Of a stretch of 64,000 nucleotides of DNA, positions 1 through 64,000 are shown piece by piece. The DNA is taken from assembly GCA_963575745.1 (NCBI GenBank), contig CAUYUJ010000181.1:372001-436000 (forward strand), written 5' to 3'. The stretch comes from Prorocentrum cordatum. Lineage: Eukaryota. Positions within the stretch are counted from its first letter, which is position 1, and each line of letters opens with the position of its first letter. A program made the translations under genes and the position numbers. The notes under the pieces were generated by a model. That model ran no database searches, had not been told where the DNA came from, and saw nothing but the letters and a program-made list of their open reading frames with translations.

Positions 1-1030
1 CTCCACACGGGTCCACGAAGCGCTGTCCTGGGTGGGGGGACCGCATGCGAATGCAGCCACCGGGGCCTTCGGTGGAGCTCCCGATCGAGCCGAGAAACGC
101 GGCTCTGGGCAGGGGAACCGCATGCGAGTGCAGCCATTGGGGCCTTGGGTGGAGCTCCCTACGGGGCCACGAAACGCTGTCCTGGGTGGGGGGGACCGCA
201 TTCGAGCACAGCCACCAGGGCCTTCGGTGGAATCCCCGTTTGAGCCGAAAAACTGGGTCCTGGGCGGGGGGACCGCATGCGAAGCAGCCACTTGGCCTTC
301 GATGGAGTTTCCGATTGAGCCGAGGAACGCGATCCTGGGCGGAGGGAACCGCACGCGAGTGCAGCCACTGGGGCCTCGTCGGAGCCCACGACGGGGCCAC
401 GAAGCGCTATCCTGGGCGGAGGTAGCCGCATGCATGTCCGGCCACATGGGCCTTCGGCGGAACTCCCGATGAGGTCACGAAGCGCTGGCGTGAGTGCTGG
501 AACCGCATGCGAGTGCAGCCACAGGGGCCTTCTGCGGGGCTCCCCATGGGGCCACGGAGCGCTGTCCTGGGTCGGAGGTCCGCATGCTGGTGCAGCCACC
601 GGAGCCTTCGGTGGAGCCCAGAAATGGGGCCACGTAGCGCTGTCCTGGGTGGTGGAACCGCATGCGAATGCAGCCACCAGGGCCTTCGGTGGGGCTCCCC
701 ATGGGGCCGCGAAATGCGGTCGTGGGTGGGGGCGCGCCTGCGAATGGAGCCGCTGGGGCCTTCGGTGGAGCTCCCGACGGGGCCACGAAATGCGATCCTG
801 GGCGGAGGGGATCGCATGCGAGCGCAGCCGCTCGGGCTCTAGGTGGAGCTCTTTTTTCGGGCTGCGAAACGCCAGCCTGAGCGGGGGAACCCCATGCTAC
901 TGCAGCCGTTGGGGCTCTCGGTAACAACCCCTATGGCGCCACGAAACGCAATCCTGGGTGGGGGATGCGAGTGCAGCCACTGGGGCCTTCGGCGGAGACC
1001 CCTACAGAGCCCCGAAACGTTGTCCTGTGT
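1..1030. repeat. ~77-bp tandem minisatellite array (GGGGCCACGAAGCGCTGTCCTGGG...GCATGCGAATGCAGCCACTGGGGCCTTCGGTGGAGCTCCC)
   Basis: About 13 degenerate copies of the unit recur every ~77 nt from the window start; the overlapping ORFs here are only translations of the repeat. Confidence 0.9.
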
Positions 1031-1099
1031 GCGGGAGGCGCATGGTGGAAAAGGGAAGAGGGAAAAGGGGGCGAGGAGGTGAGGAGGAAGGAACGCGGG

Positions 1100-1141
1100 G
1101 CACTCTCTTCGAAACGAGGACCTAACACCACAAGATGGTTG
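1100..1141 (+). repeat. Conserved terminal motif of a satellite-carrying dispersed element (CTCTTCGAAACGAGGACCTAACACCACAAGATGGTTG)
   Basis: A homologous motif lies in reverse orientation at ~14840-14900, next to a related tandem array. Confidence 0.65.
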
Positions 1142-2696
1142 AGAGTGGCGACGCTGGCGACGAACAAATTGGGGGATGGCCCCCCAAACCGCTCCCAAAC
1201 TCGGGCATTCCGAAAACATTTGCTCCTTGACCCAGAGCAAAGACGATATTGATCCCGCCAGTCTCGTTCCAAAGCGCACAATCGCAATGGGTGTCCAGAC
1301 GTAGAGAAAGAAACGCCGATAAACATGCGCCCAGCCCCCAACCGCTTCAGTCACACGCAAAGCCAACCCAGAGCGACATCGAGGCGTTTTCAAACTGCCG
1401 CATGGGCGAAATTTATAGGGAAATGTTCACATGCGCAGGCCGCCTTCCGAGAAGCAAAAAGACGATCTCGCACCAGCAAACGCGCTCAACTTTCGCACCC
1501 CCCGTTGACGCCACCCCCAAGTGGAGCTGAAGGACCGACGGCTCCAAACAAGACTACATCAGCCAGAAGTGGTCGATTCATGTTTTGTACGAGGCACACG
1601 ATGTTATCAAGCCATGCGTTGGCGCAGACTAGGACGGCTCGTCACTGCTCGAGTTCGAGGGGACCGTCTGGAGCCACAGCACCGCTAGGGCAGGCAGGGC
1701 TGCCACGAGCGTGGAGGCAAGGATGAACCTCAGAGAACCAATTGCGGCAGTAGCTATCGCCGCCCTACCTTGCAGGCAAAAGGAGCGAGGAGGGACAAAG
1801 CAGGGAGGAAAGCTTCGGCCGGGAGGGCAGGAGGAGGGAGGCGAGAAAGAGGTGCATCCTTCTCATCGTCATCCGCATCATCCTTCCCTCCACCTCGCAA
1901 CACTGCCCCTCGCCGAATCCACCTCCTTCTCTGGCTCCTCCTCCTCCTCCTCCTCCTACTTCTCCTCCTCCATCCTCCTCCTCCTCCTCCTCCTCATCCT
2001 TCTCCTCCAGCCTCCCGCCCCTCCGTCTAGGGAGTTCATTGTGTTACCCCCTTCTTCCCCTTCGGGGAGGGCGGCCCCCCTCCCCCTGACCTCCCCCCCT
2101 CCCCCGAGGGACTCCAAGGCCTCGAAGAGGGCACCACGAGAGCCCCAGGAGGGCCTCCGGAGAGAGCCAAGAGAGCCCAAGAGGTCTTTAAGATGGCCCC
2201 ACGATTGCCCCAAGAGTGCCCCACGACGCTCCCAGAGCGAAAGATCGCAGAGGCCTTGATATCTACTCATGTCGTTGTTGTCGTCGGCGACGACGACGAT
2301 GACAACCACGAGGAACTGCAAGCGACGACGGGCAAGTAACCGGTCAACCAGGACAACCACGAGGAGCACATTCCTGATCAGGGTCACTCGCCTGGTGTCT
2401 CTTTTCAAAATCATGTAATCGAAATGCGCGAAGCGTCAAAAACTTCTGTAGTATCCATAGCCGCCCTGCCTGGCGGGCTCAAGGAGAACGGCGCTTCGGC
2501 GGGGAGGGCAGAAAGAGGGAGGAGAGAAGGAGTTGCATCCTTCTCATCGGCGTCTGCCTCCTCCTCCCCTTCAACCTCCCCACCTCCTCCCTCGCCGCCC
2601 CCACCTCCCTCTGTGGGCTCCCCCATCCACCTCCTTCATCCTCCTGCCCCTCCGCCTCTGGCTCTCGATACCTCGTTTCTCGCACAGCCTGAGGCC

Positions 2697-2697
<1 letters not shown>

Positions 2698-2733
<36 letters not shown>

Positions 2734-2740
2734 GTGAGGA
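2698..2740. repeat. (GAT)n microsatellite at the 3' flank of the decayed Penelope-like element
   Basis: Pure GAT run. Confidence 0.95.
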
Positions 2741-2953
2741 TGTGAGTTTTTGCTCCCTCGCCCTGTGGCGTGCAGAATAGGCCTGAGAGACTTTGCTACC
2801 CCTGCTGTAGCCTCGGATGCTGAGCGCGTTGAGCCTAAATGCCGTCGTAACCCTTGTTCCATTGCCTGCATTCGCGCAGGGAATAGGAATCAATGGGGCT
2901 CAAACCACCGTCCTACCCCAACCAACCTCCATTGATGGGACAAAAATCTGTAC

Positions 2954-5474
2954 TCAGGGCAAATCATGTGCTTTCAATGCCTTGAGCTTCTGGACCAGGT
3001 GGGAGTCACCCAGCCGCCAAATCAGGTGCAACTCGAAGCCCGTCGCGCCGGACCATCTCATGTTGAGACGGCGCAGCACGCGAGGCAAGCCTGCAAATTG
3101 CCACTGCCAGAAGAACGGAACTACAAGATAGATCGCGTCCCCCAGCTTGTCAGGAGGAGCCTGGATTGCGGGATGGCGCGCCTGTGCGACGGCTTGCAAG
3201 ATGAGAGAGCTGGCGCCTGATGCCTTCAGGCGGCCAACGAACTGCAAACCGAGGGAGGGGGAATTGCACAATCAAAAAAACCTCCTCGCCATGGCAACTG
3301 GCCACGCTCTGTGCGCGGAGGGGGCGTCGTGGAGACTGTCATCGCCAAGGGGGGTCCATTGACTGGTCGTCTTCTCGTGCACCCTGTAGCTGAATTTGCA
3401 CGGCTCGGGCCGTTTGAAAAGAAACACATCTAAAAGTGCCACCTCCGACGGAGCCACACTTTCGAGCTCCAAGGTGAAAGGTGACGACTCTCTGTTCAGC
3501 GTCGCCAAAAAACAAGTCTGGATTGTTATTGGGGCCGTCCAGGAAAGCGATGATGTCGTCTTTGAACCTGAAGTAAGTCACCAAACCTACTGACTGTACG
3601 AACGTTCGGTTTGAGAGAAGAGTGTTCTCGGCTGGAAAATAGGACGCTGCATTTGAGACCACACCACTGCAAATTATGCCCATCCCGCTGCCGCTCACGA
3701 CCTGCCAAATGGCGTCGAAGCCCGGGACCTCCACGAACTGGCTTCCAGAATAAACGTCAACGCAACAACGTACATTTGTTTGTGGTGCCCCTGGAAAAAA
3801 AACCTGAAACTTCGACCAATCAGCATCTCATAATACCCACTCATACAATATCATTTGACGTATATCTTCACGGCGGACACGTGTGGTGCGAACGACTTAT
3901 CCCGCAAGGCTCGCAGAAGCTGTGGCGGATCCTTCACGAGATGAGGTATGCGGACAAGATGCTGGCGTAGAAGGTGGCTCACGTACCGCATGGCTGGAAC
4001 AAGCGGGCTCCACGGCCGCATGCGGCAACAAAAAGCCGTCTCGTACAATTCCATTGGGACTTGTGGGCCTTAGCTGTTGCAGAGGCCCTGAAACGGATGG
4101 CACCAACATCCGAAGAACTACTCGCCAGAGTTTTCAATAGATCGTTGTCCATGTGGTCTCTTCCCTGGCCATCGCTCGGACGTCCATTCCCTGTGTTTTT
4201 TTTCCGGTTTCGCGCGTGTTTTTTCGCCAAATGATCAAGGATGCTCCTCGATGGTCCTCGCCGAAGGAAAAATGCACACGTCCGAGCGATGCCAGGTTCC
4301 TCTCCTACAGGAAGTGCTTGCACGTCTCCAAACACTCGCTGCAAGCGTCCCGTGCGTGCACGTCGAGGCACGGCACGTCGAGCCCGCGGCACAGTCAGGG
4401 CGTTGACCTAAGGAACCCTAAATAAGGAACGAGGCCCCTTTTTTTCCATAAGTTAAACTTCGACTTCCGATCGAAAGCCGAAGGACAACCTTGGGGAAGC
4501 TGTGAAACACGCAAGGAACACCCAGCCCCTCCCCAACGAAAAGGGTTCCTTCTTCAGGGCCCCGACTGTATCACGCGGGGTTCCGAAAACAGGAAAAGAA
4601 AACCATGTTCAGCCTCAGTTTGTGACACCTTGCGAAGCCACTGTCCCTGTCTGTAGGAAGAGCACCCCAAGCGGCATGGCGTAGAAGCCGAAAGCCTGAC
4701 GCAATGACCTTGGGGAGTGCTGGAGACAAGCCATGACGAATCCGTGCTTTCACGCATGCATCCCATACAGAACAAACCAAAATCCTCCAGGTAGGAAGCG
4801 CACGGCTGAAGGGCTCCACCAGGAAAAAGGGCGGGTGACAGCAGGTCTTTCAGCCAAGAAACGCCACTTCTGAGGCTCATCTCCAGAACAAGGTTGTCGC
4901 CAAACGGTTTTGTTTGACAAGTTCCCCAAGCTCAAGCCCATTTGAAATAGCGACGGCTTGCGAGTACAAGAAAAATGCGTTTGCGATGGAATCGAAGTAG
5001 ACACTCCACTGTCCAAGTCAATGTGCCCGGCTGCGGCACAGCAGTGGTCTTCTCCAGCGGGTCGTGCACATAGATCCCAGGATGACCTCTGCCGCACGTC
5101 AACAGGTTGCCCAAAAGTTTCGCAAATATGCCTCGGACTAACGATTCGAACGCAGCGATGATTGCCTGGCAGCGGCAACACTTCGGAGGGAAAGGAGATG
5201 TGAACGGACGGTGCCAATGACGATGGGATCGCCTATGCCCTTCCCTGATGCGTTGTAGCCTCAACCATTTCCGCGCTGCCCACGAACCCTGGGTTTGGGC
5301 TTGGGTTTCGGCTTGGGCTTCGGGGCTGGACAGCCCTTTTTGCCCTTGTCTTTCGAAGTTGTTTTGCCTTTCGGTGCCCCTTTTCCCGTTTCCTTTGCCC
5401 TTGCCTTTGTCGGACGCCTTGCCCTTACCGTTCGCCTTTCCCTTGCTGGTCGCTTTGCCCTTGCCTGCCCCCAT
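2954..5474 (-). pseudogene. Decayed Penelope-like element (PLE) reverse transcriptase, no GIY-YIG domain visible
   Basis: Frameshifted minus-strand pieces in PLE order: GKG-rich N-terminus; LPTDRDSGF (DK/DKG-like); TAKAHK (KxHK); HLVKD; GSGMG..CS (motif B'); YFRFKDDII (motif C); LLDV...YRVHEKTT...L...SLH (thumb); YLVVPF; stop at 2954. Confidence 0.8.
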
Positions 5475-5797
5475 CGCTGCCCGCGGGGGGCAAGTCGTTT
5501 TTTGGAAGCGAAATCAAAGCTTCCTTAGAAGATAAATCGCCAAAGGGCTGCTGTGTTGTACCATGATGAAGGCGCCGACGGTGGAATATCTGAGATCGTG
5601 GACCGAGATTTTCTCGCAGCAAGGATCCGCGAGCCGATCACCAGATTCAACAGCTCTGCGGGGGGCTTGCTGGATACGTCGTCTGCGATGTCCGCTCTGG
5701 TCGGCATGCTGAGACAGCGAAGCTCGTCAGCGCCGCCCAGTCCCCGTCAACGCAATTCGCCTCCCAGAAGCGTCCGAATGCCGACAGGATCGTCGAG

Positions 5798-7009
5798 CTA
5801 GGACGGCGACGCTCGTCGTGCTCTCTTGATGCCGAGGCCCGCCACGGCGTCCAGGTACCTGCGTTTGGCCGCCTCCAGCACCGCAGGCTCTGCCTCTCGA
5901 GTTTGGCGGAGCTCTTCGGCAGCTTCAGTACATGCTCGCTGGCGGTCGGCGACGTCCTCGCTGCCCAGCAAGTCCATGTCCACGTCCTCGGAGTCGACAG
6001 GCACATTGACGTGGTGGCCCGCTCCAGCTGCTGCGCCTCCGCCGCCAGGGGGCCCACCAGCACCAGGGTCAGCCACGCCGGCAGCTTCGCCACGCGCATC
6101 ATCTGGAGCTGCAGTTGCCTCGGACCTGGCCTGGGCGGCTGCCGGCTGGAGGCGCTCCAGCGTGGCGAGCGCGGCCTGGCCCTCGGCGGACTGCGCGACG
6201 CAATCGTCCAGCGTGGCGCTGACGGCTTTGAGCGGGTTGGGGGGCTCCTCGGCCTGCAGGCGCAGGCAGGCCGACTCCGCATTGGCCAGCTCCTCTTTGC
6301 ATGCCATGGCCGCCGCAGTGACCTCCGCCAGGGACTTGTCGAGCTCCTCCCTCTGGCCGCTGAAGGCCTTGGCCCTGCCGTCCAGCTTGGCCAGCAGGTT
6401 CTCCGCCTTCCACCGCGCAGAGCGAGCCGAAGGGCCCTTGGCCGCAAAGATCTGCTTGGCCTTCTCCGCCTCCTCGACCCCAGCCGTGTCCACTCCCTCC
6501 CGCTGGAAGAACTGCAGCACCTCCGCGAACGAGAGCTCCTTCGCGCTGGCCGGCGGCTGGGCGGGCGGGGCCCTGGCTGCCCAAGGCGGAGCCTTGCCCT
6601 CGAGCGCGGCCAGCTTCGCCGGGAGCTCGCGGATCTGCTTGGCCTGCGCGTCGCCACCCGCGCCGCCGCCGCCTTGCGCCGTCCGCGACGGGCCTGCGGC
6701 CCAGGCTCCCCGCGGTGGCCCGCGCTGCGCGCCGCTGGGCACGAGCTTGGCCGCCGCCGCGCGTGCCGCCTGGGCCACTCTGGCGGGAGCACGGGCCGCG
6801 CAGGCCCGTGCATGTGAGCCGCGAAGCCCAGTTGTCCCACCAACCGAACGAAGGGCACCCCCGCGAGGGCGTCTTGGCGCCAGGGAGGACATCGGGCGGC
6901 GGGGGCCCCGTGCGTCGCTGGCGGCGGCGACTCGGGCGAACGTCGAAACCAGAGTGGCTCGCAAGCACGAGCTGCTCTGAAGCACGCGCTTGCAAGCGCA
7001 ACGCCACAA
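5798..7009 (-). mobile_element. LINE-type ORF1 (Ala/Glu-rich coiled coil with a degenerate RanBP2-like zinc finger in a shifted frame)
   Basis: 403-aa ORF with heptad-like A/E/K-rich segments. An adjacent frame reads CPSFGWWDNWASRLTC. The architecture resembles ORF1 of the 32882-38610 element. An SL relic and a (CCT)n tract precede it. Confidence 0.6.
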
Positions 7010-7012
7010 CGG

Positions 7013-7033
7013 CCTGCGCCAGAACGGCTAGGA
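7013..7033 (-). other. Degenerate DinoSL relic (TCCTAGCCGTTCTGGCGCAGG)
   Basis: 14/18 identity to the 3' 18 nt of DinoSL (TAGCCATTTTGGCTCAAG), located exactly at the microsatellite/ORF1 junction. Confidence 0.7.
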
Positions 7034-7346
7034 GAAGGAGGAGGAGGAGGAGGAGGAGGAGGAGGAGGAGGAGGAGGAGGAGGAGGAGGAGGAGGAGGAG
7101 GAGTGGGAGGAGGACGAGGAGGAGGACGAGAAGGAGGAGGATGAGGATAGGGAGGCACCAACTATACACCAACACCGATCCCAGCCAGGATCAACCTGGG
7201 CCCAGGATCGGTGTATACGCCCTCCTGCCATGGGCAGAATGCATATACACCGATCCTGGGCCTAGGATCGGCCTGGGCTGGATCGGTGTAGGTGTATAGT
7301 TGGTGCCCTCCGAGAGGAGGAGGAGGAGGAGGAGGAGGAGGAGGAG
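7031..7346. repeat. (GGA)n microsatellite interrupted by a palindromic MITE
   Basis: GGA runs on both sides of 7151-7311. Confidence 0.95.
7151..7311. mobile_element. Palindromic MITE/foldback element
   Basis: TIRs GGCACCAACTATACACC...GGTGTATAGTTGGTGCC, plus internal inverted ACACCGATCC/GGATCGGTGT units. Confidence 0.85.
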
Positions 7347-8339
7347 CATAACGCGAGGGAGGAGTCGGAGGATGATGTGGGAAAGGAAGAGCAGGAGGAT
7401 GAGGCATAAACGGCGCGGGAGAAGCCAGAAGAGGGGAGGAGGCGCGCCATGTCCTGAACGCCCCGCGCCCCCCGGGGAACATATGGTGATCAACTTCCAG
7501 GTCTCCATCTGCAGTAAGATGTGGAAGGAATTCTCCATCAGGAGACGGTTGCTCACTCCCTCCTCAGGCCGCTGCCAGGAGAGGGGCTGGGCGACCACCA
7601 CGGCTTGCCTCCGACCGCGTCCACGGCCGAGGCCCACTGAGAACACGACTCTCCTCTCTCAACTGACAATGTCCATTTCGGGAGTCGCCTCTCCCGCGTA
7701 CTGCTTGGTTCCCTCACCCACCTTTCAACCATTGTTGATTTAACATCCTGCTTTCGGTCGAACGAATTTTCGCACTCCACAACGGCGCTCCCGCTGCAGA
7801 GCAGGCCACAGTGGCGAATCGGCGCTTCGCCACCGTCGTTCCGAATGGCGCTCTTGCTCGAGCGAAGGGCCACTTTCTGGAACCGCCTTCTCCCCCGTCG
7901 TTACCGAACCCTCCTTTCCCCTCATCCTCCTTCCTCTGGTCCTCCTTACCCTCCTGCTCCTCCTACTCCTGCGTGTGAAATATTTTCATCTGGGCCGACT
8001 TGCCACTCTTAAGCAAGCGCAAGCCCGAGAAGATGACTCAGAGGGCTGATCAGGTCCTTTCGTCCATACCTTGCCAAGAGCGTTGCCCCGGCATGCAGCA
8101 AGTGGCAGGCCGAATCGTCTGGCGATGCGGTTTCCGCATGAAAGGAGCTCGAGTCCAACATGCGAAGAAGCGGATGGGACGTTAGGCCTGCTTCGCTCGT
8201 ATTATTGTGGCTAGGGCTGCTACACTCGCCCTTGACGCTGAGCCTCCCCCCAAGATTGTGTATACGTCCTCTTCCTTTCGAAGGTTTTCCCACCTTCGGT
8301 GACAACCCATGGGAGCCTCCCATACCATCTTGTCGGCTC

Positions 8340-8505
8340 CTGCGAATCGACGCGGATCGTCGCCACACCGACGCTGAATCGACGCTGAGCGACGCTGAAC
8401 GACGCCACATCGGCGCTGCCTCATCGACTTCCAGAGGCGAATCGACGCCAGTCGACGCTGAAGACGGAATCAAGAGGGCACGCCAAGCTCCCATGGCTTG
8501 CCGCC
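8340..8505. repeat. Dispersed repeat rich in (A)TCGACGC units
   Basis: Colinear homolog at ~56630-56795. Confidence 0.7.
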
Positions 8506-8936
8506 GCATCCCGCCCCCTTCGGGTCCGTCGAGGGGGCGCGCGGGGCCTCCTCGGCGCAAGCGCGCCTGCTCCTTCGGCCTCGGCCTCGCCTCCGAGGGG
8601 GCCTCTCGGGGGCCTCTCGGGGGGGAAAGGGCTCGTGTTTTCGGCTCCTGGTGCCTCTTTGGGGCCCCTTCGGGGGCCGTCTTGGGGCCCTCGTGGGCCG
8701 CTTTGAGCGCCTCAGTCCCTCGGGCGCACGCTGGCAGTGGACTGCGGATCCGTGAAGCCGACGAGCGGACGCTGAATATCCACAGATCGGGCAGCGCGCC
8801 CCCCGAAACATGCCGCCGCAGTGCCGCCTGGATCTGGCGACGGCGCGCGCCGATGCCGGAACTATGGAGGCGGGGCCCGTCGCCGATCCCACGCACCGTG
8901 CGGCACGTCTTCGCGTCCTCGATCAGTCTCGGCCTC

Positions 8937-9088
8937 GCTTTAGGTCGGGCATGTCCCCCCTTCAGGGGGATTTTGGACGGAGCATGAAACATAGTCAAAC
9001 ACCCTCAAACCTAGCCGAGCATATCATAAACAGCGTCCCTCGACTATTCTGCCACTGCTTTTGAAGAGGGACATGCCCGGCTCAAGCC
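8937..9088. mobile_element. MITE family A copy (TIR ~GGCTTRAGTCGGGCATGTCCCTCTACAGGGGGA)
   Basis: Inverted ends GTCGGGCATGTCCC...GGGACATGCCCGGC; six copies in the window. Confidence 0.8.
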
Positions 9089-9581
9089 TTGCCCACTCGC
9101 CCACCCCCACGGCAACTCCCCCGTGGCGGCGGCCTTGTGGATGTTGAACTTCCCCCAGCTCTGCCTCGAGCAGGGGGGCGCGGCGTGGCGCCGCGGAGAG
9201 GGGGCAGGGGAGGGCCTTTCGTGGGGGGGCAGGGGAGGGAGGGAGAGCCACGCCTCCCCTGCTCCACTGCTCCTCCTCCTCCTCCTCCTCCTCCTCCTCC
9301 TCCTCCTGCTCCTCCTCCTCCTCCTCTTTCTCCTCCTACTCCTCCTCCTTCTCTTCCTCCCTCATCCCTCCTCCTCCTCCTCCTCCTCCTCCTCCTCCTC
9401 CTCCTCCTCCTCCTCCTCCTCTCTCATCCCTCCTCCTATCCTCATCCTTCTTTCTGCAACGCATCCTCCTCCTCCTCCATCCCTCCTCCTATCCTCATCC
9501 TTCTTTCTGCACCCCATCCTCCTCCTCCCTCCTCTCCCTCCTCCTGCTGCTCCTACTGCTACTTCTACGGTCTGGAGCTTT

Positions 9582-9742
9582 GTATAGCGTGTCGCCACGA
9601 CGGCCCCAGCGACACGCTATACCTTGCGAGTAGATAGCGTGTCGTTCCACTCCGCAGAGCAGGAGGCCTGGGGACCGGGAAACGGATAGCGTGTCGCTCC
9701 AACGCGTGGCGGGCAAGAACAGGCGGAGCGACACGCCATCCA
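9582..9742. repeat. Dispersed repeat built of TAGCGTGTCGC/GCGACACGCTA inverted motifs
   Basis: Related copies at ~51148-51280, ~53127-53408 (split by GGA) and ~62493-62685. Confidence 0.7.
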
Positions 9743-12719
9743 CACATTCCAAGACGTACTACCACCGCCACGACCACTACGACTACCGCCGCTACTTCTA
9801 CTACGACCACCATGAGAAACATCCAACGCGCCCACATGTGAATAAGGATGGGGCATTGACGGGCTTTCACCGCGCAGCCCCTCCGAGCGCACAATCGCGT
9901 TGTTGCGCGAACATATGACAAAAGGACCCAGCGGCACATAGAAATTCACCAACTCCTCGGGGATATCTTTCACTGGAGGGCCCCCTGGGACTCTGCAGGC
10001 CATCGCATCTAGAGTAACAAAAACGCCAGAACGCGGGACAATTCCGACAAGCATTCCTGGAACGCAGCAGTCACGTGCGTCCCCCACCCCTCAGCCCGAC
10101 AGCAGCACGGTCCCACCCCCTCTGTGCTGGCACCCTCCCCTCTCAGGAATACTTCCGAGCAGTCGTTCAGATCCTTGACAGCTCACCGAGAGGAAGGTGG
10201 TGGGCTTCAGACACTCGCAACAGGAAACACGCATGTCAACATCTCCTCAGCCTCCTCCTCCTCCTTCTGCTCCTCCTTGTCTTCCTTCTTGTCATCCGCC
10301 TCCTTCTCCTCCTCCCCCTCCTCCCTCCGCTTCCCACATCCTCCTCCATGTGTGGTTGCGGAATAGAAAAACACGTGGTCCTCGTGTTCCGTCTCCTCCT
10401 CCTCCTCCTCCGCCTCTTCCTCGACCGTCTCGACAATTCCTTGCCCTCCAGGCTCCGTGGCGGTGGCGGTCCGCACTGGGGACACCCGTCGCTCTGAAGT
10501 GCTTCGGCGATTCCGCCCTGCCCCCCTCAGTCAGCAACACCGGCGACTGCGGAATACTGATGCAGGAGAGCCCAGAATCGAATCGATAAGTCGGATCGGC
10601 GATCGAACTTAATCGAATCGGCGCAAATCGGCAGCCAAGTCGGGAGAAGTCGAATCGGGAGACATCGGCAGGCTAGTAGGCCTCCATTGAGAAATCGTGT
10701 CCCTCCGAGTTTGTATGTTCATGTCATTCTTCGCTTCCCCAAAAAAGGGCGGCTGCGGGATACGGGTGTGCCCTCTGTGAAGATCTCGCGTCCCTGTCTA
10801 GTCTTACCCCGAGGGAGGGCCATGTGAAAGGCCCGCCGGACGATGTGGAGCTCGCTGCCCACGCCCTCGAGGGGCAGGTTGCCCAGCTTATGAGGCAACT
10901 CGGCCAGCCACGATATCTAAAACACCCGTCTGAATTCGAGGCTGGCACAGAACGTGCAGAACCCATGCCGTGCAAGTTGCGAGTTGCTGCGAGGAGCACA
11001 AGGCCACGCGGCATACGCCTGGATGCCCGGCCAACCATCACCGAGGCACCATGTCTAGAGTTCTTTTTGCTCAGCGGGCCATGCGACAATTTGACGAGCG
11101 CCTGCAACGAACTCGTAAGGTAAGGCATGCATCCCTGCCGTCCTCCCTGGACTATCTTCGCGGACGGGCCTGAATGTGGGGGACGTGCCCGCGCAGTCCG
11201 TATCCTCAGGACGGACGCCAGTCCCCCTCCCCCAGGCCACGATCTCGCTGCCGTCACCCGCGGCGGCAGGAACGGGGAGGGGATGTGGAAGCGAACACGT
11301 CGGGGGTCTGAGCCGAGCACCCCCGCGGAGGCATCCAGCAAGGGATGCCGAGGCGACTTCGTCCGCAGAGGCGTTTGCCCGAGGGGTCGACGCGGAGTGG
11401 CCCAAAAAACGCCCTCCGGACGAGCTGCAACCTGAGGGCTGAGGCAAGCTGCTGCGCGAGAGCGTCCGGCGGCGCTGACAGAGCAAGCGGGGCCCCCGCT
11501 ACCTCCGTGAAGAGTCTTGCCCACGGGGGGCCGTCCGCGACTGCAAAATGGCATGCGCGCTACTTCTTCGAAGGTCTGCTCCCCGTGGAGGTGGGGCCCC
11601 CCGCATCTTGCGCAAACTGCTCGGGTCAGGGGGGAAAGGCGGACATGGAGGAGGAGGAGGAGGAGGATGAGGAGGAGGAGGAGGAGGAGGAGGAGGAGGA
11701 GGAGGAGCGAGAGGAGGTGGAAGAGGAGGAGGGCGAGCAACAGGGAGAAGACTGACGAGGAGGACGATGCGACCCTCCGTCCCTCGTGGCCTCATGGGCA
11801 TGTCGCGCGGCATGATCCGCTGTATGCTGATCCCCTGCGGCGTCTCCTTCGCCTTGGCCTCGGAATGAAGCTCGCCTGCGCAGGCACAGAATCCGCCACC
11901 GTGCGCCCTGGCAGGGTGAGGCGTGGTAGAATGCCAGATGCCGTGTGCCTGGGCGCATGTGAATATTGTAAGGCTCCCCCTCCTCTCACCAAACAGTGGA
12001 GCGCACTGCGCCCCCACCCCCCTCAAGCGGCTCTTCGGGAGGACCGACGCTTCCCTCGGGCTCGCCAAGGCTCGCCACGAGGGAGGCCACCAACGCCGCC
12101 CCGATTGCCCAGCCCTGCCTCACGAGAAGAGGCGCCCAGCAGCCCACCAGAAGACCCCACAGGGGGCGCCGAAGGGGCGCCACGAGGCTTCCGCGACACC
12201 ACACAGAGGGCCAGGAGGCCCTCCAAGAAGGCCGCAATCACGCATACACACGCCAAGAGACATCCTGATTGAAAGTGTTGGATGTCCCGAGCCACTCGGT
12301 GCAACACGCTTCCGAGAAGAAGACGTCGGGGGAGCCGACAATGGCCCAATCTGGCCTCACGGAGGTCTCGAGAGGCTCCCACGGCCTGGGACCGCCCCGG
12401 CCGGGCGCCAAGAGAGCCCCAAGACAGCCAAACGGCGCCCCAGGAGGGGCCATCGCGGCTCCACGACAGCCAACAGAGGCGCTCCTCATGCGGCCAGGCG
12501 GGGCCCAAGACCGCCTGAAGACGGCCCCCTCCTCCTCCTCCTTCTCCTCCTCCTCCTCCTCCTCCTACTCCTCCTCCTTCTCCTCCTCCTCCTCCTCCCC
12601 GTCCTCCTCCTCCTCCGCCTCCTCCTCCTCCTCCTCGGCCGCAGGCCCCACGGGAGCCCTGAGCCTGCCCAGGTGGACCCCACGAGGGCCTCAGCCGACG
12701 TCTCTGCGACAGGTGTCAG

Positions 12720-13055
12720 ATGAGCGACGGAACGAGAAGGGCCTTACGCGAGATGGCATAGCAACCTTACGCGGAGGCTCACGCGGGCCACCAACGCCGC
12801 ACGCCACCCTTGAGACGAGAGCGCTGACGCGCGACCTCACGCGGGCAGCTTGCGCGCGAACGTCCGCGCACTCGGCCCCGCTTAAACTTGTCCGTCGCTC
12901 GCATTCCCCTATGGCACGGTGGCGGAACTTGCCGCAGGACAGCTGGGCAACAAAAGGCCAGAGAACAGGGGGACGGGGCGGGGGAGGAGATGAAGAGAGG
13001 AGAAAAGGGGGGTAAGCCAGGTGCGCTCGGCGCCACGTGCTACGCCTGGCATCCG
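12720..13055. repeat. Dispersed repeat (CCTTACGCG-rich)
   Basis: Colinear homolog at ~25110-25285 (GCGAGATGGCAT...ACCTTACGCGG...GCGCGCGAACGTCCGCGCA). Confidence 0.75.
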
Positions 13056-13168
13056 GAACAAACAGGGGCCGATCCTGAAGTGGGGCCAGCGCTGCAGCGG
13101 CAAGACCATGCAATGGGCAACCACTGGACGGCATCAACGGCGGGAATTCAGTGCAACATCTGCGGCTT

Positions 13169-13345
13169 GTCTTGAGTCGGGCCTGTCCTCCTGCAGGGGG
13201 ACTCTGGACGAAGACTAGGAGACAGGCAAAAAATACCCCAGAATGGCCAACCAAGCAAAATGCTCCGAGCATCGTCCCCAGACTATTACTTGTTTTGGCT
13301 GCGTTTGAACATTCCCCCTGTAGAGGGACAGGCCCGACTCAGGGC
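13169..13345. mobile_element. MITE family A copy
   Basis: GAGTCGGGCCTGTCC...GGACAGGCCCGACTC inverted termini. Confidence 0.85.
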
Positions 13346-13419
13346 TCGTCCAGCGCGGCCCGTCGGCTCTGCAGTCGCGCGCGCGTCTGCCAGCGCCGCG
13401 AGCCAAAACAAAGAAGCTG

Positions 13420-13580
13420 CGGGGCCCTGGGACACGCAAAGAAATAGACACAAAGGACAGGATTCCCCACATGCTCCCATACTTTCTGGGTTCCTGCCTC
13501 CCCCCACACTTCCCATAGTTTCCCATACTTTCCTGGGGATCGACGCCTGCTTGTGTCTGTGTGTTTCTTTCCCTCCTGAA
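13420..13580. repeat. Dispersed repeat family ending TTGTGTCTGTGTG(T/C)TTCTTTCCCTCCTGA
   Basis: Homologs at ~55200-55365 and ~55690-55815. Confidence 0.7.
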
Positions 13581-14426
13581 CTATGCGCGGAGGGTGGCGG
13601 GCCGCTCCCCGGCCAGCTTCGGGGGAGCGAGGCGAGGCGAGTGGCACTCACCGTGGGTAATACGTGTCCACGGGCGGCACGGGAAGAGAGGGGAGGGGGG
13701 AACACGAGGGGAGGGGGGAGAGAGGCGAGCAGTAGTCCTCGGGGGGAGGGGGGCGAGCAGCAGTATTCACCCTGGGTGATAATCGTCCACGGGCGGCATG
13801 GGAAGAGTGGGGAGGGGGGAACACGAGGGGAGGGGTGGCTGGGGAAGGAGCATGGCGAGGATGCGCGGACGGAGGAGCGGCAGGGAGAGGGAGGAGGACG
13901 AGGGGAGGGGGGGGGCGTGATAGAAGCAGGGGAGGGGAGGCAGGGCTGAGCGGAGGGAAAGATCGCATGCCGATTGTGACGCTGGGCTTTCACGTGATCC
14001 TTCGCAGCAATCGGGCGACTCTCTGCTGCTGAGGAGGAGGAGGAGGAGGAGGAGGAGGAGGAGGAGGAGGAGGAGGAGGTGGTTGAAGCGGGGGACGTGG
14101 GGAAACCAAACGGTACCGATAATTACCGCTACTCCCTGGACATCTCTGGGAGTGCGCTCCGACCAGGATCTCGAGGCGAATCCAGCGGTGCCGACGAAGG
14201 CCTCCCAGGAGGCCCCACAGGGCGAAAACGAGGCAAGGGTATGGATACATGTGCCTCTGAGGTTGAAGTGGTGGACGGGGCCCGGGCTCGAGCTCGGGCT
14301 GGGGCTCGAGCTCGGGCCCGGGCTCGAGCTCGGGCTCGGGCTTGGGCTCGCTCGGGCTCGGGCCCCACACCTGGGGATGGGGGGCGGAGGCCGAGGACGG
14401 GCATGAGGCTGCCGACGCTGCCTCTA

Positions 14427-14579
14427 GCGTGAGGCCGGGCAGGTCCGCCTACGGGCAGATGTTGGCAGAAAGCCGAAAGCAGCCCACAGAGCACGAGACC
14501 TCGTCACCAGAACGATGCTCCGCCTATTCTTGAATCCTCTCTTTCTTTCCCCCTGTAGAGGGACACGCCCGACTTGCAT
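14427..14579. mobile_element. MITE family A copy
   Basis: Right TIR CCCCTGTAGAGGGACACGCCCGAC; degenerate left TIR GCCGGGCAGGTCCGCCTAC. Confidence 0.65.
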
Positions 14580-14765
14580 CCAGCGAGGCCCTGCGTCCCC
14601 CCCGCCCGGCGCAGCCCGGCGCAGCCCGGCGCAGCCCAGCGCAGCCCGCGGCGCGGCCCGCTCCGCTCCGCTCTGCGCCGTTCCGTGGCGGCACCCGCGG
14701 CCGCGCCGCGCGGCGCCGCAGCGAGCCCCGGGGTCGTCGCCGGCCTCCGCGGCGGCGGGCGGCAA

Positions 14766-15716
14766 GGTTTAGGTCGCGCAGGGCCTCCTACGGGGAATGT
14801 TGGAGGAAAAGTACAAAGCTGTGCAAGTTGATGCTTTCCCCACCATTCATCCTGTGGTGTCGGGTCCTCGCTTTGGGGAGATAGCGCCCCACGTTGCTTC
14901 CTCTCCTCCTTCCTCTCCTCCTCCTCTCGCTCCTCGCCCTCCTCCCTCCTCTCATCATCAGCATCATCATCTGCATCATCCGCATCATCGTCATCATTGT
15001 CATCACCATCATCGCCATCATCATCATCGCAGTTATCGTCACCATCATCGACACACATTTCGGCACACCCCTCACACGTTTCGTGGCCCCACGGGGAGCT
15101 CCACAGAAGGCCCCAGTGCCACCGTCCACATGCGTCCCCCACACCAATTTCGGCATACCCCCCCCACACGCTTCGTGGCCCCACAGGGAGCTCCACCGAA
15201 GGCCCCAGTGCCACCGCCCACATGCGTCACCCACACACATTTCGGCACACCCCTCACACGTGTCGTGGCCCCATGGGGAGCTCCACCGGATGCCCCAGTG
15301 CTACTGTCCACATGCACTGTCCACATGCACAAATTTCGGCACCCCTCTCACACGGTTGCCCCATGGGAAGCTCCACCGAAGGCTCCAGTGCCGCCGCCCG
15401 CATGCTTCCCCCACACCATTTTGGTACCCCTCTCACACGCTTAGTGGCCTCTTAGGGAGCTCCACCGAAGGCCCCAGTGCCACCGTCCACATGCGTCCGC
15501 CGCACCCATGTCGGCAAACCCCGCACAGGGTTCGTGGCCCCATAGGGAGAATCACCGAAGAAGATATTCACAATTGCGGTACCCACATCTGCATATGCTT
15601 GGGTCCTTCGCCAGGCATATATGAAGAATCATACAATTACAAGAATATCGTCCCAAAACTATGTTGGGCCTTTTTCTGAATTTTCCTCCTGTAGAGGGAC
15701 ATGCCCGATTTAAGGC
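14766..15716. mobile_element. MITE family A copy expanded by a nested satellite-carrying element
   Basis: Left TIR GGTTTAGGTCGCGCAGGGCCTCCTACGGGGAA and right TIR TCCTCCTGTAGAGGGACATGCCCGATTTAAGGC bracket the 14836-15562 insert. Confidence 0.6.
15050..15562 (-). repeat. ~91-bp tandem array related to the 1-1030 minisatellite
   Basis: Five to six units containing TTCGTGGCCCCA.GGGGAGCTCCACCGAAGGCCCCAGTG, the reverse complement of the core of the first array. Confidence 0.85.
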
Positions 15717-16759
15717 AAGGTTGGCGGCGTGCACAAGGAGCGCTTCTTAGAAGGCGCTTCTCAGAAGGCGCTGGCCCAGCATCTACAGACAAGGCATGCG
15801 ACGTCTCTAGGAAGCAGGGGTGCTTCTGAGGGGAGCCTTCCCTCCGCCCCCTACCCCCTTCTGCGCGTGGCTGACAACTGACAGTATCGAATCGGCAGCT
15901 CGGATCGCATCGGAATGTGCGTCGGATCGCGTCGCGTCGGCGCGAGGACGGAGTCGTATTGCATCGGCCGCGCCAGGGCGCACAACAGCGCCATGCAAGC
16001 CTCGGGCCGCATCGGATCGCTGGAACATCGGAACCGGATCGGATCGTGCCAGCAAGAATCGATGTCGAACCGGATCGAGACGGGGGCCCGGCGCTCACAG
16101 GCCCCAGGGGCGCTCGCCGGGGGTCCGAGATGGAAGAAGGCACCGCTACCGCTACCCTCGCTCAGGAGAGACTAAAGTACCACTTCCACCAGCTAGGGGG
16201 GTGGCCGCTCCCTCCCCTCGAGCTGGGGGCACCCCCTTCCGGGCACTCTCTGGAGGCATGCCCAACACAAGGGGCCACCAGCTCGAGAGGGTGGGACAGC
16301 CACCCCCCTGGCTGCAGGTTGCTGGTGGTGCTGTTTTCTCTGGTGGATTGCCCCGTTTCTCCTGGGAGGCCCCTGTCGCCACGGCCGGACTCGCCTCGCA
16401 AATCCTGGTCCCGGCGCACACCGGGAGAGGTCCGGGAAGCAGCGGTGATCGGCAACTCTGGGCTTCCCGCAGAGGGAGGCCTGGGCGCCAAGGCTCGGCA
16501 GGGGGTCCACAACTGGGCTCGGGGCGAGTGGCAACCACAGGGGGCCGACCGTTGGCCGCTTCGGACTGATCACAACCGGCTGTTATTGGGACGAGGTGGC
16601 TGCGATGCTCTGGGGAAGCTCTAGTATGTGTTGATGAGTAGAAGGCTCTCAAGATCTCTTCTGGATGCAGCGACTTCCCTCGCAAAATTCAAAAGAATAT
16701 TGAATAAGAGAAATTGTGATGGGGCTGGTCACTGACGGTTCTGCATCTACCATATACGT

Positions 16760-17440
16760 TATGCAATGTATGTATATATACGTAGATATGTCTGTCTCTG
16801 TGTATATATATATACATATAGATTGTGGAGTGTATGCAGTGCAATGTATGTGGTGCTATGTGGCGAAATTAACATGGCGCACTTTATGTGGTTCGCAACT
16901 TACGCGGAGAAACCGACGTGGTGCAATCCAAGTGATGTAGTCTAGTAGTCTATGTCGTGCGATCTACGCGGCGAAATATAAGTGGTCCAATCTATTTGGT
17001 GCAATCTATGCTGCGCACTCCAGTGGCGCAATCCGCGGTGTGCTTTCCATGCTGCGCAATCTTTGTGGTGCTGTCTAGTCTACGCGGCGCAGTTAGTGTG
17101 GTGCAATATGTGTGATGGAATATACGCGGCGTAATATATTGGTGCAGTCGATGTGGTGTGATATCACACCGGCCAAATTCCTCAATGCAGAAGTAAGAAC
17201 CCGTAAGTATCTAGGAGGTCCATAACAGACCCCACTATGTGTATGCATATGTATGTATGTATATATGTATGTATGTGTATACGTATGTGTATGTACATAT
17301 ATAAAGAGGCACAAGAGCGCGCCGATATGCATGCATGAATACATGTGAGCCCATGCATACGTTTGACTATACTTGTATGTAAATGTACACTTAGACAGAG
17401 TACGTACTGAAAAGGCAATCTATTTGTATATATGCCTATG
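16760..17440. repeat. (TA/TG)-rich and TGTGGTGCAA-type low-complexity repeats
   Basis: Direct inspection; the reverse-complement type (CACCACATAG) recurs at ~26245-26520 and ~29280-29450. Confidence 0.8.
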
Positions 17441-17449
17441 TACTTATCC

Positions 17450-17975
17450 CTCGGGGATCCGATGGAATCCGTAAGAAACCCTCGGGAATAATCAGGAATC
17501 CCTCGGGAGTAATCAGGAATCCCTCCCGAATAACCAGGAATCAAGTAGAAATCTCTTCGGAATCCCTGAAGAATCCTTGAGATTCCTTCGGTTCCTTAGG
17601 AATCCCTTAGGCATCCTCCAGAATCCCTGAAGAATCCTCAGGAATCCGGTCGGAATCCTCCCCCCTGTCCACAGGAATCCGCAGGAACCCCGATTGAATC
17701 CCAAGGGAAGGAAGTGCACTGGAATCCCTTAGGGGTCCTGAAGGATTTCCTCGGGATTTCCTGAGGATTCCTTTGGGAATTCCCAAGGATCCTTTTGGAA
17801 TCCGTAGGAATCCCTGAGGACCCCCTGAGAAATCCTCCGGGAATCCCTTGGGAATCCTCGGGGATTTCTCAAGAATTCGTCAAGAATCCTTAAGGAATCC
17901 CTGCGGACTCCTCAGGAATCCCTTAGGAATGTCTCGTGATTCCTTCAAGAAGCCCTGAGGAATCCCCCCAGGAAA
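17450..17975. repeat. Degenerate ~11-bp GGAATCC minisatellite
   Basis: Dozens of GGAATCC(C/T) units. Confidence 0.9.
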
Positions 17976-18891
17976 CCCGCACTCAACCCGCTGGAAGGGG
18001 GAAGTGAACGGGTGTGGCGAGGAGAGGAAATGGGCTCGCCTCCTTGAAAGGCGCGCGCGCATGCATCCCGCCCCCTCGTCAGGGCTGCAAGGGGAGGGGT
18101 GCTCCAGTGCGCGCTCCCACCGCCCGGCCCGCCCTGTGGGCGGGGGCATCCTTCCCCCCGCCTTCACCCAGGCGCGGCCGGCTTACCTTCTCATCAATAT
18201 GATCCCAGGCGCGGCTGGCGATCAGCGAGGCAGAGGAAGGGGAGGGCGAAGAGGGCGTGAGCGAGGAGGAGGCGGCGGCGGGGGTGGAAGGGGGGTCTCA
18301 GGCCCAATTGGGGCGGTCTTCTAAGAAGACCACCTATACCAGTACCATGTTATGTTATCGTTCAAGGCAGGATGCGGTATACGACTTCTCGTCTAACATC
18401 CATATGATCACATCCAGGGTTGGGGAGGGAAGGCCCAAATTGTATCACATGCGGAAGAGACTGACACTTCGCAAAGACAGGTGCAGCGGCATCGCCATCA
18501 GCCTTCACGTGAAGCGTGACAGGATGGTGCTGAGAGACAGGATACGTGCGCAAGGCTCACTGAAATACACTGCGCAAGACTCGTCAAAACTTACAACTTC
18601 ATGAAATAATCGATGTCACGCTTAGATTCCTTCTTGGCACACGTGGTGTTTCGGATACGACTAGCTCCATGCGCGCACGGAGGATCATTGAGGGAGAAGT
18701 GGTTCGACCCCTCCCTCCCGCCCTCCTTTCCCTCCCTCTCCCCCCTTCCTGCCCCCCAGCTCCGCGTCCCATTCTCCCGCTTCCTCCTCATTTCCATTGC
18801 TCCTCTCCACGGCTTTCCCTCCCACACCGCCACTCCATGCGAGCCCTTCGCCGTGTTTCCTCCAATAGCGGAACAAACAGTGCCAAATGTG

Positions 18892-20592
18892 CTAGGCCAA
18901 GCTTGCCTCAGCCACAGAAGCGTGACGCAAATGTGACTCAATGTTCGTGCCGTTCTGGAAGGAGACCTTCTTACCATAACTACGAAGAGCTATTCGTGTT
19001 CCGCACTCCTCTACAGGGATCTCCTCCTTGCTGTGGTCGTCCTCACCGAGCAGCCCTCCAATATGCAGCCCTGTGTGCCCAAGATGTTTGACGTAGACAT
19101 TGAGGTACTGGATACCTTGCTGGGTATGCCCGTGGATCACCTTCAAGTCCACCTTCCCGAAGGTCATCCAACTGGAGTTGAGCTCGCCGTCAACTTCATC
19201 CGCACGGAACTTGATGCCACCAGCTTGCCTAACCTCTGCCCACGACCCCGTGATGTTCAACTCTCGGAAATACATGTCCGCACATTTATGCCCCATCTGC
19301 CTTGCCTCTGCATCGACACGGAGCAGCGTGTCCACGGTGCCCGCGCCTTTTGGGATATGCAGCAAGATGTGCCTGCCAGGAGCCATCAAGTCGAACCGTT
19401 GGCCGTAAATATTCTGCAGGTGCGGGTCTCCCTTGGCGCTGGGCGTCACGCTGTTTTCCGACGCTCCCGCAGCTGAAGTCACGCTGTTCGCCCCACTCAG
19501 GGGCAGCGGCTGACTGAGGGGCACTGGCATTGCGTCGATGTCGGTTGACACAGGCGCAACTGGGACAGGCACAAATCCGTCGGCATCTGCCGGAATGGAG
19601 CTGCCAGTCGGGCTTTCTGTTGGGGGGGGTGTCAGAAGAGGAAGCGGACTAGAGGTGGGGGTCGTAATCGGGCTGCTCGTCGGGCTTCCCGTCGGGCTGG
19701 CTGTTGGGGCCGGCATCACGAGAGGAAGCGGCTCGGAGGTGGGCGACGCAGTCGGGCTGCTCGTCGGGCTTCCTGATGGTGACGCCGTCGGAGGAGCGGT
19801 CGGGCTTGAGGTGGGCGCCGTTGTCGGGTTCCCCGTCGGGCTGGCGGTCGGGGCCGGCGCTACGAGAGGCAGCGGCTCGGAGGTGGGCGACGCGGTCGGG
19901 CTGCCCGTCGGCAGCGCCGGTGGAGGGCCGGGGGCGGGCGCAGGGGCCGGGCCCGGCATGCTCCAGCCAGGGGCCGGGGCAGGGCCCGGGGGCGGGGGCG
20001 GGGCGGGGCCGGGCGCGGGCGTCGGCCGCAGGCCCAGGCGGAGGCCAGGCCGGTCCGGGGCGCGCCGGCAGGCGCACAGGTACTCGGAGGTGTCGTCCAG
20101 CTCCCGCAGCCTGGCAGAGCAGCTGAGGTAGCCGGAGCCCCGGCTGCTGTGGGCGCTGTCTTTGTTTGCGAAGTATGCCAGGGACCCCTCCGCTCCGGCC
20201 CCGCTGTCGAAGACGCACGGAGACGCGCCAGAGTAATGATCATCCCAGCCTGCACCAATATACCCCTGAGAAGGAGATATGCTCCTTTGTCCACGCTTTG
20301 GCATGGAATTCCAAAGTGTCCAGCACACCTCCGAGGTCACGTTGTACAACGGATCCATGTTGCACGCCAGGCCAGACCGTTCGCAAACGTCGTTGCAAGT
20401 GCCTGAACCGATGACGTACTCGCTGTACTCCTCGTACTGCTTGACAGCCAGCTCGTACTCGTGCTCGTCGTGCTCGTGGGCGGGTCGAGTCAGCACGACG
20501 GAATACAACACAGGACAGACGGTAGCGAGCACCAAAGCCCGAAGAACCATCGCGACAGCGCCTGTTGATGGAGAAGGTGAGTGAGCCTTCAT
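18892..20592 (-). CDS. Intronless putative secreted/cell-surface protein: signal peptide, Cys-rich domain, Pro/Thr/Ser mucin-like repeats, C-terminal GDPH (VWD-like) domain
   Basis: Uninterrupted ORF, with ATG candidates at 20592 (MKAH) and 20550 (MVLRALVLATVCPVLYS, hydrophobic). It has a Cys-rich CNDVC..C region, PTASPT repeats and a globular tail starting KGDPHLQNIYGQRFDLM and containing GGLLGEDDH. Confidence 0.85.
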   Translation of the reverse strand: MKAHSPSPSTGAVAMVLRALVLATVCPVLYSVVLTRPAHEHDEHEYELAVKQYEEYSEYVIGSGTCNDVCERSGLACNMDPLYNVTSEVCWTLWNSMPKRGQRSISPSQGYIGAGWDDHYSGASPCVFDSGAGAEGSLAYFANKDSAHSSRGSGYLSCSARLRELDDTSEYLCACRRAPDRPGLRLGLRPTPAPGPAPPPPPGPAPAPGWSMPGPAPAPAPGPPPALPTGSPTASPTSEPLPLVAPAPTASPTGNPTTAPTSSPTAPPTASPSGSPTSSPTASPTSEPLPLVMPAPTASPTGSPTSSPITTPTSSPLPLLTPPPTESPTGSSIPADADGFVPVPVAPVSTDIDAMPVPLSQPLPLSGANSVTSAAGASENSVTPSAKGDPHLQNIYGQRFDLMAPGRHILLHIPKGAGTVDTLLRVDAEARQMGHKCADMYFRELNITGSWAEVRQAGGIKFRADEVDGELNSSWMTFGKVDLKVIHGHTQQGIQYLNVYVKHLGHTGLHIGGLLGEDDHSKEEIPVEECGTRIALRSYGKKVSFQNGTNIESHLRHASVAEASLA

Positions 20593-21312
20593 CTTGACAT
20601 GAGCATCAAGACATCGCACGAATGGGAACCAAAAACGTGTTTGTGGACAATGCCTGAGCCATTCTGCCAGTGGAAGCCCTGTCTCCGTAATGTTTGCACG
20701 TTCGCTTCCCAAGGCGGCAAGGAAATTGGACACGAACGGGCACAACCAAAACATGCGTGTCAGCGTGAACCCTACATAGTAGATTAGTGTCTCCTCGACG
20801 TGCATTCTACGCGGTGCAATTCGCTTGTGGGAATTTGAGTCGCAGCTCCAATGCTCGAAGACTTATCCCACCTTTCCACAAGCGAAAACCGTTATCATGC
20901 AGATGGTGATGATACTGGCTCTGTTGACCAAGGCGAGGACAAGGACCATTACGATGATGACATCCACGATGATGGTGGAGACGATGACGACGCCTATGGT
21001 GATGGTGACGAAGCTGCTGGTGAGATGGTGGCGGTGGCAATCGTGACGCTGGCGATGATGATGCCACTGTGTTGGTGAGGGTGATGATGGTGCAGGCGCG
21101 CATGCGTCCATACATGGTAGCACACAGGCACTTGAAAACCAGTGTGCCTTCACATGTGGTTGACCTTCTCCGCGGTGAGATGCTCGGGGATCGATACGGT
21201 TTGGGAGAGGATTCGAACTGCGCGAGCGCGTGCGGCCCGCCCTGTCTCATTCGACAACGAGGCCAGGCGCGCGGTGGTTGCGTATCGTGTTCGCGGAGCC
21301 AGCGTGCTCTTA

Positions 21313-21481
21313 CGGTGGGGGCATTGGATAAGGAAACCTTCGAGAAGGAATCACGGGTCTGGAAGCCAGTGGACCTCAAATCGTTGGATTGGCCATGGAT
21401 ATCACCGCCTCCCTCATCAGATCAGGAACCCTCCAGGGTCTGAAACCTCCTGGGCACGTTCCTTAACGAACGCCCCCCCCG
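21313..21481. mobile_element. Tc1/mariner-type (Stowaway-like) MITE with TA target duplication
   Basis: TA|CGGTGGGGGCATTGGATAAGGAA ... TTCCTTAACGAACGCCCCCCCCG|TA; the right half recurs at 55551-55632. Confidence 0.65.
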
Positions 21482-23024
21482 TATTTAGCATAATGGGCTG
21501 AAACATACAGTTTCCGCTTGATTCCAACAAGCGCGCAGAAGTCTGACAACGTATTGATGAGAATGCAACCAGATCTCGATAGTCGTTGGAAGTCTACGTC
21601 TTGCAGCTGCTAGAACCCATGGGATTCGATATGATTTGCCATATGCGCGCGCGCGGCGGCGCGCGCATGTTGCCCGAATGGTTTCACTTGGTAGTGGTTG
21701 CTACAGCACTCACTTCGTACATAAACGCATCACATTTGTCCGGCAGGGTGGGGGTGGGGGACGATCGATACCCACGAACTTGCAAACTAGACAAACCACA
21801 AGGGGTACCGCAAACCCTAGTCTCGGTGGGGTAGTCAGACTTCTTGTAAGACAAATTTGGACAAGCAACTCCTGGGAGGTCTTCGTCAGGACGGTTAAGG
21901 CCGATCAAGCGAGATTAAAAGGCCACTGAGCTGGATCAACCCGGATTAAATCTGGGATTTAGCAGGTTCAAGCAGGAAGAAGCCATATTCAACGGGATCA
22001 AGCTGGATTAAACGGTATTAAAAAGCAAACTAGGACAGTTTACAACAAGGAATATACCAGTGCCAATTCTGAATTTAACCTCCCAGGAGTTGCATCTTAG
22101 AACAAGAACAAATGAGGTACCTGCCGATGGCATGTGCATGGTACAATCTACGCGGTGGAGCCGACGTAGTACAATCTCGGCCGTGCATTTGTCACAGGAG
22201 GGGGTACCAGCAATTCAGCACCATCCGCAGAACACAAGAGCAAGAACGCGAAACAAACACAATCATACAGGGCACCAGAGGGTACCAGCCAGAGGGCAGC
22301 ACACAAAAAAAACAGGGCAAGAACGTGGAGGAAGACGACAATCAATGGCAACATAGGGCACACACAGGCAAACACTCGAAAGTCACCATGACAAAAGGCA
22401 CCAGAAAACACCACGTGTAAAACACCAGGGCAACAACACGAACGTCGCAATAATCGAAGGCACCCGAATGCGCACGGACCATAGACCACCACCCACGGAC
22501 CATGAAAACAAGAATACGACAACTCAAAACAAGAAAACTGAAAGAAAGCACGCAGACCTTGCAAATCAGCCAGGCCAATCAGACCACGCAGAGCAAGCAG
22601 ACCAAAAGAACGCATACAAGCTCCTCTACACATCCCGACCAGTTCAGGCAGACCAGCCAGACAGAGCAGGATAAGCAAACAAAAGCAGACCGAACAGACA
22701 ACTCATACCTACAGGTGCAACCAGCTCGATCGGACAAGACAAGGTCAAGAAGACAAGACCAACCATACTAGGCAGACCAAGCAGACTAGGCATATCAAGC
22801 ACATCAACATGGTCACACCAACAAGACCGACCATATCATCTGGCCCAGCCAGACCGCACGAAGAAGCAAAGACCAGTGGGACTAGCCAGAGACAGGCAGA
22901 CGCGCCAGACGAACCAGAAGCAGCCATGTCCGCGGAAACCCCAGCCTGAGATCCAGCAAGCAAGACGCGGCGCGGCCCCTCACACTTCGCAACACAGCAA
23001 CAGCCATCGAACGCGGACACGCAC

Positions 23025-23162
23025 ACACACAACACAACACAACAAGTCAAAACACAACAAATCACAACACAAGACAACACAACACGAGACAACACGACAC
23101 AACACAACACGACACGACACGACACGACACGACACAACACAACACACACACACACACACACG
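23025..23162. repeat. (ACACA/ACACG)n microsatellite
   Basis: Direct inspection. Confidence 0.9.
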
Positions 23163-26100
23163 CTCGCATCGGCGCCGACGTGAGCAGCGCGGCTGGGGGT
23201 CACAGCGGGCGCGAGGCCGAAGCCGAACAAGCGAACCGTCAGAGCCGGGCCTGGGTGGGGCTGCAGCAGGCGGGGGGGCGGGAGCCGAAAAGGCCAGGGC
23301 GCGCCGCGGCGGGCCAGCGCCGGGGCAGGCGACCGTGAGGCGAAGCTCGGGGCCGGGCAGGCAGAGCAGCGCACGCTTTTTCCGGCGGCGTGGGCACCAC
23401 GATGCGGCGAGGGCATGGGGGAGAGGCAGCAGCAGCGGCGCCAGCACAGAGAGCGAGGAGGTGCGGGCGCGCTGGCTCCTCCGCCTCCTCTTCCCCTCAA
23501 GCCCTCCAGCTCCTGCTCCCCCTCTCCTCCGCCTCCTCTGCTTCCTTCTCCTCCTCGTCCTACCCGCACCCCCTCCCCCATTTCTCTACGCTTCCTCCTC
23601 AGTCTTCTCATTCTCCCATCCTCCTCTTCTCCCTCCTCCTCCCATCCTCCTCGATCTCCTCAATCCCGCCCGCGATCACGAAGCTCTCGTCGAGTTGGCA
23701 CAGGTGATCTGCCCCCCCCCCCGCACCCCACACCACCCCGCGGGTGGCAGCTGCCAGCACGGTTGGTTCGGCAAATCTTGGGGGCACCGTCGGCAAGATC
23801 GTCCTCGGCTTTGTCCGACAGCTTCCGCGGGCGTTCTACCAACGTCAGCCGCAGGAGAGAAGCCAACCAGCCAATCGTTGTTACCTCCCCTGTGGAAAAA
23901 GCCTGTGCGGAAAGTACCGTTCCCATAAGGATCTGGAAAGACTATCACAGGGTTCAAACAAAGAAGCCGTTGTGGCAAGCATCAAGAATCAAGACAAAAC
24001 GACATGCTCGGGCCGAGTTGGCAAGAAACCAGGGAACACCGTGCGGCCCCTGACCAAGGATCGGGGTGCCCTTTCCGCAACAGAACCGTCCTCTCTTTCT
24101 CCCCAGATGCAGTCCGAGGCCCGAGAACCGAGACTGTCCGGAAGCGACTGCCCCAGGAACTGGCTGCACGGTGCAGGTTCGACAGTGCTGCTGCCTGTGC
24201 CGCTGCCGCGCTTGCGGGCACGCCGCCTCGAGCCCGTCGACTGAAACACCGACCTGTTGGCAAAAAGATCGGCGGTGGACAGGCCTCCCTTCTGTAGACC
24301 TCCCTTTCGTGAAAGCGGCCTGGGGCCGACACCGACGGACCTGGACCCGCAAGAATGACGGCCGCGACGCCCTCTCGCGAACCGAAAATGGCCAATTCAC
24401 CAATCGACGAGTCAGGCCAGAAGGTCGATCAACCTCCGAAAAGATCGGGCCCCCGGATGCCTGCGGCCAATGGGAGAACGCGCGGGCTGTTCCGCGCGCC
24501 GCCCGCGGACGCCTCCTCGCGCTCGGCCCGCGCCGACGAGGGCGGGGCGGAGGGGGAAGCTCGGGCGCGCCCAGGAGGGAGGTTTCGCGCCACCTGGCCC
24601 GAAGCACGTGCGCGCACGAGGGGGGAAGGGGGCCCAAGGGGCGTCCTGAGCGAGTGGTAAGGTAAGGGGCCAGGGCCATGATTTCTGGAAGGTTTCGTGG
24701 TCCCGACCACGATGCCCACAACCCCCTCTAAGCCTTGCCTCCCTGGGCGGCTTTCGCGACATAACTCCAGCCTCCAACGGCCGTTCCTCCTCCTCCTCCT
24801 CCTCCGTCCTCCTCCACCTCCTCCTCCCCCTCCCTCCTCCTCCTCCTCTCCTCCTCCTCCTCCCTCCTCCTCCTCCCTCCTCCTCCTCCTCCTCTCCTCC
24901 TCCTCCTCCTCTCCTCCTCCTCCTCCTCCTCCTCCTCCTCCTCCTCCTCCTCCAGCGGGGTGGCGCCCCTCACGTCGCCCCTCGTGGGAGGGGCCGGCCA
25001 CTGTCCACGCCGTCGTGCCGTGCTCGGCGTGGCACGTCGGCGCGAGTGGGCGCGGTGTCGGGGGGAAAAAAGCGGGGCGCTCCCCTGCGCGCCTTCTGGA
25101 AGCCATGTGCGCGACGGACAGAACAAAAAAAACACCCAGTCTTTCGCGAGATGGCATGGCGACCTTACGCGGCGGCTTACGCGGGCAGCCAGCGCAGCCA
25201 CGCAGCATTGGAAGCGAGGGCGCTCACGCGCGACCTTACGCGGGGAGCCGGCGCGCGAACGTCCGCGCAGTCGACCCAGCTCCTTGGCGTCGCTCGCGTG
25301 AGGCCCCCGGCCTGGTCCCCGACCCCGCCTCCTGGACGCCCCCGAGAGGAGCGAGGAGGCGCGCCGAGCGCTGCGGGGGCCGCGCTGCCCGGGCGCCCGC
25401 CCGCTGCCGCGGCGCCCCCGAGCACCACGCCCAGGCGCACCTCCGGCAGCGCCCGCCGGAACTGGCACAGGACGGCGAGGCAGGAGAGGCACGGCCTCGG
25501 CGAGGCGCGGCGCCCGCCCGGCCGCTCCACGGGCCAGCGCGCCCGCCGTCGCGGAGCGCGCGCGGCGGAGGTGTCCAGGCCGCGCTCCCCGATCGGGTGC
25601 TGCTAGCAGTGCTCCTCCTCCTCCTCCTCCTCCTCCTCCTCCTCCTCCTCCTCCTCCTCCTCCTCCTCCGTCCTTCTCCGTCCCTTCTCCGTCCTTTTCC
25701 TCCTCCTCCTCCTCCTCCTCCTCCTCCTCCTCCTCCTCCTCCTCCACGAAGCTCCTCCTCCTGACCCACGGTGCCGCCCGGACATGCAGGGAGGCCGCCG
25801 CGGGCTGCAGAGCACCCCTCGCGAGGTCCAGAGGGCCCCAGGGGCTCCCAAGTCGGAGCGGGCAGCTGGGGGGGCACCTTGGGCGCTGGGCACCCTTAGC
25901 AGCGCCCGACCGCAGGCGCACTCTCGGTGGAGATCCAGCTCCTCGGGATCTTGCCGGAGGCCTCAGCACTGGCACATGACCGAGCGACTCTGGCGGCGAG
26001 CACACCCCACCCTTCTCCAGACAGCGTTTTGGGCGCTTTCTTCAAGGAACTGGGTTCGTGTGCCGCCGTGGCCAACCTTTCGTCGCCCCGTCGACGCCCC

Positions 26101-26790
26101 GGCGCCGCTCGTCGCTGCCTCGTCGCGGGTTCGTGTGCCGCCACGGCCTGCTAATCGTCACCCCGTCGCCGCCCCGTCGCCGGCCGTCGCCACCCGCCGC
26201 CGCCTCGTCGCCGCCCGTCGCCGCCGCCTCGTCACCGCATTGCGCCACACGGATTGAACCACACAAATCGCACCACATAGCGTACACCACATAGCTTGCA
26301 CCGCATGGTTTACACCACGTAGATGGCACCACATATGTTACTTAACATAGTTTGCACCACGTAGTTTGCACCACTTATGTTGCACCTCATTGATTGCACC
26401 ACAGACATTGGAAGACGTAGGATGAACCACATAGCTCACACCACGTAGATTGCACCTCGTACGTTGCACACCACAGCTTGCACGGCATAAAGTGTACCAC
26501 GTAGGTTACGCCACATCGATCCCATTATGTGGGCTCTTTTTTACAAGTGAATTCGGATCCACCACCCTCCCGAGGCTGGCCTTATGTTCCCCCAGGGGAT
26601 GTGAAAAAATACCCCATCGCTGGCCAGGCCTGTATCGACCTCCCCATCATCGTCAAATAACACTATGCGCGCGCACTCGTTCATCAAAAGACGTCCATCT
26701 GCGAAAACCCCTTGCAACACATGAGACGAAGTGCGCACGCGCGCGTCGTCGCGCGCGCATGCCGCAACTCTTAAATTACCCCAGTGCGAC

Positions 26791-27492
26791 CCTACCTAGA
26801 AGTTTGAGCCCCTAGGAAGGCAGCATGAGTTGCTATGCTATGCTATGTTATGCCATGCTATGCCGCGCTATGCTATGCCATGCTATGCTATGCAATGTTG
26901 CACTATGCTATGCTATGCTATGCTATGCCATGCTATGCTATGCTAAGCTATGCTATGTCATGCTGTGCTGTGCTATGCCGCGCTATGCTATGCTATGCTA
27001 TGCTATGATAATCTGCGCTATGCTATGCTACGCTATGCTATGCTATGATATGTTATGCTATGCTATGCCGCGCTATGATATGCTGTGTTATGCTATGCTT
27101 GGCTAGGTTATGCTATGCTATGCTATGATAATGCAGCGCTGCGCTATGCTAAGCTAAGCTAAGCAAAGCTAAGCCAACCCTCTAGGCAGAGCCTAAGTAG
27201 GGAATTACACACATGCTACGCTATGCTATGCTATGCTGTGCTCTGCTATGCTACAGCTCAGCGAAGCTAAGATGAAGGTAAGCCAAGCTAAGATACACCT
27301 GAGCTAAGATGAAGCTAAGCTAAGCTAAGATGAACTAAGCTAAGCTAAGATGAGATAAGCAACGCTAAACTAAGGGGACGTAACTGGGGGAACCGCGGGG
27401 CGGATACTGGGGGAACCGCCCGGGGCGGGGTGCACTGCCCGGCCCCTTTAAGAAAGAGAGTACGAACCCTTCTAGGCAGAGCCTAGGTAGGG
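26791..27492. mobile_element. TIR element (CCCTACCTAG...CTAGGTAGGG) filled with (CTATG)n and (CTAAG)n microsatellites; right end duplicated
   Basis: CCCTACCTAG at 26791; TCTAGGCAGAGCCTA(A/G)GTAGGGAAT at ~27181 and ~27471; pentamer arrays in between. Confidence 0.6.
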
Positions 27493-27659
27493 AATAAACA
27501 TCGGCTTCGTATGGGTTGCAACACCGACTGTCCCGAAGCCATACAAACAACCACTGGTTTTAACCAAGTGGCTTCTCGAACCATTCGCCGCGCTTTTTTT
27601 GGCTGAATCGACCGAAAATCATGACCTTCGAACAATATTCTCATCGATTCGACCTAACG

Positions 27660-27965
27660 GGCTTCTACTGCGTGCGACTGTCGAGATCAATCGGACGGCG
27701 TTGTGCCCGTGCTGGGGGGGGGGGGGGGGCTGGGCAAGATCCATGTCAAACAATACGGCTCGGGGGGGCGCGCATGTCGAAATGCTTCCAACATTTGCAT
27801 CACCAACACGTGGGCACCATCATCGTCACTTGCATCGGCGTGATCAGCATCGGCGCAATCAGTGGCCTTGCCGTCGTCATTGTCATAATGGCCACTAGCG
27901 TCGCTACTAGCATCATCGTGGCTGCCGTTGTCGACGTCACCATGATACCGCGCCCGTCCGCGTAA
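27660..27965. repeat. Dispersed repeat duplicated ~1 kb downstream
   Basis: Colinear with ~28680-28995 (poly-G, GATCC.TGTCAAA, GCGCATGTCGAAAT, CACCATCAT, CCATGATACC). Confidence 0.8.
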
Positions 27966-30753
27966 ATGTTAGGCCTGCTCGCCTTATTTGTCTTGACACC
28001 GCGTAAAGACGGGGAACACAAAAACTCCAGATTCTCCCAAGACGGCCCATGAGGCCCTCAGGAAGGCCTTCTGACGGCCCAAGAGGTCTCAGACGGCCCA
28101 GAAGCCGCCCAAGATCGCGCAAGAGACACCGAAGAGACCCCATGAGGAACCCAACGTTGGGAATACGGACTGACCTTCGAGCCTTTCACCCCCAGATGGT
28201 CCAAGAGCCGCCTCTGAACCCCACGAGGCGCCCCTCAGAGGCCCCCGAGAAGCCCCCAAAAGCCCTCTCAGAGGCCCGCAAAGGACGCCCAAGAGGCCCC
28301 CAAGCAACCTCCAAAAAAATCACAAGATGCCCCCAAAGGCCCGTCCTACTCCTCGCCCTCCTGACTCTCCACGTCCTTCTCCTCTACTGTCGTCTGTTCA
28401 ATTTTGCATTGGGAGTCGGCGGAATTGCGCAAGTGTCCTGAATAATACGATGCGCGCGCACTCGTTGTTCAGATGCCATCAGTTTATCAGATCCCCTTGC
28501 AAGAGAGATGATACAATATCCACACGCGCTCGGCGTCGCGAGCGCATGCCGACATGCTTCAAACATCCTCGGTGCCCCAAGGATTCCAAGATCGAGGTCC
28601 CCGGAAACATGCAAAACAACTCTTGCAAACTCACACCAGAAACACATAATATGCTCCAATATGGTCACCAATGCGACCAGACGGGCCTGTCGCGCGCGAG
28701 TGCCGGAATCAGTCGAACGCTTTCGGGCGTTTTTTGTTGTTGGGGGGGGGGGGGGCGATCCTTGTCAAATTGTCAAATGATACGGTGCGGGCCAATGGCA
28801 CGTGTCGGCCGCCCGCGCATGTCGAAATCTGTCCAACACTTTCATCACCGACGCGTGGACACCATCATTGTTATCCCATCATTTTCATCGGCGTGATTCG
28901 CATCGGCGCCGTTACCATCATCGTCGCCAGAATCGGCACTACCATCACCGCGTCTGCCGTTGTCAGCGTCGCCATGATACCACGCCCGCCCGCGTCACCG
29001 ACTCGCACTGAAGTGCCCGCGCGCCAACGCTGCCTGCGAGACGCGCTGAAAAGTCCCCAACGGTCAGCGCCACCGCGGCCGCGTCGGTCGTGCCGGAGTA
29101 GCTGGCCAATCTGCGCGCGAGCCTGCGCGCGCGAACACGGCCGCAGCGATGCGCCAGCCAGCGCCAACCAGTCATCGCAATCGCCCCCGCGGGAGTTTTT
29201 CAAACCAAATTGCGGGTGGGTGGGTGGGATTGATTGCGCGAACAGCGGAGTTGACAACTCACAGCGGAAACAAGTTTCTTGCACCGCATTGATGACACCA
29301 AGTAGATCTCATCGCTTCGACTGCGACGTGAAGCTTACACCACATCGAACGCACCACATAATTTTCACCACATAGAGATATGGACATGTATTGCGCCACA
29401 AACCTTGCACCACATAGCTTCAGCCACAGGTGCTCCGCTACACAATATGCTCGATCGAATACACTGTTTCAGGTCGACGCTGGCTGTTTTTATCGGCGGC
29501 GCCAGCGGACGGGGGCGCGGGCGTCGCTGACGGCAGGGCAACGCTGGGGACGGGCGGTAGATCAGGCGGAAACGAAAACGGCGGCCTGGGAGGAGGAAGC
29601 GAGAAAGGCTTATCCGCCGAGAGTCCGCGATGGAACCGTGCGCAACCGGCCGCAGGCACGAGCACACCCAAACATCCGAATATATCAACGTTTCAATCCC
29701 GGCGTTTTCCCCCCGTTTCGGCCCCTGTCCCTGGAAGGCTTAGCCTCGTGGCTATTATCGGGCCCCTCTGGCGTGGTCTTGCCAGCGATTTTCAAGTGTC
29801 TGGTCGTGTTGATTCATGTCCCGCGCATCATATGATTCATCAATGTTCGGCGGGGTTTAGACGTTTGTAACCACGATCTTCGACATGTTTAGCCACGATT
29901 AGCAAGAAAATAACCACGCCGTGCATCGTAGCCACGTTTGGCCACGCGTAGCCATGTTTAGCCATGGGCACCAACGAGCGTCTTGCACGCCAGAGTTTTA
30001 ACCACGGTTAAGCGCGAAATAAACGCGCAATCGAATCCCAACCCGAACATGCGCGAACGACTGCAGCGACGACGGCGATCCGCATCTGCCGCTGCGCATA
30101 AAATGCATGGTGCATCGCGCCCAGGATGCGCCTTGGCAGATGGAACAATGTTTCACGCTTCGCGCATCCCCACCAACCGATCCAGAAACGTTGCCCATGA
30201 AATGTGGCGGGGCAGGGCAGAGGAGTAAGAGAAACGTATAGTGTAACAGCGTTGGCAACCATGGTGAATTGAGCTAACCTCTGCGAACAAGGGGATGGCT
30301 TTGGAGGGCCTGCTCGGGCCATCTCTGGGGCCCGAGTGGGGGCGATGGGGGGATGGGAAGGGGGGGGGGGGGGGGGGATGATGACGAGAAGGAGGAGGAG
30401 GACGACGACGACGAGGAAGAGGACAATGAGGAGTACGAAAATGAAACCAAGGACGAGAAGGAGGATGAATGCGAGGAGGAGGATAACGACAAGGACGAAG
30501 AAGATGCGGAGGAAGAGGAGAAGGAGGAGGGCGAGGGCGCGCACGAGGAGGAAGAGGAGAACGAGAGGGGGGGCGAGGACGAAAACGAGGAGGAGGAGGA
30601 GGGCGAGGGGGACGAGGACGAGAAGGATAATGAGGAGGACGAGGAGGAGGGGGGAGAGGGGGCATAGGAGAAGAGGACGAGAAGGAAGCGGACGAAAACG
30701 AACAGAAGGGGGAGGAGGAGGAACGAACGTTACCTGAGGGGGCGACGGTCTGG

Positions 30754-31188
30754 TCAGCCGCGCCGCGCCGCGCCAGCTCCCCCCGTCAGATCTGCGGGGG
30801 GTTGGAGACCACGGCGCGCGGCAGCGATGGCAGAGGTCTGCTTGCTGTACGTCATGGGCTGGTCGTCATCCTTCGTTAAGTGGAATGCCCTGGTGGCCAC
30901 GCTGAGGCGCGCGACCGAGTTCGGGATCCCGTTCTCGCCGTCGAAGGTCTCGGGCAAGGCGGGCAAGGCGAGGCGCGCGAGGAGGTTGGCGCTTAGCTGG
31001 CCACGCGGCACGCTCAGCTGGTGCCACATCCGCTCGCACACGAAGTAGTGCTGGATGCTGTCGTTGCTCTGCGGGTGCGTGCACCCAGAGTGGCAGGGGC
31101 GTTTGCCCTGAATGACGTGCATTCTGTGGCTCGTAGTCAACGCGCCCGTGAGCGCTTTCACAACGGCCCACATCCTCGCTGGCGGCAT
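30754..31188 (-). pseudogene. 3' fragment of a LINE ORF2 (C-terminal CCHC/zf-RVT-like region), same broad family as the intact LINE
   Basis: VVKALTGALTTSHRMH...CHSGC...DSIQHYFVC aligns with IWKTLSGSWITAVRFH...CLLGC..DSFVHYWCC of ORF2 44708-48433; GGA-rich tracts flank both sides (30380-30720, 31672-31700). Confidence 0.75.
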
Positions 31189-32519
31189 CGTCGCGAGCTA
31201 GGTGCGAAGACGCTTCCAACGTGCTGGTCGGTCGGCTGGGACGCGCTGGGGTTGTAGAACGTCTGCTGGCTCTGGTTTGCCTGCTGGTGAGTGTGCGTCG
31301 CCCAAGTCGTCGTCGGGGTCGACATCTGAGTCAGGGGGTGTGGTACGGCAAGAAGTTGGCGATCCATCGGCGTCTGGCTCGGTGCTGTGCGGCTTCATTT
31401 TCGAACAATGCGGTCTGGCTGCGCGTGTCCTCCCCGCTGTTGGTCACTCTCGTGGGACGTCGTTCGAGTAGTAGGCGGCCGATGCCGCTGTTGTCCCACG
31501 ACTTCTCGCACATGTCGACAGCCATGCGGCGGCGCTGTGTGTCGATCACTGGATCCAGTCATCACGGTTGTCGATGTGTCGGTCCCGAAGCAGGATGTCG
31601 GGAAACCGATAAGATGCCCACGCTCGAACTCGTGTGAGAAGACGCTCTTGTGCACGCTCAGCGTCACGACGGGGAGGAGGAGGAGGAAGAAGAAGACGAG
31701 GCCTTGGTGTTTCCTCGCGGCTCTCTGGGGGCCCTCTTGTGGCTATCTTGGTGGGTCTTCGGGTCGTCTTGGGGCCATGTCTGGATATCATGAGACCCTC
31801 CTGGGGCTTCTTGGGGGCCATCTGGCACCTCCCCAGCCCTTCCCACGCAATCCCGCCCCTCCCCAGTCATCACCGCTCCTTCCCACTCCTCTCACGTCCT
31901 TCCCTTCCCCCCGCTCCGCCGCTGCCCGCCCTTCCCCGCCCCTTCCCACTCCGACCATCCCCGTTCCTCCGCGCTCCTTCCCGTTTCCCCCCTGTATCCC
32001 CCCATTCCTCCCCGTCACACGGGGGGGGTCTTGTCTTGCTTCGTCTTTTGAATCAACTTCCTGGGTCGTGCGAGGAGCGATGTTTGGCGTTTCCCCCGTC
32101 TGGGTCGCCCTTCAACGTGATTGGATGTTAACCACGTTTAGCCACGAAGCAGCCACGGCATTACATCACTTTCAGCCGCGAGTCGCCACGTTCAGACGCG
32201 GACACTTTTTGGACACGGCGTTGCTGCTTGAGACATGCCCACATGCTCAGACACGCTCAGCCGCTCGCAAGCCGCGCCCAGGCGAGAGCCACCCGCGGCT
32301 ACTCCCGGCTACAGCTTGTGATGTGCATCGCTCTTGCACCGCGCGGAGGCGAGAGCAGCGCCCCGGCGACGCGCGGCGAACAACACATGGCCGCGTCTTC
32401 CGGGGCCGGGGCCCGCCGTCGGGCCCGGGGATCCGCAGGCACGAACCCGGGGCGCTGCGCTGCCCAGGCTGCCCCCCCCGCGGGAAGGGGTCGAGACCTT
32501 CGCGGCCGCGCGTCGAGTC

Positions 32520-32720
32520 ATAGAGTGGAGGCCCGACCGCAAGAAACCTTCCACAACAAAAAAACACCCAACCCTGAGGCCCCAGGACGTGCAATGCTGG
32601 TTGGCGTGGGAGCGCCACGCCTTCCACAGCAGAGTCAGCGAAGCCCAAGAAGCCCAGGGCACCCTGGAGGCAAGCAGGGTGTTTCTTGGCACGCTCAGGG
32701 GTGCCTCCCGTCCATCGGGG
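32520..32720. repeat. Dispersed repeat
   Basis: Homolog at ~52868-53040, sharing CCCAGGGCACCCTGGAGGCAAGCAGGGTGTT exactly. Confidence 0.85.
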
Positions 32721-32974
32721 AGACGCTGGTCGGGACAGCGGCGGCCCTCCTGCCCAGCGTCTCTGGCCCCCTGCGGGTCTGCTGCATGCGTCTCGTCGCC
32801 ACGGCCGGATCCGCCTCCCGGGCAGAAAGTCAGGTCCTCCCCCTCCTCCTCCTCCTCCTCCTCCTCCTCCTCCTCCTCCTCAGCCATTTTGCGCCCGAAA
32901 CTGTTTCAGCCTGGAGAGGCAGTTGGGGCGTTTCGACCACCAGACTTCAGAGTGGCCACGGTGGTCAGAGCCAG

Positions 32975-33948
32975 ATGCCCGCTCGTCAGTCCCAGGCGAG
33001 CCAGTGGAAGTGCATTTCTTGCCATGCACAGAATGGAGCGAAGTACAATTTCTGTAGGAAGTGCTGGAAGCAGCGCGGCGGCCAGAGCCCCCAGCCCAAG
33101 CCTCCCGCCTCCAGCGGCAGCGCGTCGAGCCAGCCCGAGCCAGACCAGTCCAACGACGAGAAGCACGCCCAACTCGCGCAGCTCCGCGCACGGCTGGGTG
33201 AGCTGCGCCGTATCGCCGAGGGCCCGCTGCTGGCTGGCAGACTCAACGCGCAGGTGGCCGCCCTCGAGGAGCAGGTCGCCTCAGCCCAGACCGACCTTGA
33301 GATCAGGGTATGCCGCATCGCCAGGGACCGCAACCGTGTGGCAGGTCAGAAGGAGAAGTGCGAGGCCGCATCGCCGACATCGAGGCGGAGATGGCCAAGC
33401 AGCAGAAGGCGCTCACCGAGGAGAAGGCGGTGCTCGAGCGCCTCACCCAGAAGCTGGGCACGCTCAACGCGAAGATCGACGAGCTGTCGGTGCGCTCGCC
33501 GGGGAAGGGCTGGAACTCGGCGGTGGAGTTCTTGCAGCAGGCTGCCAAGTGCTTGGGAGAGGGCCACGCCAAGGATCAGAAGCTGGAGGACGCGCTGGCC
33601 CACGCCTTCGCCAAGGCAAAGGAGGAGGAGGAGCGGCTCGCCGCCGCCGAGAAGGCAGCTGCCGAAGCGAAGGCCATGGAGGTGGACGCCAGCAACGCCA
33701 GCAGCCAGGTGTCCAGCGGCCGCACCAAGCGCCGCGAGCTCGACAGCGGGGCCATCGCCAAGGAGGACCTCCTGGAGGTCACCGCCAAGAGCAGCGAGGC
33801 CGTCGTCACGAAGGTGCTCCTCGCAGGCGGCGTCACTGACGAGCAGGCTGATAAGTATCCTGGTTCTCTTGAAGTGCTGCGGGATGGGCTCGAAAGCGGA
33901 CACACCCTCAGCATCAGCAAGACCCACTGGATACCGCGGTGTGGGTAG
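32975..33948 (+). pseudogene. ORF1: RanBP2-type zinc finger plus coiled coil, one frameshift near 33370
   Basis: WKCISCHAQNGAKYNFCRKC followed by heptad-rich segments that continue in ORF 33310-33948. Confidence 0.75.
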
Positions 33949-33949
33949 C

Positions 33950-36900
33950 AAGTGCCGCCCACACAAGCGACAGCGCTTCTACACGGTGGATGCCAACACG
34001 GTGGGCACGCTGGAGCGCGTCATGAACAGCATCAAGTATACCAACTCCGCAGGGGTCATAATGGCAGAATAACTTCAAACAGATACCGCCAAGCTCGACG
34101 ACTTCCGCGCACGCATGCACAAGCAGGGCTGGCGCGTTGGGCTGGCTGGCAGTACCAGAGCATCGGGGGGGTGGAGCGCGGGAGTCCTCATTTCGGCGCC
34201 ATGTAGTCATGGGTTCGACTATGCGATGCGCGGCATCGACACCTGGGACATCTCTCCGAAGAGCTCCGCGGGCCGCCTCGCCATCGCGTGGACGCGGTGC
34301 TGCAGCAGGGCTTGCTGCGCGGCAGCGTCTACCTCTGGAACAGCGAGGGCCTCACCACACGTAACGAGCAGATCCTGCTCAAGTGGGCGTCCACCGTGGA
34401 GGCCACGCGGCAGGCATGGATACTGGGCGGGGACTTCAACACGGACCCGTCCGAGCTGCACGCCTCGGGGCTGCTGGGCAGGATGAAGGGCAGCATCGTG
34501 CACGACCAGCAGACGGGCTCCTGCGACGCGGGAGGAAGAGGAGGAGCGCGGGACACCAGGGACTATTTCATCGTCTCCAAGAGCCTGGTCGTGGGACCGC
34601 TTACGGCGACGGTGCTGGAGAGCTTCAACGTGGCGCCCCACCTGCCAGTCAGGATGGAGATCGCGCAGATGGGCTCCCAGAACAGGAAGACCTACAAGCT
34701 CATCAAACCCAAGCGGTGGCCCATCGAGCTGCCCGTGGGCTGCGCCGCACCGCCTACGCCGTGGCCGAGGCCCCTCGCCAGGGCGAGAAACCACGAGCAG
34801 GCGGACATCGAAGAGCACTGAAGCAACGCGGGGCAAGCGTACGAGAGCCACCTCAACCGCTCCTTTAACTTCGACGGCGACGAGCTCGCCAAGCGCATGG
34901 GCCACTTCGAGCTGCCCAAGTACAAGTGGCAGGACATCGAGGTCCCTGCCGCCACGGAGGCCACCGCCGTGCAGGCGTGGGCCGAGGGTGCCGAATGGCT
35001 GGCCCGCAACCTCAAGCACCTGTACGACAGCACCTCGGCATAGATCGCCAAGGGCCGCGACCCCTCCATCAGGAACAGGGCGGAAGGGCACGCCAGGAGC
35101 CTCCTCAAGCACCCCATCGTGATGCCGCTCTTCGGCAAGCGCGCACCCGACCAGGAGGCCACCCACAGCGACAGCGAGGACGACGGCGACACGCCGGCGT
35201 CCACCCAGGAAGGGGGGCACCCCGGGGAGGACGCCGACGCGACCATCAGTTGGAAAACCATCAACTGGCCTGACATCGTGGGCACGCTGGGCTACATCAC
35301 CGCCGACACGATGACCGATTGCGAGCTCCACTACGTCTTCTGCATGACCAAGCTGCTGGACCTCGCCAGCCGCCGCAGCTGGTTGGCAGCACACTGCGCC
35401 TCGACCGCCAGCTGGCGTCGATGGGTGCGCACGCATGGACAGCGAGGCGCGGGGGCCATCCACCGGTGGACGAAACCCACCAGCCCGTGGACATCACAGG
35501 CGACCGCAGGCGTCTCGCAGAACCTGGAGGACCACGCGCTCGTGCACCCCCAGGCCGCTGCCGACAATGCGCTGGAGGGCTGGGAACGCATCGGGGGCGA
35601 CGAGCTGAACGAGCAGGCCCCCTGGCTGCAGGCCCCCACGGATTTGGAGGAAGATGGCAGAGTACAGGCCGCCGTCCATCACCCCGAAGCAGGTCATGGA
35701 CAGCTGCGGCCGCTTTCGCCCGAAGACTGGCCTGGGCGAGGCCGACCGGCACCCTCGCCTGTGGCAGTTGGGCGGCTACGCTGGAGCAGCACGCATCGCC
35801 AGCGTGCTGAACTCCGTGGAGGCGGGTACCCCGTGGCCCACGGCGCAGGCCACCATCCTGTTCTACTTGCTGGCCAAGCCGAGCGGTGGCCACCGCAGTC
35901 TCGGGCTCAGCGCGGAGCTGGGAGACCAAGAGCAGGCGAGACTACGCCTGGGCAGCCCGAGGCAGGTCCAGCGAGAGGGCGGCTTGGATGCAGGCACTGC
36001 TCTGCGAGTCCACGGTCGCCCAGGATCTCGACTATGCCGTTTCGTACTTCGACCTGGTCAAGTGCTTCGACTTCGTGACCCACGCGAAGGTGTGGGAGGC
36101 GGGGCTGCACTGGGGCTGAAACCGCATCATCCTATTGGTCATCCTGAGGATCGATTTCATGGTGCGCAGGATCGTCCTGCAGGACGGCTACACCGAGGGC
36201 CGACGATGGGCGCGCGGCATCGTCGCGGGCAGCCGGCTCGCGCCCTTCTGCTCGAAGATGGTGATCTTCGCCAAGCTGGACGGGGTCGTGCAGGCCTTTC
36301 CGTGGGCGGAGCCTTGCCTCTTTTCGACGACCTGGCGGTGGCCACGCACGGACTGAGGGAGTTCGTGACCTACTGGCACACCGCGCTGGTGAGCACGCTG
36401 CTGCACATGTTCGAGCAGACTCTGGACATGAAAGTATCCAAGGGCGCGCAGTAAGGCAGTCACCATGACCTCGGCACCCGCGCTCCATCACGCCATCGCC
36501 AAGCGCATCAAGCCGCTGAACTTGCGCATGGCGATCTCCGAGAACCACCTGTGCGTCACCTCGGCGGCTGGCCGGCGAAGGAGGGTCTCCGCCTTCTCCA
36601 AGCGAGCGGTGAAGTTCGCGGCCAGGCGGGGCCGCATCGCGAGGATACGACGAGCTGGGGGAGCAGCTGAGAAGATTGTGAGGCAGGCCATGCTGCCCTC
36701 AATCATGTACGGGGTGGAGGTCACGGGCATGTCAGACACCAAGATCGGGGAGCTGCGCCAGAGCGTCGCCGCCTCCTGCAGCGGGAACGCGACCGGGCGT
36801 TCCACCCACCTGGTGCTCCTCGCGGAGGACGCGGACACGGGCGTGAACACCAACACGGCGCCCATCCTGGCCTGGGCGCAGGCTTGGCACGAGACCGGAG

Positions 36901-38494
36901 CACCAGCCGCACCTCATCGGGCACCTGCAGGCCGCCCGGAAGCGCTGGGTGCTCGAGGCGGCGCGCGCCAAGGCCCCCTGGCAGACGGTCCGCGGGCCCG
37001 CAGGCGCCTCCGTCGCCACCGCGCGGCGGCTGGGCTGGCAGACGCAAGCGGCGCACTCGATCACCACCGGCGCCGAGGTCACCGACTTGCGCCCAGTGAC
37101 GCTTCGAGAGCTCCGCTGCCGCCGTGAAGCAGTACACCGAGCAGGCATACAACATGGAGTCGCTGTTCGTGGAGCCCGTGAGGGCGCTGCTCAAGCGACC
37201 CGTCAAGGGCAGATGGGCGCGGGAACACCAGACCCGCGTGCGAACGCTCTGGTGCGGAGGCAACTGGCCGGAGGCGAGGCTCCACGAGAAGGGCGCCGTA
37301 ACCGACCCCACCTGCAAAACATGCCATGCGGAGGACGGGACGGACCGCCACCGCACCTTCGTGTGCACCGCCAGGGACGAGCACCGCTGCGCCGTCGGCG
37401 GCCGGCACATCGCCCACCGCGGGGCGCGACCGTGGCCTGGGTCAGAGCAGCTCTGGGGCTGCGGCCTGGCGTGCGGCCCCGCCGAGGAGCTGGGGCTGTG
37501 GCAGCTGCTGTCGTCCAGCGAGAGCCTCGTTCAGGGCGACTGCGACGGCTTCGTCACAGGCGATGTGCACACGGACGGGAGTCTCCGCTACGGCTCCTAC
37601 GCGGCGCTGAGGCGCGGCGGTTGGGCCTTCGTACAATTGACGGAGGGCCTGGACATGAAGTTCGCGGTCTACGGGCCGCTCCCAGGCGCGCAGTGGGACC
37701 AGAGCATCTACAAGAGCGAGCTCATGGCGATCCTGCGCGTACTCCAGGTGGCCTGCCCGCCCGTGCGCGTCTGGTCCGACTGCCAGGCCATCCTGGGCGG
37801 CTTCGAGCGCGGCCCAGCCTGGGCCGACCACCCGGCCACCCTCCACAACGACTTGTGGCGGGAGTGCTGGGCCAAGATCGAGGATAACGGAGGGGTAGGA
37901 CCTAGAGGCATCAGCTTCAGCAAAGTGAAAGCGCACGCCACTAGACTGCAGAGGGCCCAAATGGGTCCAGATCGTTTCATTGGGAATCAATTCGCAGATG
38001 AATTTGCCAAGCTCGGAGCCCAGCGGCAGCAACATGCGCCGTGGCACAGAGCAGCATATATCCAGCGTTTTAAACTCGTTTCAGATGTGCTCGAGTTCGC
38101 AGCCTACGTAGCAGTACTTGGGCAAGGGCTCGTTGCCACCTCCGAAGGTTCGGAACCTCCCAGAGAGGCTCCGAGCCGTCCCAGCCCCCCTCCCCCCGTG
38201 CCTAGCGGGGAAGCGGAGGAGACTGCGGGACCTCTACTTCCGCCGCCTGGTCCCCCTCCTCCCCCCCTGGGGGTGCCGGATGGGGACGGAGGCAGGATCG
38301 AACGGGCCCGCGCCAGAGGGCACCAGGTGGTGCGCCTCCCCAGAGTGGTGTTCTGTCGGTCGTGCGCTAGGTACGCCACGGACCGATGGGTTGGACTCTT
38401 GACCAGATGCCCCGGGGGAAATCCCCGGACGATCTCTGGACGTTTAAAGCGTTTGTGGCAAGGCAGGCACCCCACCACGAACAGGCCGTTTTGA
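33950..38494 (+). pseudogene. ORF2 APE-RT-RNase H polyprotein, disrupted by stops and frameshifts
   Basis: EN: SAGVLI, GSVYL, WILGGDFN, RDYFIVS, PHLPV. RT: LLAKPSGGHRSLGL, FDLVKCFD, RGIVAGS, LFDDL. RNase H: VHTDGS, SELMAI, WSDCQ, HNDLW, KVKAH, GNQFADEFAK. C-terminal GH...FCRSC. Confidence 0.88.
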
Positions 38495-38610
38495 TGCTTG
38501 GCCCCACAATACCGCTCAGGAGAGGCCTGGGGTGAGGGCGCGCCAAGGTTTCAGGCTGATTGCACCCCTGAGGCGGTCCTCTCAGACCTAGCAGCGGAAA
38601 TCCTCGGTAA

Positions 38611-38764
38611 TCCTCCTCCTCCTCCTCCTCCTCCTCCTCCTCCTATTCCTCTTCCTCCTCCTCCTCCTCCTCCTCCTCCTCCTCCTCCTCTCCTCCTCCT
38701 CCTCCTCCGGCCCCCTCCCCCTCCTCCTCCTCCTCCTCCTCCTCCTCCTCCTCCTCCTCCTCCT
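38611..38764. repeat. (CCT)n microsatellite between two retroelements
   Basis: Direct inspection. Confidence 0.97.
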
Positions 38765-38788
38765 CAGGCTGGGACCAAGCTTGCAAAC

Positions 38789-40798
38789 ATGTCGTCGATC
38801 TGTCGTTCATTTAGGGTTGCTGACCTTGCTGGTATCGTGCACGAGGACTTGAACATTGCCGCTCATGGTTTCGATTTGGTTCGGCTGCCGCTTCATGGAA
38901 GGTGGCTATACAAGCGAAGCCGTAACGAGCAGCAGACAATGTTTGACCATGGGTGCAAGGTTTGGGATCGACATTGGCGCATCCAGGGTTTATTGCCTTT
39001 GCCAGATTTGCTGAAACGGCAAACGGCCGTTCTGAGGCCGACGGTTCGGGTCGACGCAGAACATTCTGAATGTATTGAAGTTTTGGCGCAGTGTGGAAAA
39101 CGCTTGGCAGTGACGGTAGAGGACAAAGATCCAAATTCATTATGGGCTTGCTCACCCTTGCACGCCATTATGCGTTGGATGTGGTTGATTGCCAGATCAG
39201 GGGATAGATGGTCCTTCAGTTTCGTGCCCGCTCATCGCGTAGTTGCTTTGTACAGGCACTGGTTTGACAACTCGATTCCCCGGAACTTGCTTCCCAAGCG
39301 GTTCCCGATCTCATTGTCGACTATACCGTACGTTTACCATACCATTAAGCGCAAATGCTGGCGCAATTCATACCCATGTTGCTACCAGTCTGCATCCGCA
39401 CATCAATGCACTAAGCCACGACACTCCTGCGTGAGGAATATCATCAGCTTCGCTCGTATGCCAGGGAGACGCGTCTGGAGGGCTGCAGGCAGAGCACTTG
39501 GTTACCTTGTTCGCAAGTTTACGCCTGGCTGGTCAACTTCTAGCTTGCACACCGCATTTGATGAAGTCCGGCGAGCCGCTGAACAACTTCAAGGTCCAGC
39601 TTCTGATGTTCCACAGTGTGAATTGTGCCATGCTTCGATGGCCTTTCCGGGCATGTGTGTTGCAGATGCCGGCCAAGCATACGAGTCCATCCAAGTAGAG
39701 CATATAAATTCTACACTTGAATCTTTGTTCGAGGTAGCCGCTGGTGATCCGCACCACGCTTTTCTGCAAGTTTATCACAACCGGAAGCGACCTGTCTCTG
39801 CAGGGGGCCGAGTTGGGCTCGATTTTCGTGACCGTATAGTTTTCGCTTTGGGATCGTTGCAGAAGATTTTCAGTGCATTTTTGGAGATGCGTTTCTTTCG
39901 TTTTGGTGATTTCTTCTTGGTCCAACACGCTGGGATACCAATCGGAGGACCTCTTAGCCCAGCTATATTGGATTCAGTTTTGTCGAAGCAAGAGCATAAT
40001 TTCGACATGGAGTATCCTCTTCGTGCACGGCTCTTCTTTGCCACTCGGTACGTTGACGATTTGCTGCTTGGGTCTCGACGGTTATGCCGGTCATGTCTCT
40101 TGCGCGTCATACCCGTTGTTTATGGTGACGTGATCTCCTTCGACGCGGACGACTCTTGGCATGTGCATGGCGGAGTTGTGATACAACCATTCCTGGATGG
40201 TGTGATCCATTTTGCTTGGGACGGTCTCAGTGTTGCTTTTGAGCATCGTAACATGGAGTTTGCCTTTACTGCGAACTGGGACACCATCAAGAAGCGATCG
40301 CTCCAGCCAGCACCCGGTCTCGTGTCTAAGGATGATCTTCAATACCAACGCGGCGAACTCATAGGAAGACTTCGGCGCTGGCGTGCGATCAGTGACTGCA
40401 TGGTGTCTTCTGTTACCGCTGTATATTGTGACATTCTATGTTTTCAGCACCACGGGTACGATAGCAAACACATCCAGGCATTGTTCACGAACTTGCCGCT
40501 GCACGCAGATCTGTTGGCAGTGATCGACATTGTCCGGAAATTCGCTTACGTGCATCGCCGGCTCAGCCCCCAATCGCAAGGTCAGATGCTTGCTCAAGTG
40601 TTATCGCTTGGATTGCCTACTGAGTCCTGGCCTGGCCTTCCGATGGCATACCAGAGTGGCGTGAGGCAAAATGCGCCTGCTGAATCCGAGGCCGCCCAGC
40701 TAGCTTGGGCATCTCTTCTTCTGGTCACGTCGGAGACCAAATTCACTGCAGCAGGGCTCCACGTCGCACAGATGTGTCTCTGGATGCAGCAGTTGTGA
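38789..40798 (+). CDS. Intact Penelope-like / TERT-related reverse transcriptase (~669 aa) with Cys/His-rich insertions; no endonuclease in the retained portion
   Basis: VEDKD; PYVYHTIKRK; RNIIS; motif A VADAGQAYESI; motif B' QHAGIPIGGPLS; motif C RYVDDLL; FLD; HGY. No stop or frameshift, and lower GC than the flanks. Confidence 0.88.
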   Translation: MSSICRSFRVADLAGIVHEDLNIAAHGFDLVRLPLHGRWLYKRSRNEQQTMFDHGCKVWDRHWRIQGLLPLPDLLKRQTAVLRPTVRVDAEHSECIEVLAQCGKRLAVTVEDKDPNSLWACSPLHAIMRWMWLIARSGDRWSFSFVPAHRVVALYRHWFDNSIPRNLLPKRFPISLSTIPYVYHTIKRKCWRNSYPCCYQSASAHQCTKPRHSCVRNIISFARMPGRRVWRAAGRALGYLVRKFTPGWSTSSLHTAFDEVRRAAEQLQGPASDVPQCELCHASMAFPGMCVADAGQAYESIQVEHINSTLESLFEVAAGDPHHAFLQVYHNRKRPVSAGGRVGLDFRDRIVFALGSLQKIFSAFLEMRFFRFGDFFLVQHAGIPIGGPLSPAILDSVLSKQEHNFDMEYPLRARLFFATRYVDDLLLGSRRLCRSCLLRVIPVVYGDVISFDADDSWHVHGGVVIQPFLDGVIHFAWDGLSVAFEHRNMEFAFTANWDTIKKRSLQPAPGLVSKDDLQYQRGELIGRLRRWRAISDCMVSSVTAVYCDILCFQHHGYDSKHIQALFTNLPLHADLLAVIDIVRKFAYVHRRLSPQSQGQMLAQVLSLGLPTESWPGLPMAYQSGVRQNAPAESEAAQLAWASLLLVTSETKFTAAGLHVAQMCLWMQQL

Positions 40799-41108
40799 AG
40801 TATGATGCGCACGTGTGCTTCGTTGTTGTCGCTCTGTCCCGCCCTTTCTTGGGATGGATTCTCTTTGATTCCTTGTAGCAGTGAGTAGCATTTACAATGA
40901 ATTGTCATAGCAGTGATCGGGATGCGATTGTTCATGTAATCCGTAGCTCCATATTCCGGTTCAGGGGTCCACTGAGTGGCCGCTGGCATGCCCCAGGACG
41001 CGCTCAAGTAGCACAGCGGGCGTCACCCCTGATAAAAAGAGCTTTGCTCCGAGGCCCTGGGAGGCAGGTAATTTGTCAATTATTTGCTGAACAGTTTCAC
41101 TTAGCAAC

Positions 41109-41192
41109 GGAGGAGGAGGAGGAGGGGGAGGAGGAGGAGGAGGAGGAGGAGGAGGAGGAGGAGGAGGAGGAGGAGGAGGAGGAGGGGGAGGG
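41109..41192. repeat. (GGA)n microsatellite at the 3' end of the PLE-like element
   Basis: Direct inspection. Confidence 0.97.
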
Positions 41193-41890
41193 GGCCAAAG
41201 AGGTCCCAAAGACGGCCCCAGGAGAGCCCCTAGACGGCCCAGGAGTCCTCCAAGACGCCCAAGACGGCCTCCAAGACGACGCTGGAGCACCCCAAAAGGG
41301 CCCCAAGTCGGCCCAGAGAGGCCCCCAAGTCGGCTCCCGACGGCGTCAGGCAGGCCAGGAGCCGACCAAGACGGCCCAAGATGAATCTAAGATGGCCCAA
41401 GACGGCCCAAGAGGACCCAAGAGGTCTCCAACACGGCCCAAGAGGCCTCCAAGAGCGCCTCCAGAAGGCCCGACGAGGCCAACATCATTGATTTGCCTCA
41501 AGTGTTTCAATGAGTTTGGCAATTGCTTTTTGTTCGGCCTTCCGACGGCCCGAGACGGCCCAGGAGCCCCAAAAATCACCCCAAGATCGCCCAAGAGGCC
41601 TCCAGGATGGCCCCAGAACAGCCTAAGAGGCCCCCATGACGGCCCCAAGAGGGCCCCAGAACGGCCTAAGAGTCCTCCAAGACGCCCAAGACGGCCTCCA
41701 AGACGACGCTGGAGCACCCCAAAAGGGCCCCAAGTCGGCCCAGAAAGGCCCCCAAGACGGCTTCCGACAGCGTCAGACGGGCAAGGAATGCACTAAGACA
41801 GCCGAAGAGGCCCCCAAGATGCATCCAAGATGCATCCAAGAGGCTCCAAGGAAGCTCCCAGGAGGCTCCAAGAGTGCCCCCAGAGAATCC
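41193..41890. repeat. CCAAGA-rich ~11-bp degenerate minisatellite element with a perfect 75-bp internal duplication
   Basis: 41243-41317 equals 41670-41744. The same CCAAGA family occurs at ~2110-2240, 12350-12530, 28035-28340, 43800-44070, 52140-52510, 61700-62135 and 63905-64000. Confidence 0.85.
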
Positions 41891-42149
41891 CATGATGCCC
41901 CCTGCACCTCCTCCTCCTCCTTCTCCTCCTCCTTCAGATCTTCCCCGCACTCCTCCCCCAAGTGCTCCCCGAAGGGTTTCCACAACGGTTTGGGAAACAC
42001 ACGGTCCGATAGTTTGGCAGACTTCTTGCCGAAACGATCTGCCACATGGGCGATTCCAAAAGGCAGGGGGCGGCGGTGACTCGCCGTAGGCGTCTTCGAT
42101 ATCCACTGTAGCCCACGTGTAACACGACTGCGCTTCCTTCAAAATGGAG

Positions 42150-42720
42150 GGCGGCATTGGCGTGGACATCCCCACCACGCTGTGGATCAGCACGGGCGTT
42201 ATGGCGGCACCAGGAGAAAACCTTTCCGATGCTGTGGTGGAGACTACTGGTGTCCCTCGCGCTACTACCAGCGATCTACCACATTTGGACCAAGGGGCGC
42301 CTCGTCTACGGCAGCCATGGCTTCCAAGAAGTGCACCGTGGACGCGGCAGCTCGTCTACTCGTTCGGTCCGACGCCGTCGCCAAGCACCCCGACATGGCT
42401 GAGGTGCCGGCGTTGGAGGAAATGGACAAGTGCTTCGATCGGGCTTTCTGGGCACGGGCTGCCTGTCGCAGCTCGCCGCTTCCATTTCCTAATCACAGCT
42501 CGCGGTTCCAATTTCCAAGCTCATTGAGACGTGGCGCCAGACGTGCTGTGGAGCCCGCCCACCACCCCTCCCAGAGGCAGGCCGTGGACGAGGCCGCCCG
42601 GCATGCCGCTGGGACGAGCACTGGAAAAGGCACTCGCTTGCAAAGATTGGAGAGCCATGGCACGTCGCTGCTCGAGACCGGGGGATCTGGCGTGCGCAGG
42701 CCGAGGGCTACGCGCAATGG
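42150..42720 (+). pseudogene. Highly degraded LINE RT C-terminal fragment
   Basis: Short frames LLPAIYHIWTKGRLVYG and GRGRGRPACRWDEHW resemble the post-RT region of RTE-like LINEs. Confidence 0.4.
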
Positions 42721-42816
42721 CTGTCTTCCACAACCCCTCTTGCCTTCGGGGAGGGACCCCCCCCCCTCCCCTCCCTGGTTTTTGTTTGAAGGTTTTGCGA
42801 GCTGTCGGGGGCCACT

Positions 42817-43717
42817 CGTTTACGAGGGAGCTCGTGTACGCGGACGACACGTTGCTCATAGACTCCGACCCAGCCCTCGTTCAAGAGCTGATGCGCTGCA
42901 TTGAGGAGTGCGGGGGCCAGTGCGGGCTGCAGTTCAATTGGGGCAAGTTGGAACTTATGAAAGTAAGGGCCGAAGCTAATATTTTGGGACGCAACGAGGT
43001 CCCCATCCCAGCCAAGCAATCATTAATTTATCTCGGGACGTCTCTTGCTGCGGACGGGCGCATAGGCACAGAACTGAGTCGGAGAATTGGGGCGGCCAGA
43101 AGTGACTTCAAGGTGCTTGCAAGAATATGGTCGCATTCGACTTTGAGTAGGAGACAGAAACTACGTATATTTAATGCTTGCGTTGTTTCCAAACTCACGT
43201 ATGTATTATTCACTGCGTGTCTTAACCAGGCCGAGCGAAGACGGCTCGACGGGTTCCAGAATTATTGTCTCAGACGTATTTGCAGAGTCTCTCCGTCGTA
43301 CATCAGTCGGGTGTCGAACCGTGCAGTTCTGCAGATCAGCCAACAGACGCCTCTGAGCCATAGTCTTGCGCGTAGACAGATGTTGTACATGGGCCATTTG
43401 GCGAGAAGACCAGACGAGGATCCAGTCAGAAGCTCGGTATTTGAGCCGGGCGGTCTGGTTCTCAAGAGCCTTCTTGGGAAAAGGAGAAGAGGCCGCCCGA
43501 GACAGTCTTGGGGGCCCATGGTGCTGAAGCACTGCTTGAATGTTGCCGGCTCCCATGAGCGACTTGCTGATTACTTCCGCCGAGAGGGCGGTGCAGCTCG
43601 CAGGTGGGAGCAGGCGGTCAAGGCATGGGCGGCGTGCTGAAGGCATCCGTTTCCGTGCACATTTTCACCCATTGCTCACGCGCTGTGGCCGGCGCAAGGC
43701 TTCTGGACTGGACTGGA
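42817..43717 (+). mobile_element. 5'-truncated RTE-like LINE with (CTGGA)3 tail and 11-bp TSD
   Basis: Open frame ELVYADDTLL...GLQFNWGK...YLG...RRIGAA...KLRIFNACVVSKL...RRRGRPRQSW to the stop at 43640; TSD CGGGGGCCACT at 42806-42816 and 43718-43728. Confidence 0.92.
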
Positions 43718-44289
43718 CGGGGGCCACTTTTTCGGCCAGTGAGAGGGCCTATGTTTGACACCAGGACGCACATCGAGGACCCCCCCCCTCTTTTGACCGA
43801 CCGTCTCCAAGATGGCCCCAAGAGGCCCCCCAGGGCTCCCAAGAGGCCCCCAAGAGGGTTCCACGAGCGCCCCAAGAGACCCCAAGAGGGCTCCAAGAGG
43901 CCCCCAAGAGGCTCCCAAGAGGCCCCCGAGCGGCCTCAGAGAGCCCAAGATGACATGCAAGATGGCTTAAGATAGCTCAAGCTGGATCAAGATGGCTCCC
44001 AAGATGTTGCAAGAGGCCCCAAGACCGCTCCAAGACGGCTCGAGATGGTCACGGAGCCTCCCCAGGAGGCCGGAGACGACCCCAACACGCCGTCCAGGCC
44101 AGCCTCCCTCGCGAGCGTAGGCCCACGACCTTGTGCTGGCCGCGATGGGTGTTACCATCACTTAATCCCTGGGTCGTGAACCCTCATTGTCGGTGGTCTG
44201 TTTAATGATCTAGGACTAAATTCCTCCACTTTTCCCCTGTTTCGGCTCTGTCCCGTCACCAAGCTCGGCGCGCTCAACTGGGTAGGGTA

Positions 44290-44681
44290 TGTCCTCCTCT
44301 TCCTCCTCCTCCTCCTCCTCCTCCTCCTCCTCCTTCTCCCCCTCTCCTGCTACTCTCCCAGCCTGTGCCCGCACGACTGACGCCCCAAGACTTCCCCTCG
44401 GTCAGACCAGGAGTCTCTCCAGTCTCCTACTGCTCCTACTGCTCCTCTCTCCCTCGTCCCCGTCCTCCTCCTCCTCCTCCTCCTCCTCCTCCTCCTCCTC
44501 CTCCTCCTGCTCCTGCTCATGCTCCTCCTCCTCCTCCTCCCTCCTCCCTCCTCACTCCTCCGCCTCCTCCTCCTCCTCGTCCTTCCTCGCCGCCCTGTTC
44601 CTCACCCTTCCCCTCCTTCACCATTCCCATCCCTTTCCGCCCTCCCTCCTCCTCCTCCTCCTCCTCCTCCTCCTCCTCCTC
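44290..44681. repeat. (CCT)n-rich tract forming the 3' flank of the intact LINE
   Basis: Direct inspection. Confidence 0.95.
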
Positions 44682-44707
44682 GCACGTAGCTGCGCGCCAC
44701 ATGTCCC

Positions 44708-47700
44708 TCATCCGCGCTGGCCGCCGCGCACCCTCGCCCGCGTGAGCTGGACCCTCGTGAGGGGTACAGCAGACTGTGCCACCTCTAAAGTAAGAGGTTC
44801 AGGTGGCATGAAGAGCGAGCGGAGATTCACGAACAGGAGATAGGCAGCAGCGGGGACGGTAAGACTAGAGATGGTCGGGAGAAAAACACCAGAGCGACAG
44901 ATCGGACAGTAATGAACTTGGGAGCACAAAACAGATTCGAGAAGCTGGATGAAGCGTGGGCAGCACCAATAGTGGACGAAGCTGTCGGGGCCGCCGCAGC
45001 CCAGCAGACAGCACAAGGGCACACTGTCGTGAAACCGCACGGCTGTGATCCAACTACCAGATAGAGTCTTCCATATCGCATTCACTAAAGGGCCTCTCAT
45101 TCGAATGAGAAGCTCGCGGACCTCTTCCCATTTCACGTGCACCAGGACCTCCGCGGCCTCAGGGAACCAACGGGCCCAACGCTCCGAGAAAACAACGTCC
45201 AGGGAATCGGGGAAGAGTTCTCGTTGGAAAATCTTCAGCAGTCTACCTTGCATCTTCACATTCTTAGGGGGGCGAGAGAGGGCGGAGGCAGAGGTCAGGA
45301 GCTCCAGCGCAGCCTCACGGGCGATCGATCCAGCCCGAGCCAGGTCCCGAGAGCGGGAGAAGCCACCGGCCGCATCCGAGAGATGCTCCACAAACGCTGG
45401 TGACTGCCAGAAGCGCGGGGACAGTTTCCCTGCCGAGAGATCAACGATCTCAAGATGGCGAGAAGCAAACTCAGACAGCTGTTCCAAGAGCATTCGATAT
45501 TCAGGGAACGTGTTGACAGCTGCTCTCATAAGAGTGGCACAACTCAAGGACCTCACGCTCGTGAGTTGCGGTCCTCCCCACAGGTGAAGCGAGAACCAGC
45601 CACTCCGAGGAAGCGTGCAATGGGGGACTTTGAAGAGAGAGGCGAAGGAGGCATGCTCAATACGAGAGAGAGGGGCAGGAAGGGCAGGGCAAAGCTCAGG
45701 GATGGGACAGAATTGGGCGACATAGGTAAGGGTTGAGACGGCACGGCTAGAGTACATATACTCTGTGATGGCCGGCGGCGCGCCGACTTTGGCAATCTGC
45801 ACTGTACGTCCTGCCCATTTCAAAAGAGGCTTGTGCCAGCTCTCAGTGGTCACACTGGGCCCAAGAATCATGCCAAGATAGGTCAGGGAACTCACAACCT
45901 GGAACGCTCCCCAGTCGGGGAGAAAGTTCTGAAGCCAGAATCGATACTTGGCGACGAGGGTGGCCGAGAAGGGGCCCGCAAGAGGAACCAGGAAACACTT
46001 GGCATACTTGAGCTTGAGACAAGCGAGGGCCTCACTGCAGTCGAATACGGCCTTCAGCTGAAGTAGATCACGAAGCGCTGAAACCACAGATCCAATATCA
46101 TCAGCACAAGCCCTGGCCATACTCATCTGGCGTTCTCGAGCTCGACCTATGAGATCTTCTCGCAGCTCGCCAGGTGGCACATCATTCTGAGCTTCCAGCC
46201 GCTTCCACATATCCACGAGAAAGGGGTGGCTCCCGACGGCGAAAAGGGCGCCAGACCCTGGGCATCCTTGAATGATCCCCGACATGATGTAAAACAAGAA
46301 ACAGCATACTCTGCCGAAAGTACCAAAGCAGCGAACGTTCGTATACAACGTCTCTACGAAGATCTGCATGGGCAGCGGCACATGGAAGGCAGCAAGCGTC
46401 ATCATGATCCATCGGTGCGCGACCGACGGGAAGGCCTGTCCGTAATCGAAAGATATCAAGGCTGGAAGCCGAGCAGCGGCATCGGGGAGCATCGAAACCA
46501 TTCGGGCTCGCACGTCGAGCTCGAGGATATTTAGACCAAAATTCCTCCCTCCGACGAATCCCCTTTGAGAATAGTGGACTTTATCACCCAGTCGACGTGA
46601 TAAACTCTCGAAAACGACGCCCGTGACCAGCTTGTTCGACGATTGTTTTAGTCCTAGAGGCCGGGTAGCTTCAGCGTTCCGAACGATCATATGGGAATCC
46701 TGCTCCTCATCTCCTTTGGCTATGAATACTCCTCGAACATCATTGAAGGCTGGTAACATGCTCCTCCCACTTAATAACCACCAAACCACCTCATCTAGAA
46801 TGTTAAGACCGTGTGGATGTCGTTTCCATGCTCGATAGGGGAGGCCATCCAACCCTGGGGAACTATCTTCCGCACGTTCGATACGCCGTTGAAGAGCATG
46901 CAGGGATGGAGGGGGAAGGTCAGAAAGATCAATACCATCACAATGCTGACGAAGATAAGATTGGGCAGCTGGAACATTGATGGATTTTTCTGCAAACACG
47001 GGTCGCCAATGTTCCCCAAGCTCTTGGAGGACAGCAGCTGGTGACGAGACAACCGACTCCCCATCGGAGGCTCGTACTCCTTGCAGGGTCATTCTGCGAT
47101 CAAAAGGCGTCCAGAGGCGGCCCCTGCGATGCGTGCACTTAAGCCGTCGCCTGGCTTTCGCTCTGGCGGGCTCTGCACTGGCATTCGCAATGTCTTGTTT
47201 GTATTTAGCTTCTCGTTGTTTGGCAATAGTGAGGTGAATCTCATTGGCTCGCCTCTGGAACTCTGGCGGGTCAATCAACTCCACTGTCCCCTCCAGCAGG
47301 TTGATCTGTAGAAACTCCTTACCTGGAGCGTGAGATCGCCAAACACGGTGCGCTAGACGCACATCCTGCCTCCAGAGGCATCTCCCGATACTTTTGATGA
47401 CCAGGAGCTGGGTAAAACTCGATGATGGTGATTTTCGAATCAAGGAGTCCCGAGCGATCTTGGCGGCCTCACGCATCATCTCAGTCTGAAACGCTAGCCT
47501 CAAGGGTGGTGTCATCCTGCTCTGGTCACACTCAGCCTCTACCGCTTCCAGGAACCGAACGTAGTCAGGATGTTCGCAGACTTCGGGGGCAACTGGCCTC
47601 TCAGAGGCCGGGATAGATCCAGCAGGTTTGAGGGTGACCTGGATCGGGGCGTGGTCGGATATCCCTTTCTTGCTGAGAATATCAGGGTATTCAACTACCT

Positions 47701-48433
47701 TCCCTTCGACGGACATCTGCAGGAGCATCCACCCAGGCATCGAAATAAACTGCCGATCTATGTAGCTGAGCATCCGCGTCGGCTGGTAATGATGGGTAGG
47801 TTCTGGCACTTCTAATTCCACCATCCTCCTCAACACCTCCATCCACCCACCGTCCTGCGTACTCCTCCACTCCTGAAGATACCGAAGCGTCTGCTCATCT
47901 ACTTCCGCCTCAGGTTCCTTGCGTGGCGGCGTGCATGCAAAGTTGAAATCACCTGATATGACGACAAGCAACGCAGACGGGTCCGCCTCTGCGACCTCGA
48001 GGTCGTACTTAATTGAATCCAAGGCCTTCTTCTTAGCTATGGATCCTAGCTGGTAGTTGTGAACATTGTAGTGGACGACGGCAAAATCCCCAAAATCAAT
48101 CGCAACTCTGAGAACTCGACCTGGGACCTGAACTTCTGGAAGAATCAGAGGGGCCTCGGAACCAAGGTGCAGGAATTTCGGCACAAAGGTCGTGACACCT
48201 CCGGCATTGGAACTTGAACAGAACGAGCTAAATGCGGTATATCTATGATGCAGATTGTGCTGATAAAGAAGGTCTTGGACTTGTAACTCACTACCGTGGC
48301 ATTCTTGCACCCCTATGATACTGCCTGGAAGAAAGAGTTGACGGAGGAGATGGGCTTTCCTTTCTTGGAGGGGGAGTTCGTGATGGAAGAGGGCTCGGGC
48401 ATTCCAGGATGATAGTATCAAAGGCAAGATCAT
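44708..48433 (-). CDS. LINE ORF2: APE endonuclease + reverse transcriptase + C-terminal CCHC motif (~1241 aa from ATG 48433)
   Basis: EN: SWNARAL, GVQECH, AGGV, NVHNY, ISGDFN, YIDR, SDHAPI. RT: SSPGLDGLPY, RPLGL, QRGFVGGR, FDYGQAFPSV, SGIIQGCPGS, ACADDIG, YLG. C-terminus: CLLGC...HYWCC. Confidence 0.95.
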   Translation of the reverse strand: MILPLILSSWNARALFHHELPLQERKAHLLRQLFLPGSIIGVQECHGSELQVQDLLYQHNLHHRYTAFSSFCSSSNAGGVTTFVPKFLHLGSEAPLILPEVQVPGRVLRVAIDFGDFAVVHYNVHNYQLGSIAKKKALDSIKYDLEVAEADPSALLVVISGDFNFACTPPRKEPEAEVDEQTLRYLQEWRSTQDGGWMEVLRRMVELEVPEPTHHYQPTRMLSYIDRQFISMPGWMLLQMSVEGKVVEYPDILSKKGISDHAPIQVTLKPAGSIPASERPVAPEVCEHPDYVRFLEAVEAECDQSRMTPPLRLAFQTEMMREAAKIARDSLIRKSPSSSFTQLLVIKSIGRCLWRQDVRLAHRVWRSHAPGKEFLQINLLEGTVELIDPPEFQRRANEIHLTIAKQREAKYKQDIANASAEPARAKARRRLKCTHRRGRLWTPFDRRMTLQGVRASDGESVVSSPAAVLQELGEHWRPVFAEKSINVPAAQSYLRQHCDGIDLSDLPPPSLHALQRRIERAEDSSPGLDGLPYRAWKRHPHGLNILDEVVWWLLSGRSMLPAFNDVRGVFIAKGDEEQDSHMIVRNAEATRPLGLKQSSNKLVTGVVFESLSRRLGDKVHYSQRGFVGGRNFGLNILELDVRARMVSMLPDAAARLPALISFDYGQAFPSVAHRWIMMTLAAFHVPLPMQIFVETLYTNVRCFGTFGRVCCFLFYIMSGIIQGCPGSGALFAVGSHPFLVDMWKRLEAQNDVPPGELREDLIGRARERQMSMARACADDIGSVVSALRDLLQLKAVFDCSEALACLKLKYAKCFLVPLAGPFSATLVAKYRFWLQNFLPDWGAFQVVSSLTYLGMILGPSVTTESWHKPLLKWAGRTVQIAKVGAPPAITEYMYSSRAVSTLTYVAQFCPIPELCPALPAPLSRIEHASFASLFKVPHCTLPRSGWFSLHLWGGPQLTSVRSLSCATLMRAAVNTFPEYRMLLEQLSEFASRHLEIVDLSAGKLSPRFWQSPAFVEHLSDAAGGFSRSRDLARAGSIAREAALELLTSASALSRPPKNVKMQGRLLKIFQRELFPDSLDVVFSERWARWFPEAAEVLVHVKWEEVRELLIRMRGPLVNAIWKTLSGSWITAVRFHDSVPLCCLLGCGGPDSFVHYWCCPRFIQLLESVLCSQVHYCPICRSGVFLPTISSLTVPAAAYLLFVNLRSLFMPPEPLTLEVAQSAVPLTRVQLTRARVRGGQRG

Positions 48434-48467
48434 GCCTCTCTCGTCGCGCCAATGGCGCTGGAGCCCG

Positions 48468-49484
48468 CTAAAGAGACCACTGAGGAGGTGCTGCGACGTG
48501 TCCTGATGCATGGAAGCGTTGGAGCACAAGATCTTTGTCCAGCCCCAAGGCGAGCATGTTGGGCACACACCATTCCAGGACGGGCTCCTCGTCTCCTGGT
48601 TTGGGCGTGAAACGTACCAGAGGCTTCCAGTTCGCCGACAGCTCGCCTTTCGCCTTGTCGGTGAAGAGGCGCAGGTTGCCATCGACCTCTTGGAAGGCCT
48701 TCCGCAACTGCTTGAGGCCGAGTTCCTTCTTGACCATGGCGGGGTTCTTGTCCGTGCTGACGTATATCTCACAATTCGCACCAAGCATGTCTTTGCACGC
48801 GTGATGTTCCCACTGTCCATTTCCGAGTCGTAGTGCTCCCATCGCCTGGGCCACCTTCCTTGCGGCGTAGGTGGCGTTCCCCTTGATGCGGAAGACGAAC
48901 CGCTTCCCTGCAGGCTCCGACTGGTAGTCATAGTCATCTGGTGCAAGCTGGGCACGGGCCAACCAGTCAGCCAGAGCTCCTTGAACTGCACTACGACTGC
49001 ATACATTCTTCGTCCTGGCGACGATGATGCACGGGTCAACCATCCTGTTGAAGGACGTGTCGGTGACCACGGTCTGCGGCTCTTCGTTCTTGATGCACTG
49101 CAATAGTTCCTGTAGCTGGGAGACTCGTCGCTCCAGGGTCGCGACACGGTTGTTGGTGCTCTTCTGCTCGGCCTGCAGCTCCGCGTAGCGCATCTCCACC
49201 CTCTTGGTGATGGCGTCGCAGTTGGCCGAGATGGTGGAGCTGAACTGCGTGACACTGGCGTGCAGCTTGGCGACGGCTCCGAGCATCTCTCCACGGGTGG
49301 AATCAACCACAGCGCGCAGATTAGCAACAGCTTCAAGAGGATCCTCGGCAAGACGGGCAGTCTTGCTCGGGGGGCTCGTACTGCCACCTGTCGCTCCAGC
49401 CTCCTGGGACGGGAACGTGGCCATGGCGTCGAGTTCCTCTGCCAGCCGTCGAGCCTCGGGGCTGCTCGGCATGGCATGGGCCAT
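48468..49484 (-). CDS. LINE ORF1 (338 aa; N-terminal coiled coil, putative RNA-binding C-terminal half)
   Basis: Uninterrupted ORF directly upstream of ORF2, with the heptad segment VEMRYAELQAEQKSTNNRVATLERRVSQLQELL. Confidence 0.85.
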   Translation of the reverse strand: MAHAMPSSPEARRLAEELDAMATFPSQEAGATGGSTSPPSKTARLAEDPLEAVANLRAVVDSTRGEMLGAVAKLHASVTQFSSTISANCDAITKRVEMRYAELQAEQKSTNNRVATLERRVSQLQELLQCIKNEEPQTVVTDTSFNRMVDPCIIVARTKNVCSRSAVQGALADWLARAQLAPDDYDYQSEPAGKRFVFRIKGNATYAARKVAQAMGALRLGNGQWEHHACKDMLGANCEIYVSTDKNPAMVKKELGLKQLRKAFQEVDGNLRLFTDKAKGELSANWKPLVRFTPKPGDEEPVLEWCVPNMLALGLDKDLVLQRFHASGHVAAPPQWSL

Positions 49485-49619
49485 GCCACACAGTCAGATG
49501 CCAAAAAGATCTCACAGCGCCAGGCGGCTCCTGTGAGGATCGTGGGGTGAAGGCTGCGGGACTCGAGCCAGCCCCTCGCCTGCGTTCAAGCTAAAGCCGC
49601 CAGGGCACCGCGGTTTTAA

Positions 49620-49641
49620 CTTGAGCCAAAATGGCTACGGA
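49620..49641 (-). other. Perfect 22-nt dinoflagellate spliced leader (TCCGTAGCCATTTTGGCTCAAG)
   Basis: The plus strand reads CTTGAGCCAAAATGGCTACGGA, the exact reverse complement of DCCGTAGCCATTTTGGCTCAAG with D=T. Confidence 0.97.
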
Positions 49642-49690
49642 CCTCCTCCTCCTCCTCCTCCTCCTCCTCCTCCTCCTCCTCCTGCTCCTT
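49642..49690. repeat. (CCT)n tract forming the 5' flank of the intact LINE
   Basis: Direct inspection. Confidence 0.97.
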
Positions 49691-50379
49691 CTCGGCCCCT
49701 GGTCGGTCCTTCCCCTCCTCCTCCTCCCTGCCCTCCTTTCCTCCTCCCTCCTCACCCTCTGCCCTCTCCTCCCGCTGCCCCTCCCTCCCCTCCCCCTCTC
49801 CACGGGCCGCCCGAAGGAGAGTCCGCCGAGGACGGCGCGCGTGAGCCACGTGCAGCGACACGTGCCCGGTGACCAGGCACTCCGGCCCCTCCTGGCGGGG
49901 CGCGGCGCCCCCGGCCGGGCCAGCCAGGTGGATCGGCGAGGGGATCGCATCGGCCTTGCGCCGAGACGGGCCGCGCGGGCCAGACAGCCTGGCGCCGGAG
50001 CGGCAGGCTCTCGCTAGAAGGGAGGAGGAGGAGGAGGAGGAGGAGGAGGAGGAGGAGGAGGAGAACTCTCGGCCAAGTCTGCGGGACCCGTCGTTCATCC
50101 TGAGACGCTTCGGGAATCCCAGGGGCCGACGGGGGCCCCTGAAGGCCGACAGCAATGAGAAACCTCGGCATGGTGGGGCAGCTGCGTCGGTCAGCACGGC
50201 TGCTTGGCGCGTCAACGGGGGGAGGCAACGGACGGGGGCGATCCGGGGCTGCAGGGAGGGCGCGGCCCTCAGCTGCCACCGCACGACCGAGAGGTGCTCG
50301 ACACGGTGCGCCTTTCTCAACCCCACCACCGTACCTCCCGTTTGTTTTCCCCCCCCCCGCTGCCGTCCTCCTGGCAGTA

Positions 50380-50539
50380 GGTCGGTCGGGCATGTCCTCC
50401 TGCAGGCGGATTTGGAAGATTTCTTGTTTTTTATCTAAAAGGTCTAGCAATACCAAACATCGTCGAAACCTAATCGAAACATCGTCCACCGACCTATCTC
50501 GAAGATTCCTCTTGTTGGGGGACATGCCCGACTTAAGCC
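50380..50539. mobile_element. MITE family A copy
   Basis: GTCGGGCATGTCC...GGACATGCCCGACTTAAGCC; the flanks TGGCAGTA/TGGCAGGG could be a decayed 8-bp TSD. Confidence 0.8.
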
Positions 50540-53500
50540 TGGCAGGGGGGCCAGGGGGGGACTCCGAGCTCGAGCCAGGCGCCTCTCCTGGGAGGATGGC
50601 TTCCTGAGTAACCCGGCCTGCCCAAAGTGGGCTCAGCGGCCCCCAAGAGCCTCCACAGCGGGGAAGGAGGCTTCGGAGTCGAGGCGGAACCCCGGCATTG
50701 TGACTCTCACATTACATGGGCCACGGAGTTCTGGACCCCCTCTCCGAGGGGGCAACGTCTCTCCTCGCGGGCGGGTAGTTTTTCGATGGCCCGCGGTGTG
50801 GAAGGAATGAGTGTGCCTGAGAGCCGAACTGCATGTGCCCCCCCCCCCCGGGGGACAGAGCCCGCACTAGGAGTCGGGATGCCACCCCCGGAGACGCGTG
50901 CGCCTCGAGGGCAGCGCACAGGGAGGGTGGAGGTGGAGAGATGCGGGCGCCGCCGCCGGCACGGCCCGCACCATCTTCACACGGGGCCCCAGGGCCCGCT
51001 CCTGGCGGCCGGAGCAAGCCGAAGAACCAACCGCCGGGACTCCTCAGATCCATCCGCCAGAGCCCCGAGCCGCACGGTCGGGAGCTTGTGCCTCGCGCGT
51101 CGCCGCGGCGGCAGACGCCCTGCCCCCTGCGCCAGCGCACGACACTGCGTGTCGCTCCGCTCCGCGGGGCGGGAGGCTGGGAGAGGCTCGGGACGTGGCG
51201 CCTGGGGATCGGGAAGCGGACAGCGCGTCGCACCGACGCGAGGTTGGCCAGAACCGGCGGCGTGGCACGCTGTCCCGACAGTTCCCAGCCTTCTGTGAGG
51301 AGCGAGCAGCACGCGCCCATACCCATAGGGGCATCGGAGGGAGGAGGGCTGGCTATGGGCATGGGTGCGGGCTATCGGACCCCAGGGGGAAGCTCCCCTT
51401 CGAGCGGGGGCCCCCATCCGACCACACGCACACAGAGCCCCCTCCGTCCCTTCCCCCATGGGTTTGGGTGTGCGGTGTGCGTTGGTCATTCGGTGGTTTG
51501 GACTTTCTTTCCCTGGGCCTTCTGCAACGCCCCGCCGCCGGGCACGGGAGCCCTCAGCCAACGCCGGCGCAGCCGGCGCTCCTGGGCGGCGGGGGAGCCA
51601 GCAGGAGGCCAGATGGCCGAGGGGCCCACGGGTGTAATGTTAGGCCAAAGGGGGGCAGGGACAAAGGGGGAGCAGGGGGGGAGCAAGAGGAGAGAGGAGG
51701 AGGAGGAGGAGGAGGAGGAGGGGGAGGAGGAGGAGGAGGAGGAGGAGGATAAGGAGAAGAAGGAGGAGGAGGAGGAGGAACAAGGAGAAAAAAAGGTCGA
51801 AGAGGGAGGAGGAGGTGGAGGAGAATGAGGATGGGGAGGGTGAGGAGGAGGAGGAGGAGGAGGAGGAGGAGGAGGAGGAGGAGGAGGAGGAGGAGGAGGA
51901 GGAAGAGGTCCCTGCCCATATGGAGAGAAGGGGTTAAGGGGGGAGGGACCTAAACATCGGGTGGGGGTGCCAACCCGATGGAAGTATCCGCCACCGTGCT
52001 CCGAGGCACGATGTGGAGTGTAGGCAGGTGTCGAGTTCTGCCATGCTCTTTTTAAGGAGCCTGGAGCCCCGAGTTCCCGGGCTCCTCGCGTCCCCGCGTG
52101 CTGGGGCGTGTCCCCGCAGGGCCCCTCTGGCGGCAGAGGGGCCCAAGAACGGGCCAAGGGGGCCCCAAGAGGTCGCCAAGGCGGTCCAAGAGAGCCCCGA
52201 GTCGCCCAAGGATCGCCCCTGGACCCCCGAGATAGCCTCAACACTGCCCACGACGCCCCCAGGATGCCCCCCTGCGAGCCCCACGAGCGTCCCCAAGAGG
52301 GCTCCAAGAGGCAAGAATCGCTGACGGCTCTGATTGGCAGCAGATTTTAGCATTCTCTCGTCATTTCGGGCTCCCGACGCGCCAAGGCGGCCCAAGAGGC
52401 CTCCAAGATCGCCCCGAGAACACGCAGGATGCTTCCAAGAGGGCACCAACACGGCCCAAGATCGCCTCAAGACGGTCCAAGAAGCCCCCAAGATGGCCCA
52501 AGAGAGCCCGAAGACGGGGAACTCGAAGTGACACTTCGAGCCCAATCGATATTTGAGGGCCACTCCTTCCGTCAGCGGAAGAGTACACTGCATAAACTTA
52601 ACCTGTCGGTGGTCCACGCGGATTCTTGGATCGGCGCCGGAGGGTCCAGGGGGGCCCTTGCGCCGACCCACAGAACCCGCGCAGAACCACGACAAGTGAT
52701 GCTTGTGCGCTGCTTGCCTTCGTCGGTTCGCGCAGCCGGTTCTCTTCGCCGCACCGGGGAGCAGGCCGGCAGGGCTCGGTGTATACACCACGTCCTCTGG
52801 CCGGTCAAGGAGCTCGGCGGATGGACGCCCCGGCTTCTGGAGCTGGGGAGTTTGGGAGCGTCTATGCAGTGGAGGCCTGGCCACAAGGAACCTTCCACAA
52901 GAAACCCAACCCCGAGTCCCCAGGGCGTCCACTGAGTTTTGGCGTGAGAGCGTCGCGCTGTCCGTAGCAAAACAAAACCATCGAAGCCCAAGACACCCAG
53001 GGCACCCTGGAGGCAAGCAGGGTGTTGCCTGGCATGGGTTTCCACTGCACGCCGAATTCCTTCGCCGAGCCCTTGGCTCCCTGGCCGACCGATCGACGGG
53101 ATGTACGGTCGGCAACTCCTGCTTAAGTAGCGTGTCGCGCCGGCGGCCCCAGCTGCACGGAGGAGGAGGAGGAGCAGGAGCAGGAGGGGGAGGAGGAGGA
53201 GGAGGAGGAGGAGGAGGAGGAGGAGGAGGAGGAGGAGGAGGAGGAGGAGGAGGAGGAGGAGGAGGAGGAGGGGAGGAGGAGGAGGAGGAGGAGGAGGGAG
53301 GAGGAGGAGGAGGAGGAGGAGGAGGAGGAGGATCGGAGGCCCGAGGACGTGGTCGGCACGTCGCGCCGACGTGTGGTGGGCCAGCGCGGGCGGCGCGACA
53401 CGCTGCTGACCGCACGTCTGAGGCTCGGAGCAGGGCGAGGCGAGAGACGACGGCAGCTCACCATCGGCCCCCGGACCCACCACGGGGTCAAAACACATGC

Positions 53501-56500
53501 TCCAGATTTCGTAATACAGGGAGGGGGGTCTCGTTTCGGGGGGGGTCTTTTCCAAGCTATCTTGGAGGGCCTGGGGGGGTCTGGGGACGATGTTTTGGAG
53601 GGTTATCCCACGGGGGAGGTCTGAAATGGCTTGTCTTGGAGGGTCCAGACCCCCTCCCTTTTATTACGAAATCTGGAGCGCAAATTGCGCCCAGCCGTGG
53701 CGACGAGGGGCGCCCCCGAAGGCCAGCTAATTACCGCTGTCTCAACTCGCCCTCGTCTCATCGTCGTCGTCGTCGCCGCCGTCGTTGCCGTCTCTGGCGT
53801 CCATTCAAGGCGATCGGGGCCCCGGCAGAACGCTCTCGGCGAGGCGCAGCTGCTGGAAGTCATCCCGAGGCTGGAAGTCATCCCGAGGCTCGGAAGCCGC
53901 CGAGAGCCGACGAACACCCGAAAACTTCAAACGACCGTTGTCTCAACTCGCACCCCTCTTGAGCAGGGACCGACCGGCCTGGCGTTCCCACAGGCCTGCC
54001 ACGACACGTTCTGCAACAGCTGCCCCAGAGCATGACGCGGATGCGATCGAGCGAGACGGCCTCAGCCAGAGATGACCCAGGAGCCCCTCGCGCAGACCAC
54101 AGCAGGTCCTCGGAGCGTTCCCTGGTGAACCCGCGGGCAGGCCAGGACGCCTCGCCACTGTCGAGAATCGAACTCGAGTCGAGCTGGAGTTGAACTGGAG
54201 TCGAGCAGACCTGTTAGGCAGACCCCAAGAAGGTCCTCCGAACCAACACCACCAGAACCCCACGCCATGATTTTTGTCAAAGCGTGGACCCCCGAAGGCC
54301 TCGACGCATTCCCCAATCGACTGACCCTCCGATCCCGGGCGCGGGGCCTCCGCCCCCCGGGGCCCCGTGGGGGACGACATCCCTTGCGGAGGGGGCCTCC
54401 GCCGCCCGGGGGAGGCGCTCCGCGGCCCGCGCCAGCCGCAGCGCCACGGCCAGCGCCGCGCGCTCCGCGTGGCCGGCGGAGGTCTGGTGCAGCGCCAGGG
54501 GCAGCAGCTCCGCGCAGTCCGGGCCCCTCCTCGGCGGGGGCTGACGTCACGGGGGAGGGGGGCCCGCCGACCTCGGCGCTGCAACGTGTTTGCGCGCCGG
54601 GCGTGTTCGCCCGGCTGCGGGCCCCAGGACCTTTCGCAGATCGAGGCGGCTCAAGCACGTGATGCCGAAAACACCGCGGTCTGGGCATGGGGGGGATGCT
54701 GGCATGAGTGGGGGTGCTGTGGATGCAGGCTCGGGGGGGGGCAGCTGCGGGGACGGCCCCCCCTCCTCTGAGGGGCAGCGTTGGCAAAGGCAGCTGCGTT
54801 CGCGCTGGGCACTGCGCGAAGCGCGACGCCCTTGGCGCTCTCGCACCAGACCCACGGGGGAGGATGAGGATGGGGACGATGAAGATGAGGAGGAGGAGGA
54901 GCAGGAGGAGGAGGAGGAGGGGGAGGAGGGGAAGGAGGAGGAGGAGGAGGAGGAGGAGGAGGAGGAGGACGAGGAGGAGGAGAGCAAGAGGACGATGAGG
55001 ATGAGGATGAGGATGAGGAGCCGCGAGAGTCGCGAGCCGCGAAGCACTCGGCGCCCCCGTGGCGGCCCTTGGCGAGGGAGGGCCGGCTCCGGGGAGGGCA
55101 GCGTCGAGCTGGCATCGGCGAGCTGCATCGCCGATGGATCTCGGCGGCAGGGCCCCGAGATCGCGCAACCGCACGCTCCCGGGCGGGGTGGGCCATCTTG
55201 AAGGGGGCCCAAGGACGCACAAATAAGTGCACACAAATCCAAGAGGGTTCCCCACAGTTTCCCATGTCTTCTTGGTTTCTGTCTCCGCCCCCGCTGCCCC
55301 TATGTTCCCACATGTTCCTGGGAGTCGACGATTCATTGTGTCTGTGTGCTTCTTTCCCTCCTGATATCTGGAGGCCTCCCAGGTGGGGTCCGAGCAGGCG
55401 GGGTCGGAGGATCACGCTGCCTCGGCGATGCATCGCCGATGCATCGCCGATGCGTCGCCGATGCATCGGCGCCATCGGCGGGGAGAAAATCGTGCCCCAC
55501 ATCGAGCTGCATCGGCGATGCGCAGCGATCCTCCGGCCCCGCCTGCTCGGACCGCTGCCCTCATCAGATTAAGGAATCCTCCAGGGTCTGAGGCCTCCTG
55601 GACGCATTTCTTAACGAACGCCCCCACCATAAAACGAGACCAGCATGCAGAGTCGGCCGCCACAAGCTTCTGGGCTCGACGCTGGACCTGAAGGGGCCCA
55701 GGGGCACACAGATGAATACACACACAACTCCCAAGATTCCCATCTTGTCCTGATTGGCGCCTTCCCCCCGGAATCGACGACTCTTTGTGTCTGTCTAATT
55801 GTTCCCCTCCTGAAGACCCCCCTCCACGGCGCGCTCATCGCGCCAGGGGCGGCGCCGGAGGCGCCGCCAGGGGGACGGAACGCCGATTCAAGAGATCTGT
55901 GCGGACATCCGAGAATGTTTGTGGATGCCGTTTTTGATCCTTCCATGAGAAAATCAAGAACGCGCCGGTCGGACCAACCCCCCTCGGCGTGCTACTGTTG
56001 ACATGGTTCCAGGCTCTGTGCACCGGGAGGCTGCGTAGCACGCGCAGCTTGAAAGACGGCGCGCGCGCGTGCCATTGCTGTTTTTCTACCCCTCCCCAGC
56101 CTCGACAGAGGGGAAAGGAGCCGGCTACGCGCGAGAATGACCCTGGGCACGAGTGACCTCTGACACGTGGCTTGCCGATCCTTGCGTGCGTTGCGGCAGC
56201 AGCGGCCGGCGTGACTGGGTTTGGCACCCCCGCGCCGTCCGAACGACGCGCGCCAAAGATCACTGTGGCGAAGGGCCACTCATTACGTGCAGCCGCGCGA
56301 TAGGTGAGGATGGACACCAAGGCTGGGGTAACGCTGTGGCTGGTTAGCGGCGTGATTGGGAATCTGGTGTGTGACACTTAGCTTGCGCAAGAATAGCTAT
56401 AGGAAATCACGAACCACCCTTTCCGACATTGCAGATCTGCGAATGTGTCGAGCGAATGCGACACAGCGGACAGCGCGAACCACGCTATCCTACCATTGCT

Positions 56501-57344
56501 TCGGCCAGGTGCAGTCCCGTCCACCACACCGAGACCCACCACGCCGTCACGAAGAGCACCGTGAGCCCGTCGTCGGGGATACTTCGGTGCAAACTCATGG
56601 TAGCTTTCTCTACCATCTTGTCGGCCCTTGCGAATCGACGCTACTCGACGCCAGATCGACGCTAATCGATGCTTAATCGACACTATATCGACGCTAGATC
56701 GGCGCATCTCATGTACTCCCAGACGCTGGTCGACGCTAGTCGACGCCGCAGACAGAATTACGAGGGTACACCGGGCTCCAATGATTTGCCGCCGAGGGAT
56801 ACTAGCTCGGGAGCGGCCAAGAGTGGGGCGTCCAAGAGGGTGGGACACAAATCATGGCCGGCGGCACGTGCGCGGCCCAGAGGGGGTGGGGCCAGGGACG
56901 TAATGAAATATGAAGAGGCGCCATGAGATCTGGAGGAATATCATGGCCCACGCTATGATATCCCCCCCCCAGCTCGGGGGCGCGCACACGTGGATTAGCG
57001 ATCCATGGATTTGGCGCGCGGTCGCCTAATCCATGGATCGGAGGAGGTGCCCTCCCCCAAATGGGGTCGGTGCCGCCTCGCTCGGCGGCGGAGACCCGCG
57101 ACTCCCCATGGAAACGGGACCCGTCGCTAATCCACGTCCCCTTGATCCATGTTCGCGATCGCCTGACTAGTCATCACCCCCCTCTTGGCCGCCACCGACC
57201 AGCGCAGGCCCAGCACCCGGCACACCGCGCAGGTGCTCCGCGGCACCCCGCCCCCGCCCCGGGGGCTGTCCCTTGCGTGCCTGCTGCGAGCAGCCACCCG
57301 CCGGAGAGACGAGGGCCCCGTGGCACGGATGCTTGTTCCCTCGA

Positions 57345-57514
57345 GGATTAGGTCGGGCCTGGCGCCCCGCCTTACAAGGGGGATTTTGGACGAGCAGTCA
57401 ACAAAAGTCAAAGGATACTCCAAGTTTTTCAAGAATGCTCCAGACATCGTCCCCTGACTATGCTTTGACTATCTTTGAATATTCCTCCTGTAGAGGGACA
57501 CGCCCGACTCAACT
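57345..57514. mobile_element. MITE family A copy
   Basis: TTAGGTCGGGC...CCTGTAGAGGGACACGCCCGACTCAA; shares the internal ACATCGTCCCC motif with other copies. Confidence 0.8.
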
Positions 57515-57569
57515 CGAGGAGGATGAGGAAGCGGGACCACAGAGCTTCATTAGAAGAAGAAGAAGAAGA

Positions 57570-57745
57570 ATAAACGCCATGAACATAAACTTTTGGCGCT
57601 CCGCGCGGATTTCTCGGATCCGCGCTGGACCCCCCTCCCTGGCGCGCGCAGCGCGCCGGGCGGCTCCGGAGGCGCCGCCAGCGCGGACCCAAGGAACCCG
57701 CGCGGAGCGCCAACAGTTGATACTTATAGCGTTGTTTCTTCCTCG
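57570..57745. mobile_element. Foldback element with long inverted repeats
   Basis: TTGGCGCTCCGCGCGGATTTCTCGGATCCGCGCTGG...CCAGCGCGGACCCAAGGAACCCGCGCGGAGCGCCAA; second copy at ~62740-62960. Confidence 0.8.
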
Positions 57746-59864
57746 ATTCATCCGACTCGGCCGCGACCGTTGTCCAGGCAGACCGGGAACACAACACGAG
57801 CCGACCTGCGACAGGCAAGCAAGCTCATGCACTTCACCGTCACGCCTCATGACACGCATGGTGAGCCAGTGTAGTTATTTGAAGTGCGGCGCCGATACCG
57901 TGCCGCACGTCGACCTCAGAGAGGGGATCGCCCTCTCCGCGCATGCAGCCAAGGGGCGGGCCGTCCATTCGGTCAAATGTCGGGAACTGCAAGCTCCAGC
58001 GGTGAGCACTCCGATTTGGCTTTTAAGCGCTGCAACAATTGGAATTTTCAGGCCTCGCGCGTAGGGGGGCCTCGCGCGAGAGCCAGGTTTGGAAGCGATG
58101 CGGCGGTCATCCGCGCACATCTGGCAACTCGATCTTCTTGATCGTAGAACTTAGGGCGTCTCAGGCGACAGGTGCATTTGAAAAGGCGGCGCTCCTCCCC
58201 ATCCCTACAGCGGATGATGATTCCGAGTTTATGATCATACAGCCCGAGGAAGTCTCACTCGAAAGACACACTTTCTCCAAATAGGCTTGCCCTACAGAAG
58301 CTGTGACTCAAACCCTACTAATTGGTCCGTTGCCCCCCCTGAGACCTATGCCCCCCCCGAATTCCTATGGCTATGCCGATGCCCGATGCCTACGCCTATG
58401 CCTCCCCCCTAACTCCTATGCCTACACCAATTCCTATGCCTATGCCTATGCCTATGCTCGCTTGCGCTTGCTTGCTTCCGCTTGCTTGCTTGCGCCTGCT
58501 TGATCTTGCTCCTCCCGTCCTGCTCCCGTCCTCCGGTCGTCCTCCTCCCATCCTCCTCCTGTCCTCCTATCTATTTGGAGTCAACGCTGGCTGATATGAA
58601 AGCGTGCCGCCCTCCATCCGTGCACAAGCTGGAGACTTTGAAAAGCGAATGCTCGCGGGGCAGCGGCGAGATCAACATGCTCAGGGCCACTCGCCCTCCA
58701 TCCGTGCAGCTGCTGGGGACGCCTAGAACGCACGCTCGCGAATCTAAAACGAGCGACACACTTGAGAACGGAGTGCCCCGAATCCGTATGGCTGCTGGAG
58801 GCTCAATAGCGAAGGTGCAGAATACTGCGATGGCTGCACTTTGAACAACCGCCGCCAGCCCCCCATGTAGTTGCTGGCAAGTCCCGAAGATGTGGCGTAA
58901 TCTTCCTGTGCGGGAATATATAAGGAACCGCCCCGGCCGCACCCAATAAACGTCTGCTGGTGCCATGACGAAGAGGGATGCAGGAGGTGGGAGCACGAGA
59001 GGAGGGATGAGGAGGAGCAATCGCAGGAGAGGGGTGAAGGGGGGGGGGGGCAGGAGGAGGGCGATGAGACGAGGAGATGGTGGGGGGCTTCCACTTTGAC
59101 CGTCCTAGCCCCAGTGGCGACGGGGAAGCATATCCTTCTCCAGTCCTTTCCTGCTTGTAAGAGGAGCGGGGCCCTCCTCCTCCTCCTCTTGCTCCTCCCT
59201 CCTCCTGATCTTCCCAACCCACTGGCTCAACCTCCTTCGGCACGACCCCCCTCAACACCACAGCGTACCCCTCCGCGCTTCCCAGGGCCGGTGTCTCCTC
59301 CCGAGCCGTTTCGTGACGGCCCCGAAGGACGGCGAGGGGAAGACACCCCAACGGTGTGCTTGAACACGTTGGGGGCCTGGGTCCCCTCTAAAAAAGTGTG
59401 GTCCACTATTCGCAAAGTAGCTACTCGCAAATGGCCTGAATCCATTGCGTCGAGGCACACAGGCTCCATTGCATCGAACAACGCTCGTTTTTGATGACGC
59501 TCGCGAGTAGGCACTTTGCCAGTATTGGAACGAGCTCAGTGACCCTCGTCTCAGCGCGGTGAGGGAGGGTCCGGGGGGAAAGTGCCCCCGAGGGGCTGGA
59601 GGGCGTTGCTCGGGCGGGTGGTACCTGGGGGGTGACCTACTGAATGGGGCGTGAAGAAGAGGGCCCTGCAGGGGACGCTTCCTCCCACCCCCCACGTAGG
59701 CCACCCCAATGGACCACCCGCCCGAGCATTGGGATCTGGGAGAGGCCTTCCCAGGCTCTGCCGGCGCACCATGGGGGCCTCCCAGAGAGGGGCGGAGCCT
59801 CATACCCCCCCGCCCCTGGGGTCGTCGTCGTCGTCCTCCTCCTTCTCCTCCTGCTGCAACACAC

Positions 59865-60073
59865 GAGTCCAGGAAAAGACGCACGAGATGGAGGACAACG
59901 ACGGAGACGAGAAGAGAAACCCCAACACGACGAGAAAGAGTGTGACACGTGCCACCGCCCTCCCGAGACTCGAGGCACGAGTTGTCACACGTTGCGGGCT
60001 CCCGCGCGCCCAGGAACAATCGCAAAAATGGTGGACTGGCACTGTGGCGGAACTTGCCACAGACAGCTGGATT
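59865..60073 (+). repeat. Dispersed repeat ending in GTGGCGG(A/G)ACTTGCC(G/A)CAG(G/A)CAGCTGGAT
   Basis: Colinear homolog at ~62120-62347 (ACGAGAAAGAGTGTGAC shared). Confidence 0.75.
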
Positions 60074-60089
60074 GCTCTGCCATCCTCCA

Positions 60090-60107
60090 GCTCATCGTCG
60101 TCGTCCA

Positions 60108-60171
<64 letters not shown>

Positions 60172-60466
60172 AGCATCATCATGTCATCACCATCACCATA
60201 ACCATCACCATCACTATCAGCAGCAGCATCACCATCTTCACCATCATCATCCGCATCAGCAGCATTATCCTCGTCAAGATCAGCATCATCATTGGCATCG
60301 TCGTCACCGCCACCACCACCTCCACCATCATCATCAGCAGCATCATCAGCAGAATTGCCATCATGATCATCATCATCAGCATCATCATCATTACCACCAT
60401 CACCATCGTCATCATACTCATCAGCATCCTCATCAAGATTCACCACCATCATCACCATCATCTTAC

Positions 60467-60511
<45 letters not shown>

Positions 60512-61132
60512 CCATCATCATCGCCATCAGCATCGTCATCATCATCATCCTCATCGTCATCAGTATCCCCACCGTGCTAAGAATCATCATCATCATCAGC
60601 ATCATCATCATCATCATCATCATCGTCATCATCATCATCAGCATCACCATCACCATCATCATTATCATTACCATCAGCATCAGCATCATAATCAGCATCA
60701 CCATCACCATCAGCAGCATCAACATCATTATCATCGTCACCATCATCACCACCATCATCATCCGCATCAGCATCATACTCAGCATCATCATTGTCATCCT
60801 CCTCATCCTAAGCCTCCGTCTCCTCATCACCGTCAGCAGCAGCAACATTCGCATCAGCATCCACATCAGCATCACCTTCACAAGCATCGTCAGTATCCGT
60901 ATCATCCTCATCATCGTCATCATCATCATAACCACCACCACCATCATCATCATCGTCACCACCACCATCACCATCATCATCAGTATCACCATCCCCACAC
61001 CAACATCAGCATCATCAGCATCATCATCACCATCATGATCATCATCAGCCTCATCATTCTCATCATCACCAACATAATCAGCATCGTTATCATCAACAGT
61101 ATCAGCATCATCATCATCAACAGCAGCATGGA

Positions 61133-61167
<35 letters not shown>

Positions 61168-61243
61168 GAATCATCATCATCATCACCATCACCTTTACCA
61201 TCATCACCATCATCATCAGCATCATCATCATCGTCACCATCAC

Positions 61244-61292
<49 letters not shown>

Positions 61293-61335
61293 GTCACCAT
61301 CATCGTCGTCACCATCATCACCATCGTCAACATCC
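60090..61335. repeat. ~1.25-kb degenerate (ATC)n microsatellite
   Basis: Direct inspection; it produces the spurious poly-His/Ile/Ser/Met/Asp ORFs. Confidence 0.97.
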
Positions 61336-62739
61336 CCGTCCGCCACCGCGCCCCGCCCCTGGCAAACTGGGGCGTGGTGGAAGGCCAAGTGCTGCCCGCA
61401 GGGTTTCTGCGATCTTCTGCGGGGCACCCTTCCCCGAGGCCACGGGCCTCGGCCCCTCGTACAAAAAAAAGACTGTGGATCCGCGCTCCCGAGGTGACCC
61501 AAAGACTACGCTGCCCTGCAGCAGAACAGTGGATTCACGCTGCCGAGGTCACGGCCCAAGGTAAAACAAACAATGGATCCGCGCCCCCCTAGGGCCACGA
61601 CCCCTCCCAAGGCACAATGGGTCCGCGCCCCCCAGCTTCCACGACGGCCGAGGCAGGCAATCCAGGCCGCCGAGGTGTCCCGAGATGCCTGGACCATGGC
61701 CTATAGCCTGAGATGGTCCAAGGCGGCCCAAGATGGCTTCAGGACGGTCCGAGGGGCCCCCAGGACGGCCCAAGAAGACCTCAAGAGGACACTCAGCAGG
61801 GCCCGAAAAAGGCCTCCAAGGTGGCCCCAAGACGGCCAAAGAAAGCCCCATAGTGGCCACCAACGTGTCCTCCGAGGCAGCCTTACGTCAGCCCGCGAGG
61901 CACCTAGGCGGCCAAGCAGGGCCGCCTCAAGAGAGCCCCGAGCTGGCCCAAGAGGGCCTCCAGAGGGGCCCTAAGACGGCCGTAGGAAGCGCCTCGACGG
62001 CCCAAAGACACCCGCAAGAGACCCCAGCCAAGATGGCCTCAAGACTGCTGAAGCGAGCAGTAGATGGCCCGGCAGGGCCCAGAGCTGGCCCAAAATGACC
62101 CAAGGGACCGCCAAGACTGCCCCACAGAGGCCCAAGAAAAGACAGAAGAAAGGTTACACATCATTGACGAAGACGAGACGAGAACCCCCGACACAACGAG
62201 AAAGAGTGTGACCCATGTTAAGGCTCCCCCAAGCTTCGGGACACAAGGTGTCATAATACGTTCCAGTCTCCTGCTTGCTCACAGACCAGTCGTCACCACA
62301 GAGGTTGGAATGACATGGTGGCGGGACTTGCCGCAGGCAGCTGGATATCTTCTCCTCCTCCGCCTCCTCCTCCTTCCCTTCTCTTCCTCCTCCTTCTCAT
62401 CCCTCCTTTTCCTTCTCGTGCTGATCGTCCTCGCCGTCCTTGTCCCGCTTCTCCTCGCTTTTACCTCCCCCCTTCTAGGGTCGAGGAGCGTCTGCGTGGC
62501 GCGTCGCGGCGGCGGCCCCGGCGACGCGCTCTACTTTGAGAGCGGATCGCGCGTCGCTCCGCTCCGCGGGACGGGAGGCCTGGGAAAGGAGCTCGGGACT
62601 TTGGCGCTCGGGGTTGCTGGGGAGTGGATGTAGCGTGCCGCGCCGAAGCGCGGATGGCCAGAGCAGGCGGAGCGACACGCTGTCCAAAAGATCCTGACCG
62701 TACCTCCGCCTCTCACTCTTGTCATCACAGGGGAAAGAA

Positions 62740-62960
62740 CAAATAACATAAACATGAAAACCTCTCTGAGGTCCGCGCGGACTTCTCAGATCGGCGCTGG
62801 ACCCCCCTCCCCAACGAGCGCGCCAAGGGCGGCGCCGGAGGCGACGCCGGGGGGGGCCCAGCGCGGATCCAAGGAATCCGCGCGGAGCGCCAACAAAATT
62901 ATGTTGATGGAGCTTTTGTTATTCTTCTCGACTTCATGTTTATGTTGATGGAATTAAATA
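62740..62960. mobile_element. Foldback element, second copy
   Basis: Homologous to 57570-57745, with TCCGCGCGGA inverted motifs. Confidence 0.7.
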
Positions 62961-64000
62961 TTTTTCTTATTCGACTTCATTCTTCTCATCATTATCCTTC
63001 TCGTCATCATCCTCCGCCCCCGGTCGTTTCCCTCCCTTGCCGTGCCCTCCTCCCCCGCCCTGGCTTCGAGCGAGTGAGTGCCGGGGAGCAGACCGCCGTC
63101 TGCCACGGGGGTCCTCTGATAGCTCGCCCAGTAGCCAGGCTCGTGCAGAGTCTCCTCCAGCTCGCCCAGCCTGGGCACCGCAGCGCAGGGGGGGGGGGGG
63201 CAGCCTGCACGCAGGCTCCAGAGCGCCTCTAGCAGACTCGGGGAGGACGAGGGAGAGGAAGAGAAGGAGAGGGGAGGAGAAGAGGGCGAAGGAGAAACAC
63301 CCATATGGCATTGCTATTCGTTTCCTTGCCCCGTTTTTTTTTTGTTTCTCTCTCTCTATACATATATATGTCCCCCACTCACTCTCTGCACATAATACTA
63401 TATATCTGTATGTCTCGGAAGCCAGGGGGTGAGATCGCAGTGAAACGGAGAGCCCACCACGGGGAGATCGGTTTCGGTTTCGTGTTCGTGTTCGTGTCGT
63501 GCGTGCGGGCGAGGCGAAGCTGCGTGGGCGAACGAGAGGCATGCACCCGCGCTGCTGGGGCGAAGCCGGGCTCAATGGTTCCCCTCCCCCTGCTGGCCGC
63601 CGGTGGCTCGGGGGTGTAACGACGGTGTTCCGTGGCGCGGTGTCCATAGGGGCCCCTGGTGTCCCGTGGCGGGGTGTCCCGTGGTGTCCCATGAGGTCGA
63701 TTGTGAGATCGATCGTGAGATGGACAATGGGATCTATAGCGAGCAGCCCAATCGACAGATGACACCAGCCCTCTGGGCGTAGGTGGTCTAACGAGCTTCG
63801 TCTTCTCTCCGCCCGAACCCCTCCTTCCCCTGCTCGGGGGAGGGGTGTTTCCCTCCTCCTCCCCCCTCCCCTGGGTCTGGGAGGGGGGTGCGCGGGTAGT
63901 TAGAGCGACCAAGACGGCCCAAGAAGACTCCAAGAGGGCCTCAGGAAGCCCAAGATGGCCTGCAAGATTGCTCAAGATACCTCAAGATGGTTCAAGATAG

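Follow-up and report, generated by a model that had tools for sequence, protein, structure and literature searches.

Beyond animals and green algae, little of the diversity of Penelope-like elements (PLEs), the sister group of telomerase, has been charted. Elements in which the endonuclease (EN) lies N-terminal to the reverse transcriptase (RT) include Naiad of animals and Chlamys, the latter being described from green algae, spike mosses and Physarum (Craig et al., 2021, PMC8557442) and also from Ectocarpus (PMC12477816). According to the latter article, which appeared in 2025, the TSAR supergroup had no reported PLEs before those of Ectocarpus (PMC12477816). In the 64,000-nt stretch of DNA analyzed here (hereafter, the window), the segment at 38766–41196 is most probably one young, dead-on-arrival, 5′-truncated insertion of a PLE.

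The family to which this copy belongs has the same domain order as Chlamys: a putative N-terminal nuclease domain of the GIY-YIG type, which contains the R, H, E and N residues but no CCHH cysteines, is followed by an R-rich block, a DK motif and an RT with a long insertion between motifs A and B′. Also common to both are 5′ truncation, copies located at microsatellites and no canonical hammerhead ribozyme; in addition, 3′ tandem repeats and C-terminal extensions occur in some families of Chlamys. Unlike Chlamys, this family has no CxC motif and no recognizable GxKF/Y, its linker is longer (~330 aa), and its nuclease-like domain contains ~8 extra residues between YIG and R..EH. Eight Cys/His residues lie within its RT, as C..C..H.C between RT1 and RT2, CxxC before motif A and CxxC after motif C. 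Motif A of Chlamys reads DF..LYTN and motif B′ GIPMG, whereas those of this family read DAGQAYE and GIPIGGPLS, and the flanks of Chlamys copies are (CA)n or (C)n, whereas (GGA)n is found at this copy. The host also differs, being probably a dinoflagellate.

Physarum_Pp1, described as a divergent Chlamys-type element (PMC8557442), likewise has an N-terminal EN and an IFD and no CxC, but its nuclease is reduced and lacks the R/H/E/N region, all four residues of which are invariant in this family. Naiad elements are similar in their permuted domain order, KR-rich block, IFD (in most of them) and microsatellite insertion, whereas their nuclease zinc fingers (CX2-5CxxC and CCHH), CxC, DKA motif and (TA)n targets have no counterpart here. 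TERT, the best match among solved structures, shares the D...AY..I, Q..GIP.G..S and R..DD patterns and a long A-to-B′ insertion. Unlike TERT, this family has no TEN, Telomerase_RBD or RNA-binding domain by Pfam; it has a nuclease-like domain and is transposon-like, being multi-copy, truncated and divided into hundreds of 50%-identity clusters. Athena and Coprina resemble this copy in that no nuclease is encoded, but in those elements the nuclease is absent from full-length forms, which are associated with chromosome ends and telomere-like repeats, whereas here truncation has removed it and (TCC)n/(GGA)n tracts flank the copy.

Open reading frame, RT motifs and conserved cysteines

On the + strand, a frame is open from stop to stop over 767 codons (38495–40798), a stop-free length with a chance of ~1e-15 at 52% GC. 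Its first ATG (38789) is followed by 669 codons ending at TGA (40796–40798), and this intact ORF (38789–40798) encodes the C-terminal part of a linker, the RT fingers and palm, and a thumb-like region. The corresponding protein is designated P0001, with residue 1 at 38765. An earlier sequence-only reading had described an intact ORF of ~669 aa with a set of RT motifs, all of which are present; the interval that it gave, 38765–41192, is that of the insertion and not of the ORF, as it starts at the last base of (TCC)n and ends in (GGA)n ~400 nt past the stop codon.

The motifs of this protein are all on the + strand. The DK motif (VTVEDKDP, 39110–39133; context VTVEDKDPNSLWAC), an N-terminal PLE motif located upstream of the RT, has its D and K invariant (as D682 and K683) in 14 full-length relatives and fits the published Chlamys DK rows IITEVDK....L..VC and IITEVDKCTGTLVAVC (PMC8557442). 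RT1 (TIKRKC) and RT2 (VRNIISF) enclose a 25-aa Cys/His insertion (39341–39451 in total) with conserved C198, C215, H220 and C222. A CxxC (CELC, residues 285–288, 39617–39628) lies 13 residues ahead of the aspartate of motif A (DAGQAYESI, residues 301–309, 39665–39691), in which D301, A302, Q304 and E307 are conserved in at least 90%. Beyond a long spacer with an IFD-like insertion (39692–39922), motif B′ (QHAGIPIGGPLS, residues 387–398, 39923–39958) aligns to QKRGIPQG of Tetrahymena TERT, and motif C (RYVDD, residues 428–432, 40046–40060) is recognized both by motif match and by PDB profile alignment. A further CxxC (CRSC, residues 441–444, 40085–40096) lies 9 residues beyond motif C.

The length of the A-to-B′ spacer, measured from D to Q, is 86 aa in P0001, in agreement with the long spacer noted earlier, and the family has a median of 86 aa and a range of 83–125 aa (n = 88). 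When counted on the published fig. S1, the spacer is ~56 aa in canonical PLEs, ~83–104 aa in Naiad and Chlamys and ~125 aa in human TERT, whose IFD is longer than that of this family (PMC8557442). The patterns of motifs A, B′ and C also agree by eye with the PLE rows of that figure. In a Pfam search, RVT_1 matched P0001 below threshold (E = 4.1e-5; 23.8 bits, the cut-off being 29.6), and the single P0001 sequence had no match in PDB by phmmer. The top PDB match of the family profile is Tetrahymena TERT (6d6v_A, E = 2.8e-5), with alignment from the region preceding motif B′ through motif C; group II intron RTs (5.8e-4 and 4.6e-3) and human TERT (0.09–0.12) rank lower. The upstream DK motif, the long spacer and the TERT match of the family profile all support the previous assignment to a PLE/TERT-like RT, and the RT of P0001 is a divergent one.

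The Cys/His positions are strongly conserved throughout the family. C198, C215, H220 and C222 are retained in 99, 100, 99 and 96% of 67–69 aligned rows, C285 and C288 in 100 and 99% of 76 rows, and C441 and C444 in 95 and 97% in the family alignment. All eight positions are present in 46 of 55 complete rows, and in one member (P0012) C288 and C441 are lost together. The clusters singled out by the sequence-only reading (KCW/HQC, CELC and CRSC) are present, with eight positions 95–100% conserved, but the CC pair included in the first of them (KCW..CC..HQCTKPRHSC, residues 197–222; 39356–39430 from C198) is not a conserved feature, as residues 205/206 are Cys in just 7–10% of aligned rows. The eight conserved residues are a trait of the whole family and could form two zinc sites: C198, C215, H220 and C222 would constitute a predicted structural site in the RT1–RT2 loop, and C285/C288 together with C441/C444 a second predicted structural site, cross-bracing the RT under the palm. 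To our knowledge, zinc sites inside the RT have been reported for no PLE or TERT. The eight intra-RT residues are not mentioned in the main text of the Chlamys paper (PMC8557442), and DAGQA, EDKD, PIGGP and IPIGG do not occur in the supplement of Craig et al., a weak negative given that its protein FASTA is only partial.

Full-length relatives and their N-terminal domain

An HMMER scan yielded 642 relatives at E ≤ 1e-3, including 61 at E ≤ 1e-30; the family comprises 642 clusters at 50% identity and divides into two strongly supported superclades. The top four relatives (P0005–P0008) are 36–38% identical to P0001 and match it from their residues ~357–688 onward, and therefore have 350–690 aa more N-terminal sequence. 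For example, P0001 aligns to residues 680–1245 of the 1828-aa P0006 with 38% identity over 573 aa. A word-index protein search directed at longer forms again gave P0005 and P0006, and other searches of this kind gave 3 and 7 matches with uninformative names.

Full-length relatives are 1100–1800 aa long and begin with a nuclease-type domain; an Arg-rich block and then a ~330-aa linker separate it from the DK motif and the RT. In 14 full-length members, Y243, Y252, G254, R271, H275, E325 and N337 (P0005 numbering) are invariant, giving a residue pattern of the GIY-YIG type (Y..YxG..R..EH..E..N) with the expected order and spacing, and the core of the domain has no conserved Cys. The E-x12-N module (EAAHIAYSLPKAN) resembles published PLE EN rows such as EAIHVKLEKPSLN, and the domain is followed in the family alignment by an R-rich block at columns ~905–925, e.g., SRRQRLSPRARRQRADK. 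Of 35 proteins having ≥600 aa ahead of motif A, 33 contain the domain according to its HMM, 14 of these 33 being the sequences from which the HMM was built.

Library searches were largely negative. Pfam made no GIY-YIG call in long relatives (0 of 22 and 0 of 14), the lone match being RE_Eco29kI at E = 0.2; the domain had no match in PHROGs and NCBIfam, and a profile of the full-length rows matched no nuclease in PDB. In hhalign comparisons with eight T4 GIY-YIG proteins (SegA/B/C/F/G, I-TevI, I-TevII and EndoII), only the GIY..YIG stretch aligned (probability 2%, P = 0.025; HNH control, P = 0.19). The domain, which matches no library profile, is considered a putative GIY-YIG-type nuclease from its residue pattern and the architecture of the proteins.

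In the linker of the 14 full-length members, the CxC (zf-CDGSH-like) motif that defines Naiad and Chlamys and lies between EN and RT is absent and no Cys pair is conserved; the conserved columns are Y422, G437, P438, L450, W463, R602 and W629. Ahead of the DK motif, at a distance of ~75 aa, only P..GR is conserved, which differs from the published GxKF/Y pattern. Many members have a C-terminal extension of ~400 aa that is Gly-rich and has a coiled-coil look by eye. The four complete closest relatives carry it, and the P0001 copy does not.

A maximum-likelihood tree built from 50 rows pairs P0001 with the EN+ P0006 as sisters (99/75); P0005, P0007, P0008 and P0009, the remaining long members of the 99/99 clade that contains this pair, are likewise EN+. 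The sequence-only reading had left two possibilities, a truncated N-terminal-EN element and a distinct zinc-binding clade devoid of EN. Since 33 of the 35 long relatives have the nuclease-like domain, the idea of an EN-less clade is not supported, although the Cys motifs are indeed family-wide.

As for the distribution of the family, one member comes from a dinoflagellate transcriptome, and a metagenome scan found nine loci, mostly <3.5 kb. One of these (L008) has a 1586-aa EN+ ORF with no repeats or termini seen; examination of this locus led to rejection of a tandem copy. A scan of viral contigs found no relative. Leads in the protein Atlas are rotifer and streptophyte clusters with HTH_animal, DUF8422 or RVT_1.

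Truncation, termini and neighborhood of the copy

Family homology of the copy begins inside the conserved EN–RT linker (first homologous codons at 38766–38788, + strand), at the first codon after the (TCC)n tract, and tblastn alignments of nine relatives begin at 38768–38780. A protein fragment from elsewhere, P0016, is 98–100% identical to P0001 (98% over its residues 19–122, with two mismatches at the junction); upstream of the junction it reads MPFLAALVVRHTRVVVQRPEK, which fits the family consensus ..TR.......K, whereas the window has poly-Pro there. The absence of a GIY-YIG-like domain from the ORF, claimed previously, is confirmed and extends to all six frames of the window, in which the EN, the upstream linker and the C-terminal extension likewise gave no positive score. 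A nuclease encoded upstream across an intron was rejected because of this six-frame search. Because homology starts mid-linker, tree neighbors and other relatives are EN+, and P0016 continues upstream, the copy is best regarded as a 5′-truncated N-terminal-nuclease PLE, the first of the two possibilities raised before.

The copy is bordered by microsatellites on both sides. On the left, TRF reports (TCC)51.7 at 38611–38765, the outer part of which (38611–38708, + strand) may have been the target microsatellite, present before the insertion, or may belong to the LINE-like element upstream as its 3′ tail. The inner part (38709–38765, − strand), GGCCCCCTCCCCC(TCC)n, is 100% complementary to 41140–41196 and forms the left arm of an inverted repeat that is perfect over 57 nt. 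On the right, the 3′ untranslated part (40799–41108) is unique in the window and has no Rfam match and no hammerhead ribozyme. It is followed by a (GGA)n tract ending GGGGGAGGGGGCC (41109–41196; (GGA)27.7 at 41109–41191 by TRF), the last 57 nt of which form the right arm. The tract at 41109–41196 is read as the 3′-terminal repeat of the element together with the priming junction, and the left arm as a minimal copy of the same 3′ end in inverted orientation, facing the main copy head-to-head.

The PLE traits described in the Chlamys study include truncated 5′ ends, at which an inverted truncated copy occurs, insertion at microsatellites and the lack of a hammerhead ribozyme (PMC8557442); cleavage and extension have been shown for both DNA strands (PMC11167929). 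The copy matches these habits in its 5′ truncation, 57-nt inverted repeat, (TCC)n/(GGA)n flanks and lack of Rfam matches. By analogy with PLE biology, the element protein would bind its own RNA and nick DNA, in this case at a polypurine/polypyrimidine (GGA)n.(TCC)n tract, and the 3′-OH at the nick would prime reverse transcription. Synthesis of the cDNA would have halted ~560 codons before the 5′ end, which would explain why neither the nuclease nor the beginning of the linker is present in the copy, which is unable to move by itself. The 57-nt inverted repeat is then best read as the product of a second priming event, on the opposite DNA strand, that yielded a very short cDNA, corresponding to the inverted 5′-truncated copy typical of PLEs. 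The flanking tracts are inverted, not direct as simple insertion into a single tract would leave, and both the microsatellite association and the genomic habits are those of one copy.

Alternatively, the inverted ends could be microsatellites that neighbor the copy by chance, or an assembly fold-back, and bear no relation to the insertion mechanism. The window contains 32 tracts of the (TCC)n/(GGA)n type in both orientations, covering 2.8% of it, with a third GGCCCCC(TCC)n edge at 12523, and short-read contigs break at both tracts flanking the copy. Against this, both tracts adjoin the copy ends, and the 57-nt arms are 100% complementary and include a 13-nt non-repeat signature; the 16-mer GGCCCCCTCCCCCTCC occurs exactly only at the two arms in the window, with 0.03 occurrences expected. 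Such a coincidence or artifact is thus unlikely, though it retains some weight.

Around the copy lie a LINE-like element, microsatellites and a hyper-abundant satellite. A 1625-aa RT ORF at 44711–49585 was considered as a second copy and rejected, as it is unrelated to P0001. Contig depth in the best run is 0.7–13 over the element and 1.2–5 in the unique flank, indicating a low copy number. Sister contigs diverge by ~1–3%, which is consistent, together with the intact frame, with the youth proposed by the sequence-only reading. Its other proposal, selection, is not borne out by the comparison among copies: 12 variant sites in other copies or contigs comprise eight non-synonymous and four synonymous ones, a roughly neutral ratio.

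The intact 669-codon frame and the lack of a nuclease in the window would also be compatible with an autonomous EN-less PLE like Athena or Coprina that starts at ATG 38789 and primes on free DNA ends, for example at breaks in fragile (GGA)n.(TCC)n, and EN-less lineages arise within EN+ PLE clades, according to the Chlamys study (PMC8557442). However, homology begins abruptly in mid-linker right at the repeat junction, the near-identical P0016 carries family sequence upstream, the sister and all long clade members are EN+, the variant sites look neutral, and the tracts beside the copy are (TCC)n and (GGA)n, not telomere-like repeats, all of which makes this explanation very improbable. Similarly, a single-copy host gene domesticated from a PLE RT and retained for a cellular function would fit the intact frame, the retention of every catalytic motif and a low copy number, contig depth being like that of the unique flank. 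It would also fit a 173-nt RNA-library contig that covers 39085–39257 with one mismatch, although this contig may derive from DNA. Domestication is nevertheless hardly to be expected for an ORF that begins inside a conserved domain, has non-synonymous changes at eight of 12 variant sites, differs in GC3 from a neighboring ORF (0.53 vs. 0.77) and lies in the repeat-rich setting described above.

Position of the family among PLEs

The family, with its zinc-type cysteine motifs conserved inside the RT, looks like an undescribed branch in dinoflagellate-like marine protists. The novelty suggested by the sequence-only reading has survived in part: longer forms do show an EN-like domain, but no described clade with such Cys motifs was found in the literature. 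A perfect dinoflagellate spliced-leader relic is present elsewhere in the window, which suggests that the host is a dinoflagellate. Tentatively, the family might be a third, undescribed and deep lineage of N-terminal-nuclease PLEs beside Naiad and Chlamys, native to dinoflagellates and marine protists and representing the first PLEs of Alveolata, in which CxC has been lost and the RT has two structural zinc sites, of which the first lies in the fingers loop and the second braces the palm; this is a possible reading of the combined evidence, to be held with some doubt.

The feature in the window is in itself ordinary, as it is a retrotransposon copy that is truncated and dead and lies in repeat-rich DNA. 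The family member in a dinoflagellate transcriptome and the location of this copy in a window with a dinoflagellate spliced-leader relic would extend PLEs to alveolates. If this is true, motif-guided searches that rely on CxC miss entire lineages. In addition, the eight conserved Cys/His residues in the RT core raise the testable idea that metal-stabilized, telomerase-like polymerases may exist.

Domain order and polymerase class of the family

When 1.84 billion representatives were scanned in full with HMMER, P0001, the protein of the window copy, had 642 relatives at E ≤ 1e-3, of which 317 reached E ≤ 1e-10 and 61 reached E ≤ 1e-30; identity of the best relatives to the query is only 36–38%. 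In long relatives (1100–1828 aa), the match to the query begins at their residue ~357–690. Alignment of 14 full-length members reveals the N-terminal invariants Y243, Y252, G254, R271, H275, E325 and N337 (numbering of relative P0005), in the order GIY..YIG..R..H..E..N as in GIY-YIG nucleases, and no conserved Cys in the domain core; an Arg-rich block, a ~330-aa linker, an invariant DK motif and the RT follow. Of the 35 collected proteins in which 600 residues or more precede motif A, 33 match a profile of this domain, a count that includes the 14 from which the profile was built; the two missed have 619 and 642 such residues, a borderline length. With hhalign, the part of the domain that aligned to eight T4 GIY-YIG proteins was limited to the GIY..YIG stretch, at a probability of 2% (P 0.025; P 0.19 for an HNH control). 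As no library profile matches it, designation as a putative GIY-YIG-type nuclease rests on residue pattern and architecture.

Many members bear a C-terminal extension of ~400 aa, Gly-rich and coiled-coil-looking by eye, which is conserved in P0005–P0008, P0026, P0039 and P0121, ends in a W-rich stretch and has no Pfam match. Residues past motif C number 530–716 with the extension, 175–213 in the short type and 250 in P0001. One member comes from the transcriptome of the dinoflagellate Yihiella. On the metagenome-collection contig L008, a 1586-aa family ORF with a GIY-YIG-like motif and DAGQ (6521–11278, +) is cut off where the contig ends, and the 6.5 kb upstream of it contain no repeats.

The Pfam match of the window ORF protein to RVT_1 is sub-threshold (E 4.1e-5; 23.8 bits vs the cut-off of 29.6), and a PDB search with P0001 singly gave no match. 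The 82-row family profile best matches Tetrahymena TERT (6d6v_A, E 2.8e-5), over a stretch that starts ahead of motif B' and includes motif C; group II intron RTs (5.8e-4 and 4.6e-3) and human TERT (0.09–0.12) rank after it.

Extent and truncation of the window copy

The copy lies in an open + strand frame of 767 codons, stop to stop (38495–40798), with 669 codons from the first ATG (38789) to the TGA (40796–40798); a stop-free frame of such length at 52% GC has a chance probability of ~1e-15. Each motif quoted in the sequence-only reading was found in this ORF at the expected place. The interval 38765–41192 given there corresponds to the stretch from one microsatellite, (TCC)51.7 at 38611–38765, to another, (GGA)27.7 at 41109–41191, rather than to the ORF.

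Two explanations of the missing endonuclease had been offered, 5' truncation of a PLE with an N-terminal nuclease or descent from a distinct EN-less, zinc-binding clade. The nuclease, upstream linker and C-terminal extension are absent throughout the 64 kb in tblastn and six-frame HMM scans. For 9 of the 16 relatives tested, tblastn alignments start at 38768–38780, directly past the (TCC)n tract and within the conserved linker. Residues 19–122 of the 122-aa fragment P0016 are 98% identical to the window copy, with both mismatches at the junction, upstream of which P0016 has family-type sequence and the window has microsatellite-derived poly-Pro. In a careful ML tree (50 rows, LG+C20+F+G4, UFBoot/SH-aLRT), P0001 is sister to P0006 (99/75), which carries the nuclease-like domain (EN+), within a 99/99 clade whose other members are P0005, P0007, P0008 and P0009, all EN+, and a short fragment. 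Because the truncation falls in the linker, P0016 retains upstream sequence and the tree neighbours are EN+, an EN-less clade is not supported, and truncation is favoured.

Summed contig depth in the best-covering run is 0.7–13 for the element, 1.2–5 for the unique left flank and >10,000 for the satellite to the right; the element is therefore low-copy, with cover somewhat higher toward its 3' end. Other contigs differ at twelve ORF sites; 8 of these changes are non-synonymous and 4 are synonymous, a ratio close to neutral but based on a small number of sites, and the suggestion that the ORF is under selection is thus not upheld. A 173-nt RNA-library contig matches the element with one mismatch, which is not proof of transcription. 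GC content is 52% (GC3 0.53) in the element and 66% (GC3 0.77) in the neighbouring RNase H ORF. The copy in the window is dead and unremarkable.

Termini and surroundings

A perfect 57-nt inverted repeat bounds the copy, with its left arm, GGCCCCCTCCCCC(TCC)n, at 38709–38765 and its right arm, (GAG)nGGGGGAGGGGGCC, at 41140–41196; a 16-mer signature occurs exactly only at both arms (expected 0.03). Contigs from short reads break at both microsatellite tracts, and Rfam found neither a hammerhead ribozyme nor any other family on the element. According to Craig et al. (2021; PMC8557442), PLEs favour microsatellites, and their insertions are often truncated at the 5' end and often preceded there by a further copy that is inverted and itself 5'-truncated. 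In purified form, a PLE protein cuts both DNA strands and extends them (PMC11167929). Judging from this one copy, 38766–41196 would be the main, bottom-strand-primed copy with the 3' end (GGA)nGGGGGAGGGGGCC, and 38709–38765 would be a 57-nt inverted, top-strand-primed copy of that 3' end.

The start of a third tract, GGCCCCC(TCC)n at 12523–12636, differs from the 16-mer signature by a single mismatch; this tract might be an isolated tail left by another element of the family. The window contains 32 (CCT)n/(AGG)n tracts in both orientations, covering 1779 nt (2.8%). Several lie at retroelement junctions, and such tracts may be preferred landing sites for retroelements in this genome. LINE-like remnants lie on either side of the insertion, an upstream ORF (37100–38491, +) in which an RNase H domain passes the Pfam cut-off (E 1.8e-6) and a downstream RT C-terminal-like ORF (42528–43637, +). 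The hyper-abundant genomic satellite at 41197–42000 and 43800–44000 has 10–11/21-nt units (consensus ~CCAAGACGGCC) and a summed contig depth of 10,000–36,000 vs ~1–5 for unique flank in the best-covering run; it was found in marine metagenome runs too.

A perfect 22-nt dinoflagellate spliced leader, TCCGTAGCCATTTTGGCTCAAG, at 49620–49641 (-) directly precedes an unrelated 1625-aa ORF (44711–49585, -) with a weak RVT_1 match; its 21-nt core appears in 28 papers, which among the matches listed all deal with dinoflagellates. With (AGG)14 immediately upstream of the leader and more (AGG)n just past the ORF stop, the whole resembles a retroelement mRNA that was trans-spliced and then retroposed into an (AGG)n tract, and it points to a dinoflagellate as host, which is considered likely. 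Among near-identical fragments, only P0016 and P0041 (98–100% identical to 38768–39070 and 39458–39676) are named, and EukProt labels both 'Pyramimonas sp. CCMP1952'. This label is at odds with the dinoflagellate leader relic; the data set may be mislabelled or mixed.

Conserved Cys/His positions and standing of the family

Eight positions of the Cys/His clusters that had been singled out are near-invariant in the 82-row alignment: C198 (99%), C215 (100%), H220 (99%), C222 (96%), C285 (100%), C288 (99%), C441 (95%) and C444 (97%); conservation does not extend to the 'CC' at 205/206. All eight are present in 46 of the 55 rows spanning all eight columns, and C288 and C441 are lost together in one row. 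The motifs are present in both superclades and so are ancestral to the family. The first four lie within a ~25-aa insertion between RT1 (TIKRKC) and RT2 (VRNIISF); of the CxxC pairs, one precedes the motif A aspartate by 13 residues and the other follows motif C by 9. In the general topology of polymerase palms, both pairs would share one edge of the palm sheet. Given this proximity and the near-invariance, we propose that the eight residues form two predicted structural zinc sites. In their main text, Craig et al. (2021; PMC8557442) name no RT-internal Cys/His motifs of such kind, and the insertions they do describe are PHD fingers, in five families of Chlamydomonas; some published Chlamys RT may have similar cysteines.

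Comparison by eye with the alignment text of that study reveals likeness to Chlamys-type N-terminal-EN PLEs in the DK context (family VTVEDKDPNSLWAC, published IITEVDKCTGTLVAVC), the nuclease E-x12-N module (family EAAHIAYSLPKAN, published EAIHVKLEKPSLN), the R-rich block, the absence of CCHH cysteines, and an A-to-B' spacer of 86 aa (family median 86, n = 88). Two features depart from that type: the linker has no conserved CxC motif, and GxKF/Y could not be recognised. Dinoflagellates, prasinophytes and Pyramimonas are unmentioned by Craig et al. (2021; PMC8557442), and according to a 2025 paper no PLEs had been reported in TSAR before Ectocarpus (PMC12477816). Such a family was not found described in literature searches on Penelope-like elements in dinoflagellates, haptophytes, Symbiodiniaceae, alveolates or stramenopiles. 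Among N-terminal-EN PLEs, the family appears to be a distinct variant and is possibly a new lineage.

Follow-up and report, generated by a model that had tools for sequence, protein, structure and literature searches.

A complete host spliced leader at the 5' end of an intact L1-like LINE of Prorocentrum cordatum

The window analysed here is a stretch of 64 000 nucleotides of Prorocentrum cordatum DNA (GCA_963575745.1, CAUYUJ010000181.1:372001-436000), and all positions are counted from its first letter. It contains an intact, recently active L1-like non-LTR retrotransposon (LINE), which lies inside a (GAG)n microsatellite and is composed of the following parts.

49641 (leader start) down to 44682 (end of the 3'UTR), minus strand: the element from its leader to its 3'UTR
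49642-49690, minus strand: 5' flank, a microsatellite of (GAG)n immediately adjoining the leader, with 14 perfect GAG-type units at 49642-49683 as read in the sequence
49620-49641, minus strand: DinoSL, exact 22 nt, the first 22 nt of the element (pattern search)
49485-49619, minus strand: 5'UTR, 135 nt, starting with TTAAAACC and without a GT donor (sequence read)
48468-49484, minus strand: ORF1, 338 amino acids plus stop, uninterrupted, L1 ORF1p-like
48434-49477, minus strand: stop-free upstream extension of the ORF2 frame across all of ORF1, +1 relative to ORF1
44708-48433, minus strand: ORF2, 1241 amino acids plus TGA stop, uninterrupted (ATG at 48433, TGA at 44710-44708)
47651-48409, minus strand: APE-type endonuclease domain, ORF2 residues 9-261 (Pfam Exo_endo_phos and GDFNF/SDH motifs)
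46064-46672, minus strand: reverse transcriptase core, ORF2 residues 588-790, with the ADD motif at residue 777 (Pfam RVT_1 and profile match)
44960-45010, minus strand: C-terminal CCHC-like motif CLLGCGGPDSFVHYWCC, ORF2 residues 1142-1158 (sequence read; alignment A1)
44682-44707, minus strand: 3'UTR, 26 nt, without poly(A) (sequence read)
44643-44681, minus strand: 3' (GAG)13, 13 units directly after the 3'UTR

A preliminary description of this DNA had listed the exact leader, the (GAG)n, an intact ORF1 and an ORF2 with APE, RT and CCHC parts; these facts were correct and only small corrections of coordinates were made, the element being on the minus strand. The 3' end had drawn no comment in that description. 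Both ends of the element are bordered by one and the same repeat: the (GAG)n in front of the leader returns behind the 26-nt 3'UTR, which places the insertion boundaries at the first nucleotide of the leader and at the 3' tail. The 5' (GAG)n flank is target DNA outside the element, and GA-rich sequence extends beyond 49683 on the leader's 5' side. The 3' (GAG)13 either is the tail of the element or belongs to the target microsatellite as its second half; low-complexity GA-rich DNA continues past it to about 44424.

The AF2 model of ORF1 (mean pLDDT 74.7) has a helix at 49-133 with alpha/beta domains after it, and the predicted architecture is a coiled coil, an RRM-like domain and a C-terminal domain. 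The top seven chains in a Foldseek search with this model were human L1 ORF1p trimers (2ykp, 2yko, 2ykq); the best match was 2ykp (E 6e-4, prob 1.0), with TM values of 0.28-0.47 over the L1 ORF1p chains. A Pfam search of ORF1 gave no family above the cut-off. ORF2 matched Pfam Exo_endo_phos over the full profile at residues 9-261 (E 1.2e-3) and RVT_1 at residues 588-790 (E 6.7e-6), both under Pfam's cut-off. The APE and RT assignments are backed by conservation and by profile matches to L1 ORF2p: GDFNF, SDH and the ADD motif are invariant among the seven sequences of the ORF2 alignment (A1), and the A1 profile found human L1 ORF2p as its best match in the PDB (8sxt, 8uw3; E 3.6e-35), followed by R2 proteins (E 3e-29). 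The pattern C..GC...HY..CP at the C-terminus of ORF2 is common to the same alignment. The ORF2 frame is open from 49585, with its first ATG at 49477, and contains no stops across ORF1 where 11.4 were expected; none of 5000 codon-order shuffles had as few. This frame is likewise stop-free across ORF1 in the relative L120 and over the partial ORF1 of L122.

Human LINE-1 is thus resembled in the bicistronic arrangement, in the coiled coil, RRM-like and C-terminal domains of ORF1p, and in the APE, RT and CCHC parts of ORF2p. Human L1 is driven by an internal promoter in its 5'UTR and is tailed with poly(A), whereas the window element starts with a host leader, ends in (GAG)n and keeps its ORF2 frame open across all of ORF1. 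The poly(A) tail and poly(A)-based priming that define L1 proper are not features of the window element.

The element belongs to a living multicopy family with purifying selection among its copies. In sequencing run X1, 141 short contigs matched the element at 85-100% likeness; among the 40 differences listed (there are 165 more), 32 were synonymous and 8 nonsynonymous, and third codon positions likewise made up 32 of these 40. No second copy was found inside the 64-kb window. Protein fragments 95% identical to ORF1 and ORF2 occur in EukProt, where they are filed under a green-alga name, a discrepancy for the host label; a dinoflagellate is the most likely host.

The exact 22-nt DinoSL, TCCGTAGCCATTTTGGCTCAAG, at 49620-49641 on the minus strand is the sole match at up to three mismatches in the 64-kb window, and none of 100 shuffles contained any match at this threshold. 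The flanking (GAG)n on one side and the 5'UTR on the other adjoin the leader without a gap, and the bases directly 3' of the leader are TTAAAACCGCGG, with no GT donor. One X1 contig, with one difference, spans 49393-49634 and takes in the 5'UTR together with 15 nt at the 3' end of the leader.

Relatives were obtained by fetching 80 metagenome loci (439 kb) with the ORF2 alignment. Two of them, L120 and L126, are intact, with all of ORF1 present and a contig that reaches further upstream, and both have leader sequence at the start of the UTR, directly behind a simple repeat. In L120 the full TCCGTAGCCATTTTGGCTCAAG lies at 117-138. L126 has the last 10 nt of the leader, TTGGCTCAAG, at 38-47; taken as 15 nt, the match has two mismatches. 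Over the 439 kb of metagenome loci the exact 10-mer occurs five times on the element strand and not once on the opposite strand. In the window element and L120 the transcribed unit thus opens with a DNA-encoded leader at its very 5' end, and in L126 with a truncated one. The recurrence is counted over these three elements. Two decayed relatives whose contigs extend far enough upstream add nothing to it: no leader can be recognised in L187, and L123 shows just a degenerate GTGGTTTTGGGCTCAAG about 1.2 kb ahead of what is left of its ORF1. The other loci are cut by contig ends; a host retrogene on L132 shows the leader plus relics.

The three elements are distant members of one clade. ORF2 of L120 is 31% identical to that of the window element (E 7e-164) and its ORF1 is homologous at 26% identity (E 3e-34), while ORF2 of L126 is 25% identical. 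The 5'UTRs of the three gave alignment scores no better than shuffles, and the upstream repeats differ, being (GAG)n, (ACATATAAA)n-like and (TA)n. An exact leader beside UTRs that cannot be aligned argues that the leader was added by trans-splicing and copied rather than inherited together with the UTR, and its presence at the 5' ends of distant members points to a property of the clade rather than an accident of one copy. On these sequence comparisons it is probable that the reverse-transcribed RNA carried a trans-spliced DinoSL and that copying ran as far as its 5' end, and that this is a clade-wide trait.

At the 3' end poly(A) is absent, and the copy ends in (GAG)13, 26 nt past the stop; the 3' ends of relatives are (CAT)13 or an A-rich stretch together with (AT)12. 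The lack of poly(A) and the simple-repeat ends of the relatives argue for tail- or 3'UTR-specific priming rather than poly(A)-based priming, and the microsatellite tail may anneal to a like target repeat and so prime reverse transcription. The template was therefore not copied as a standard polyadenylated mRNA. The earlier proposal that a mature trans-spliced mRNA had been copied to its first nucleotide accordingly holds for the SL-trans-spliced template copied to its 5' end, given that the leader recurs in two further LINEs, but not for the term mature mRNA.

Host SL trans-splicing would both release and cap the element RNA, with no element promoter defining the 5' end. The AG that ends the genomic leader copy might itself be reused as acceptor, so that exactly one leader would be rebuilt per cycle; the chances for and against such reuse appear about equal. 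Relics in host retrogenes mostly consist of the 15-nt CCATTTTGGCTCAAG, a sign that splicing took place at an acceptor inside the leader (PMC12014239), and reuse of the terminal AG is thus not the default expectation. A fuller reading, somewhat less likely than not, is that throughout a clade of dinoflagellate L1-like LINEs the host would make the 5' end: SL trans-splicing at the AG of the element's own leader would free the RNA from read-through transcripts, the 22-nt capped end would be rebuilt exactly in each cycle without an element promoter, and ORF2 would be reached from that capped end by leaky scanning into its own frame, which is stop-free over all of ORF1.

An unlikely alternative is a LINE with a promoter of its own, of which three copies merely came from trans-spliced transcripts, the leader being idle in the next cycle. 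Leader relics on retrocopies are commonplace in dinoflagellates according to the cited sections (PMC12014239; PMC6050394), and de Mendoza et al., in the part of their text used here (PMC5890265), give conserved 5'UTRs for Symbiodinium LINEs and leave the leader unmentioned. Occasional trans-splicing would, however, give leaders in a minority of copies, and both of the two intact complete relatives carry leader sequence. Splicing at the internal AG over serial cycles should, moreover, accumulate 15-nt units, yet such a relic unit stands behind neither of the two full leaders (window element and L120).

It is very improbable that a leader was caught once in the past and has since been transcribed as ordinary 5'UTR without renewal by trans-splicing. 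A genomic leader would be transmitted in this way if transcripts started at the leader or just before it, but a start upstream would bring flank into the daughters, and the three flanks differ. The leader is also preserved at 22 of 22 positions in the window element and L120 despite ORFs at only 26-31% identity, and the neighbouring UTRs show no similarity above shuffles.

Very improbable, too, is an artefact, whether an assembly chimera, cDNA contamination or a jump of the reverse transcriptase to free SL RNA in the last step of copying. The junction does adjoin a microsatellite, where assemblies may err, and in the X1 comparison the repeat at 49635-49665, which includes the junction of flank and leader, was masked. 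Against this, two independent metagenome contigs (L120 and L126) show a like architecture, and an X1 contig runs out of the UTR into the leader. By analogy with known U6/L1 chimeras, a jump would be expected to copy the whole SL RNA including its intron, and not the exon alone ending at AAG.

LINEs are also found in spliced-leader RNA genes: CRE1/CRE2, SLACS and CZAR of trypanosomatids and NeSL-1 of C. elegans insert at fixed sites in these genes and have SL-gene flanks; they lack an APE and carry a restriction-like endonuclease on the C-terminal side of the RT. They too are LINEs physically beside spliced-leader sequence, but the window element has microsatellite flanks, an APE and a complete leader that belongs to the transcript. 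The probability that it is such an SL-gene-targeting LINE, or that the 22-mer represents an SL RNA gene exon, is negligible: only the presence of a full leader beside a LINE speaks for it, and against it stand the missing GT donor, a scan of the window in which no Rfam family matched (Rfam may or may not include a DinoSL RNA model), (GAG)n rather than SL-gene sequence on both sides, three different repeats in three elements, and an APE-type endonuclease at the N-terminus of ORF2. The statements in the preliminary description that the 22-mer is not an SL RNA gene and that the arrangement is unlike CRE/SLACS/NeSL insertion are borne out by these observations.

The element resembles the DinoSL-tagged retrogenes of dinoflagellate hosts, in which, as described in the cited sections (PMC5585692), a DNA-encoded leader at the 5' end of the retrocopy likewise marks a trans-spliced template. 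Here, however, what has been retrocopied is an autonomous element that encodes ORF1 and ORF2 of its own; its one full leader is not followed by the 15-nt relic units that retrogenes typically have, and it has a simple-repeat tail instead of poly(A). A functional analogy exists with R2 and L1Tc/L1TcRz, co-transcribed LINEs whose own 5' end is reported to be cut by an HDV-like ribozyme (PMC4035085, PMC3383444): in these LINEs, as is proposed for the window element, the RNA is released from a longer host co-transcript with no dedicated initiation site. The release proposed for the window element would be by host SL trans-splicing, which would supply the cap as well; L1Tc transcripts have been reported as unspliced (PMC1874656).

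SymbioLINE of Symbiodinium is described as having two ORFs, APE and RT, target-site duplications and conserved UTRs, with no poly(A) (de Mendoza et al. 2018, PMC5890265). ORF1 of SymbioLINE-Dnmt is reported there to encode a cytosine DNA methyltransferase; ORF1 of the window element has no such domain (no match to DNMT families at E up to 0.01), and its fold is L1 ORF1p-like. The terms 'spliced leader' and 'DinoSL' do not occur in the main text of PMC5890265. Viruses of dinoflagellates offer another case in which a parasite carries the host DinoSL in its genome, at the 5' end of messages: giant-virus contigs have it behind a viral promoter motif, and a leader at the 5' end of the transcripts of an RNA virus is among the reported findings of PMC9651163. 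The viral copies are encoded mimics, whereas the copy in the LINE would be a by-product of reverse transcription.

No description of a LINE capped by a spliced leader was found in the literature searched. Many leader-tagged retrogenes are reported from dinoflagellates; the enzyme is stated to be unknown, with LINEs or Ty1/copia elements guessed, and in the parts of these reports used LINEs figure only as the presumed source of RT (PMC5585692, PMC6050394). An intact LINE family under selection bears the same tag in its own copies, which indicates that a dinoflagellate LINE RT is able to copy trans-spliced RNA to the first nucleotide. Had such elements made the retrogenes, a shared signature would be expected, namely simple-repeat tails and like-repeat targets and not poly(A). 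A role of this type of RT in host mRNA recycling, as the preliminary description had suggested, is conceivable, but the missing poly(A) speaks against it. Host trans-splicing would be a third route by which a LINE obtains its 5' end, the other two being internal promoters and self-cleaving ribozymes, and a built-in acceptor could restore that end in each cycle.

Retrogenes counted by an upstream DinoSL will include LINE ORFs. Song et al. report in the cited section (PMC5585692) that 'RNA-dependent DNA replication' is enriched among retrogenes, and this enrichment may come from leader-bearing LINE ORFs that were counted as retrogenes.

The element in the window is an intact L1-like LINE on the minus strand, and the facts recorded on it in the preliminary description were borne out by the leader match, the flank and the ORF layout. 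The window was searched with the 22-nt dinoflagellate spliced leader (DinoSL), allowing up to three mismatches; a single match was obtained, and none of 100 shuffles contained any. From its 5' end the element is laid out as follows.

49683-49642, minus strand: 5' flank of 14 perfect GAG-type units, with GA-rich sequence before them
49641-49620, minus strand: leader TCCGTAGCCATTTTGGCTCAAG, exact over 22 nt, the only match in the window
49619-49485, minus strand: 5'UTR of 135 nt, first letters TTAAAACC
49484-48468, minus strand: ORF1, 338 aa
Between ORF1 and ORF2, minus strand: spacer of 34 nt
48433-44708, minus strand: ORF2, 1241 aa
44707-44682, minus strand: 3'UTR of 26 nt
44681-44643, minus strand: 13 GAG units at the 3' end, with GA-rich sequence past them

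One type of repeat stands at both ends and there is no poly(A), features that had gone unrecorded in the preliminary description. Self-BLAST of the element revealed no second copy within the window, and tblastn of ORF2 against the window gave just one match beyond the element (85 aa, E = 0.007).

Both proteins of the element are L1-like. ORF2 matched Exo_endo_phos at its N-terminus and also RVT_1, in both cases under the Pfam cut-offs; both domains are supported by the GDFNF, SDH and ADD motifs, which are invariant in an alignment of the window ORF2 with six database relatives (A1). A phmmer search of PDB sequences with the window ORF2 alone gave no matches and a profile of A1 was needed, the top match of which was human L1 ORF2p (E = 3.6e-35) with R2 proteins behind it. 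A CCHC-like motif occupies residues 1142-1158. ORF1 matched no Pfam family. Its AlphaFold model, generated from five ORF1 sequences (mean pLDDT 74.7), consists of a long predicted helix (49-133) followed by alpha/beta domains. Comparison of this model using Foldseek placed the human L1 ORF1p trimer on top (E = 6e-4, probability 1.0, TM 0.28-0.47), the TM values being low because the domains are placed differently.

Contigs from sequencing runs were compared with the window, in which repeat sequence at 44660-44688 and 49635-49665 had been masked. X1, the best of the DNA runs, contributed 141 short contigs on the element with 85-100% likeness. Among the 40 differences listed for these contigs (165 further ones being unlisted), 32 fall at third codon positions and 32 are synonymous, the other eight not; to judge from these sequences, selection for working proteins has acted while the family copies diverged. 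One X1 contig spans 49393-49634 with a single difference, taking in UTR and the 15 nt at the 3' end of the leader; because of the masking it does not bridge the leader-(GAG)n junction. The runs X7 and X11, presumed to be RNA, gave two contigs each, all inside ORF2 (45672-46351). EukProt contains two short proteins with 95% identity to the element, one over the C-terminus of ORF1 (124 aa) and one over a 61-aa piece of ORF2. The EukProt fragments P0010, P0014 and P0015 are labelled as Pyramimonas sp., a green alga. A green alga is not expected to carry a DinoSL-tagged LINE; our guess is that this data set is contaminated or wrongly labelled, contamination being favoured.

More distant relatives were sought in metagenome contigs using the ORF2 alignment, which yielded 80 loci, and ORF maps were made for nine of them. 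Two of the nine (L120 and L126) proved to contain an intact element whose ORF1 is complete and preceded by further sequence. L120 shares 31% identity with the window element in ORF2 (E = 7e-164) and 26% in ORF1 (E = 3e-34), and shows in order a (ACATATAAA)n-like repeat, an exact 22-nt leader at 117-138, an 87-nt UTR and ORF1. In L126 (25% identity in ORF2) a (TA)n-type repeat is followed by TTGGCTCAAG at 38-47, a 43-nt UTR and ORF1; this leader has lost its 5' part, as expected if the cDNA ended a few bases early. In the 439 kb of fetched loci this 10-mer has five exact occurrences on the element strand and none on the opposite one. The UTRs of the window element, L120 and L126 display no mutual similarity beyond that of shuffled controls.

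A leader that is kept at 22 of 22 positions where the proteins retain 25-31% identity, and where the next 40-135 nt are unlike, is therefore not kept by descent; it must come anew by trans-splicing and then be copied. The analysis shows that the template RNA bore the leader and was copied up to its first base. The core reading of the preliminary description, a trans-spliced transposition intermediate, is thus supported, and the leaders of L120 and L126 extend it to the clade.

The remaining mapped loci were decayed or truncated. No recognisable leader was present in the 7 kb upstream of a decayed copy (L187), another decayed locus (L123) has just a degenerate leader-like 17-mer far upstream, and L122, L131, L132, L147 and L184 end at contig edges. 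L132 contains the closest LINE relative (36% ORF2 identity). At about 10088-10140 on its plus strand this contig also has a 5' end of the sort usual in retrogenes, in which a complete DinoSL precedes two decayed relics (CCACATTGGCTCAAG, then TCGCTCTTTTGGCTCGAAC), a relic being the 15-nt leader remnant left in host retrogenes after renewed trans-splicing; since such a retrogene lies on L132, the LINE clade sits in a dinoflagellate genome. A search for ORF1 relatives in JGI metagenome contigs gave 298 pattern matches, none of which was confirmed. Viral contigs had no match to the ORF2 pattern and one distant match to A1 (L200), and 19 loci found with A1 in prokaryote genome contigs (20-26% identity) were all devoid of leader sequence.

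Other origins of the leader were weighed against trans-splicing. The leader junction could be an artefact of assembly at a place that the X1 contigs do not reach; this is unlikely, as two independent contigs show the same layout. Insertion into an SL gene, in the manner of CRE, SLACS or NeSL, would place a leader beside the element; it is excluded by the three differing flank repeats, by flanks made of microsatellite and by an endonuclease of the APE type. A jump of the reverse transcriptase onto free SL RNA was rejected because the intron would come along. An SL RNA gene is ruled out by the absent GT donor and by the long UTR and ORF after the leader; the window gave no matches to Rfam families.

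Trans-splicing of the template would also allow a cycle. Because trans-splicing acts on dinoflagellate mRNAs, it would act again on the transcript of a new copy located in a transcribed region. The genomic leader has a terminal AG with a pyrimidine-rich stretch, CCATTTTGGCTC, before it; were this AG the acceptor, exactly one leader would be rebuilt. The common splice site in host retrogenes is the AG inside the leader (GTAG|CC), according to the part of PMC12014239 that deals with it, and splicing there would leave one more 15-nt relic in each cycle. Neither of the two full leaders, those of the window element and L120, is followed by a relic. Many LINE cycles without relics, in a sample of two, favour the terminal AG of the genomic leader as the putative acceptor in use. 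Another explanation for the relic-free state would be that there was one master copy, itself without a leader. The promoter-free life, the regenerating acceptor and the role as an engine of mRNA recycling that had been proposed at the outset are treated here as hypotheses, and the last of these is made less plausible by the missing poly(A), at least as regards recycling of ordinary polyadenylated mRNAs by the reverse transcriptase of the window element.

Simple repeats also end the relatives: L132 has (CAT)13 at 4783-4821, about 110 nt past the end of ORF2 and with no poly(A), and L187 has A-rich sequence and (AT)12 at 10140-10175, about 60 nt past the stop. Together with the shared repeat at both ends of the window element, these ends suggest that the repeat tail of the RNA may anneal to a similar repeat at the site of the nick in the target. 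The probability that the window element landed by chance in a (GGA)n tract is not negligible, because the window holds more than 30 (GGA)n tracts of at least seven units.

Over the entire ORF1 of the window element (48434-49585, minus strand), the frame of ORF2, at +1 to that of ORF1, contains no stop; 11.4 were expected, and each of 5000 codon-order shuffles contained at least one. The same holds for L120 (104-1273; none against 5.6 expected, P = 2e-4) and for the partial ORF1 of L122 (2-579; none against 3.8 expected, P = 0.007); in L126 this frame is not stop-free. In the window element the ORF2 frame has an ATG 7 nt past that of ORF1. In L120 the corresponding ATG precedes that of ORF1 by 68 nt; both contexts are weak. 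The extension peptide is Ser/Arg/Pro-rich in the window element and Ser/Leu/Pro-rich in L120, and a single weak local match (44 aa, E = 3e-4) is the most that the two have in common. The frame thus looks as if it were kept open for the passage of ribosomes and not for its peptide. Some of the ribosomes scanning from the capped leader may enter the ORF2 frame and read on into ORF2, and an overlapping long ORF2 may in this way be made by leaky scanning.

In full-text searches of openly accessible papers and in the main-text parts consulted, no account turned up of a LINE carrying the DinoSL at the start of its DNA copies. Symbiodinium LINEs are described in the relevant part of de Mendoza et al. 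(PMC5890265) as having target-site duplications, conserved UTRs and no poly(A), and the leader is never mentioned in the main text of that paper. A passage in Song et al. (PMC5585692) reports 'RNA-dependent DNA replication' as enriched among leader-tagged retrogenes and takes this as the sign of a driver. The window element combines two known kinds, an L1-like LINE and a leader-tagged retrocopy, and bears on transposon and dinoflagellate biology alike.

A scan of viral contigs (IMG/VR) for DinoSL returned 119 stretches (L001-L119), mostly labelled 'GVMAG', in which tblastn with ORF1, ORF2 and P0001-P0008 detected no LINE. The contigs are AT-rich and giant-virus-like and therefore provide no baseline for nuclear retrogenes. 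They contain 133 distinct exact DinoSL 21-mers, with A at the first position in 126 and GT next in three. Most have an AT-rich motif before them, near-verbatim in many, and unique sequence after them, with several per contig; the viral DinoSL looks like a genome-encoded host leader downstream of a putative viral promoter.

The window itself has a GC content of 61%. Its dense (GGA)n/(TCC)n tracts run in both orientations and have no common upstream sequence, and for these reasons they were rejected as LINE tails. The plus strand, opposite to that of the LINE, carries remnants of other retroelements at 37100-43637, comprising RNase H (37100-38491) and RVT_1 (38495-40795 and 42528-43637); they have no sequence kinship with the LINE and no leader close by. 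Tandem arrays are present at the start of the window (9-1044; about 13 copies of a 77-nt unit with 72% matches) and at 15051-15560 (90-nt unit).
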